A program made the position numbers and the translations under genes. A DNA stretch of 64,000 nucleotides, from contig OZ296652.1 in NCBI GenBank assembly GCA_965655095.1, positions 72,044,001 through 72,108,000 on the forward strand. Direction: 5' to 3'. The notes below the pieces were generated by a model. That model saw only the letters and a program-made list of their open reading frames with translations, was not told the origin of the DNA and ran no database searches. Source of the stretch: Haplodiscus bocki. Its lineage: Eukaryota. Shown here in pieces: positions 1 to 64,000 of this stretch. The number at the start of each line of letters is the position of its first letter. Position 1 is the stretch's first letter.

Positions 1-890
1 CCTAAATACACACAAAGGATTAACGCCCTAGTCATCGACGGAACATTGCTGCAATACAAAGGAAAGTAGACGATATGGTTCCCATCATGAAAAAAAGAGT
101 GCAAAACGCTACTGCTATAGCCGTTACTATTATTATTATCGTATCACCTATCAAAAAGGTAGTTAGATCCACTCCAGGAGTCTTTTTAGAGGACCAGAGA
201 ACCTAAAAAACAACATTGAGTTTCATGAGATGGTAGGGAACAATCCTGGAACGCCGTATTTGGCCAGTTGAATTAAAAGGACTTGACCAATTTAGCGGGG
301 AAAATGATGACCTGTACGTTGAGGACACTTCAGAGAATGTTAACGGAAAATTCTGCTGTTTCCAAAATAATACTCAATATCAGCAAGGCCTTTTTACTAC
401 TAATCCAATTGTATTTTTCTATGCGAAAAAGAATTTTTCCTTGGAGTTTTCATAGTTTTCGCAGTTGAGCCACCGAAAACGTAAAATATTGCCCGCTGAG
501 CCTCTTGTTGCTATCTTGTTTAAAAAATTTAGCTCATTTGCATAGAATGAGATTGAGAAAAAATGCTGAAAAATCACTGGTCATTCTAGCGATTAAGTCC
601 ATAGTTCATCTTATTTATCTTGCTAATATTTGTATGATTTTTTTTGTTTGGTTATGAAAATTTTGTAAAAATTGGAACTTTGACACCAAACCTCACCAAG
701 ATCTTGCCAGGAAACAACAATGTTCACAAGAAATTGCAGCCTGACGAAAAGTTTCTCAGCTCTGGATGATGATTTGAAAAGTGTCAATTTTCATTCAGAA
801 ATAACGATCATAAGTTCGTTGCCATCTGAAGCTCTTTTGACCAGAACCGGGATTTGATTCAACAGTGCACACGAATTCAACCGTTTAAAC

Positions 891-1837
891 TGGATCTGTC
901 TACTCCGGGTCTGAGTTAACTGAATTGCCGGTCCGACAAGCAAAGAACTCCGCTTCAGGAAGGGGGTCATTCTGAAAACGATCCCCAGTTAGTTCCCGGG
1001 TTTCCACGTCATTGTTCCGGGATGTTCTCGGAACGGTTCCGGAGAGAGTCCATACCTGTGGGCTCAAGAGAAAGTTGTCTAATTTATACAGAGCACCAAA
1101 AATGCAAAACTCTGTCCTGCTGAATTCCTCTGGCAGTTTTTTTATTGAACCTCATTTCAATCTCCTCAAAAACCTGGTCATGTATTCCTCAGTAATTCCA
1201 GGCACGAACGTGTTCTGTGACTGGGCGTTCCTACGATGTTCTTGTGTTTCCCCTGAAACAGCTGCCATCTTTCGCTTGTTTCCTAATGGTGGCATCTCTT
1301 GAGGGGTAAATGTTCAACAGTAGTGAAGACTGATTTTTTTGCGTTTTTTTGATCAACTTCAGAGATTATAAGAAAAGTGTTTTTTTTTGAATAAAGCAAT
1401 CGCCACAATCTTTACAGTCAACTGATAGTTCAAGTGGAAAAAGCTTCTTTAGTATTACTTAAAAATTAAATTACTTTCGTTTCTCCTATTTATACCTTTT
1501 CCTTGGCGGGGAACATAGTCGTTTACACGACAAGTGAAGGTACAATTAGGGAAAAGCATTTCAATCATTTTAACTATAAATGAACAATGCCAACTATGAC
1601 TGGAAATAAACACCTTTTCATCCATCTCTTTCCTCATAGACAGCGATTCTGTCTCAATCTGGATTGATACACGGGGGTGATATGTATATGACACGTATTC
1701 ACTACAAGAAATATTTTTAACAGATAAAAAAACATAAAGTCCAGTGTTTGTTAGTTCCATCTATTTCCTAGACGATTCGGGGATGTCCTTTTCGTCCGGC
1801 AATACTTGCCCGCAGGCTTCGCGTACGTGCTCCGACT
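891..1837 (-). repeat. 3' LTR of the Gypsy element
   Basis: Follows purine tract AAGAAGAAAGGGAG (minus, 1851-1838). Starts AGTCGGAGCAC, homologous to the TGTCGCAGCAC starts of the solo LTRs at 38221 and 41921. Ends ...GATCCA at 891. 1060-1580 is nearly identical to 10897-11417. Confidence 0.75.
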
Positions 1838-2450
1838 CTCCCTTTCTTCTTGGAAAGGACATCCTCAGATTCATTTTCCCTTTGTGCCTTCTGGGTGGCG
1901 GCGGAGGGGAGGGGATTGATGGCAGCGAGATTCTCCGAACTCATCATCTGAATAGAAACAACTCAGGTCAGTTGATGTCTCTAAAATGTCGACAAAACCA
2001 ATTTTCATCTACGGCGTTGAAATTGATGGTGTTTCTGAGCTTGTCGGCGTTTGGGGTTTTTTCCTGTCAATGTATTCCAAATACACCAAATACTATTTGC
2101 TCTACTCCAAATAGTACCACTACCGTTCTTGCTAGATTTCTGAGACGGTTAAGTGGTAGGTTTAGATCATTTAAGCTGAGGGGATTTATTGCATCTTGTC
2201 TCCCATAGCCACGGGGAGTAGCTCGGTCATTGAAGTCAGAATTAATTGTTTTTATTTGTGGTTCCGAAGAGGCCACGGACGAGATTGTAATAACTTCCCT
2301 CGCGGATGCTCCGGACAATTCCGTGGAATTTACTATGTCAGGTGTGGTATTCGTCGGTGGTTCTGATCACTCGACGATTATTCCATGTATAAGACGTCAG
2401 AATCATTAGAGTTGGAAGAATTCATAATGCTCAATTTGGGAGAAAATCGA
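1761..2450 (-). pseudogene. Pro/Ser-rich terminal accessory ORF running through the PPT into the 3' LTR
   Basis: ...NPLSLNDLNLP... and ...PSPPPPPRRHKGKMNLRMSFPRRKGESEHVREACGQVLPDEKDIPESSRK*. The same C-terminus (SQHTCEACGHALP) is encoded at the start of the solo LTR at 41921. Confidence 0.55.
1838..1851 (-). promoter_or_regulatory. Polypurine tract
   Basis: AAGAAGAAAGGGAG on the minus strand, abutting the 3' LTR start. Confidence 0.7.
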
Positions 2451-3159
2451 AATTTGATGGAGTTTATTGATTTCAACAGAATGATTTGAAAAAGTGCAGT
2501 AAAAAGTACGGGAATTGTTGGTAGATATTCATTAGGTGGGAACTCTTTTAACGTCCCCACGATAAAGAACAGGATTGATGAAGTCAAGTAACTATCAGTA
2601 TCAAGTGAAGTTGATAACCTGTAAACAAAATGATAAATGGAAAATTTGAAAACGAGGAACTTTTAGGTATCGCACCTCAACGCAGCCTCGAGAATACATG
2701 CTGACGTCATTGCTGGCAGGCACTTACTCATACTTGAAGTAAATTTTGTTGAGTTTTTATTGAATGAAAATGTAAATCCGCCATGTAATAGCCACGTCTT
2801 GCATTGACTAACCATTAATGGGTAATTCATCGAAAAAAATGGGGTCACGTCCGTTTCAGCGGAAACAATACTGAATGTGGAGGTGGAGAATTAGCGATAG
2901 ATTAAGAAGTTACGGCCAGAAGTTTCCCTTGATACGTGTCCCTTGATTCCCCTTTTGTCCTCAACTTTGATGCAGCTGGCAGAAAAGAAGAGGAGTGTGT
3001 TAAAGGAGCGTTGGAGAACTTGAGCGGCAAGACTGGTGCCGAAACTGAGCCATCATGTGAAAGTGCCGCATACAATGAGAGCGAGGGAGAGCTTACAGAT
3101 ATTGATGGCGATGGACGAGGGGTGAGGTTGCACAATTTGAGGAATTCACTTTTGCCGAC

Positions 3160-4442
3160 GCATTGATGTAGGCCATTTTACAGTCGGAAACCATTCTGGA
3201 GGGCATCGTCAGTCCACCCGAACTGTCTTTGTGTTTGTCTAATTCTTTATTCTCATTACGTCATGTTTGTAGGAATTTTATAGTGGCCGTCCGTGTTTTC
3301 CATAATATACTTTACAGCGCGCGCTTATGCAAGAAGAGTACACCATGGGCTACTATGCTTTACTGTTCCCTTTTTCCCGGGAGCCTGCTGCTTGTCCGGG
3401 AGGTGTTGTTGTGGATTTTCCGGATGGTTCGGGAACTGAGTTTGAAGTTGCGCGTGTGACATCCTGTAACGAGGTGCCCAGTGCTGCACAGAGTCCTCCT
3501 GTGGATTTCGCTTCAAGTTTGTGAGTTTGTGGCAACATTTAACTTGCACTTGGAAGAGTTCGCTACGAGGGTCTCTTTGCGGTATCTTAACTGGTCCCGT
3601 TGAAGCTGCTTTGTTTTTCTCTGGGGTAGGCGACATCTCAACTGAAGTAGAAACAAGGAGCTATACTAGACATACTCACGCAGTAGTGATTTGACGCCTG
3701 GTGCCCCTCGCTAGTAGAGCCCCAGTCCCAGTTTTAATTGGCAGCCGCGAGCGCAGTCGGGAGTTTTTCGCAGGAGGCATTCGACAATGATATGTATTGC
3801 TTTGACTGAGATTATTCTTGTGACAATCTGTAAAGGTTCCACAATTCAGTGATCTTTGTTTCAGGGATTTGCAGAACCGAACCTGCTGCAACTCCAATCA
3901 ACGCGACGGGGCATGAGCTTGTGACTTTGTGCCCATCCATTTGCCCGGAGGAGAGGGCACAAAGTCTAGAACCTCTGATGAGCAGAAAGTATCATCTCGG
4001 TATCATCCATCTATGTCCTTTCTCATGTCTTCATCGTATACTTGATTGTTTACCAGGTTGGAAGATTTGTTGGGCCCTGTAGAGCGCATGGAATAGGTTT
4101 TATCACATGCTGTGCCTCAAGTCGTTGAAATCACTGACACCAGCGGCGTTGAGACTGATGGTAGTCAGCCGCGCAGAAGAGTTTTTTGAAAGTGGATGTA
4201 CAAATTGAAGAATGTTTGAGGGCGGCTGAACTGGGTTGTATCTTTGTGACTGGTGCACCAGATGCAGCCGGCAAGCCCAGTCATTTATACTACCGTCCCC
4301 CAGTCAATCCTCAGAAACAATCCCATCGTGATTAATATCCGAGCTTTTCCTCAGCTATGACGCCCAAGCGTTCACGTGGTATATGGCGACATAGTTGGCG
4401 AGACGGAAAGGACGCAGCCGTAATTTAAATGGGGTTGCCATG
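3160..4442 (-). pseudogene. Decayed accessory ORFs downstream of pol (unknown function)
   Basis: ATG near 4442 starts MATPFKLRLRPFRLANYVAIYHVNAW..., with scattered stops. A second start at 3636 gives MSPTPEKNK... GC is higher than in the flanks. Confidence 0.45.
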
Positions 4443-5099
4443 ATGTTAACACAGTTTTCTCTGAACTTGTAAACTACTGTTTTTATTGTCTTCAAACGCC
4501 ATCGTTGCGGCAATTGCCGATGGGCTGTTTTGTTTAATTGTAAATATCAGCAATAGTCCAGTATGAATTTGTATTCTAGTCTGATTTAAGTCTCGCGTAT
4601 AACATCTGATTTCAGTATTGGAAACCGTGTTTTTGAAGCGCGCAGTACTGAGCAATAAAGGATATAGTCGCCAGCCAGTGTCTGCAAATGAAACGGCAGA
4701 GGCTCTCGAATTAATACGTATCGGTTCCCTAACACGTTCCTGGGATTTTACAAAAGTATGCGTGTACTTTCTGTGGAACATACTAACGTAGACGGTAAGT
4801 TTAATATCTGTAATCTTCGTTACGGTTAGGCTTCGGATTGTGACGTAGGTCGTGTTTTGTAATGCGGGTGTTAATGAAATGAAGGCTAGGTTGTTCCGGC
4901 TTCGTCTCCGCATTAGGTCCCATATAGTGATACGTATCCGTTCCGTCACATATTCCCTCTGTTGGGGGAAAATTTCTGAGGAACTTTCTCGTGTTGTTCC
5001 CGGTATGCTACAGATTTCGGCATTTGTGTGGTTCGATTCTATCGTCATTCCGCATGGGATAAATGGGCTAGTGTCACCTTTACTGTTGTTAAAATTGGG

Positions 5100-6500
5100 G
5101 TCTCCAAAATCGGACTCTCATGCTCTGGCGTATAAATAATCAAGTTCAATGAAGATTTCAGGATCAGGTTTCTAATCCTGTGAAGTGGTTGGTACGTCAG
5201 GTATGGGTTCTTTCAGGTGAACGCTGGTAGTCGCGTGCGATGATAGTTAGGCGTTTTTTTTTCGTTTCAACTTTGCGTACTAAGTAGTTGTTGTTTAGTA
5301 GGGCTCCTTCAACGATGTAAGGCCAAATCCAACTGAAATCTAAGAAAAAATTCTACTGCCTTGATGTTCTGCTTGAGGTTTTAGCACAAAAACGCAATTG
5401 CGTTCTTTGATTTTAGAAGCACTTGTGTTTTTGTCAAAGTAGGCTTTGTAATTGGTGAGCGATTGCTTTACATTTTTCTGCACATCTTGCAAAACCATTT
5501 CTTTTTGCTCAAAAACACCTTGGCCAATCTGGGAAATGAGCATAGCTGATTGCTGTACACTAATGCCTTTTTTCAATTCAAGAACATTTTTCGTAACACG
5601 TCCGTGAAACATTCGACTATATTCGCACCCAATGCTTGTGTAGTAGGCCCTGTTGTAGTTTGGGACAGCAATGTTGACATACTTGTGCTACATTGATCTT
5701 CGTTAGCCTGCTTCTTATTTGAATGCTCTCTTTAATGAAGCATGTGTTCCCTCGACCATGCCAATCAACCGTTCATGCTTAGTTGTGGCATGTTGTAGAG
5801 TGATTCCAAAGACACCTGTTACTTCTTTTATCACTTGGGATAAAAAAGTTGATCCCTTGTCAGAAGTGACCGTCGTCGGCAAATATGCATGTTTGGTCAT
5901 GGTGTTAAATATGATGCTTCCAACTAGTTGGTTCGTTGTAGGGTAGGCAAACATATATCTGGAAAACACATCCGTGGTTGTAACGATGTCGTGGTAGCCA
6001 CCAGACAGAGGTAGTTCTGGAACCAGTTCATTTTTCATGGCATCTTTGGGTCCTGTGATCTGTTCACTAGGGTATTGTTGGGGTCGGCGGGTTAATTTGT
6101 TAACGATTTGTGATTTTTGATGCATTGCTGACTCGACATGACCCATTTTCTGTATAATTGCGGCATGTTTGGGTAGTAGTACTTCTGTGTGTACGCATTT
6201 ATTCCCTTGGTGGTTCCATGATGTCTACCAAAATCTCCGCGTAGGTTCCTGAGTATTTGATCAACAAGCTGTTTTGGTAAACGAACTTGGTATAAATTCA
6301 AACTAAGAGTTTCTCATTAGTACATTAGTATTTCTGGAACAAAATGCCATCTTTGAGTATTATGCCATTCTCAATTGCTGTGTAGTACTTGTATCGTTTA
6401 TAGTTGCCTGCAGCACTTCATGATAAAGTTGGCGTATGAATTTCGTTTTAAAATTCTTCAGTACTAGATCAAAGTTTTGCTCTAATAGTAGTGGTGCATT
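5100..6500 (-). pseudogene. Integrase remnants
   Basis: GDFGRHHG..YTQKYYYP (H2C2 region), LVPELPLSGGYHDIVTTTDVFSRYMFAYP, SDKGSTF and GMVEGTHASLK (rve core). Confidence 0.85.
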
Positions 6501-6879
6501 TGCTTTGATTCCATTCATGGCCAATAATGTAGTGTTTTTCTGGCAATCTACATAAACTCTTTGACACTAGTTTTCCAGGAGGATGGTTCTTCATTTGTTA
6601 TCCACTCTCTCGCATCATGCAGGGTTTGTTCTTCTTGTTTCAAGGTCTGTTCTTCTGACTGATTTTCGTTGTCTGCTTGGGAGAAGAAGAACTGTTTTTC
6701 ATGAAGGACATCCGAGGGGACTGTTGTCACCTGAATTGGTGTTGTCTGTATGTCTTCTCGGTTTTAGAGACGTACCTTCTCCGTAACTTCAAACTCCAGT
6801 CTGGAGAGGAAGTCAGCGGCTGTGGTGAAGGAAGGAACATGCAATATGTGTTTTTTAATTTTAAGTTGCAAACATATGC

Positions 6880-8260
6880 ACATGCGTTCCACTGCGCAAC
6901 TGGAATTACTTTCCTCTAGAAGAAACGTTTGACTGATTTTTCATCTATTGGGACAGACGTTGGTTTTGTTGTCTCCATAAAATATATGCATTTTCGTGAA
7001 ATGCCATATAGGTTGCTAAGGATCCTCTCGAGTAGATGGAAAAATGGAGTTGGTTGCGCAGTGGAGAGGTTTTCTGATCCGAGCGCCACGGGGGCGTACG
7101 TTTTCCGTTCTCATTGGATTTTCTGGTCTGCGTTACCCTCGGTCATGAGGGCATAAATAGTGCATCTGACGCTTGCATCCTACATCAAGACAAGCAATTT
7201 TCCTGGAACTGGTTGTTTTAACGCCAGTTCGCAAGCATTGTTGAGAACCTTGTTAACTGAATCAAATGATTTTTCAGTTCCCAGGAGAAACTGAATGGTG
7301 TTTCTACTTTGAGTAATTCGTAGAATGATTTAAGTTTTTCAGCCATCCTGAAAAAATACTTTATGTAGCAGTTCACAAAGCCCAGGTTGCACTGTAATGC
7401 CTTCAATGATTTAGAGAAATTGAGTTCTCTGGGAAAATTTTGAATTTTCCAAGGTTGCCAAGAAGCTTTTTTTGGTGATATGGTTGTGCCAAGCAATCCA
7501 ACATGTATAACACCAAAACGGCACTTTTGTTTTGTCGGTTTGAATTCTGCTAGGCTAATGCACTGCAAAACTACTGGAAGGTTCCGGGTAAGATCCGTAG
7601 CATTGCTTAATGCATCTCAGTATCGCCTACGAAAAGAGCAAATTGATCAGCTTTGACAACTGGGTCCAAATACTCACCCATTAAACTTCAAAAAGCAGGC
7701 ACAGATCTGCTGAGGTCTTGTGCAAATCTATTTTGGGCAAAATTTCTGGCAGAAAATTTGATTTCAAGCAATTCAAGTGACCGCTGGTACGCCATTTACA
7801 GGCAATGATAAGCTTGGAAACTTGGAGCTTGCAGAAGTGAGACTTTCCTGCTAAGTGCTGTGGTGCATCTGAAAAATTGCTGACTGCGTGAATTTTTGTT
7901 GGTATAATCATCTGCAATGAGAGTGTTGATTTTCTTGAGATCCAAAGGTAGACGTAGTTTTCTGTTGGGTTTTTTCTGTGCAATTATGGGATTGTGTACT
8001 TTGAAAAAAGCAGCAGTGTAATTATACCATAATTATGCATCAGAATCTATTCAACACTTAGGTCTTTTTTCAGTTGGATTGACGTTGGTAGGTTTCGGCT
8101 GTAAATAGTTTCATTATGTTTTGGCGTGAGTTTCACCTTGAACTCCCTGTTAATTCCATTGTTCTTTCTGTTTCTGGCAAAAATATCAAAATATTCAACC
8201 AAATATCTTCAACGGCTTTTTTTCAGTATGTCTAAGCAGTATGTCAATCCAATCAAATCG
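6880..8260 (-). pseudogene. pol: Reverse transcriptase and RNase H remnants
   Basis: Fragments such as HLAGKSHFCKL, KCRFGVIHVGLLG and LQCNLGFVNCY. The catalytic YxDD appears decayed to FVGD near 7625-7636. RNase H-like sequence at about 6900-7190. Confidence 0.8.
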
Positions 8261-8769
8261 CTCATTTTTCACACGATTCTGTTTCATCTTGTGGATTGAT
8301 TTTTTCTTTTGCCTTCAATTCAAGTAAATTTCTGATGATTCGTGTCTGTCTCGGAGTATGATCCTCAGGTTTGTCAGGACAATTGGGTGTCGGAAACCAG
8401 AATGTGTTGTTTTGCTCTTCTGGTTTGTGCAATTTAAGGATATCATTTTGGCAGGCAGTCAGATGCGGTTCACCTTCCGGAATCATATAGGAGATTGCTG
8501 CAACCACTGGTTTGATAAACTTGGATTGCTCCGGCGTGACAACGGAAAACTCTGCAATTGTTTATTCTTTTTAATCAGGTAAGGTGACTCCGTTGTGTTA
8601 GTTACTGCGCCTGCTATTTTCTTGTCAATTAATGTTGACATTGAGTGGGAAATCAGCAGACTTGCTGTCTTCGTGAAATTCTCCAGTGGTGTCACAGTGC
8701 CTGTTTTGTTCCATTCTGATGGATGATCAACCAGGTCTATGACTGCTTTCGTTGTCCTGGGTGGTAATC

Positions 8770-9282
8770 TCAGAGAGTCGTCAGTGACGACAGATTGTGG
8801 TTTGGATTAGTTTTGCTCGCAGCACTCTTGACTTGCATTCTCAAGTGCTGAAAAAGCATGAGACCCTGCCTCGTCTCAATGACTCCACTACTATGTCTCA
8901 TGAAATGCAAACCTATTATTGGCCCTGTCAAATTCCTCAAGACGACGAAATGTTCTGCAAAGGTAGTGTCTCGAATATCAAATTTGAGTGCGGTTGTTAC
9001 TAACGGTTTGTCTAACTGGCCATTAGCTACTTTTTTCCGAAAATGAGAGGGTCGTTGTTTTTGGAGACGTTGGCTGGGGTTTGTTGTTTGACTCTGTCCA
9101 ATTAGATTTTGGGCAATTGCACAGACATAGGCTCTTGAGTCTACTAAAGCGTCTTTTGCTAGTCCATTCTCGAAATCCAGAGGCACATACAGCATTTGTT
9201 TTCTGCCTTCCAGGACAATAGTGAAGGACAGTGGGAGATGCAATTCATTTGTTTGTTCATTTCTCACCAACCTCTCTTCCAT
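8770..9282 (-). pseudogene. Retropepsin aspartic protease
   Basis: ALVDSRAYVCAI (mutated DSG), VANG and IIGLHFMR motifs. Confidence 0.85.
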
Positions 9283-9699
9283 GTGAGGGGTTGTTTTTGT
9301 GAGCCGGGAATATTGTTATCTCTATTGCGGTTAGTCATTATGTGCCTATGTTTGGTCTGGATGTCCGTTTGACAACTAGTGGAGCTGTCGAAGAACGGTA
9401 CCAGTTTGTTCGCGGTGCGATTTTCTCCGAACTGTTGCCAGACAACAGTCTCAAAGCGTTGCTGCCGGAAAACCTGGAGATTTGATGGAGGTATTGTCGT
9501 TCTGATGGTCTCCGGTCTGTCAAGGGCAGTTCCAGAGTGAAGATGTGGCGTTTTTGAATTAGAGCTTAAGCCGGAGCCTAGACACTTCCATTTGGGTTCT
9601 TCTGTATACCTTGACGTTAATTCTGATTCTGTTTCGTCGGTCTTCTGTTCCAAGGAGGCGGTCTATTTGCTGCTTTGGCTCCAAAATATTATTTCTCTC

Positions 9700-11132
9700 T
9701 AAAGTGGCTGGTTTTTTGCAGCAGGTCTCACAGAATTGTTGTACAGCTCTTAAATTTGTGTCATTTCGGTTGTTGCTTTGTTAGCGTTGCTAATACTGGT
9801 ATCTTTGTTGTGAGGATTAAAAGTTGTCTGACCAATGTTATTAGTGTTCTTATCGTCAGCACTATTTTTGTTGCCCTTAGCTAGGATTTTCTCTCGCTTA
9901 GCTATGTTTTTAGCAAGGCAATGTGTTCGAGAATGGCCTGGTTTTGTGCAGTGGTGACATTTTGGCTTGCGTTTTTCAAGGTCTTGTTTTATGGAATGCT
10001 GTATCACAGTGTTTATTTGCACTTTATCTGGGGTTTCCAAACTGTTCAACTCTAACTCTATTTTTAGGTGCGACACATTCTGGTCATAGGTGCAGTTCTC
10101 CAATTGATCCTGATTCATGAATTTTATTCACGTGTGCAGACAGCTTGGCATATATGAATTGCTCAATAATCACTTGGGCAACAACTGCGAATGTGTCTTT
10201 TGCTAATTTCTAGAGTTCATCCAAAAAATCAATTAAATTCAGGTTCTCCGGGTTGAAAACTAGTCGTTGAATTTTTCGTTTCGTTGTAGCCTTTGACTGG
10301 GTTTTACCGTATTTTCTACGGAACACAGTCGGAATTTCTCCAAGATTCTCTCGGTTCGTGCTGCTGACGTCTTCGAACATACGCAGCGCGTCACCATTAA
10401 TGAGAGGTTGTAAAGAGTTTATTTTGCCATCATCCCTAAGCTGTTTGTGGATTTTGAGACTATTTTGGAACATATCTTCAAACAGTTCAACTTTCTCTGA
10501 TTTGCCATCGAAGGTAGGCATTGTTGTAGTGAGGGATTTGGCCAATTTGGAAATTCGACTGATGTTGTTGTTGACGTTGGCAGAAGTGCTATTACTTGCC
10601 AACAGCTGAAGGGCCATCAAAATCTGGTCTGCTTCAATCGTCGCAGGCGTGTTCTCACTGCGGAAATGCGGTTGACTGGTGGAGCGCGTCCTCATTTGTT
10701 TTCCTGAATAAGTCCGAGGCGAGCAACAGGGGAATTCTTCTTGAAATCCTGTCACCATGTGGGGTGTTTCGTCCGGATCGGAATCAATCGACTGGCTTGT
10801 CCGGCGGGTAGAGAACTCCACTGCCAGATGCGGATCACTCTGGGAACGCCCCCAGTTGGTTCCCGGTTTTCCACGTCATTGTTCCGGGATGTTCTCGGGC
10901 TCAAGAGAAAGTTGTCTAATTTATACAGAGCACCAAAAATGCAAAACTCTGTCCTGCTGAATTCCTCTGGCAGTTTTTTTATTGAACCACATTTCAATCT
11001 CCTCAGAAACCTGGTCATGTATTCCTCAGTAATTCCAGGCACGAACGTGTTCTGTGACTGGGCGTTCCTACGATGTTCTTGTGTTTCCCCTGAAACAGCT
11101 GCCATCTTTCGCTTGTTTCCTAATGGTGGCAT
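9700..11132 (-). pseudogene. gag: Gypsy gag (frameshifted) with zinc knuckle
   Basis: ORFs 10752-11132, 10210-10821 (MPTFDGKSEKVELFEDMFQNSLK) and 9750-10118 (CHHCTKPGHSRTHC, a CX2CX4HX4C motif). Confidence 0.85.
10743..10757 (-). promoter_or_regulatory. Primer binding site (TGGTGACAGGATTTC), possibly tRNA-Leu-like
   Basis: TGG directly after the LTR-terminal CA. The tRNA assignment is by resemblance only. Confidence 0.6.
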
Positions 11133-11570
11133 CTCTTGAGGGGTAAATGTTCAACAGTAGTGAAGACTGATTTTTTTGCGTTTTTTTGATCAACTTCAGA
11201 GATTATAAGAAAAGTGTTTTTTTTTGAATAAAGCAATCGCCACAATCTTTACAGTCAACTGATAGTTCAAGTGGAAAAAGCTTCTTTAGTATTACTTAAA
11301 AATTAAATTATTTTCGTTTCTCCTATTTATACCTTTTCCTTGGCGGGGAACATAGTCGTTTACACGACAAGTGAAGGTACAATTAGGGAAAAGCATTTCA
11401 ATCATTTTAACTATAAAGTAAAAAATGCCGACTCTGGTGGGAAATAAACACCTTTTCATCCATCTCTTTCCTCATAGGCCGCGTCTTTTCCATTTTTCGA
11501 CGGAAAATGTACTTGCCTAATGCGTCAGAAATGGACATCAAAGTGCTTATTCCCGCACCGACTCACCAGA
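10758..11570 (-). repeat. 5' LTR of the Gypsy element (outer boundary uncertain)
   Basis: Ends ...CCCCACA at 10758, directly followed by a TGG-starting PBS. TATAAATAGG on minus near 11322-11331. Homologous to 891-1640, 39028-39850 and 40334-41138. Confidence 0.75.
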
Positions 11571-12404
11571 TATTAGTATAATTGAAAAAATATCAAAGTT
11601 TTCTTTAATAGGAAAGTATTAAAAAATTCATCAATTATTGAAAAAGTAAAGTATGAATTCATGATTTCATGTAAAGAATGTTACCCGACTTCGAAGTCAA
11701 TAATTAGACGTCCGGAATCGGGATGGGGCTTCTTCCAATTGATTTTCAACGGATCATGCGAAGAGGCTTCTCCAGTTCAGATAACATAAAAGTCTGCAGC
11801 GTTGAGGTATGCCTTCTAGCATGAATGAGGTACACCGAAGGCAAGCGGCTTCAAGATGTCTGACTGAAAATTACTATTCAAACTTTGTTCAGACTTTGTT
11901 TCAGTCGTGTTTATGACAAATAATCGAAAACAAGTTCTGATCCAGATTTTTTCAAAATTATTACCGATAGCCTCATCCCTCCTGAAATAGAAAAAGGTTT
12001 GCAGAATTTAATCGATAAAATTTCATTGTTAAACTTGAAGCAAAATCTTAAACTGATTTCTGTGCGTTTTCAGACTTATCATTCTAGTCCTATTTCATAA
12101 TTTTGTGTTCCGCCATTCTAATGCAAAAAAGTTGACCTCAGATTTTTATGTCTGAGGAAGAAAAAAGGACGTCTAATGGTCCAAAACACGATATTAGAAT
12201 ATCTCGGTTCTATGGATGCCATCTCGTTTCCTGTGTTATCTTCTGAAGTTTTCTTTAAAAAGTGGTGATTAATTGAAGGAATATTTATAACATATTTCAA
12301 TCTATTTTTCTCACTACAGATTGTTTTTCTCAAACAGCCTTTCCCATTACAATCGTAATCAGTAGTTTTTCGAGTCTACCCCTTTTCGGCTGAGTTTATC
12401 AATT

Positions 12405-12800
12405 TCAATTCATTCTTTTTGAGGTGACGAATGAGCGTACAGCCTTGTCTATAGTTTCACGGAACCAAACATTGGTATAATAGAACAAGAGAGGATTCAC
12501 GTTGATTCCTACCACAAACAGAAGCAGCAATGAACTCTCTCCCCTCGGGTTTGGATTCGGGTTCGGGGAAAAGCCGTTGATTGTCTCCACAATTGCGAAG
12601 GGCATGTTGGTTATACCAAAAACTATAGAAATGAATGTAAACATCTTCTCAGTTTGTGCATCTGAATCTTCGCTGAACTCAAATGCCATGTACAAATTGT
12701 GCTTCAGGTAGTTTTTAGCCCCCGTGAAAAACCAAGTTAGGAGATCCAACTCATTTTGCATATCTTCCAGCTCCTCCCTGGTTGTTGCGTCGTCTCTTGA
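12405..12800 (-). CDS. GPCR terminal exon (ICL3 end, TM6, TM7, C-tail)
   Basis: TEKMFTFISIVFGITNMPFAIV (TM6 with Pro) and VGINVNPLLFYYTNVWFR (NPxxY-like plus helix 8), ending in a stop. The exact acceptor is uncertain. Confidence 0.75.
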   Translation of the reverse strand, partial: SRDDATTREELEDMQNELDLLTWFFTGAKNYLKHNLYMAFEFSEDSDAQTEKMFTFISIVFGITNMPFAIVETINGFSPNPNPNPRGESSLLLLFVVGINVNPLLFYYTNVWFRETIDKAVRSFVTSKRMN

Positions 12801-12932
12801 AGGCACGATATGAGGCAAAAAGTGTGCGTTTTGTTACAGATCTTTTTTAAAAACCACACTTGGTTTTTAGTCAAGAATCAGACTTGATTTCAAATTAGGC
12901 CACAAACAAAGATCGATTGTTTGAATAAGAAA

Positions 12933-14466
12933 CAAGACGGCCGGCTACCACCGGCATATTTTGCGCCTTCACATTTTAGTAAAGATGCCTTTTCAAAAGA
13001 AAGCGTTTTTTTAAATACTCTGTTTCATCATCATTTCTAATTTTTCCACCTTTAAAAACTTTTTGATTTTTAGCCAAAAGAACCTCACAAGTAACGTCGA
13101 AAGACATTTTTAAGAAACAATACCATTTGATATTCATTCTACAAAAAAAACTTGCCAAGTTTAGGGATTTTGAAAAAATTCAAGGTTTCTTTTTCGAAAA
13201 AATTCATCTATTTTTCTTCAAAAAAACCAAATTTTGAACATTTTGAGTAATCTCACTATTTCAGTCGTCGTATTCTACGGCAAACTTGCTCAGAAACCTG
13301 AAGATTTCAGCCAAAATCGTTTTTAGAGCGAACGCAATTGGCAAACATCGGGTAAAAAACTCACCCATTTGAGCAGATGACTTTGCTTCCATATTATATA
13401 TTATGGCGCAAAAAAAACTTCAAAATTAACTGACATCTGCACTGAAGAAAAAAAGTGCATTTGAAATTGAAAAAGAGGTTTTGAATTGACTTGGAAACAA
13501 GACCGGCATATTTTCCGCCCACCAGTTTTGTTAAAAATGCCTTTTAAAAGGATGAAAGCAATGGTTTTCAAAAAGCACTCTTTCTTCATCAAATTTTGTA
13601 ATTTTTCCAAATTAAAAACTTCTGATTTTTTTGCAAAAAAAACTTGACAAATAACTTGGAAAAACATTTTCCAGAAATAAGATCATTTGACCCGCATTCT
13701 ATAGGCGATTTGCCACTTTCACCGATTTTCAAAAATCCCTACTTTTTTTCGATTATTTCGAAAAATCTCAACGTTATTTCTCAAAATAGCCAACTTTCGT
13801 ACATACATGAGAGACCTTTCTATTTCAGTCGCATTCTACGACAAAATTGTTATGATATAGTTACGAAAAATTGTCGATTTCAGAATCCTCCTCCGGTCAT
13901 CTGCCACGAGAATTGGCAAGAAAACGTAAAGAAAAACACAGTGTTGACGCGTTGAATGGATGATTTTCTTTCCCTATTAAATCAAGGCACCCGGCTACCT
14001 CCGGGATATTTTTCGCTCTCCAACATTGTTAAAGATGCCCATTAAGAGGATGAAAGCGTTTTTTTTTCAAAATACTCTGTTTCTTCATCATTATTTGTAA
14101 CTTTTCCAACTTTGAATTTTTTCTGATTTTTTCCCAAGAAACCCTCAAAAAAATATGAAAACACATGAAAAAATTTGCCACATGTAGCGATTTTGAAAAA
14201 TTTCAAGAATTTTTTCGAGAAAAACTCATTCATTTTTCCAAAAAAAAAACAAATTTTGAATGTTTTGAAAATTGTTAATATCCCGTCGCATTCTACGGCA
14301 AATTTGCTACAATTTGGTGAAAAAAAAATTTCACGTTCAAAAACGTGAACGGAAATCGTTTTAGTGTGAACGCAATTGGCAAACATCAGGTAAAAAAACG
14401 TCAGAAATAGCGCATTCTGAGAGGAAGATTTTGCTTGCATATTTTTAATATGGCGCAAAATAATAA
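12933..14466 (-). mobile_element. Three near-tandem copies (about 480 bp each) of a non-autonomous Helitron-like repeat
   Basis: Copies start at 12933, 13498 and 13983. The minus-strand 3' end is a GC hairpin (GCCGG-tggtag-CCGGC; partly deleted in the 13498 copy) followed by CTTG. Shared internal motifs gcattctac and gcaattggcaaacatc. Confidence 0.65.
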
Positions 14467-15116
14467 AAATACTTGGGAAAAATTCACTGATAAAAAAGAC
14501 AACGACCCTACTGAATGATTAATTTTTCTTACATTCTTAAAAATATGTGGCGAAAAAATAACAACGCGCACACAACTTGCACACCTCTCAGACAGTAGTA
14601 ATGATGTGATGTTTGAGAAAAATCTTTGAAAACCAGTCTCAAAATACTCTTCTCGTTCATTTCTTAAACCTTTTCAAAAGTTGACCACAATACATTGCAG
14701 TCAGACGAAAAACATGCCGGTGCTATTCGGCTGTCTTGGTAAAAAAATTTTCACAGGAGTCGGTCTTGGGAGAAAGAAACATGATGTTAAGATTCATCTT
14801 AAGATTAGAGATAATATTCTGCAGATTACGATTGAAAGATCAACTTTGTAGGCGAGAGACATCGAAATTTATGGCAGAGGTGTTGTCTTTTCAGCAGTCC
14901 CACTCTATTCACTTTTATTTAATTTATTTAATTATTTAATTAGTTAAACTTTTGCCACACAATCTATAGTTAGACTTTGACACCAAAAAACACAAATCGG
15001 TGACATTAGAGATTGAGTCCTTGTTTTCCAAAGACACCGCGTGAACACAACACCATGAGCTATTGAATTGTATAACTCGAAAACTTTTCTGAAGACTGTT
15101 ATTATAGTCTTCAGAC

Positions 15117-17905
15117 GAACTATAGTACTATTTTTTGCAACCAACTAAAAAGTTTGTACAAATTTCAGTTTTGTAGTTGTAGTTCAACAAATACCGTAGT
15201 TGTATAATGATCAGGTTAAAACTAGCAACTTTTAACGGCAGAATTTGGGAAAAAATGGGTTCAAATTTTTTCCTAATTCACACTAAATTTGACTGTTTTT
15301 TATGAACATTTCGCAATTTGTTCCAGAAATTCCTTCCTGAGCAAGCCTTTTTCGTTAGAAAGTCGTAAATTAGAGGAAAATAGTTCGCGTTCAATTGTTG
15401 AGACCGCTTCCGAAAAGCGACTGATTATTTTTTCAACGGAATCACAATATAAATGTCTTCGAGCTTCAAATTCCAGTGGCAAGTAAGTTAAAGCTTTATG
15501 ATTGATTTCCCAAAAACCCATTTCTTAAATTTCTATTTCTGTTTTAGAAATAGCTTGAAATCGCGGAAACTCGCGGACGCTTCTGATTGTCCAAAGTTCG
15601 CGTTAACTGGAGCTTGCAAATTATTGTAGGGCCTGATATTAAACCTAACTTTGAAGAATAGTTTGTAATTCTTATTCCCCTCATACGAGCATGAGAATAA
15701 CATTCTTCTGTTTAAGGTGATTATATTGCTTCATCAACAGTGCATACCTCCAGCTGGCGAATGTACGCAGCTGTGTATAGAATTGTATTGGTTACTGTAG
15801 TTGGCACACTTCTCTTGTTCTTGTATGGCAGAGTAATTTTTGAAATACAGAAACGGAGAATACAGTCACGGAAACTCCAGAGGCAACTATCAGCTAGTAC
15901 TGCTATCGATGAAGCATCAGAGTTAGTGAAATTTGATGTAAGTTATCTTCCGCAAATGTAAACAAAGCGCATTATAGCACCGATGGTTTTTCAAATTGTT
16001 ACATTTTGGTTTAATAAAACCTTGGCTGTTCAAGGCTCTTCAAGCCAAAACCAGCACCGAGCGTCTCTATCTGAAATGTGCAGCTTTTCTTAACTCTTAA
16101 AAACCCAAAACTCATTTCACATTAATTGAGAATAAAACTCAAAGAACTTCAAAGTGCTCATCCGAGTGGGAAGAGAACCATCTTAGACTATTGAAATCGT
16201 AAAAATTCTTATGAGTAAGCATAATCCTACAAGCAGTAGTAGCGTATGTCATTTTGCTCAAGGGGTGGGGGGGGCGGAGGGAAGTTGACTGAGTAACCAG
16301 ACATGATCATTTACTCAACCCGACCCGAATAAATAAACACTATGTAATCGACAGCCGAGTCGACAATAACGTCACCGACAGGAGAACTTGGCTAGTCCAC
16401 GTGAAGCACCAGAGTCGTGAGCCAATTCCAAGCAACACTGAATGCCATACTCGATATGCATGAATAACTCTACAATTATTGTTCAAATGCAGAATCCTTC
16501 AGGATTATAAAGTTATCACAAAACAAATCGAGTTGACGGTGACGATACATGATGAACTATACCTGAACTCTGGCATTTCACTCCTCAAGGAGAGCTCTTG
16601 ACATCATCGAAACAGGACAAGAGAGTAATCTGAAACATGTTTCAAAATCGAAAAAAAAGTTTATTTTCAAATTGACTAAAGTACTCCAAAATACCATTGC
16701 ATGTTTTTCGTTGCCAAAAGGTCAGCTCATTCCTACTTCCTCGTTCTCCGTGTTACTATTTTTGTCGGTTTACATTCATTTTCCACTCTGTAAAACGTGG
16801 AGGAAAACAATTACCTGAGCGAAAGTTGAAATAACATCCTGTAATTTGAAAAATTCAACGCAGGGAACCTATTTCATTTTGTGTAGCTTCGCCGATCAGT
16901 AGTAGGTTGTAAAAACAGGTTGATGAAACTGTAACATTTCCGGCACTTTCCATACTGCCAAACTTGAAGGTGACAAGTAATAGCAGCAGGATTATGAGAA
17001 AACGTAATGCAATATAAAAACTTGCACAAAGTGACATCGTTTTAGAGTGCCTCATGATTACAAAAAGTAGAATTTTTGAAAGCACTTTTGAGGGACTTTG
17101 AACTTTTCATTTTTTTCAGCAATGTGAGATTCGATGATAAAAGTTTGAAAACGGCAAAAGTTGTGAAAGCTTGCTACATGTTGAACATTTGGTCGTCGTG
17201 ATCACACGTTACAATGAAGTGTTCAATTTTGCTGACATGTTAAATCTCTATTGTTGAAAATCTAAGGAGTTGTAACAGTTCCCACGTTTTTAGCAATTTA
17301 GGACGTGATAGGAGAAGAACAAAAGTGGCAGGAAAAAGGAAACTTTTTGCAATTATAAAAGAAGAACATAGCAATTTTTTGAAAAGTTTTCTTTTTGACT
17401 AAAAGTAGAGTCTTTTCATTCAAGTCTCAGAAAACAAATTTTCCGGAAGAGTCGATTTTGTGAGTTTGCGTAGTAAAAACAGAAGACCGCAAACAATTGA
17501 GGAATTTTGTTTCGACCTAGAAATTCCTACTTGGAGAACTTGTTTTGAACTGATTGTCATTTCAGAGCTGTGAGATTCCATAGACAAAATAAAACTGTAG
17601 AAAAACATTGGCAAGACTTTTTACAATTTGAAAACATGCATTTAGCAAACTTCGTGTTTGAAACGAATTTCATTACTGATCACTAGAAAGCTACATTGGC
17701 AAGGCGATGACACTGTTTCAATTCTGCCGCTTTCAGCATGGTGTGACTTGATGGGGGAAAACAGACACTGAAAAAAAAACAGAAAACTCATTGCAGTATG
17801 AAAACTGCAACTTGAAGACATTGTTTCACAGTACCTATTTTTGCTGATGAGAAGCATTTTCGATTGTGTTTCTAAACAATTTTGAAGTATCTGACATCTA
17901 TGGAA
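15117..17905 (+). repeat. Left arm of 2.8-kb inverted repeat
   Basis: Reverse complement of 24317-27105. Mirrored ORFs in the track: 15300/26700, 15740/26260, 16855/25135, 17420/24609. Confidence 0.95.
15717..15937 (+). pseudogene. Inverted (antisense) duplicate of the GPCR TM5 exon
   Basis: Identical translation and splice sites to 26284-26504, on the opposite strand, inside the inverted-repeat arm. Confidence 0.8.
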
Positions 17906-20599
17906 TAAACATGAAGATGTCGCAGTTCGGGCGTTTTGAAGTCGTTCGGAGTTTTAAAGAAACAACATGGAAAGCACGACATATTTGAGATCGTAGGATT
18001 TCGAGGCGCTCGAAGAAGCTAAGACAAACAAAGGAATCGCTCTGCTTGTGCGAATCTACAGACATGAAGTAAAAGGCATATGACTTCACACAAAACTTGC
18101 TTCTTAAAAAATGCTTTAATAGCTCAAACCCCTAAAAAGGTTATAACGTTCAGTTGACTATCCCGAAGACTGAAGAAGTGTAGTTTTTCTGAAAACGCTC
18201 TAAAAGTATGTTATTAGACACTTTGTTTCCATGAATGGTCTAAAAACTGAGTGAAAGTGTACTGTTGTGTCGTGCTGAGTTCACACTTTTCACCAACTAA
18301 AAAAAATTCAGCGTTGGATCTTTTCACTGCAATTCCATTATAGGGAAATTTGACTTTCAAAAGAAGTGGGTGCATACCTACGTTGAAATTTTGTCAAAAA
18401 CGGGACAACTGTAACAATCAAACTTCTTTTCACCTGCGGTCCCTTCACTGTTTTTGTGCTTTCCACTGCTGCCGCAAGCAAAAATATCATTCCAAAGAGG
18501 AAACGGAAAAAAGTGCTCAATAAATTTGTGTTGTAGTAACCAGACAAGACACTCAATCCCAAAAAGTTGCCTTTGGGATCCGCTTTCGAAAACAACGTTT
18601 GTTGTGTTTGTTGGGATTAATTGCTTGTGTCCAATTGTCCACCGGTTCATCATGGTTGATACAAATGTCTGAAATTGTCAACTGGCAGGTCCAATTCTGA
18701 GTATCATCGACCTTTCCGGGAGTTTGCGTTAATTAAAGGCAGAACTGTTGTCAGTCAGCAAATTCACACCCAAAGGGAAACAGTCCTAAGTAAACTAGAT
18801 AATCCTGTGGATTTTTATGAAGAAGAGTGATACCAAAGCTTTTCCAGCAACTGTGGAAGTGCTTTTACATTATATCTAGTTAGTTTTCAAAACAATTACT
18901 TTTTTTCAAAACAAATACAAAACAAAAGCGTGCTATTCAGTAATCAAAAAAAGAACTCCTTTAGCGAGTTCCGGAGAAATGCAAAAAAAACTCTTTGGAT
19001 TCTGCAGAATTCTGAGTAGCTCAATGCTTCATCGAAGCCGCAATTGAGCGTTTTCTGCATTGAATTGGACTGGTTGACTTCTATTCTTTGTTTTTCAATG
19101 TTCCGTTGTTTTCTTTTTCATACCTCCGAAACTGAATACTGCTAATCATGTGTCTACTCCTTCTGACAATTGTGCAGCTCCGATGCAATTGACGGCTGTC
19201 TGACAAGCAGCACTCATTTAATTACAAACAGCAACCACAAAAAATTAAGTGGGAGTTTTATGAGGAACACAAAAACATGATGGGAATTAGGTTGAATTGT
19301 ATAATTTCCTTTCAGGTAAGCAGGAAAAGGTTTTAGTTCCGCCTCAATTTCTCCAATTCCCATTTGGTGACATTGAAAACTCATATTCACAAATTAAAAG
19401 CACTTTATTGCATAGTAGGTGGAAAGACATCAAAGAAAATACAACAAAACAATCGATGGTGAAATTATGAGATGCAAAAATCTTTCATCAAATGCAACAT
19501 TAAATGGGTTATAAACGGTTCATAAACGTTTCCCCGCAGCCAATTTGATGTTTTTCAAAATTTTGGTTTCATTCCCGATGAATTTCGTGTTCATAAAGGA
19601 GACCTGGATGCAAATGGAGTGAAGCAAACAAGAAAAACTGTTACGTAGGTTGAAAGAAATTTGAACAAACAATCAGCTGCAACGAGGCTTTGATCTTGAA
19701 AAAGGTACTTCAAAACTTGACGAACAAAACAGCGTCAAAGTTGGAAGATCGAGACATTCAGAGAAACGAGTCATCGTTAGTTTATTTCCTTCGCAGGATC
19801 GCAGGCGTGTAGCAGAACCGGGACTGAAATGAAAATGTCACTATAACGGGAAAGATTTAACAACTGGATCAAACTTGTTGCGCAAAGGTCATTGAAATGC
19901 TCAATACCGTTTCTAAAGCTTGTCTGCGCCGATATTTTTTGCAGCATTCGTACGAGCGAAAAAAAAATTTTGAACCCTGTTAAAGACTTTCGGAGAATTG
20001 ATGGACGATGTACCGTCTTCATATTTCTATAATTTTTTAGTCAGAAAACCGTAACAAAAACTCTGGACGAAAATGCACTTTCTGATTTCATAGCTTTTTT
20101 AATACAAGTGCACAGAGCTAGCTAATGTGCCTCATACTATTTTGTTATCAGCATGTTTTCGCATGTTTTGGTCAGGAAAATTGGTCTTCTTATTTTTTGC
20201 TCTAAGTCCCGGAAATTTATCATAGACCATTTTCAAAATCTTTTACTCACAATGTAGGTTGTCTCCAATTCTTGTGACAAAAACCTGTTGAATGAGTTTT
20301 CTTCTTCTTTGCAAGGAATGATAATTTAATTTACAGCAACAATAAAAACAAAGGTCAAAAATTTGGCGGCTTCAGATTAAAATATGGATGTTGCATTTGT
20401 TCTGTTTTCAGCGAATTCTTATGTTGGTGTGTGCAGTAACGCTATTTGAAAAAAGACGAGACTATCTCAACATTAGAAGTTGCATCCAAAAGAAACGACG
20501 AGAACTTTTATTACTCGGAGGAAATTTTGACCATTAACACAAGACCATACTTAACATACACGGTAGGATAGTTTTTGCACTGCAAAGTTTGTCTTTTTT

Positions 20600-22260
20600 A
20601 ACGAAAAAACTTCCTCGGCCAAAAGTATTATGAACGATTCCTTCTCAATTCACAATGTTGATTTGAACAGATGTGTTCTTTTCCCATTGTTACACTCTTG
20701 CATTCATTGAACAAAACGAATAATTTAACTTTTAGTTTTTTCTGGCACTTTTTTTGATCGCGCCTAAAATTGATTTGTAGATCTTTTTCTTGTTTTTGAT
20801 GAACAAGATGATTTTTCAAAGAAGTTTTTCCTCGAGGAAAAAACCCTTTTTTAGTCCGTCATTGTTGCTTAACAAACCAGTACGTCTATAGTCACTTCAG
20901 AAAAGGTCACACAATCAGAAATGTTTTCACATTTTGCAATTAGAAAACAAACAAATTAGTGTAACTGGAAGCTAACTCTATTTCACTTCTCCAGAAGGTT
21001 ATCTTATACTTGCGCAAATAAGAGTGAATATGAGTTGTTCTGCTGTGAACGGAACGTTAGCAATTGGCATTATAGCTGAGCAATGCAGACACTTTAGGTA
21101 AACCCTTCATAACTCTTTGTGCGAAGACATTCACACTTCCGTCGACAACAGTACTTTCAGAAAGGGGACTAAACATATCTGTGAAAACATTTTTCGACAA
21201 ATCAACCACAAATACCTAAAAACTAATCTTTCATCTTTCGTTTTTATTTTCTGTAGCAAGAACTTGTCGCTCGAACTGCAACAAACATGTGACATGAAAG
21301 TTCCGTTTCGCTCAAATGGACAAATCAACTGTTGATTCGATATGTTGATAACAGAAAACTGAAAGCCTACTTAAAAAACAAACCAGATGGCCGACTTTCA
21401 ACAAAACTTCGATTTTACTAACTCAGCAAATCGAAAGTTTGAAATGAAAACTATCTGGAGGTACTGAAACAAATGTGGAACTTTTAATCCTTCCAAAAAC
21501 AATATAAATTATATTTATCCTTAGCAGTGTTTAGTGATTGCGTCGAGATAAAAAAAGCAGCACTTGTTAAATACTGCCCCAAAATGAACAATACTGATAA
21601 TGATTTTGTTCAAAAAACTTTTTAACAAAGAGAAAGGTCAAATGGAAAAAATTGGCCCACCAAAATGTGCTTTATCTGTTCTTCGGAAGAATTATAGGTC
21701 GTTTCAAATTTTTATTTGAGTTTCCTCACGTATTCATGAACAAAACCCGAGTGGTGCAACACTGAAGGAAATGTTCCAGTTTGTTGAACATCGAATGAAG
21801 TGTTTCTTGTTGAAAAGAGATCGAAAGATTGTGAAACTTAAAAAAAAGGAAAGTAAACGTTTGCTGTTTGACAGCCCACTTTTCTGGATTATGTTGGAAA
21901 ACAGTCAAACATTACCAGATGATGTACAATCAAGAATCCATGAGAACATTTTCGTTTGTTTCGAAAAACATTAATATTTCAGGAACATTTCAAACAAAAT
22001 CGTCACTAATGTGTTCTCTTACTTCACTTGCACCAAAATGTCTGACCGGTCAACGAAAACGTTCTCAAGAAACACAATATCTGACTGTCTCCAGTTGAAT
22101 GGTTAGTCTTATGTTGAAAACTACATGGAAAAGAACGACCATTTCGTAGAGGAAACGTCCATTAGAACTCGATGAAGCTTTTGGAAAACCTTTCAATTTT
22201 CGATTTCCCGGTTACAAGATAAGACTAAGTCAACGAAAATTCAGACTTCAATATACTTTC
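20600..22260 (+). pseudogene. Heavily decayed protein-primed DNA polymerase B (Polinton/Maverick-like) relic
   Basis: Faint colinear motifs (FEFPHVFMNKT; SGLCWKTVKH...YNQES; YVENYMEK) resembling LEYP..IHEKT, HGM.V.KVH...FKQS and FYGKTMEN. Confidence 0.35.
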
Positions 22261-22269
22261 ACATGAAAT

Positions 22270-22600
22270 TTTGACAATTCATGGAGACACATTGTCTAAT
22301 AACTTTATTTTTTGGGCGTTTCCAGAAAAACTACAGCTCTTCGTTCTTCCTAGTTAGTCAACCGAACCTCAATGGGGGGTTTGAGCTGTTCAAGCTGTTT
22401 TCAAGAAGCAAGTTTTGTATGATGTCATATGTTTTTTACTTCTTGTCTGTAGATTCGCAAGCAGAGCGATTCTATTGTTTGTCTTAGCTTCTTCAAGCGC
22501 CTCGAATTTTTACGCTCCCAAACGTGTCGTCTTTTCCATGTTGTTTCTTCAAAACCCTGAACGACTTCAAAACGCCCGAACTGTGACATCTTCATGTTTA
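22270..22600 (-). repeat. Older inverted copy of 17905-18240
   Basis: Alignable by eye but visibly more diverged (e.g. aaaacgcccgaactg, ttgtcttagcttcttc). Confidence 0.85.
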
Positions 22601-24316
22601 GTGTCACACGTCTCAAGCTGCCATTTTATTAACTTTCCATGGGTTCTTCGCTGACAACCAAGACTACGCACCACCACCAACTCAATCAAATTTGACGAAT
22701 TTGTTTTCCAAGGTCATTGCTGATTACTGATAATTTTCCAAAATTTTCAGACTGTTGAATATTGGGCTGACCGGAAACTTTTTTCTTTGTAGTTGAAAAA
22801 AATGAATTGAAAACAACAGTTACGGTAAATTAGCATCTTTTTTTCTCAACTACACAATTTCATTTGCAAATTGCGGCATTTTGCAGGACTTCGGTTTCAA
22901 GAATGATCGTGACTAAGTTAGTGAAAACCTCAATTCATCACCAGCTCAGCCTTTATTCCATATAATCACTCTCTCGAAGTTTTCATGACTTCTCCTACTG
23001 TCGGATTTGGAAATTCGGACGTTTTTTCACAAGGCCGAAAGTGTTTTAAAAATTATGTTCTTACTTGAACTGTAACTTTTTCCTAAATTATTTTTCTGAA
23101 ACAGAAATAAGTTTTTCAAAGAACAAAAAACAATACTTCAGAATTTTTTGGTCTTTTTGGTTGGTCTGATGCAGTCATTAAATGTTGAAAATGTCGAAAA
23201 AACAATCTAAATTTTTGTGGATTTAGAAGCAAATTCCAATTTGGATCAGGACTTTGGTAGACATCGTTTAATTTTGTGAGTTGGAGAAGATTTTCTTCAA
23301 AAAAAGAAGATTTACTGCTTTGATTAGTTTTCTCCAAGAATGTCTCATCTTCCCGAAAAATCCACAAACACCACCCTATTTGTTTTGGTGAAAAGACTTG
23401 AAGATGTTGTTCAAACGAAAACGAAGAAAAAAATCAGATTTAGGCAATATCTCCAAGATGCAGTCAGCATTTCTAAGATTGATTTGATTTCTCAGAGAAA
23501 AACTCCGATAAACTGGCTGAAACTGTTTTGCTACTCATCCTTTTCGCTAGCGAGAAATGGTTTTAGGAAAAATTGCACATGAAGTATCAGCAGGAGCAGA
23601 TTGAGTTTGTGAAAATTGTTCTAAAAATTAAGCAGTTTGTTTTTGTTCCTTGGTAGCGTTCCTCCGATTTTCCGAAACGATAAATGGTCTGTGATGTCAA
23701 AGTTACCTATGGCTGTTTTTAGACTTTTAACGGATCAAAAATTTTGAAAACAATAAGAAACAAGTCCGCTACTTGGATTGTTTTGAACAAAACCCGGTTT
23801 TACAACAATTATGCCTTCACTAAATTTGTCCATCGTTTTTCATATTGCAAAAGGTGCCGAAAATTGAAACGTCTTGACGAATTTCAAACTAGTTTTGTGG
23901 TAATCAACGGTATTGCACTCCTTAAATTAAGTACCATATGGTTAAAATTTCAAAAAGAAACAGTTTCAAATATTTTGCCATCGCGAAAGTGTTCAATTTA
24001 GTTTCATAGTGCTGAAGATGTGAAAAATTTCTAGCCCCCTCCACGAAGTTCGAATGATTGTTGTGAATGAGTTCAGCATCAACCGAACTAAAATGAAATC
24101 TTATGTTGCAGTTTTTTTCTTGTTTCTTGATCTTCCTTCCAACTAGTTTCACCAGAAGAAAATCTGTTAGTGTTATATTTTGTTTTAAAAATTGCAAAAA
24201 GTTTCCCATTTGATTAGAACTATTGGCCTTTTTGATTCAACTTCCCTAAATTTGTTCCTTGAGGTTGTAAACGTTTTCTTTTTTGCTTCTGTGGAAGCTC
24301 TAATTCAAATTTAACA

Positions 24317-27105
24317 GTTCCATAGATGTCAAAAACTTCAAAATTGTTTAGAAACACCATCGAAACTGCTTCTCATCAGCAAAAGTAGGCAACTGTGAAA
24401 CAATGTCTTCAGGTTGCAGTTTTCATACGGCAAGGAGTTTTCTGTTTTTCTTTAGTGTCTGTTTTTCCCCATCAAGTCAAACTATGCTGAAAGCGGCAGA
24501 ATTGAAACAGGTTCTTCGCCTTGCCAATGTAGCTTTCTAGTGATCAGAAATGATATTCGTTTTAAACACGAAGTTTGCTAAATGCATGTTTTCAAATTGT
24601 AAAAAGTCTTGCCAATGTTTTTCTACAGTTTTATTTTGTCTATGGAATCTCACAGCTCTGAAATGACAATCAGTTCAAAACAAGTTCTCCAAGTAGGAAT
24701 TTCTAGGTCGAAACAAAATTCCTCAATTGTTTGCGGTCTTCTGTTTTTACTACGCAAACTCACAAAATCGACTCTTCCGGAAAATTTGTTTTCTGAGACT
24801 TGAATGAAAAGACTCTACTTTTAGTCAAAAAGAAAAATTTTCAAAAAATTGCTATGTTCTTCTTTTATAATTGCAAAAAGTTTCCTTTTTCCTGCCACTT
24901 TTGTTCTTCTATCACGTCCTAAATTGCTAAAAACGTGGGAACTGTTACAACTCCTTAGATTTTCAACAATAGAGATTTAACATGTCAGCAAAATTGAACA
25001 CTTCATTGTAACGTGTGATCACGACGACCAAATGTTCAACATGTAGCAAGCTTTCACAACTTTTGCCGTTTTCAAACTTTTATCATCGAATCTCACATTG
25101 CTGAAAAAAATGAAAAGTTCAAAGTCCCTCAAAAGTGCTTTCAAAAATTCTACTTTTTGTAATCATGAGGCACTCTAAAACGAATTCATTTTGTGCAAGT
25201 TTTCATATTGCTTTACGTTTTCTCATAATCCTGCTTCTATTATTTCTCATCTCCAAGTTTGGCAGTATGGAAAGTGCCGGAAATGTTACAGTTTCATCAA
25301 CCTGTTTTTACAACCTACTACTGATCGGCGAAGTTACACAAAATGAAATAGGTTCCCTGCGTTGAATTTTTCAAATTACAGGATGTTATTTCAACTTTCG
25401 CTCAAGTAAATGTTTTCCTCCACGTTTCACAGAGTGGAAAATGAATGTAAACCGACAAAAGTAGTAGCACGGAGAACGAGGAAGTAGGAATGAGCTGACC
25501 TTTTGGCAACGAAAAACATGCAATGGTATTCTGGAGTACTTTAGACAATTTGAAAACAAACTTTTTTTTCGATTTTGAAACATGTTTCAGATTACTCTAT
25601 TGTCCTGTTTCGATGATGTCAAGAGCTCTCCTTGAGGAGTGAAATGCCAGAGTTCAGGTATAGTTCATCATGTATCGTCACAGTCAACTCGATTTGTTTT
25701 TTGATAACTTTATAATCCTGAAGGATTCTGCATTTGAGCAATAATTGTAGTTATTCATGCATATCGAGTATGGCATTCAGTGTTGCTTGGAATTGGCTCA
25801 CGACTCTGGTGCTTCACGTGGACTAGCCAAGTTCTCCTGTCGGTGACGTTATTGTCGACTCGGCTGTCGATTACATAGTGTTTATTTATTCGGGTCGGGT
25901 TGAGTAAATGATCATGTCTGGTTACTCAGTCAACTTCCCTCCGCCCCCCCCCCCACCCCTTGAGCAAAATGACATACGCTACTACTGCTTGTAGGATTAT
26001 GCTTACTCATAAGAATTTTTACGATTTCAATAGTCTAAGATGGTTCTCTTCCCACTCGGATGAGCACTTTGAAGTTCTTTGAGTTTTATTCTCAATTAAT
26101 GTGAAATGAGTTTTGGGTTTTTAAGAGTTAAGAAAAGCTGCACATTTCAGATAGAGACGCTCGGTGCTGGTTTTGGCTTGAAGAGCCTTGAACAGCCAAG
26201 GTTTTATTAAACCAAAATGTAACAATTTGAAAAACCATCGGTGCTATAATGCGCTTTGTTTACATTTGCGGAAGATAACTTACATCAAATTTCACTAACT
26301 CTGATGCTTCATCGATAGCAGTACTAGCTGATAGTTGCCTCTGGAGTTTCCGTGACTGTATTCTCCGTTTCTGTATTTCAAAAATTACTCTGCCATACAA
26401 GAACAAGAGAAGTGTGCCAACTACAGTAACCAATACAATTCTATACACAGCTGCGTACATTCGCCAGCTGGAGGTATGCACTGTTGATGAAGCAATATAA
26501 TCACCTTAAACAGAAGAATGTTATTCTCATGCTCGTATGAGGGGAATAAGAATTACAAACTATTCTTCAAAGTTAGGTTTAATATCAGGCCCTACAATAA
26601 TTTGCAAGCTCCAGTTAACGCGAACTTTGGACAATCAGAAGCGTCCGCGAGTTTCCGCGATTTCAAGCTATTTCTAAAACAGAAATAGAAATTTAAGAAA
26701 TGGGTTTTTGGGAAATCAATCATAAAGCTTTAACTTACTTGCCACTGGAATTTGAAGCTCGAAGACATTTATATTGTGATTCCGTTGAAAAAATAATCAG
26801 TCGCTTTTCGGAAGCGGTCTCAACAATTGAACGCGAACTATTTTCCTCTAATTTACGACTGTCTAACGAAAAAGGCTTGCTCAGGAAGGAATTTCTGGAA
26901 CAAATTGCGAAATGTTCATAAAAAACAGTCAAATTTAGTGTGAATTAGGAAAAAATTTGAACCCATTTTTTCCCAAATTCTGCCGTTAAAAGTTGCTAGT
27001 TTTAACCTGATCATTATACAACTACGGTATTTGTTGAACTACAACTACAAAACTGAAATTTGTACAAACTTTTTAGTTGGTTGCAAAAAACAGTACTATA
27101 ATTCG
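24317..27105 (-). repeat. Right arm of 2.8-kb inverted repeat
   Basis: Reverse complement of 15117-17905. Confidence 0.95.
26284..26504 (-). CDS. GPCR internal exon (ECL2 end, TM5, ICL3 start)
   Basis: AAVYRIVLVTVVGTLLLFLYGRVIFEIQKRR. Acceptor ttctgtttaag (alternative cag at 26481) is phase-compatible with the phase-1 donor at 47375. Donor GAT|gtaagt. Confidence 0.75.
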
Positions 27106-27237
27106 CGTTATGGGCAAACAAGTTTCGTACGGGTTGTCGGCATTTTCGAGTGGAAAGCAGACATGGTTATCCGGCGACCGTCCTGTGGTATTAGGAAGAT
27201 GAAACAATAATTTTTGTATTCATTTGTGATAGTTGCG

Positions 27238-28911
27238 AGAAATATTGGTTGTCCGCATGGCTAGTAGGCGTGTTACCTCGTCTAAAACAGGTAGCTTCGC
27301 CGTTCTCAGCAGTTTGTAACTCTTTCCGACTCCCCAATAGGGCAAAAATTTCCTCAATTTGTCGTAGAATCGGCTCAATTGCTGTCTGATATGTTTACTT
27401 ACTGAAATATGTGTGACTTCACTCGTGGAAAACTCGTTATCTAGGGAGTTCATTTCGGGTTCTTGTTCATCTCTTAGCTTTATAGTTTCTGTGGAAATGT
27501 CGTGCGTTTGAGTGCTGTTTTCTGTTCCACTACTCATTAACTAGGGATAAGTAGACTGAAAGTTAATGTTTTGTAAAGGTTGTTATAGGTGATGCGTATT
27601 TCAGATCAGTGGAATCTTCTAAAGTGGTAGTAAATTACAAAATCACAGAGTAGAAAGTCGGATTGACGTTTTTTTACACCAGGGTTAATCGCAGTTATGT
27701 ACGTTACAAGGTATTGCGAAGTTATGATGAAGCTAGTAGCGGAAAATGGGCCGTAGATTAATTGTGCACGCAACAGAGTCACGTGATAATTTGAGTACTT
27801 CTCATTGGAGCTCAAACATGTACTCCACACTATTAGCTAGCACCAATTATCCTTACATTTATCTAACTTCTGAAACTACACTTTCATTTTCATTTAATTT
27901 TCATGATTGAAGCCACACGGGTGATTTTATGATAGCCTCTCTAATTGAATTGTATAATTATTTCATGTCTTTTAGCTCTATATATTGTCGATGGTAAATT
28001 GCTTGATTGACTGAAATGAGATTATACAGGGCTCACTGTCATTGTTTTTTTTTCGTAGCACTGAATGTACAAATACCTGAAATAAGGCTAGCAGTAGGCT
28101 TAATGCACTTTAAAGTTATTCCCGCGCCTATTTATTTAAATTTCACGAGAGTGAGGTCTGGTAAAGCTCACTCACAACATGGCACTACCGCCGCGCTGAA
28201 TATTGGACATTCGAGACCGAGGAGAAATATGGCTCATTCTCGATGATGAATTTTAATGATGTTCAAACCGTCTTGCACTTTGAGTGAAGTCTGCCATAGC
28301 TCACTCAAAACAATGAATTCGTTAATGCTGGTTCAAACTGCATCTTAGAGTGAGGTGTATGTCGGTTCACTCTAAACCATAAATTAGAATATCGACTCTA
28401 TGAACTGCACTGACGTGATGCGTATCGCGGCTGACTGCCGTTTGGTAAATTTTACTGACGGTGCAGTTGGATAATGCGGGATAGAGCTCATTTTCAATTA
28501 AAGATTTCGATATATGTAAAAACACTGGGCTTTAGAGTGAGGTGTATTGCGGCGCGGCTCACTCTGATGAGAGAAATTATGATGTGCAACATAACTACAG
28601 TGGAGTGTGGTGTATTGTAGCTCACTTCCGAATGATTTCCTAAACTATGGATTCTGGTGTGTGGCATGAATGGCATCAAGTGAGGTGTGTTCAGCATTAT
28701 TCGGCACGTGTGGAAATGTTACCTAATTGCGTTCATATCATTGGAAGAGGAAGTAATATTACATATTAGCTTTTATATGGACTGTATATAATGCTGCATA
28801 GGTTCGTATGCTTCAAGTGATACTACATAGGTGCAAGGGCTTCATAATAAGACATATGTTATATCTATAATTTATTTATATGGTTAGTATTTCCTTCATG
28901 GGTGCATTACA
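27238..28911 (-). mobile_element. Solo LTR (family Y) with palindrome array and gag N-terminal ORF
   Basis: Starts TGTAATGC at 28911 and is colinear with 35438-37027. ORF 27220-27537 begins MSSGTENSTQ. Confidence 0.7.
28015..28705. repeat. Array of about 11 short palindromes (GAGTGAG-N~11-CTCACTC) at about 66-bp period
   Basis: GCTCAC-type anchors at about 28031, 28098, 28166, 28232, 28299, 28365, 28430, 28486, 28557 and 28620. Confidence 0.85.
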
Positions 28912-30118
28912 GAGGTGATTAGAAATTTGTTCTTGAAAGTTCAGGAAACTCGACTTCATTTTTGCAAAATGGTTTTCAGGAACTAACGTACATCTTTTTA
29001 TCAACAAACTAATCTCTATATTGAAACTTGATAACTTTTGATCTTTAATTCATCCATTAGACTTATTCATAATCAAAGTTTCCTCAGTTGTTCGATCTTT
29101 ATTCTGTCATAAAAGCTTACAGAAGCAGTAGAGCCATCAAGTTTACTTGAGGGCAAAAAAAGCGGCCTTCTAGAGAAAATTCAGCCAATGACGATTAGGT
29201 TAACACTGACACTGATGAATCTCCGGTTGGTAATAAAGTCAAACCAATAGTTCAAGGAAAACTCGATGTTCAGATGAATTCTTACTTCCATACTCTGAAA
29301 GGAGAGGTAACCAAAGTGAAACAGCGGAATCAACAGCCAGCTGCTAGGCCAACCAACTAAAAACATCACACAACGACGACGTTCTGTTAAAAACGAACGA
29401 CGTCACTGTATCGACTACATCAAATTACTCATAATTTTGACAGAACTGACTCTTTTGAATAACTGTTTTTCACAGGTAATGTGATTACCCTAATGTTCAG
29501 CTGTTTTCTGAACTTTCAGAATTGACTTTCATTGAACTCTAATGAAAACTCTTTACTCTTAAACAAAATTGATTCAAAAAATACCAAATATAGCCGATTC
29601 TTTTATGTAGCCTCTAGTTATAATCAAGAAACTTGTCTTCTACAAAATGTATTTTCGATATGACGATTTACAAATTCTCAACACGGCGCCCAGCGTTTAT
29701 ATGAGGGCTCAAACTCATCCACACTTTGGCATTAAACTCCATTTTGAACTTAAGGGGATTTGGGGAGCTTTGTCTTTTTTAGGCCTTTACCGGTTTTCTA
29801 GGATGTGTAAATAGAGCGCTTCATCTTAATCGGAACTGCTTTCAAAGATTTGCGCTCCATTCCTGTTGGTTGAGTAACCCAGAACTATTGTTCAACGCAT
29901 TACCAGATAATGATGCACATTAGGTGGTTTTCTTAATCTCTAGTGCGAGCATTTCAAGTTAGTCTGAAACTGGTAAATGCTTGTTGTTTAATCAATTGAC
30001 AGGATCTTGCGGACAACCATGCCTTGCAAAAACTCAAAACCTAAGCTCATCCTCGCAAATGGCAACTAGTAACGTTCAAACTGGAGAGGCAAGTTTAAAA
30101 TGCCGTTGATAAGCATAA

Positions 30119-30630
30119 CAAGACACACGGCTACCTCCGGGATACTTTGCGCCCTCCAATTTTGTTAAAGATGACTTTTAGAAGGATGAAAGCGTATTTT
30201 TTTCCAAATACTCTTTCTTCGTCATATTTTCTAATTTTTTCAACTTCAATTTTTTTTGCTGATTTTTAGCCAAAAAAACCTCAAAAATAAGGTGGAAAGA
30301 CATTTTTAAGAAAAAAACCATTTGAGACGCATTCTAGAAAGAATTCGCCATATGTAGCGATTTTGAAAAAATTCAAGGTTTTTTCGAAAAAACCCATTTT
30401 TTTCCCCAAAAACCCAAACTTTGAACGTTTTGAGAAGTTTTACTATTTCAGTCACATTCTACGGCAAATTTAAAATTTGCTACAATTTGGTAAAAAAATA
30501 ATTTCACGTTCAGACGTGAACAAACTGCCGATGTTGGCGTGAACACAATTGGCAAACATCAGGTGAAAAAATGCACCTATTTGACAAGCACATTTTGCTT
30601 CCATATTTTAAATATGGCACAAAATAATAA
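30119..30630 (-). mobile_element. Helitron-like repeat copy
   Basis: Same family as 12933-14466. Confidence 0.7.
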
Positions 30631-30649
30631 ACCCTACAATATAACTAGT

Positions 30650-31560
30650 GCTGAAGCTGACATTCAGCAAACACTTTCAACAAAAAGCTAGGCACTCCAC
30701 CACTTATCGAAATGACAAAGTTCCTGAAAAAATATCTTTTTGAAAGCCCATTGAGAAATTTGTCGAACGTCCGATCGGCATCCTCTGAACTAGTACACAT
30801 GATCCGGAATGGCTCAAAACCCAATTGATCTTTAACACTCACTGATGCTGAGTAGATGCCTCATTTGCCCTTGGTCAATTTTAGCGATGTGACTTCATCA
30901 GAAGACGAAAAAGGCGCTCTTTGAGCACTGGAACAAACAAAAAACAAGTCGCCGGCAAGTATGAGGTTGGCTTATAAAGCTGCAAAACTCAGTTCTTCAG
31001 AAGCAAGTACCGTCTCCAGAAGTTGCCCTCTCACAGCGAGATTCACAAACTATCTCTGATGACTTGGAAAAAATTTAATTCCACAAACTCCGGAAGACGA
31101 GGCGCCTAATGGGGTCCGATTCTCCCTGAATACGCTCCCGTGAATCCCAACAAACTTGACAATGATCGCCGTGTTGCAAATTTTGTTGCCAAAAACAAAG
31201 GAGTTCATCTCAAGGATATGCTTCCTACAGCTCCATATCTCCTGGACAATTGGTTAACCATGCTAGCGTAACATTTTGTTTCATTGAACAAGAACTACCG
31301 ACTTCAGCTGATATGAAGGCATGTTTATGGACCCTTACATTCATCTTCAAGAGAAAACATTCTTTCGCTTTTTTGGAGATATATTGACTCCGACAACTTG
31401 ACGACAACTTTGGGTATGTTCGCCAACGTTTGACTGCCAATTGTACTCCAGCTTGCGGCAACTCCGCGATGCGAAAATGTACCACCTATCACTATCACAG
31501 TCAGTAGTTTGCTCATGTCAAACAATTGATTCATGAGTTATTCGACACGGGCTATTTATA
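30650..31560 (+). pseudogene. Possible BEL/Pao gag-protease relic
   Basis: Weak, decayed similarity (KLGTPPLI; LVNHASVTFCFIEQEL). Confidence 0.25.
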
Positions 31561-31630
31561 TATTTCCGTTGAGACCTTCATTGTAGATCTGCGTATAGTA
31601 TGATAGTATAGGGAAAAAGTGGCTCCAACT

Positions 31631-32995
31631 TGTGTCGCGTTAGCCATAACGCTAAACAGTGCTAGTGCTAAATTTAGAAAATGACATAATATAAGTATTA
31701 AAAGTTACTTTCCGTTTGAATAGAAGTTATTAGTAGTTACTTATCGTTTGAAGGAGTGGTTGTTAGAGAGCGGTAGCAAAGTTGGAATTGCACATTTTGA
31801 AACTTCAAAATTTCATTGACATGCTCAGTACGAATAACAACGAAGCTTTTCTATTCGCAACCCCCCCGTATTCGGTGCCAAATTTTATTCCATCACGAAC
31901 GGCACACCTCAACTCCTAAAAGTTCATTCTAGACTTCGTTCAGAGGATCACCATTTTTGGTGCTCCTTGGCGCAGAGCCTACCATAATTGGTACTGCCTG
32001 GCGTAATGTTTACCGTACTTGGTCATAGCAGCCTTAAGAAGTACGAGAACTCAGACAAACTGAGCGGCCAGTCACCAACAGCAAAAATCATCACTCTCCT
32101 AATAGCCTACCGTCAACTACCACCGAAGAACTCAATAACTCTTGAAAATCCAAGTTTTTTTCTCTTGAAACTCTGAAAACTTCGAAATTTTGAAATATTA
32201 ATAAAATTTTGCTTCGTTAAACTTTGGAACTTTTGTATCATGGCAAATAGCCAATTATCCAAAGAACTTCAAATAGACCAACCTTCGGAAAAAAACACCA
32301 CGATTGCAAAAGACCTACCATCTACATTTCAATCATCACTATTTCGAATAAAACAAACTGTTAGCGTCAAAAACAAATAACCTTGGAAGAATACAACTCA
32401 CCAGATGAACTTTAATTAATCAAGATCGGGCCCGTTGGTAAATTATCCCTGAAAAGAGTGCAACGGAAATGGAAATGGCTCTGAAAAAGAACTCTCTGAA
32501 AAAGAGCAAAATGGAAATGTTCGATATCTAAAAAAACTCGGTCGGTGGTCCTGCCAAAAGTGCACTTATGCTGAGTCTTAGATATATTCAAGTACTCACC
32601 CGGTCCTCAATCAGAATCAAGTTCATTGGTTATACGATGGTAATTGCCTGAAAATAAAAGACACCGCTCGGTTGCCACGCTATAAGGCAAATTACCCAGT
32701 CTTAGTTACTAACGCCATCCTCTGATCAAGAGTGAGCCAGTGGTCAACAAAATCCTGAGATATTATTCTACTGGTTGACAACTATGAACTGGCCTACGGG
32801 CAATCGCTAGGTCGATTTGTTACCCGAAATACCTAGCCTTAGCTCAGCTTGACTTAGACAACTATGATTATAATAGACTGCTAGAAAAACGGATGGTTAT
32901 AATCTGCGTCCTAGCGCAGAATAAATTAAAACAAAACGGCAAATCGGTAGTGTTCAAAAGCAACTCAACTCCTACACGGTGAGGAAAAAATATGA
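31631..32995 (+). mobile_element. Possible internally deleted LTR element relic
   Basis: TG start at 31631, CA near 31952 followed by tttTGGTGCTCC (PBS-like), purine tract near 32980-32990. No matching second LTR seen. Confidence 0.25.
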
Positions 32996-33349
32996 GCTAA
33001 TGATTAATAAAGGAGCTAAATTCGTTTGCATACTTTATTTTCGTGTCAATTAAAAGTGGGTGCAACATTATTATTTTGATTTTTAATTTAAAACTGTAGT
33101 ATCGTTCTTTCTAGCATAAACTTTGAGCGTTAATAAAATCTAGTCAAATAACGTTGAATGATAAACCTTCTGAAGTTCTTAGTTGAAATTTTACTGAAGT
33201 AGAATGAATTGAAAACCAGACCTTAACGCGCTCAAAACAGTGCCGTCCGCTGTAAATCTACTACCAAGTTTGACTTTGTATTTGTTATTTTGAATCCATA
33301 ACTTGTTGAACTTAAATAATGGAACCGGTTGCATTGAAAACGTTTTTGA

Positions 33350-34310
33350 CAAATTCTCAGGCGATTATTAGCTACCCACCAAGTCTTTGCTTTTGAATTC
33401 ACGCTTTAGTTTGTTCACGCGGGTCGGCAAGGCAACTTTCAGACTTAAGTTTATTTGATCAGTAACGGCCGCACACCACGAAAGTGACAAGGTTTTGTCA
33501 ACAATAATTCTGAGCCAGAATCGACTCCCCGCGCGACACTTGGCATAAATGTTTATTAGTGATCCGAAAGTCATTAACGTCTCTCCCATCGATCTACTTA
33601 CTGCAAGATACACGGCACGAAACACAAACAGAATGTTTCTTAAGGTTTCCTTGGTAACCAACACACTCTTGAAATTGACAGTGACCCATCAAATGAATCA
33701 CAAGTACTGTGTCTCAGCGTATAGTTGAAATCATTTCTTCCATCTGAACTACCGCTGCCCAGAACTTTCGGATAGCAAACGCTTCCACAGTCTGTGTGAC
33801 GATCTAGTACAAAATGTGATAATCTCCTGAGGTAATCGGACGTTCATGAGTTGAAACAGAAATTCGACAAACTCCCTGCCGTAACCCCTCGCTGTAGCTA
33901 TTTGACCAAAAACTTACTTCAGTTTCACTCCACAGTTTCTGTGATGTTTCCTGCTCAGCAACTGCTGCATTTATTATTGAATAGACTACTAATGACCATA
34001 GCCTCGGTGTACTAGTCGTCATGGGAAAGCGAGTCACTCCGTTTGAAAATTGATGAATCGTCAAGTTAGCTTCGAGAGGCAGTCCTTGGAGCCTGCTTGG
34101 CTTAGTTCATGGGCATGGAAAATCGATTGGCTTTTTCACTTGTTCAATTCTGTGCAGAAAGTAGTACAGTTCTGCAATGGATTTATGGCTCAGAGAATCG
34201 CCAACAGACTTTTATTGCTAATAGGGTGGCAGAAATTTTGGAAACTTGTCAAACCAGCCAGTGGCGACCCGTTCCAGAATCAGTCCACCCTGCTGATGAT
34301 AAAACCAATA
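33350..34310 (+). pseudogene. BEL/Pao pol fragment (RT end, RNase H)
   Basis: VVMGKRVTP... and FCAESSTVLQWIYGSENRQQTFIANRVAEILETCQTSQWRPVP..HPAD match the Pao RNase H signature. Confidence 0.8.
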
Positions 34311-34408
34311 GACTCAAAGTGGATGTTTTCATACTGTTCCCGCTGTTCAGCTGTTTTATGAACTTTCAACTAACAAATGAAAACTCTATATTCCTGAACG
34401 AAATTGAG

Positions 34409-34870
34409 CAAGGCGGCCGGCTACCACGGGCTTATTCTCCACCCTCTTTTACGAAGATGCGTTTTAGAAGGTTGTATGCGTTTTTTTACTGCTAAATACT
34501 TCTTCAGAAAATTTTGAAGATAATCTGATTTTTTGGCAAAAAAATTCAATTTAGGTGGGAAAACACATTTTTAAGAGATAAGATCGTTTTGTATGAATTC
34601 TGCAACAAGTTTGCCACTTTAACCGATTTTGAAAAAAGTCATGTCTTTTTCTCAAAAAAAAACAACTTTTTTCTTAAAGAATCCGCATTTCACCCGTATT
34701 TAAAAACTTTACTAATGCAGTCGTATTCTGCGACAAATTGTCAAAAATATGATCAGCAAAAAATTCAAAGTCACAATTCTGTCCGGTCAATTGGCAATTA
34801 AACGTAAAAAAAGACGTTGGTGTTGAGTGGACGACTTTCCTTTCATTCCTAAATATGGGCAGAAAGTTAT
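34409..34870 (-). mobile_element. Helitron-like repeat copy inserted in another repeat
   Basis: Same family. The flanks 34340-34408 and 34875-34970 match the uninterrupted 29490-29680. Confidence 0.7.
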
Positions 34871-35437
34871 AAAACTTATCACATATAGCCCATTTTTTAT
34901 GTACTCTTTAATTATAACCAACAAACTTCTTTTCTACAAAAGTTATTTTCGATAGGACAAGGAGCAAATCCACAACTTCAGCTCGACATAATGAACTGGA
35001 TGAACGTCGGACAAAAAGAGTTTTGTTCAACTACTTCAAACTCCGGAGAAATTCAATGAACGAAGGGTAAAGAACGAATGCACAGACTCAGTTACTGCAA
35101 AATACAAGGAAATAGCATTCCGTGCTTTCGTCAGGGATTGGAATTTTTGCGAAATTTTCTGAATATTTGTGGAAAGGTCATGCAATATGATGAGCCCTGT
35201 GTATATTACTATTTACATTAGTTTTTTCTTCTGTAAATTTTGTTGAGCAAGCAGTTGACACGGTCAGTGTAAATTGAGTGGTTGTGGATTGATAAACCGG
35301 CTGTTGCTCTTTCTGAGATTTATCTAAAACTGTTTTCAAATTACAAAATTTGATTCAAACTTTCGAAAACAGGAAAGAGGCAAAACTTACGAAGTCAGTA
35401 GACTGTCAATGTGATGTCAAGGTGAATTTGCTGTGAC

Positions 35438-37027
35438 TGTCGTACCGGTTGTCCGCTGAGCTAGTGAACATGTCTTCACGCCGTGAACCGGTAGCTTCTG
35501 CTGTTTCCAGCGGTGTTCAAATCTGTCCGATTTGCCAATAGAGCGCATAATCTCTTGACCTGCCGAAGGATCGCTTCAGTTGCAAAATTAATTTGTTCGT
35601 TTGCTGATCGATCAGCGACTTCACCAACAAAGAATTCGTTTATTTTAAGTCCATGTTTCGAGCTTGTCCGGGTCCTATATCTCTGGTGTCTGAGGAACTA
35701 TTAAAAGTCTCCGTGCTATTTTCAGCTCCATTAACCATTGAAAAGAAAGAAGTTGAGTTTATGATATGCTGAATTTATACATCGAATGTTAGGTATTTTT
35801 AAAATCAGTGTACTTTAAGAAACATTAGTTTTGGTATAAATATACATAAAAGATCCTGTAAGTGACGTTGTGCCCGCAGCAGAGGTAAAACAAAATTTCG
35901 TATGTTACTACGGTGAAACAAAATTATGTTGTGTACTAACGCAAATTAAATCACCTGACGATTTCATTATTTTTCATTGTAGCGCACTTATGCACCTGTA
36001 ATAACTTCGTCAGCTAGCAAAAACTATCCCTGGAATTATCGCGTTTTCGAAACAGCACTTTAATAAACTGAATGATTTGACTGAACGGGTGATGCTAATT
36101 ATAATGGCATCACTAATTGCATCGTATAGTTATATCACTTTCAAGTTCCGAGCAGCTTAACTAACTAGAATGAGCCTGCGTACGGCTCACTTTGATTGAT
36201 TGTGTTTGTTTAGCATCGAGTGAAACAATAGTTGAAAAAATGCACTTCCAAGCTGTGCCGCGCCTATTTATATAAATTGCATTAGAGTGAGGTCTGGTAA
36301 TGCTCACTTTCAAAATGGAACCACCGCTGCGGTGCACAATGGTCACTCTCAATGAAGATTTTTTTTATGTTATGAAAACCTGACAGCATCTTTTAGTAAC
36401 GTGTGTGATGGCTCACTGTAAACAACGAATATCATGCCAGTTAGATCTAGGAGCACCTTTGGGTGAAGTGTGTAACGGCTCACCCAAAACAGTGAATTTC
36501 AGTACTGTATCTATTTACTGTGCAAAAGTGATGCGTGGTATAGCTCTCCTCGGATTGATGAATGTTTTTTGACGGTGAGTTCAATAGAACTGCAGTGATA
36601 CTTGACACTGCTTATTCGCAATTAATGATTCCTGATTACGTCAGGAGGCTTGATTTAGAGTGAGGTCTGTTAAGGCTCACTCTAATTACTAGAAGCAATG
36701 GCATGAGATTTAGCTGTAGTGAAGTAAGGTGTGTTGTAGCTTACCTCCAATTGATCTTCTAAGTTATGGTTCAAGGTGGGTAGCATAATTTTTGTCAGAT
36801 GAGCTGTGTTAAGCATCGCTTTTCCACGTGTATAAATTTTACATATTCGGGTTTCTATCATTGGCAAAGGAAGTAAATGTACATATTGGCTTTCATATCG
36901 ACTATAGATGATGCTGAAAATGTTGGTGTGTATTAGGTGCAACTAAATAGATTAAAAAAATTCATATTAGGACATAAACAGAGTGCATAATACAAAAGTA
37001 AAGTATTTCTTTGACGCTAGCATGGCA
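35438..37027 (-). mobile_element. Solo LTR (family Y), second copy
   Basis: TG...CA termini with flanks GTGAC/GTGGC (5-bp TSD, 1 mismatch). Decayed ORF MVNGAENST...EQINFATEAILRQVKRLCALL. Confidence 0.75.
36168..36820. repeat. Homologous palindrome array in second family-Y LTR
   Basis: Anchors at about 36185, 36302, 36411, 36478, 36543, 36675 and 36739. Examples: gggtgaag...ctcaccc and tagagtgag...ctcactcta. Confidence 0.8.
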
Positions 37028-38220
37028 GTGGCTGAGTATTTTTCCTGCTTACGCATGAGGTTGTTGGAGTCCAAATCAAATTGAAAGAAGATGTTCATTT
37101 TAAGGTTTAGTTTTCAGTTGCATTTTTAGCCTTTCACTGAACAATCAATTTCCTCTGTCTTAAAACGCTGTCAAGCTATCCTTCGCCTCAACTGTCATTG
37201 CAGCGGCAAGCGGCAAATTGTTTTTTTTACTTCGAATTCTGCATTTTTGGATTTAGAGTCTGAGTAGCTGAGTCTTTATTGACATACATTTCGTAAATAT
37301 CTTTGAAAATACTCCATATCGCAATTTTCGTTACAGGGCATCGAACAGAGCCCGGGTTGTTTGTTTATCACATGAGCCACCCTGCATTTTCAATTGTACT
37401 CTGGCGGCGATTTTCTTTTTAGTTTTCGGACAAAGTTTCCAAACAAAAAGGCATTGAGTAGATTCATTGAGTATCTCCATAGTAACTGTTAACATTTTAA
37501 AATGGTCATTCTCACCCATGCTACTTTTAATGCGTAGCCAGCGACCATTTTTGAAATGTCTAAACAGCAAAGTACAAGCAATGTCTAAGTTATGGGTCTG
37601 AGTTTCGTGTATAGTTCCTAAATGTGTTAGAAATTGGCATACTTTTACTGGGCACTTATTTTAGTAAAGAGGTCAACCATTGTGGTGACTTTCTTTTCGT
37701 AAGATGACAGAACTCACATCGAATCAATCAAGTTTTATCAGAGTTGACCAAATTGGTCAAAGTGACCTTCTTGATGATACGAATTTTACAAGAGCCTTCA
37801 ATTTGTCCGAAAATAACAAAGAAATAAAGTTCCGTTTTGACGATACTGGTAATTGTTTCATTTTATATGGCCCAAAGGCAGGGACAAAAAAGTTCTGAAG
37901 CTACTGGTCGCGGGTTCGAACTCCAGTACAGGCTACACTTTTTTAAAATTATATACCGGAAACTGCACAAAATCTACCTTTTTTCGAAAAAAAATCAAAT
38001 TCGGTCTATATTCTTTTGGTGATACCCCCTAATGTAATCTAACAAATCGACAAATAGAGGGTTCCTATCCCAACAAAAGCTATTAAGCTACAATTTTTTT
38101 AAAGTCTACACGAAACACAACACCAAAGTACTTGTTTTTCTAACATCAAAGTTACTTCTTTCTTATCAGTAATTAGAGCCAAACGCGTGGCATCAGCTTC
38201 AGCCACTGCTGGTTTATTTC

Positions 38221-39850
38221 TGTCGCAGCACATCTGCGAAGCGTGAGAGCAACCATTACCTGGAGAAAAAACATCCCAAACTCAGAGTAAGACTGCAACT
38301 CCTCGTTTCAATTCAAAACACTTATTTTTGTACATATGTGTTTTTCATGTAAAGTAATTCGCCAATATATGGACCACCATAGTGAACTGATCCAGTCTAG
38401 AATGGAACCGTTATGGAACCAACAGATAATCTCCCAGTAGTCATTAATAAGGTGCTATCTTTATATTGATTTATGTATTTAATTGGTGAAAACCCATTTT
38501 ATTAGCTGTGCTAAAATGCAGTAAGCTCAAATAATCTTACTTTGTCAATGACAATTGAAGTATAATTGTAGCCGAGCAAAAAAGACTCTGGGAGTGAATA
38601 TTTGTTCCGTACGTGTTCCGTCGCTACTAGTGTGGCGACGTCACAGTCAACTCCAGCCAATTTTTACAGTACTAACCCGGTGTGCTGAGATGGCTATTTA
38701 TGGAACTGTTCCGTGTTCACTCTTTTTTTTCGCTTCAAGGCAGCACCGCTTTCAGCAGTGCTACAACCGAATACGGAACCGTTCCCAAACGGCCTGGCTG
38801 AAATAGGGAACGGACTGGAAACACTCATAGTTTGAAGCTAGTTTCTACTCAACCTTCATCAATAATACTGTACCAGCACATATCCTTTCATATGCATAAA
38901 CATGAACTATTCGTAAAAATTTGTTGATAAAAATTAATTTTGTCATTCGAACATAAATTCGATCATTTTTAAAAACTTTTCCAGTTATGGAAAGTTGTCT
39001 GATCTAATGTTTTGTAGATATAAATAATGTCGACGCGCGGGAATAAACACTTCTCTAATGTCCACTTTTGACGGATTCGGCTCGTTCCTCTTCCGTCAAA
39101 AGATGTGAAAGACGCCACCAATGAGGCAGGAAACGGATTAAAAGCGGTTTGTTACCCGCCATAGTCGGAAATTTGCCTTCTTAAATCTTGTGGATAAATT
39201 CCTTTTCCCTACTTTGTACATTGATTTGGCGTGCAGACAGTCATGTTTTCCGCCAAGGTAAAGCTATAAATTGGAGAAATGATAGTATTTAAAATATTGT
39301 TTTCAGCTGTGCCATTTGCAACTAGCCGTATTAGTAGCGTTATTGATTGTCCAATTCACCAACGCTTGAGTTCCCGAAGTTGGACTTAGTAAAAACAAAA
39401 CCAACTTAGTCTTCAACACTGTTTTGCAATTTTCCTTGCATCATGGCAACCTGGAAGACCCAAAAAAAAGTTGACAGTAGTTGCTAGTGAAAATCAATAA
39501 AGATCTCCTAAGAACAGTCTGTCACGATACTCAAACGTTCCTAGAACAAACGACGAGTATATTTTTAGTTTTGGAAGAGATAGAGAGCAGAGAAAAGAAG
39601 AAGTTGTCTCAGGAGTTCAGTAAGACAAAGAGCCGTGTTCTGTTTGCTCTGTCCCAGTTAGACAAAATTCTTCTGAATGCGCAAATCCGGGTACAGTCCG
39701 GAACCGTCCCTTTAACATATCGGAACATGAACGGAGAAAAACAGGAACCAACCGAGGACAGTTCCTCGATTGATCCCAATTCTCAAGCAGGTGGCTCCAT
39801 CCACCGGTCCTCTCAATCCATGGATTCACGCCGAGAAGAAACATCCTACA
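38221..39850 (+). mobile_element. Solo LTR related to the Gypsy at 891-11570
   Basis: TGTCGCAGCAC...CCTACA with flanks ATTTC/GTTTC. Contains TATAAAT (about 39265) and the gag N-terminus (EEIESREKKKLSQEFSKTKSRVLFALSQLD). Confidence 0.8.
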
Positions 39851-40333
39851 GTTTCTTTGTCATCCAATTATTTCATGAATTTTTTTGAAAAGTGCCCATA
39901 TTCAAATCGTTTTCCACTCAAATTCAATGATTAACGCAAAGCTCTTCAGTGCAGCTTTTTCATTCGAGGGGGAAAAATTTAGAGCCTTTTTTCCAAAAAC
40001 CGAAAGACATTTGACGAAGTTTTTCCTTGAGACATTAAACTAATATTAAAAAGCTGTTTCTGAGAAAATTTTTTGTTGAAACGATGTTTCAGTTTGTTTC
40101 ACTGTACACCACAAACTTCCGTGAAGCCTACCCTTGAAGCCGTGCATGGTTACACTACCTATATTGGCGTGCCCATAAATACTTAAATAGTTATGACGAA
40201 CACTTTTCTGGAGCCAAAAGTTTACGAAATAAAATTTGAAAAAGGTTGAGTTTTGAAACTATTCTCTTCGTTGAAATGGTTTTCTCAATTAACCCCAGTT
40301 TTTATCAGAAAATTCAAAATTCATGTCTCTCAC

Positions 40334-41921
40334 TGTCGTGGCCATCTTCCGGGCCAGAGTTGTGTGTCGTCTGGTTGTGGAAGATGCCTGCCTTTTGATG
40401 ATGATCACTGTGGGAGTCGTCCTCATTTTTTTGCTGGTTTCTGCCATATGCGTTCCGGGACGTCTCCGGAGTAGTTCCGGAGTTGCCTTGAATAAGCAGG
40501 TTCATGAGAAAGTCGTCAAGACGTGATATCGCGCCCAATATGCCGTTTTCTGTTACCCTTGAACCAACTTTTTTGTGATCCTTCCCTCATTTCCTCAAAA
40601 TTTTGAGTTAAATTGTCTTCCTTTGACCTGGGAACACTCGAGTTTTCTTCCACTTTAATCCTAGGATGTTCCTCAAAGTTTTTTTTATTTAACGCGGCCA
40701 ATTTCGGCTTGTTTCTAAGAGTTTTTATTTTCCACGGGAAAAGTGATTATCGGTCGTTAATGATTGATTGTTTTACTGAAGAGAAATCAATTTGTAGTTT
40801 TACAGTTTTTTTTTTACAAAAGAAGTAATGATACTGGATATTATCGCCAGTACTACAGAGTGATAATAAAGGATTCTCCATCTGTGTTTTCCTTTCTCCT
40901 ATTCATACCTTTTCTTTGGCGGGAAGAATAATTGTTTACACGCCAAGTCAAGGTGCAAATAGTGGAGAGTGCTTTAGAAATTACAACATCAAAGTCAAAA
41001 CGCCAACTCTGGTGGGAAATAAACAACTTTTCATTCATCTCTTCCCTCATAGGACGCGTCCTTTCCATCTTTCGACAGAAAATGGACGGACCTAATGAGT
41101 CAGAGGTGGACATCAAAGTGCTTATTACCGCGCCGACATATTGTTTACCGTTTGAAAAATTGTATAATGCATAGATGGAAAATACTGAGATTTTCCTTAA
41201 TTAATGGAAAAATTAAATACAGAATGTATGACTTTTGTACAAAAATACATTTAATCATCATCTTCTTGCTTATTTCGTCATCAATTATTTCTTTGCGTCT
41301 TCTTTTCTTTTAGAAATGAGGAGAAACTAGTAGCACTACTAGTTTAATCCTCGTTCCAACGAGTAGCTACTAGTGGTGTACGGAACAGCACGGTATAGTT
41401 GGAATAGTATTAATGACGTCACCAGACTAGTAACGACGTAACACGTACGGAACAAATATTCACTCCGAAAGTCAATTTTATGGCAAGCAAGTCACCCTAC
41501 TTCTAGTACTAATTTTAATTAAAGAACCCCTGTAAATTGCACTTACTGCAATCAATCAACATATTTGTACCGAAAAGGTTGATTTATATTTAATAACTAA
41601 ATAATTAGAATAATTTTAAAAAAGCACTTTTTAGGTTAATAATGGTCTATGACTACTTGTTTGTTCCGTAACGGTTCCGTTCCAAACTGGATCAGTTTAG
41701 TGGTCTGTTCCGTATAGAATACGTATAATTCTTTTTTTATACGTTTGTGATGGATACATATTCGATATGTATCCGTATATATGCAGAATAGTTAAATATA
41801 GTGTAAGAGTAAATAGTTTAGAGTTCGATTAATAGTGTTAGTGTTTGAGTTTTTCCTGAGCATTAGGGTGTCTTTCATACTGGTAGGGCATGGCCGCATG
41901 CTTCGCAGGTGTGCTGCGACA
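40334..41921 (-). mobile_element. Solo LTR, same family, opposite orientation
   Basis: TGTCGCAGCAC...CACGACA with flanks CTCAC/GTCAC. Gag N-terminal fragments at 40314-40701. Confidence 0.8.
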
Positions 41922-43289
41922 GTCACGACTCTAACTGCTTCAGTTCATATCTTCCAACCGCAATATTCATACATGATTTCAAGTTGACGCATTCTGCGAT
42001 GCAAAAACTTTATGTTTTGGTGGAAAAATCCTACGAGTTTTCACAGATTTAAAGTCGAAAATATTCAAATTCTGAGAAACCACAAAACTGCGTGCAAGTA
42101 ATCAAAATGAGAAATGTTTAAAAAAGCGGTTAATTGATCACGCGTAGGTCACGTTTGTTTATTCCCGGAATCTTATTTTTTCTTTTAAGTGACGTCGATA
42201 TTGTACACACTGTTGGCTATTCTATTTTTTCTAACCAATCCTAGTGTGTACCGTTACTGGTGCGTGGCTAAAAACCCTACAGATTTGAATTAGGCTAGCG
42301 TCAAGCTAGCGTCAGACCTAAATTCTGTTCAATTACATGCAACAATAAATAATTTGAATTAACCTATTAACGTAAATGCAGAATGATAGTCAAACCATGC
42401 TGTTATTCATTTCCCTCGGTAAAAAATTTTCAAGTTAGTAGTTTCATTTTATTTCACCTTTCAATTTCTTGGGGGCTCATTATTTCGTTGCCGTTTTCAA
42501 GCGTCACTGAACTATTGCGTTGCCTGAAAAAACCTTTAACCTTCTAAACTTTTTGGCCACGTTCAGCTCGATTTAGGAAGGTTTGAAGCCCGTCTAGTTT
42601 ACGTCGCTAAAGCAAAGACTGTAATCCTGAGTATAAATGCAGTTAAGGAGGGAAGATAAATCTTCCTCGCCATCAAACCTGTACCTACGTAGACCGAGAA
42701 GTGTACAACCGCAGGACTAAAAGTTTCCGGTTTTAAAAACAGTTGAAACTTGTAAATTACCTGGTAAAAATTCCCAATGTCAACCACTGAAATTGAACTG
42801 TTCTGCCTACTTTCATATTTGTGTTCAACTAAAAGAGTTTCTCTAAGAGCCCAAGTAAAAAACAACAACGGCTTAGGTGATCGAAAATGTAGAAAAAAAT
42901 CAGAGCAAATCAACTCTCAAACCTGCATGCATAAATCTAATATCGAAGCTGACGAAACTGAGACAACCAAAACAGTTAAAGAAATAACTTCGCTGAGAGT
43001 CAATGACTATTTACTCAATTCAGAAAACAAAGTCGGTGATCTAAAGAAGCTAATCTTTTCTCCTTCGAACATGTGCCCAAATCAAAATTCTCTGGAAGGG
43101 GAGAGCACCGATGAAGAAAAATTGAAGCAGGTCTAACAGTACAATCTACTTTGGAATGGAGATCTGTGATATCCGTAAAAAGTTCCGTTAACACTACCTC
43201 AAAAACATTGATACCACATTGTAGCCCGATAGGTTACAGTAGCTCGAATGTTTATTTCCATTTTAATCGATTTACTATTCTACATTCCT

Positions 43290-46280
43290 AGAGGTTGAAA
43301 GAATGCAACTTACTGTCAATGTTCCGTTGCTTCAAGACTTCAGGTGATCAAAAGACTTTGTTGTCGCTATTTATTCACTCTGAATTCTGATAATTACGAA
43401 AAAAGGGATGATCATGTTGAGACATAACAAAATATAATATTCTCCGTCGGAAAAAAATTGAGAGGAAAAAAATTTAATCAGTAGTGGGATTTTTTTCTTT
43501 TCCTGAAACTTCCCATGAGGCGCAGACTTATGCGCGCGCATTATGCAGAACCGTTAGTGCCTTGATTATTACATATGAATGGACGTCACCGCGGTTAAGA
43601 ATCCAAAGGTGGTGAATTCGAGTTCCGTTGCTGGCCCAATTTTATACTTATTTTCAGCTATTCGTTAACGCATTCTTCTTTTTCAATACCAAATAACAGA
43701 GTTTCATTGACAAAAATTAGGTTTTCTGATGAGTGGACTCTATTTTCCTTGAAATTTATCCTCATTCCGACGTAAATGAAGCAAATCGGCAATTCTTGAC
43801 TTTTTCAAAACGTTAGAAAAATTACTTCGATTTTCAAAAAAAAACAGGAAGAAGTTCAAAGCTCTCAAATTCGTTAAAAAAAAAGAATTAAAGACAAAAA
43901 AAAACAAAAAACTTGATATTTTTTAGTTTTTCGGGTGTCAGTTCTTTTTCGCTACCCTAGAGTCTCCAAGTTTTTAAAAAAAAACTTCGAAAATACTTCT
44001 ACTGGAACATGTTGTTCTGTGATTGTCAGATTGAGGTAGTACCAAAAAACGCAAATATTATTACCTTTGCTTCATGTTGCATTTTCCTATTCTAAAAGAA
44101 AACAAAGCTCAATTCTTTCGTTTTGGTCTCAATCAGGAACCCTGAAGAAATACCAGAAATTTCCATTGGAAAATTGGTGGTTTTGTGCTTTGCGTCAGAC
44201 TCCTGTTAGTCCAATATTTCCGGAATGTGCTACCATTATTGATACAACTCGAATTTCAAACTATTTTTTTCTCAGCAACTACTGGTTTTGATTTCCTTCA
44301 TCAGCGCCTGAATCAAAAATTTCACAATTGTAGAGGAATTTTTGATTAAAAAACATGTCCGTTTCCTGATCCTCCAAAATTTCCAAAAAGGAAGTCTATC
44401 AGTTTTGATTTATCTTCATTTTCAAACTCAATTTTCTAGCAGACGCAGGTTTGCTTTGATCCATCAAGGCCTCAATCCAATGTCTGGCCCTTATAAGGGG
44501 GCATCCGAACAAATAGTCATTGGCTTTGATCCTCGTATCAGAATCACATGAATCTGAGAGATCAAAAAGTGCTACTAATAACAATTGTATCGAAACTCGA
44601 TTTCATGTTATTCCAGTCTTACAGGTTTAATAACTGTCATCAAGATGTCACCGGAAAGTTTGAACTTTTTCAAGAGCATTTGATGGGAAAATCATTGATA
44701 TTTATCCTCGTTATAAAATCCTCATAGTCCGAATTTTCGATAATAGATAATAAGATTGATTTATATCGACATTTATACTCATTTTGCTGGCTAACTACCG
44801 GTTTGACTTCTTTCATCAAGGTCTCGTTCAAAAAATTTTCAACTGGAGAATAGTATTTGTTTCATTCAAGAAACACTTCTTTGAATTCGTTCTTTGCATC
44901 AAAATTTCGATAGTCTCAAAAACTGAAATGTAATCTTATTATAATTATTGTTGACTCATCCCAATTTTCGAAATCATGCTTCTTCGTAACTACAGGGTAG
45001 ATTTCTTCCATCGAGGTCTCAGTCGAACGAATCTTACTTGTGCTGGAGGACTCCATTGAAAAATGATTTTTTGTGTCCCTTGATTGAGAATTCCGATTTC
45101 CGAAAAGTCCAACATGAACCGTTAGTTTTTATTCTTCACGAGATAGAAATTCTTTTTTCTCCGTACTTACCTGCATAATTTCTTTCATAATGATCTCAAT
45201 GGACAGATCTTCAGCTTCAGAGGTTTTTTTGACAAAAATTGATTTCGTTACTTGCGGTGGCTTTTGATAATTCGAAAAGGCCAACGAAGTGCTACTTGAT
45301 TTGACGCGTTTTTTTTTCGATTTTCCAACCCATAATTCTGCATAACCGCTGACTTAATGTCTCGATTCAAGGCCGCACATAAAAGATTTTTCTCATTGGT
45401 AGACTGTTCGAATAAGACCTTTTCGATTTTGTTCTTTTTGTTGGAATCTTGTTAGGGCCAGAATGCCAAAAAGGTTTTCAATTTTGATAAATCTCTACCT
45501 TCAAATTTATCTTTCCACAATTACGGGCTTGATTTATTCGAAGGTCGAAATCAAAACGCTTTTGGGGAGTAATGGTTTGATAGAACTACCTTTACTGTTC
45601 CTGCATTGGAATCCAGAGTTTTCCGTAACTTGTTCCCGTCTCGATTTTCAGTGCCTTGTTCTCCGAAAAAACTGACTTGAGTTTTTTTATCAAGGTCTCA
45701 ACCTAAATTATCTACCTTTGTTGGAATGAGCGATAAAAAATCATCACAATTCGTCCATGCAGGGGAATCTAGAAAGATCAGCATTGCCAGCTAGTGCTGT
45801 TAGTCTTGACATGCGTGGTCAATCAAATTCATATCTTTTATCCCAACTTGCTTCATTTTTCCGTGAAAACGTCAATTGATAGCTTTTTACTTGAGGCGGA
45901 TTATTCAATTCTGAATATCCAAAATTTTGTCTGCTACGTTTGAATTGGAATCCCGACTCACCAAAATTGGCAAAGCGCTTATAGTTTTGAGATATATCGA
46001 TATTCTAACTTATCGCTCTCAAAAACTACACTTTTGAAATTTCTATCAAGGTCTGAACTGACGGTGATGTTTCTTCAAATGTTATCAGATAGAGAAATCA
46101 GTGATTTTGTCCATTACATTGGAATATTGAGAGGCTGAACCTGCGGAAATGTCCATTTTTTATTCCTATTTCCTCGATCTTTAGACCCATAATTATCTGA
46201 AGCTTTCGGGTTGAATTCTTCAGCGGAGTTCCCTATCCAAATTTTCTTTAACAAAATTGGTTTATTTTTAAATTTGAGTT
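43290..46280 (-). mobile_element. Relic related to the 50.2-54.0 kb element, opposite orientation
   Basis: 43290-43760 is an inverted homolog of 53520-53960 (tcctgaaact...ttagtgcctt...gacgtc..gcggt...ttcga). Coding similarity is very weak. Confidence 0.35.
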
Positions 46281-46555
46281 ATTATATGTTCGCTCAATTG
46301 TCTTGTGGTCCACCTTGACGGAAAAAATCGCAGTTCGACTGCGCCTCTTGTTTAATGTTTGAAGCAACATGTGTCATTGACTTTTCGCCATTATCGAGTG
46401 AGTTGAGTTTCATTGATAGTAAGACATAAACGTAACTAGCGTTGCCAACGGGCATCGAGTAGAAGCTTACTTGAAAAATCACATCGTTCCGGACACTTCG
46501 GCGTCTTATTGTGTAGCTTGTGAGCACTACCTGCAAGAACTTTAAACCTTCAAAA

Positions 46556-47275
46556 GCCGGAACGAGTTCGGGCTGAGAAATAAAGTTTTGTTGGGAGAAA
46601 CAACAAAACTGTTCATTGCTGATCGTCTTAGCTCTGAAGCATTGGATTTTTAGCGCTGATCGTCTTAGCTCTGAAGCATTGGATTTTTAGCGCTAAGCAC
46701 AGCTGATTCAGCGTTAAATCTCTCCAAATCAGCTTTAAATTTACACATTTTGATGAGAGCATCAAAATGTGATAACGTAGTCAGAAATGATGAAAACGCA
46801 TGGAGTAGTCATTGAAATGGCCTCTGAAAATTTAGTTTCGCCAATTTATTACAAAAGATAACAAAAACTCAAAATTTAGGAGACACTTTGAAAAAATCAT
46901 CTATCTAAACTGGAAATTGAAAAAAAAACTCTAAGTTCTGTTACTTTAACAGTACCAAAAAACTCCAAAATTTGAGTTTTCGGTATATCTTTGGGCCGTA
47001 AAAAGATTGAGAAAGTAATATTTTGTCCTTCTTTTTGTAATTTGGGCGGAAAACCAGAATGATATGCCTTGACATTGAGGTACTTTAAAATATTTCGGAA
47101 AAATGAAAAATGAACCGAAAAAGGTCATTCTGAATCCGTCAAAAAATCAGCTCTGTTCAGAGCTGAAGCAGCGGTGTTCAGATATTTTCAGGTAATGAGC
47201 AGTGCTGAATCCGAAGTGAAACATGTTTGAATCAGAGCTGATCAGAGCTGAATGCCTCAGAGATATCAAGCCGGC
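46556..47275. mobile_element. MITE-like element with CAGC(G/T)CTG subterminal repeats and a perfect 37-bp tandem duplication (46618-46691)
   Basis: gccgg...ctgag and ctcag...gccggc ends, with repeated gctga/tcagc motifs at both ends. Confidence 0.5.
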
Positions 47276-47375
47276 ACGCAATCAAAAGTACAACTGATTT
47301 GAATGTCATGATTTAAAAAGCGCTCTAATTTCCGAACCTGGTCTGCACGATGCAAATTTCTATTTCAATTCTTAC

Positions 47376-48009
47376 CAATGAGATGTCTGGAAGCACCATT
47401 TAACTTGCTGTAGTCCTCTTCCATAATTTCATGACAGGTGTTTATGAAGGGTAAACAAACAACTGTAGAAAACGCGATGACAAAAGTTATTATCCCGTTT
47501 GCCTTCTTTTTGGTGAAGTTGCGTTTGAAGTAGTCGTATTTGACAACTGCGAGGTACCTGGAGACGGCGATGGAGAGGATGAGGAGCCAGGATAGAGTGG
47601 GGGTCATTCTCCAGAAGTAGATGGTCACCTGACACGCACACTTGGTGTAGCCCCACTTGGACAGTTGGGCCAAGGTGAAAAGAATGCCGGACAAGTTGCA
47701 CGTCACATCCACTGTAGACAGCGCACATGCAAAGATGTCTTTGGACTGTTTGTTCTTCTTCGTGCAGAACACTGCGGCTGTCGTTCCCGAGAGAAAAGTT
47801 CCAACAACGCGCACTACCAATGACGCAGTGAATAAGTAGTCCTGGAACTCTGCCAGCACAAAAAACTTCTGGTTTGGGTCAATGTTGGTGCCGTTGTCGA
47901 CATTCCCGTTTTCAATTTCAGAATCTATCACTAAAATAGAAACTTCTCCCTCTCTGTTGACTGTAATCATGATCTGTTTGTTTGAGCATTTGTTTGCATT
48001 AACTAGCAT
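47376..48009 (-). CDS. Class A (rhodopsin-like) GPCR, first coding exon (N-term, TM1-TM4)
   Basis: DIFACALSTVD (TM2 LxxxD), C at the top of TM3, ILSIAVSRYLAV (DRY changed to SRY), TM4 ending CLP. Donor ATTG|gtaaga at 47375. Confidence 0.88.
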
Positions 48010-48472
48010 TTGGTGACTTCAATTCGAAAAGCCTCAGACCACGCTGTGACATTCTTTTTGTAAATAACGATATTTTTGCTGTTAAGCCTTTGACCTCGAA
48101 TGAGAACAAACAAGCTCTCTCGGAAGATGCCATCTCAGTTTTCAAAATTGATGGAATGAAAAAAATCCTGAAATGCAATTTAGATTCGGATTAGTTCACT
48201 TTTCAACAAGCAGCGACAGCTCAATGTCGCTGCGGGCCATGAAAATCAGCAAATAATCGAGATTTTCAGCAATGATCGGTTCCTAATCAGGAACAACGTA
48301 GACTTCTGACAGAGACTTATTGTTCTGAGCAATTTTGCACCCTCTATTTTGCGTGCCAACCTCAGTTTTCTCCGAAAAAAACTTATTTCAACCATTTTTT
48401 TTAACGCAAGCCTGTAATTTTTCTTCAATTCGCCCAAATGTATCAATCTTTAAAGTTTTGAGTTTTGTTAAA

Positions 48473-48695
48473 CCCCAGTCGAGAGCACATTGAAGACATT
48501 GATGGGTTAGCGATATCGTCATCGAAAAACAGGCCTGCTTATAGAAGAGACAACGATGCAACATTGATGAAACATTGATGTAGCATCAAAAAGTCATCAA
48601 AGTTTACGATGTTCGATGTAGAATCGATGCTTCATTGATGTTATTATTGACAACTTTATACATGATCAATGTTAATAATGTGTTCTGAATTGGGG
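48473..48695. mobile_element. 223-bp MITE (CCCC...GGGG termini, TAAA flanks; piggyBac-like)
   Basis: TIR ccccagtcgagagcacatt vs aatgtgttctgaattgggg. TAAA on both sides. Internal cattgatg/catcga repeats. Confidence 0.7.
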
Positions 48696-50199
48696 TAAAC
48701 CCAAAAATTTTCGATGAAGTTTTTGTCCAAGTTCAATAACTTCGACCTTGTATTTTTGAAAATAAACTCCAAATTGTTTCTAAATTTGATTGATAATATA
48801 GACCCTTTTCATTTTCAAAGTGCCATTACTCATCACACAACCTTCCAATAAGCCAAGTTTCTCCTAACCCGTGCGAAGAGCTACTACTGTATTGTATATC
48901 AGACTTACAAAGATGTCGAATTTTTTTTGGTGGTAATTATAAATAATTATTCAAAAATTGGACCTGTTTCGACTCTTTATAAAATTTTCTCAAATCCTTC
49001 TTCAGCGATAAGGCTTAATAACATTCACTTAACTGAGTTTCGTTCTTCACATAGGAATTTGCTTACCTTATTGTCAATTTTGCCATGCCCCCATGAAAGA
49101 AATATGAACTACTTATGTATCCTTACAACTACGTCTATGTCAATTTACCTATGAAACCCTCTTTGTACTAAGATCTTAATGTACGCTGAACTCTTCGTAT
49201 GGAGGTAAAAAGCAGTTAAGTCGTATTTCTTTCTCGCACTGTTATGAACACTACTTATATACTACTTAAACCAAGTCTTGTTCAGAATATTAAACGTATA
49301 GGCTAACTACAAAGTACTGCAATGTGAAATTTCAGAAACTAAAAAAGCTGTATTCTGAGCTTAGAGGTGCAGGACACATACTTAGGACAATAAACAAGAC
49401 TGATAATTTTCGCCCGGAACCAAAAAAATCATTGACAATGTCTTTTGTATTGCTCCGACCAACTGCTACATTTCAGTGACGCCTAATTGAGCTCCTCCAA
49501 TTGCACTTCATCGGAAAACATCCCATTAACAATTCTGTGCTAAGTAGGAAACATCATTTCACAATAGTGAGAGTCATAACGAATTGTAACAAGTAGAGTT
49601 ACATAGTAACATCGGTTCATATCATTAGTTGTTTCTACTAGTAAACTTGATGCGGAAAAAGAACGTGCTGATCGTGAACACAAACTATCAATCGGCTTAC
49701 ATCGTCCTACAAAAAACAACAAATTTTTGAAATCAATCGACATGGCTATTAATACCAACATCGATTCACATCCGTTGGATAAGAGGCTAAAAGCTGTAGA
49801 CTTTAAATGTTGCCATGAGTTTACGTAAATCGACATCGGTTCCGGTGCCATAAATGAATATAATAGTAAATTGGTAATTATATTGGACATAAAACAACAT
49901 TAGTTTGCATCCATTAGATGGGTAACGTTACCCTTACTTTCTAAATTTAATTATTCCCCAAAACTAATGAATAACAATAAACGAATATTATTTTTGTTTG
50001 TTTTAGTATAGCAGGTCCAAAAAGCCTGGGAGTTCAGCGTAACTTCAACAGAGGACGCAGTCGCACTGCGACATTTTCCATCAAAGAGTCACAGATGTGA
50101 TTTATTGAACAAACAACAAAAGGATTTTACAAAAAAAAAACATTTTTGACAAACAAAAGTTCTCGATGGAGCCGGTAGCTTTAAAGAAAGGTGAGCTTG

Positions 50200-64000: not shown

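What the first reader, a model, noticed from the sequence alone, without database searches (positions are those of the whole stretch)
15117..27105. 2.8-kb inverted duplication puts an antisense copy of a GPCR exon in the gene's own intron
Seen: the arms 15117-17905 and 24317-27105 flank a 6.4-kb spacer. Both hold the TM5 exon with intact splice sites. The sense copy (26284-26504) lies in the correct order between the TM1-4 and TM6-7 exons. Inference: the pre-mRNA could fold into a ~2.8-kb duplex covering the exon and both splice sites, causing exon skipping, ADAR hyper-editing or endo-siRNA production. This would be a built-in cis silencer. The locus also keeps one sense exon whichever way the block is inverted.
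Basis: partly seen in the sequence, partly recalled or inferred. Interest (0 to 1): 0.8.

Follow-up and report, generated by a model that had tools for sequence, protein, structure and literature searches.

The report
Old intronic palindrome duplicating a GPCR exon
A receptor gene carries, inside its own 13.5-kb intron, a real backwards copy of the segment holding its TM5 exon; the two copies are old and keep overwriting each other by gene conversion, and no RNA data could be reached to show that this silences the gene.

Summary
The inverted duplication is real. The arms are 15116-17905 and 24318-27105, 98.0% alike over 2794 aligned bases. A second assembly and k-mer contigs from two samples carry the same junctions.

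The gene model holds. A three-exon rhodopsin-type GPCR lies on the minus strand: TM1-4 at 48009-47376, TM5 in the right arm, TM6-7 at 12795-12408. The left arm holds an identical antisense copy of the TM5 exon in intron 2.

Three things change the picture:
- **Longer arms.** They continue inward as 17906-18264 against 22600-22249 at 82%. A 1717-base extra block interrupts the right side.
- **Patchwork identity.** It ranges from 0.1% to 8% divergence inside the arms and 18% in the extension. The two assemblies differ 20-60 times more in the left arm than in the flanks, mostly by copying the right arm's letters. This is an old palindrome under ongoing arm-to-arm gene conversion.
- **Exon end.** The in-frame end of the TM5 exon is probably 26300 (GTTAGT donor, phase conserved in a relative).

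A 906-base perfect duplex over the exon is possible on paper. No RNA run was reachable, so the cis-silencer idea is untested. Most likely this is a tolerated structural by-product. The scan has noted similar inverted duplications elsewhere in this genome.

The parts
47376..48009 (-). Exon 1 of the GPCR (start codon to TM4), ending in phase 1 before a GTAAGA donor
   Evidence: Pfam 7tm_1 E=3e-11, 43.7 bits against a cut-off of 30.5, profile positions 8-121. Sequence and phase. The same exon end (ATTG|GTAAG) occurs in the relative L002.
24318..27105 (.). Right arm of the inverted duplication. It carries the sense TM5 exon and lies in gene order between exon 1 and exon 3.
   Evidence: Present in the ENA contig as L005 12552-15342.
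26300..26504 (-). Sense TM5 exon. The acceptor is tttaag| at 26506-26505. The in-frame end is probably 26300 (GTTAGT donor, phase 2).
   Evidence: phase arithmetic. Pfam 7tm_1 profile 146-191. A homologous exon and a GTTAG donor in phase 2 occur in L002/L003.
22601..24317 (.). 1717-nt block present only on the right side. It interrupts the palindrome arm and has no target-site duplication, terminal repeats or recognisable domain. It is either an insertion here or a deletion from the left arm.
   Evidence: Junction sequences. Repeat scan. Pfam scan of its ORFs. The same 1717 letters lie between the two sides in the Logan contig (table 5).
22249..22600 (.). Inner continuation of the right arm; old and diverged
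   Evidence: 82% identity to 17906-18264 in inverted orientation.
18265..22248 (.). Core spacer of the palindrome (3984 nt). Its left part, to 20250, was laid and is carried by the low-depth spacer contig. No coding or RNA-family match over the whole.
   Evidence: No further inverted homology. No Rfam family or tandem repeat. No Pfam domain. The contig covering 17678-20250 has about half the depth of the arm contig.
17906..18264 (.). Inner continuation of the left arm, contiguous with it
15116..17905 (.). Left arm. It is the inverted copy lying in intron 2, 2.3 kb upstream of exon 3 in gene direction.
   Evidence: Both of its junctions are bridged by read-derived contigs. Present in the ENA contig as L005 3348-6135.
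15717..15937 (+). Antisense copy of the TM5 exon with its splice motifs. It is identical to the sense copy in both assemblies, and no other GPCR exon lies on the plus strand.
   Evidence: tblastn gives 100% at 15719-15937. No variable site falls in this range among the four arm sequences.
12408..12795 (-). Exon 3 (third intracellular loop, TM6, TM7, C-terminus). The acceptor is ttcaag| at 12797-12796 in phase 2, and the stop codon is at 12407-12405.
   Evidence: Pfam 7tm_1 profile 193-259. The same phase-2 acceptor occurs in L002.

Best explanation
This is an old inverted segmental duplication (a palindrome) inside intron 2 of a three-exon rhodopsin-type GPCR gene. A segment of at least 3.15 kb that holds the TM5 exon was copied in reverse orientation about 4-6 kb downstream. 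The most likely cause is an inversion with a staggered break, or a replication template switch; this step is inferred. Since then the two arms have repeatedly overwritten each other by patchy arm-to-arm gene conversion. That keeps the outer 1.1 kb, exon included, virtually identical, while unconverted patches have drifted to 8-20% divergence. Conversion is still going on, because the two available assemblies carry different conversion mosaics in the left arm. The antisense exon copy is a passenger of this structure. The gene stays intact and the palindrome is tolerated. A primary transcript would contain both arms and could form long double-stranded RNA, but nothing shows that this happens or that it has been selected as a regulator.
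For: Shown:
- The arms, their coordinates and their identity.
- The same structure in a second assembly.
- Read-derived contigs bridge the outer-left junction in four runs and the inner-left junction in both samples. One contig spans right arm, spacer and left arm.
- 27 sites separate left from right arm in both assemblies, so two distinct copies exist.
- The arm continues inward at 82% identity after a clean 1717-nt interruption on one side only.
- Block-wise divergence is 0.1%, 3.0%, 0.2% and 7.8%.
- The window and the ENA contig differ at 12.5 sites per kb in the left arm, against 0.2-0.6 in the flanks. At 26 sites the ENA left arm carries the right arm's state, interleaved with 4 retained left-type sites.
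- A Logan contig reproduces that mosaic exactly, with 10 substitutions and 4 gap letters, so the mosaic is in the reads.
- Arms and spacer hold no transposon domain, RNA family or tandem repeat.
- The spacer contig has about half the depth of the arm contig.
- All three exons are open in both assemblies.

Literature: inversions are often flanked by inverted duplications of unique sequence, frequently from one breakpoint only, as explained by staggered breaks (PMC1885836).
Against: No RNA data, so an effect on splicing, editing or small RNAs cannot be excluded. The origin mechanism is inferred: no outgroup locus shows the ancestral orientation of the spacer, and the junctions carry no diagnostic microhomology. 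The window-specific letters of the left arm were not seen in any contig of the four runs (table 3). Contigs drop minor variants, so this is not absence, but that haplotype rests on the window assembly alone. The exon lies in the most homogenised block. That could be chance, a property of where conversion starts, or selection; I cannot tell which.
Confidence: 0.68

Rival explanations
1. One reading: the palindrome is a built-in cis regulator. The pre-mRNA folds into a hairpin of about 2.8 kb over the TM5 exon and its splice sites. This gives exon skipping, ADAR hyper-editing or self-targeting siRNAs that tune the receptor down, and the arrangement is kept for that reason.
For: Both arms lie in one transcription unit if intron 2 is transcribed in one piece. 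A 906-nt perfect duplex covers the exon and both splice sites; the predicted duplex energy for the exon plus 60 nt on each side is -637 kcal/mol. The exon-bearing block is the best homogenised one, and the structure is old. Injected long dsRNA silences genes in acoels (PMC11091193). Hairpin RNA loci made from inverted duplications of their targets act this way in Drosophila (PMC10317233, PMC10292708).
Against: No RNA evidence of any kind. The loop is 6.4 kb, so the exon is made minutes before its antisense partner and may already be committed to splicing; this is general knowledge of co-transcriptional splicing and an inference here. Homogenisation is explained by gene conversion alone and also covers 900 nt of plain intron. 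The related gene in L002/L003 has no such repeat. Earlier notes of this scan report further inverted duplications in this genome, which points to a mutational habit of the genome, not a device of this gene (unchecked).
Confidence: 0.1
2. The palindrome is mildly harmful and the gene is on its way out. Hairpin formation, a 13.5-kb intron and a strong out-of-frame GTAAGT donor 16 nt past the in-frame one lower the output of correct mRNA. The locus is a decaying member of a fast-evolving receptor family.
For: The GTAAGT donor at 26283-26282 joined to the exon-3 acceptor gives a stop after 14 codons. Intron 2 is about 270 nt in the relative L002 but 13.5 kb here. The neighbouring paralogue 49 kb downstream is only an exon-1 fragment within 19.6 kb. 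The DRY motif reads SRY.
Against: All three exons are open and identical in both assemblies. The in-frame donor and acceptor are present and conserved in phase with the relative. The age of the palindrome shows that the gene has survived with it for a long time.
Confidence: 0.14
3. The arms are the long terminal inverted repeats of a foldback-type or other DNA transposon that captured the exon, as earlier notes report elsewhere in this genome.
For: Earlier notes report a foldback transposon flanked by duplicated exon copies in this genome (unchecked). The overall layout, long inverted arms around a spacer, fits.
Against: The right-arm exon sits in correct order and phase within the gene. The related gene has the same exon at the same place without any repeat. 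The spacer contig is at the lowest, unit depth level and the arm contig at about twice that, which does not fit a multi-copy element. There is no transposase or other domain, no target-site duplication at the outer junctions, and no other copy in the window or the fetched loci.
Confidence: 0.05
4. An assembly artefact: a haplotype join or a chimeric contig creates a false inverted copy.
For: The outer 1.1 kb is virtually identical, as collapsed or duplicated haplotigs can be. The window-specific left-arm letters were not seen in the contigs of the four runs.
Against: Two assemblies agree. k-mer contigs made directly from reads carry three of the four junctions, and one contig runs from arm to arm through the spacer. 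27 fixed left-versus-right differences are shared by both assemblies. The arm contig has about twice the depth of the spacer contig in X1 and X2 and 1.6 times in X4; this is a rough measure only.
Confidence: 0.03

Closest known systems
Inverted duplications of unique sequence at inversion breakpoints (staggered-break model; Ranz et al. 2007, PMC1885836)
   Same: Two copies of non-repetitive, gene-bearing sequence in inverted orientation directly flank a segment of a few kb. Often only one breakpoint region is duplicated, and the copies then decay.
   Different: Here the whole event lies inside one intron and spans only about 12 kb. The ancestral orientation of the spacer could not be checked. 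The copies have not simply decayed; gene conversion keeps large parts alike.
Palindromes kept alike by arm-to-arm gene conversion (sex-chromosome ampliconic palindromes; from my own knowledge, not looked up here)
   Same: Long inverted arms around a unique spacer, very high arm identity alongside diverged patches, and haplotype differences that copy the partner arm's state.
   Different: The arms here are about 3 kb, not tens to hundreds of kb. They hold one exon of a gene and not whole genes, and the palindrome lies within an intron of that gene.
Hairpin RNA (hpRNA) loci giving endo-siRNAs in Drosophila (PMC10317233, PMC10292708)
   Same: An inverted duplication of part of a protein-coding gene that could fold into a long hairpin with perfect homology to that gene.
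   Different: hpRNA loci are separate transcription units acting in trans on the parent gene and are defined by small RNAs. Here both arms sit in the target's own pre-mRNA, one arm is the working exon itself, and no small-RNA data exist.
Intron-spliced hairpin (ihpRNA) silencing constructs and natural inverted-repeat silencers in plants, such as the rice Lgc1 glutelin locus, the soybean CHS inverted repeat and maize Mu killer (from my own knowledge, not looked up here)
   Same: Sense and antisense copies of gene sequence lie in one transcript, separated by a spacer.
   Different: Those have been shown to make dsRNA and siRNAs, and they silence in trans as well. Here nothing is shown, and the spacer is never spliced out on its own.
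Inverted repeats around the mouse Sry exon, or Alu pairs, that drive circular RNA formation (from my own knowledge, not looked up here)
   Same: Long intronic inverted repeats within one pre-mRNA could pair and alter splicing.
   Different: In those cases the repeats flank the exon and bring its splice sites together. Here the repeat contains the exon, and the loop holds no exon, so back-splicing is not the expected outcome.

Membership tests
Rhodopsin-type GPCR (Pfam 7tm_1) | Match to the 7tm_1 profile above the curated cut-off | tested here: met
   Exon 1 alone scores 43.7 bits against a cut-off of 30.5, E=3e-11.
Rhodopsin-type GPCR (Pfam 7tm_1) | All seven helices present in order in one gene | tested here: met
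Exons 1, 2 and 3 match profile positions 8-121, 146-191 and 193-259. Exons 2 and 3 are sub-threshold on their own (E=0.1 and 0.04). A relative has the same three exons in the same order and orientation.
Rhodopsin-type GPCR (Pfam 7tm_1) | E/DRY at the end of TM3 and NPxxY in TM7 | tested here: inconclusive
   Read from the translations. TM3 ends in SRY, not DRY. TM7 has NPLLFYY, an NPxxF/Y variant.
Inversion-associated inverted duplication (staggered breaks) | Arms made of ancestrally unique, non-repetitive sequence | tested here: met
   No transposon domain, RNA family or tandem repeat. The arm contig has about twice the depth of the spacer contig, unlike the high-copy repeat at 14300-14697. 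The arm holds a native exon.
Inversion-associated inverted duplication (staggered breaks) | The segment between the arms is inverted relative to the ancestral order | not testable with these tools
   No orthologous locus was found. The only relatives are a distant gene (58% identity, L002/L003) and an exon-1 fragment.
Palindrome with arm-to-arm gene conversion | Mosaic of near-identical and diverged blocks along the arms | tested here: met
   Differences per aligned sites in four successive blocks are 1/1135, 23/769, 1/620 and 19/245. The inner extension is 18% diverged.
Palindrome with arm-to-arm gene conversion | Differences between haplotypes that reproduce the partner arm's state | tested here: met
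   At 26 sites the ENA left arm equals both right arms while the window's left arm differs. At 10 sites the reverse holds. The left arm has 12.5 differences per kb against 0.2-0.6 in the flanks. The mosaic is confirmed by a read-derived contig.
hpRNA / endo-siRNA hairpin locus | Long near-perfect inverted repeat with homology to a target gene | tested here: met
   The arms are 98% alike. A 906-nt perfect run includes the 205-221 nt exon.
hpRNA / endo-siRNA hairpin locus | Both arms transcribed on one RNA, and 21-23 nt small RNAs from the arms | not testable with these tools
Foldback or other TIR transposon | Multiple copies in the genome, target-site duplication, element-encoded protein | tested here: not met
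   The spacer contig is at the unit depth level and the arm contig at about twice that. There is no duplication at the outer junctions, no domain and no other copy in the window or fetched loci. A whole-genome copy count was not possible.

The most novel reading that the evidence does not exclude
A natural intron-hairpin autoregulator in an animal. The gene's own pre-mRNA pairs an essential exon with an antisense copy in the next intron, giving self-directed siRNAs, heavy editing or regulated exon skipping. Gene conversion serves to keep the two arms perfectly complementary over evolutionary time.
Probability: 0.08. Interest if true: 0.7.

Novelty: new member of a known kind. Interest (0 to 1): 0.32.

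Why it matters
As it stands, this is a well-documented small palindrome inside a gene. Two assemblies of the locus, probably two haplotypes, catch arm-to-arm gene conversion in the act, at a scale (3 kb, intronic) far below the sex-chromosome palindromes where the process is usually studied. If RNA data later show that the hairpin forms and affects the receptor's mRNA, it would be a rare animal case of a gene carrying its own hairpin silencer. It would then also be a ready test of how far apart two complementary segments can lie in a nascent transcript and still interfere with splicing. Earlier notes of this scan report further inverted duplications in this genome. If they hold up, the more useful question may be genome-wide: why this lineage makes and keeps such structures.

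Tried and rejected
- **RNA evidence.** Expression, splicing, editing and small RNAs could not be examined.
- **Transposon origin.** Pfam scans of ten ORFs in the arms and spacer found nothing. There is no Rfam family and no tandem repeat. The ends of the 1717-nt block and the outer junctions show no target-site duplication or terminal repeats, and no Helitron-like ends. Rejected as the main explanation.
- **Paralogue comparison.**
  - The exon-1 paralogue P0002 lies 49 kb downstream on the same ENA contig. It has no exon 2 or 3 within 19.6 kb and shares only 385 nt of DNA at 94.8% with the window. It could not serve as a guide to the ancestral intron.
  - L002/L003 (58% identity) gave the exon structure and intron phases but no alignable intron DNA, and they hold no inverted repeat.
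- **More haplotypes.** An exact look-up of an arm ORF found only the two arms of the same ENA contig. The exon-2 ORF itself was never called as a gene in the collection.
- **Depth as copy number.** The arm contig is about twice as deep as the spacer contig in X1 and X2. The single-copy flank contig varies between 1.1 and 1.8 times the spacer, so I use depth only as weak support.
No phase-0 acceptor with a pyrimidine tract exists before the conserved part of exon 3, and the relative has no GT at that place. Rejected in favour of the phase-2 model.
- **Left out.** The big representative-protein search and structure prediction were not run, because the family assignment was not in doubt.

Full report
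**Observation**

The inverted repeat is in the sequence as described. The repeat finder returns four collinear inverted pairs between 15116-17778 and 24445-27105. One BLAST alignment joins them into arms 15116-17905 and 27105-24318, with 2794 aligned positions, 98.0% identity, 46 mismatches and 5 gap openings. It is the only inverted repeat of 200 nt or more in the window. The window has no N and no masked letters.

**Is it an assembly artefact?**

Three lines of evidence say no.

- A contig of a separately built public assembly (ENA ERZ26859043, ctg86752, 237,911 bp) covers the locus and has the same two arms around the same spacer: L005 3348-6135 and 12552-15342, 98.6% alike.
- I laid Logan contigs of four public runs (two samples, one study) on 14300-20250.
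  - They bridge the outer-left junction at 15116 in all four runs (pieces 14823-15160 or 14838-15160).
  - They bridge the inner-left junction at 17905/17906 in both samples.
  - In three runs one 6.87-kb contig starts in the right arm's inner end, crosses the 1717-nt block and the whole spacer, and ends in the left arm.
- 27 sites distinguish left from right arm in both assemblies, so two distinct copies exist.

The arm contig has roughly twice the depth of the spacer contig: 57.1 against 27.9, 71.6 against 34.9, and 10.8 against 6.72. The flank contig is noisy, so I give depth little weight. The outer-right junction lay outside the stretch I could lay and rests on the two assemblies alone. 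No single-molecule read was available.

**The gene**

The gene lies on the minus strand.

- **Exon 1** (48009-47376) runs from a start codon through TM1-4 and matches Pfam 7tm_1 above its cut-off (43.7 bits, profile 8-121).
- **The TM5 piece** in the right arm matches profile positions 146-191.
- **The ORF at 12818-12408** matches 193-259.

The three pieces tile the profile in order. A related gene from another assembly (L002/L003, 58% identical in exon 1) has the same three exons in the same order and orientation. Its introns are 5.3 kb and about 270 nt. Exon 1 ends in phase 1 at ATTG|GTAAG in both genes. Exon 2 begins after a pyrimidine-rich AG and completes a glycine codon in both. No other GPCR exon lies on the plus strand, so the left-arm copy at 15717-15937 is an orphan, antisense to the gene and inside intron 2.

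**A correction to the exon**

That gives phase 0. The only good acceptor of exon 3 (ttcaag| at 12797-12796, after a pyrimidine tract) needs phase 2. Joined to the 26284 end, it runs into a stop after 14 codons. The relative has the same phase-2 acceptor (ccag|G) and has no GT at all where the window has GTAAGT. What both genes share is a GTTAG donor a few codons upstream, in phase 2: window GA|GTTAGT at 26299-26298, relative TT|GTTAGA. I therefore take 26504-26300 (205 nt) as the likely in-frame exon, and GTAAGT as a nearby out-of-frame donor. This rests on phase arithmetic and one relative. Only RNA can settle it.

**Fine structure**

The arms are neither uniform nor complete as first described.

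- The left arm runs without a break into 17906-18264. This stretch pairs at 82% with 22600-22249, not with the sequence next to the right arm. On the right side a clean 1717-nt block (22601-24317) sits exactly at that point. The original duplicated segment was therefore at least 3149 nt, and the core spacer is 18265-22248.
- Substitutions fall in blocks: 1 in 1135 sites (15131-16265, holding the exon), 23 in 769, 1 in 620, 19 in 245, and then 18% in the inner extension.

**Two assemblies, four arms**

I aligned both arms of the window with both arms of the ENA contig.

- At 27 sites both assemblies share the same left-versus-right difference.
- At 26 sites only the window's left arm differs, and the ENA left arm carries the right-arm state: 15360, 16266-16538, 16753-17036, 17386 and 17770. 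These are interleaved with four sites (16621-16689) where the ENA left arm keeps the left type.
- At 10 sites only the ENA left arm differs, eight of them within 41 nt (17569-17609). There the window's left arm has the right-arm state.

Differences between the two assemblies per kb are 12.5 in the left arm, 1.8 in the right arm, 2.5 in the spacer and 0.2-0.6 in the flanks. A Logan contig (record 4: 10 substitutions and 4 gap letters over 15131-16966) reproduces the ENA left-arm mosaic exactly, so the mosaic is in the reads and is not a polishing effect.

The simplest account is patchy arm-to-arm gene conversion, with different tracts fixed on different haplotypes, laid over a much older divergence of roughly 8-20%. 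The window-specific left-arm letters were not seen in any contig of the four runs. Contigs drop minor variants, so this does not show absence, but that version rests on the window assembly alone.

**Origin**

- Arms and spacer hold no transposon domain, no Rfam family and no tandem repeat.
- The junctions show no target-site duplication or terminal repeats.
- The spacer contig is at the lowest depth level, next to a clearly high-copy repeat at 14300-14697.

A mobile-element origin is therefore unlikely. Inverted duplications of unique sequence flanking a segment are the known signature of inversions made by staggered breaks, often with only one breakpoint region duplicated (PMC1885836). A replication template switch would give the same picture. 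I could not test the orientation of the spacer in an outgroup, so the mechanism of origin is inferred.

**What it might do**

If intron 2 is transcribed in one piece, the pre-mRNA holds both arms. They include a 906-nt perfectly complementary run (15361-16265 and its partner) over the exon and both splice sites. The predicted duplex energy for the exon plus 60 nt on each side is -637 kcal/mol. Long dsRNA silences genes in acoels when injected (PMC11091193). Hairpin loci derived from inverted gene duplications silence their parents in Drosophila (PMC10317233, PMC10292708).

Against it as a function:

- No RNA data exist here.
- The partner arm is made 6.4 kb after the exon, which leaves time for the exon to be recognised first (inference).
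- Homogenisation is fully explained by conversion and also covers plain intron.
- The gene has stayed open in both assemblies although the palindrome is old.
- The relative has no such repeat.
- Earlier notes of this scan list further inverted duplications in the same genome, one with patchwork identity (unchecked). This points to a habit of the genome, not a device of this gene.

**Organism**

Earlier follow-up notes call this genome an acoel flatworm. I did not test that. The public contigs come from metagenome-type assemblies.

**Verdict**

It is a real, old, intronic palindrome that duplicates an exon and is kept alike by ongoing gene conversion. That makes it a new member of a known kind. 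The cis-silencer reading is neither supported nor excluded; I put it near 10%. Interest is modest as it stands and would rise sharply with RNA evidence.

Noticed in passing
window 26282-26300: Two donor motifs lie 16 nt apart at the end of the TM5 exon: GTTAGT (in frame with exon 3, phase conserved in the relative) and a stronger-looking GTAAGT. Using the second would put exon 3 out of frame, with a stop after 14 codons. This may be a built-in source of unproductive transcripts.
   Followed up: partly
window 17569-17609 (ENA contig L005, left arm): Eight substitutions fall within 41 nt in the ENA left arm only. Both right arms and the window's left arm agree with each other. It looks like a surviving patch of the old left-arm sequence, about 20% diverged, that escaped conversion on that haplotype.
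   Followed up: partly
window 14300-14697: A very high-copy repeat: summed contig depth is 13,000 to 134,000 across the four runs, against about 10-70 next to it, with many internal deletion-type joints. Related copies at 76-81% identity lie at 12921-14467 and 30106-30631 in direct orientation, on both sides of the palindrome.
   Followed up: no
window about 1060-11480, minus strand: A degenerate LTR retrotransposon sits just downstream of the GPCR gene. Its LTRs are about 580 nt and 97.9% alike (around 1060-1639 and 10900-11480). Gag with a zinc knuckle (9750-10118) and integrase-like ORFs (5715-6146) are broken into pieces. Another first-stage note concerns its gag/LTR overlap.
   Followed up: no
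ENA contig ctg86752, locus L001 10001-10585 / L006 19650-20234: An exon-1-only paralogue of the GPCR lies 49 kb downstream in the same orientation. It is 82% identical in protein, and only 385 nt of DNA align at 94.8%. No TM5 or TM6-7 exon lies within 19.6 kb, so it is probably a gene fragment.
   Followed up: partly
window 27220-27537, minus strand: A 105-codon ORF with an ATG lies 115 nt outside the right arm, within intron 1 of the GPCR gene. It has no Pfam match, and the ENA pipeline called it as a gene. Its significance is unknown.
   Followed up: no
L002 3957-7310 and L003 4461-7311: The related GPCR gene in the other assembly has a BEL/Pao retrotransposon 2.7 kb upstream. It is intact in one contig (1117 aa) and split in the other. 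The two contigs are probably haplotypes.
   Followed up: no

What the first reader, a model, noticed from the sequence alone, without database searches (positions are those of the whole stretch)
28015..28705. CRISPR-like array of regularly spaced palindromes inside an LTR
Seen: about 11 units of a 24-30 bp hairpin motif (GAGTGAGgt-N-gCTCACTC) recur every ~66 bp, separated by ~40-bp spacers that differ greatly from each other. Stems often vary while staying paired (TGAGTGA/TCACTCA, TAGAGTGA/TCACTCTA, TAAG/CTTA). A TATA-like element (minus strand, about 28126-28138) lies between units 2 and 3 and points at the gag-like ORF 27537-27220, so most units are upstream, in U3. Inference: this is a selected array, not a neutral minisatellite. 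Options are phased binding sites for a dimeric factor (about 6 helical turns apart), processing hairpins that release small RNAs from the 3' LTR transcript, or recombinase-type sites. Caveat: the spacers share faint motifs (tgaatt...tgca), which fits ancient tandem amplification. No cas genes are present.
Basis: partly seen in the sequence, partly recalled or inferred. Interest (0 to 1): 0.85.

Follow-up and report, generated by a model that had tools for sequence, protein, structure and literature searches.

The report
Palindrome array in a retrotransposon LTR
Ten evenly spaced 25-base mirror-image motifs sit in the control region (LTR) of an old, very abundant Ty3/gypsy-type jumping gene; they are most likely that element's multi-site enhancer, nothing CRISPR-like, and the two copies in this window are decaying relics.

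Summary
The array is real. Window 28014-28702 (minus strand) holds ten units of a 7-nt arm, 11 nt, 7-nt arm palindrome (GAGTGAG-N11-CTCACTC), 64-67 bp apart.

It lies in a 1.67-kb LTR (27237-28912) with TGT..ACA ends and 5-bp target duplications. The LTR family has hundreds of copies, 68-78% identical to this one. Gag starts inside the LTR, and Ty3/gypsy-type pol follows in longer copies.

The "spacers" are not CRISPR-like. Each one is the same orthologous sequence in all 29 copies compared.

Between copies the stems decay neutrally, with no excess of compensatory change. Between the ten paralogous units the cores stay alike (0.64) while the linkers have drifted to background (0.29 against 0.26). 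Each unit's outer stem matches its own partner (P about 0.003-0.013).

The array is therefore an ancient tandem amplification whose palindromic cores were kept while the element was active. The most likely role is a row of dimer-binding sites forming the enhancer just upstream of an AT-rich TATA-like box. Stem-loops acting in RNA or single-stranded DNA remain possible.

No RNA data exist, so the transcription start is not mapped. Other first-stage notes report similar LTR hairpin arrays on other DNA of this genome.

The parts
27237..28912 (-). Copy A of a 1.67-kb LTR, probably a solo LTR. The 5' end is TGTAATG.. at 28911. The alignable 3' end is at 27247; the last ~9 nt (GGTACGACA in other copies) have diverged in A.
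   Evidence: Sharp common ends in about 17 genomic copies. 5-bp TSDs in 5 of 11 copies against 0 of 44 controls. Flanks are unrelated between copies.
28149..28702 (-). Main array, units u3 to u11 (nine units), upstream of the AT-rich box. In LTR orientation each core is GAGTGAG-N11-CTCACTC.
28678..28702 (-). u11, degenerate in all copies. Only the 3' arm (CCTCACTT) is clear.
28603..28627 (-). u10. In the family this is GGAAGTGAG..CTCACTCC: 6 bp, one A.C mismatch, then 1-2 more pairs.
28535..28564 (-). u9. 8-bp perfect stem in A, which carries a private 5-nt loop insertion. The stem is 11 bp (TTTAGAGTGAG/CTCACTCTAAA) in many copies.
28474..28493 (-). u8, degenerate unit. A has a private 11-nt deletion here.
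28413..28437 (-). u7. Decayed in A (3 of 7 pairs). It is GAAGTGA/TCACTTC in most copies.
28348..28372 (-). u6. 9-bp perfect stem, TTAGAGTGA/TCACTCTAA.
28282..28306 (-). u5. 9-bp perfect stem in A, TTTGAGTGA/TCACTCAAA.
28215..28239 (-). u4. Decayed in A (5 of 7 pairs). Modal pairs give a 10-11-bp stem, CGAGAGTGAG/CTCACTCTCG, seen intact in several other copies.
28149..28173 (-). u3. 7-bp perfect stem. It is the unit nearest the AT-rich box.
28122..28141 (-). AT-rich TATA-like box followed by GGCGCGG. It could also be read as an ATTAAA-type poly(A) signal.
   Evidence: TATAWAW in 2 of 29 copies; a distant relative has a TTTAAATAG box directly after its own palindrome array; better TATAWAW strings lie further upstream in the LTR.
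28014..28038 (-). u1, an outlying unit 136 bp (two periods) downstream of u3, beyond the AT-rich box. It is AGTGAGC/GCTCACT in most copies.
27220..27537 (-). 105-aa ORF. Its start corresponds to the gag start inside the LTR, but the frame in A is partly shifted relative to the family's gag.
   Evidence: In L033 the gag ORF crosses the LTR end. L039 carries the homologous N-terminus.
35438..37027 (-). Copy B of the same LTR, 8.1 kb away and about 66% identical to A, with the same units in the same order. u4 is mostly deleted.
   Evidence: Flanks GCCAC/GTCAC read as a 5-bp TSD, 4 of 5 (read).

Best explanation
The array is the upstream regulatory block (probably U3) of the LTR of an old, high-copy Ty3/gypsy-type LTR retrotransposon.

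It began as a tandem amplification of a 66-bp unit, partly organised as a 133-bp two-unit block. While the element was active, only the 25-bp cores were kept alike; the roughly 41-bp linkers drifted apart.

Each core is a hyphenated palindrome with a fixed 11-bp centre and an asymmetric conserved extension (..CACAC next to the 3' arm). This is the anatomy of a site for a sequence-specific dimeric DNA-binding protein.

Ten such sites end 10-15 bp before an AT-rich TATA-like box. Together they would act as a multimerised enhancer and promoter-proximal element driving transcription towards gag, which starts about 600 nt downstream, still inside the LTR.

The copies in this window are solo-LTR relics that now decay neutrally.

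Shown: the array, its family context, the conservation pattern, and the neutral decay of copies. Inferred: protein binding, enhancer role, and position relative to the transcription start.
For: LTR identity:
- Common sharp ends TGTCATG...GGTACGACA.
- 5-bp TSDs in 5 of 11 copies against 0 of 44 controls.
- 52 scored matches out of 849 candidates.
- Gag reads out of the LTR. The gag family has 3719 candidates. The Atlas gives Retrotrans_gag/Ty3_capsid at 0.94.
- Downstream ORFs run in the order PR-like (E 0.054), RT (Atlas 0.96), RNase H (E 1e-3), integrase C-terminus (E 2e-4).
- Intact relatives carry RVT_1, RT_RNaseH, Integrase_H2C2 and rve.

Sequence-specific conservation of cores:
- Match probability between units is 0.64 for arms, 0.51 for loops and 0.29 for linkers, against a background of 0.26.
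- Every unit has exactly N11 between the arms.

Position: the last unit abuts the AT-rich box.

Independent parallel: a distant gag relative from another assembly has a 60-bp x 3.8 tandem array. Each unit holds a different palindrome (ATGAGTT-N7-AACTCAT), and the array ends directly at a TTTAAATAG box about 1 kb before gag. Two further relatives carry other repeated palindromic motifs upstream of gag.

Known precedent: the ERV9/LTR12 U3 region has 5-17 tandem ~41-nt repeats carrying NF-Y, GATA and MZF1 sites (PMC11853044).
Against: - No transcript data exist, so U3 against R/U5 is unproven.
- A plain homodimer site does not explain why outer stem positions differ between units yet pair with their own partner: 26 of 40 against 16.7 +/- 3.3, P 0.003-0.013.
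- The factor is unknown. Resemblances recalled from memory (a T-box-like CACACCT; RUNX-like ACCACA in some loops) are untested.
- The units are not in helical phase (about 6.3 turns).
Confidence: 0.5

Rival explanations
1. The palindromes work as stem-loops in nucleic acid: either in the genomic RNA (U3 or R at the 3' end, or the 5' leader if transcription starts upstream of the array) or in single-stranded replication intermediates. They would be repeated cis signals bound by the element's own Gag/NC or used in strand transfer, packaging or dimerisation.
For: - Unit-specific complementarity of outer stem positions, with both-sided differences between units at five positions.
- A compensated G:C to A:T pair in one unit of the relative's array, and two both-sided differences between the two palindromes of L051.
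- Predicted hairpins of -9 to -12 kcal/mol, with single units reaching z -2 to -4.6.
- TATA-like strings upstream of the array would put it inside the transcript.
Against: - Core arm sequence is invariant between units rather than covarying, and loop bases are conserved asymmetrically. Recognition is therefore sequence-specific.
- There is no excess of compensation between 29 copies and no G.U bias: 121 G.T against 141 A.C.
- The whole array folds no better than shuffles on the LTR sense strand (z -0.98), and z is -2.5 on the other strand.
- Rfam finds nothing.
Confidence: 0.2
2. A functionless relic: an old tandem repeat in an LTR whose short palindromes persist through mutational mechanisms (intrastrand template switching, or short-tract conversion between units) rather than through selection.
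For: - Present copies decay neutrally.
- Residual linker homology shows a tandem-repeat origin.
- Tandem repeats in LTRs are common (and general knowledge).
- Template switching can make paired changes in a single step (general knowledge).
Against: - Cores stayed near-identical (0.64, close to the ceiling of about 0.75 set by copy decay) while linkers reached background. Neutral drift would erode both.
- Units keep their own loop types and outer stems, so wholesale conversion is unlikely.
- The same palindrome-array-then-AT-box layout, with a different palindrome, occurs in a distant relative.
Confidence: 0.15
3. A row of binding sites with a chromatin role rather than an enhancer role, such as an insulator or boundary like the Su(Hw) site cluster of Drosophila gypsy, or a target for host repressors.
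For: Many equivalent sites at regular spacing within a Ty3/gypsy element. Sequence-specific cores.
Against: The array abuts the core-promoter-like box instead of lying in the leader as in gypsy. Nothing here distinguishes this role from an enhancer.
Confidence: 0.08
4. A CRISPR-like, small-RNA-producing or recombinase-site array with acquired spacers.
For: Superficial repeat-spacer look in a single copy.
Against: - Spacers are orthologous in all copies.
- This is a eukaryotic transposon with hundreds of copies.
- Repeats are degenerate.
- The stems are too short for Dicer- or Drosha-type processing (general knowledge).
- No cas-like genes and no Rfam match.
Confidence: 0.02

Closest known systems
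Tandem-repeat enhancers in retroviral or ERV U3 regions, e.g. ERV9/LTR12 (5-17 repeats of ~41 nt with NF-Y, GATA and MZF1 sites; PMC11853044). The 72-75-bp U3 repeats of murine leukaemia viruses are cited from my own knowledge.
   Same: Head-to-tail units inside an LTR, upstream of the core promoter. Each unit carries the same short conserved motif. Unit number changes by in-register deletion or duplication.
   Different: Here the conserved part is a 25-bp hyphenated palindrome, and the rest of each unit has diverged to background. The host is reported to be an acoel worm, and the element is Ty3/gypsy. The factor and the enhancer activity are untested.
Su(Hw) binding-site cluster (insulator) of Drosophila gypsy (own knowledge)
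   Same: About a dozen spaced copies of one protein-binding motif inside a Ty3/gypsy-group element.
   Different: The gypsy sites are non-palindromic, about 25-30 bp apart, and lie in the 5' leader outside the LTR. These are palindromes 66 bp apart inside the LTR, next to a TATA-like box.
CRISPR repeat-spacer arrays
   Same: Partly palindromic repeats of 25-30 bp alternate with unlike spacers of about 40 bp.
   Different: The spacers are fixed, orthologous sequence in every copy. The repeats are degenerate. The context is a eukaryotic retrotransposon. There are no cas genes and no polarity of acquisition.
Pao (Bombyx mori) LTRs with tandem copies of the putative R region (own knowledge, not checked here)
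   Same: A tandem array inside an LTR of an invertebrate LTR retrotransposon. It would be the model if the array turns out to be transcribed (R).
   Different: Those units are whole repeats of R. Here the linkers are unique, which argues against frequent register shifts during strand transfer.

Membership tests
LTR of an LTR retrotransposon (Ty3/gypsy type) | Terminal TG..CA dinucleotides at sharp, shared ends | tested here: met
   5'-TGTCATG...GGTACGACA-3' in many copies.
LTR of an LTR retrotransposon (Ty3/gypsy type) | 4-6-bp target-site duplication | tested here: met
   5-bp flanks match at 4 of 5 or better in 5 of 11 copies, against 0 of 44 shifted controls. Copy B has GCCAC/GTCAC.
LTR of an LTR retrotransposon (Ty3/gypsy type) | gag and pol (PR-RT-RH-IN) downstream of a 5' LTR | tested here: met
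   Gag continues out of the LTR in L033. L047 has PR-like, RT, RNase H and IN C-terminus in that order; each hit is weak. Intact relatives have full Pfam sets.
LTR of an LTR retrotransposon (Ty3/gypsy type) | Primer-binding site complementary to a tRNA next to the 5' LTR | tested here: inconclusive
   TGG follows the LTR end directly (TGGTGACAGGAGTCCA). A pattern search for a matching tRNA 3' end found only element copies.
LTR of an LTR retrotransposon (Ty3/gypsy type) | Two LTRs flanking one internal region | tested here: not met
   No LTR pair was found among the fetched loci. L031 and L032 are segmental or tandem duplications. Further fetching was blocked. This means no full-length copy was seen, not that none exists.
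U3 tandem-repeat enhancer | Repeated units upstream of the transcription start, inside the LTR | tested here: inconclusive
   Units end 10-15 bp before an AT-rich box. Alternative TATA-like strings lie upstream of the array. There is no RNA data.
U3 tandem-repeat enhancer | Each unit carries a conserved factor-binding motif | tested here: met
   Conservation is met: arms 0.64 and loops 0.51 against linkers 0.29. Actual binding is not testable with these tools.
U3 tandem-repeat enhancer | Enhancer activity | not testable with these tools
   Needs reporter assays.
CRISPR array | Spacers differ between copies or strains (acquisition) | tested here: not met
   Linker columns are as conserved between 29 copies (0.70) as the rest of the LTR (0.70).
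CRISPR array | Near-identical direct repeats and adjacent cas genes | tested here: not met
   The repeats share 14 arm bases with mismatches. TRF sees no repeat. The context is a eukaryotic transposon.
Neutral minisatellite | Units alike over their whole length | tested here: not met
   Linkers are at background apart from a few pairs. TRF is negative.
Conserved structured RNA | Compensatory base changes in homologous sequences | tested here: inconclusive
   None between copies: 24 against 21.3 +/- 4.2. Modest signal between paralogous units. No Rfam family.

The most novel reading that the evidence does not exclude
The ten palindromes are not enhancer sites. They would be repeated stem-loop signals in the element's RNA or single-stranded DNA, for example multiple Gag/NC binding, packaging or dimerisation sites, or aids to strand transfer if the array is R. 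Each would be kept paired by matched changes. A distant relative would use the same design with a different stem. As far as I know, such a multi-hairpin cis element has not been described for Ty3/gypsy elements.
Probability: 0.15. Interest if true: 0.6.

Novelty: new member of a known kind. Interest (0 to 1): 0.3.

Why it matters
It removes a false lead: there is nothing CRISPR-like in a eukaryote here. It also documents an abundant, undescribed Ty3/gypsy family whose LTR carries a clean natural experiment. Ten paralogous 25-bp palindromes were kept while everything between them drifted, which marks them as the functional core of the LTR.

If the genome is indeed an acoel, as other notes of this scan say, the motif is a ready-made probe for a strong, probably dimeric, transcription factor in an animal group with almost no known cis-regulatory grammar. 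Hundreds of dispersed copies could have seeded binding sites near host genes.

The unit-specific stem pairing leaves open a more unusual role as nucleic-acid hairpins.

Tried and rejected
- TRF on 26000-31000 found no array. Autocorrelation was only weakly periodic. Generic hairpin counts in the LTR equal shuffles, 9 against 6.8. Only the specific motif is enriched.
- Between-copy covariation, a G.U against A.C bias test, and core-against-linker conservation between copies were all essentially null. Arms are about 5 points more conserved than linkers, at A/T positions only.
- Search for a full-length element: the candidate pairs L031 and L032 are a 99.96% segmental duplication and a 3.5-kb tandem duplication. 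L033 and L047 have a 5' LTR with internal ORFs but no 3' LTR within reach.
- Pfam on the L033 ORFs gave nothing.
- The search for a tRNA matching the PBS found only element copies.
- Rfam on the region gave no match.
- Sequencing runs: only DNA runs of one study, no RNA.
- Whole-array RNA folding: z -0.98 on the LTR sense strand and -2.5 on the antisense strand. This is not decisive.
- Cross-species comparison: gag relatives from another assembly (L050, L051, L053) share no LTR sequence or GAGTGAG motif. The L050 region is absent from this genome. L054 shows no LTR pair, so the LTR status of the relative's array is unproven.
- Literature searches found no description of this array or of acoel LTR families.
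- Naming the transcription factor would rest on memory only, so I left it as a lead.

Full report
**What is there.**
- Read on the minus strand, window 28702-28014 contains a recurring motif: GAGTGAG, 11 nt, CTCACTC.
- Copy A has four perfect stems of 7-9 bp (u3, u5, u6, u9).
- With up to 3 mismatches the motif occurs 12 times in the 64-kb window against 1.41 expected. No shuffle of 100 reaches 12, and 10 of the 12 hits lie in two places, 28014-28627 and 36168-36682.
- TRF reports nothing, and whole-sequence autocorrelation at lags 66 and 133 is only z = 3-4. The periodicity therefore resides in the cores, not in the whole unit.

**Context: an LTR.**
- The region belongs to a 1.67-kb dispersed repeat.
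- A search of the window's own 1.5-Gb genome gave 52 scored matches out of 849 candidates, 68-78% identical to copy A.
- The matches share sharp ends at window 28911/28912 and 27247.
- The termini read TGTCATG...GGTACGACA.
- Five of eleven copies with both ends have 5-bp flanks matching at 4 of 5 or better, against 0 of 44 shifted controls.
- The flanks of different copies are unrelated. Most copies are therefore solo LTRs.
- In L033 an ORF begins inside the repeat and runs 560 nt beyond its end. That downstream protein has 3719 candidate relatives in the genome.
- The Atlas places this protein with Retrotrans_gag/Ty3_capsid at 0.94.
- In L047 the following ORFs give, in order, a protease-like hit (E 0.054), a reverse transcriptase (Atlas 0.96), RT_RNaseH_2 (E 1e-3) and Integrase_p58_C (E 2e-4).
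- Intact distant relatives from another assembly carry RVT_1, RT_RNaseH, Integrase_H2C2 and rve.
- The sequence directly after the LTR starts with TGG, but I could not find a matching tRNA.
- Copy B (35438-37027) is a second LTR of the family, about 66% identical to A.
- Other agents' notes call this genome an acoel worm. I did not verify that.

**Anatomy across 29 copies.** I aligned 29 copies and used column statistics only. No consensus of the element was built or printed by me.
- Ten units (u1 and u3-u11) occupy fixed places.
- Unit-to-unit spacing in family coordinates is 75, 64, 66, 67, 65, 67, 67 and 66 bp. There is then a 136-bp step across the AT-rich box to u1.
- Units that look poor in A are good in most other copies. 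Examples are u4 CGAGAGTGAG/CTCACTCTCG, u7 GAAGTGA/TCACTTC and u1 AGTGAGC/GCTCACT.
- All units have exactly 11 nt between the 7-nt arms.
- The loop is itself conserved and asymmetric, with C[C/T].. after the 5' arm and ..CACAC before the 3' arm. Two loop types partly alternate.
- Exact GAGTGAG-N11-CTCACTC occurs 430 times in the genome against 2 for the reversed control, with loops of these types.

**Selection, then and now.**
- Between copies, arms, loops, linkers and the rest of the LTR have nearly the same column identity: 0.748, 0.708, 0.701 and 0.696.
- The small excess in the arms is confined to A/T positions.
- Stems decay by one-sided mismatches. The paired fraction is 0.748 against 0.747 after shuffling partners.
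- Compensated cells number 24 against 21.3 +/- 4.2, and G.T mismatches number 121 against 141 A.C.
- Copy B has three compensated pairs, which is not significant among 29 copies.
- The genomic copies are therefore neutral relics, and the spacers are ordinary orthologous sequence. This rules out any CRISPR-like acquisition.
- Changes in unit number are in-register deletions (L013, L022, L027, L030) and one partial duplication (L020).
- Between the paralogous units the picture is different. Match probability is 0.64 for arms, close to the ceiling set by copy decay. It is 0.51 for loops, 0.41 for outer stem positions and 0.29 for linkers, against a background of 0.26.
- A few linker pairs (u5-u8 0.48, u6-u7 0.46) exceed the 99% null of 0.424.
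- The array is thus an ancient tandem amplification. Its cores were preserved during the element's active life while the linkers drifted.
- Outer stem positions differ between units (CGAGAG/CTCTCG, TTAGAG/CTCTAA, GAAG/CTTC). They pair with their own partner more often than with another unit's flank: 26 of 40 against 16.7 +/- 3.3, P 0.003-0.013.

**Promoter context.**
- After u3 the family reads an AT-rich box followed by GGCGCGGGAAC. Only 2 of 29 copies have TATAWAW there.
- TATAWAW is present in 39% and 31% of copies at LTR positions ~22-36 and ~108-140, upstream of the array.
- Against that, a distant relative (L050; gag E 3e-25, 27% identity; another assembly; its region is absent from this genome) has a 60-bp x 3.8 tandem repeat. 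Each of its units contains ATGAGTT-N7-AACTCAT.
- One L050 unit carries a compensated G:C to A:T pair. The array ends directly at TTTAAATAG, about 1 kb before gag.
- L051 has two palindromes 68 bp apart, ATGTAGG/CCTACAT and ATGTGGT/ACCACAT. L053 has clustered ATCTGCA/TGCAGAT repeats before a TATA-like string.
- No RNA run exists to confirm this placement. I could not confirm that L050's array lies in an LTR.

**Mechanism.**
- Sequence-specific conservation of both arms, a fixed 11-bp centre and an asymmetric conserved extension point to recognition by a protein. The simplest case is a dimer on double-stranded DNA.
- Ten such sites abutting the core promoter would make a multimerised U3 enhancer. 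This is a known kind, as in ERV9/LTR12 (PMC11853044).
- The unit-specific outer pairing is not needed by that model. It keeps open a role as stem-loops in RNA or single-stranded DNA, or a mutational origin by template switching.
- Folding gives -9 to -12 kcal/mol per unit. There is no clear whole-array signal: z -0.98 on the sense strand and -2.5 on the antisense strand. Rfam has no match.
- My odds are: enhancer sites 0.5, functional hairpins 0.2, relic 0.15, chromatin or insulator role 0.08, CRISPR-like or small-RNA role 0.02.

**Verdict.** This is a real and neatly built feature, but it is an ordinary kind of thing: a tandem-site regulatory array in a retrotransposon LTR. The copies here are dead, and the CRISPR-like reading is refuted. 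First-stage notes on other windows of this genome describe what look like the same arrays. I did not test them.

Noticed in passing
all LTR copies (alignment): Columns whose commonest bases form CpG are clearly less conserved between copies (0.616) than other columns (0.708). This suggests CpG hypermutability, and hence DNA methylation, of these transposon copies.
   Followed up: partly
window 15116-17905 and 24318-27105: A 2.8-kb inverted duplication, 98% identical. One arm ends 130 bp from the 3' end of LTR copy A.
   Followed up: no
window 904-1645 and 10772-11483: A direct repeat pair (90% overall, a 300-nt stretch 99% identical) 9.8 kb apart. It looks like the LTRs of another, unrelated element. 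No ORF between them exceeds 203 aa.
   Followed up: no
G000:C7:37368863-37372180 and G000:C1:15710329-15712728: Four gag-fragment matches spaced about 1000 bp apart, all with open 147-aa frames, and three more about 1 kb apart on C1. These are tandem arrays built from a piece of this gag.
   Followed up: no
L031 1-2270 / 7063-9332; L032 2364-5494 / 5872-9001: A 99.96% identical 2.3-kb segmental duplication 7 kb apart and a 3.5-kb tandem duplication (98.9%). Each includes a copy of this LTR and mimics an LTR pair.
   Followed up: yes
L051 3775-3795: A perfect 14-bp palindrome, TGGTCACGTGACCA, with a CACGTG E-box centre, about 220 nt before the gag start of an intact Ty3/gypsy relative. ATGTGGT/ACCACAT motifs recur around it.
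   Followed up: no
L054 15219-15598: A ~140-bp tandem repeat just downstream of pol in the intact relative. No LTR pair was detectable within 7.4 kb after pol.
   Followed up: no
L034 7370-7834: A trypsin-domain ORF (PF00089, E 2e-15) 3 kb downstream of one LTR copy. Presumably an exon of a host gene.
   Followed up: no
L050 1057-1259: A second tandem array (22 bp x 9, TTCAAAGTTCGGATATAACGTT-like) 1.5 kb upstream of the palindrome array of the relative.
   Followed up: no
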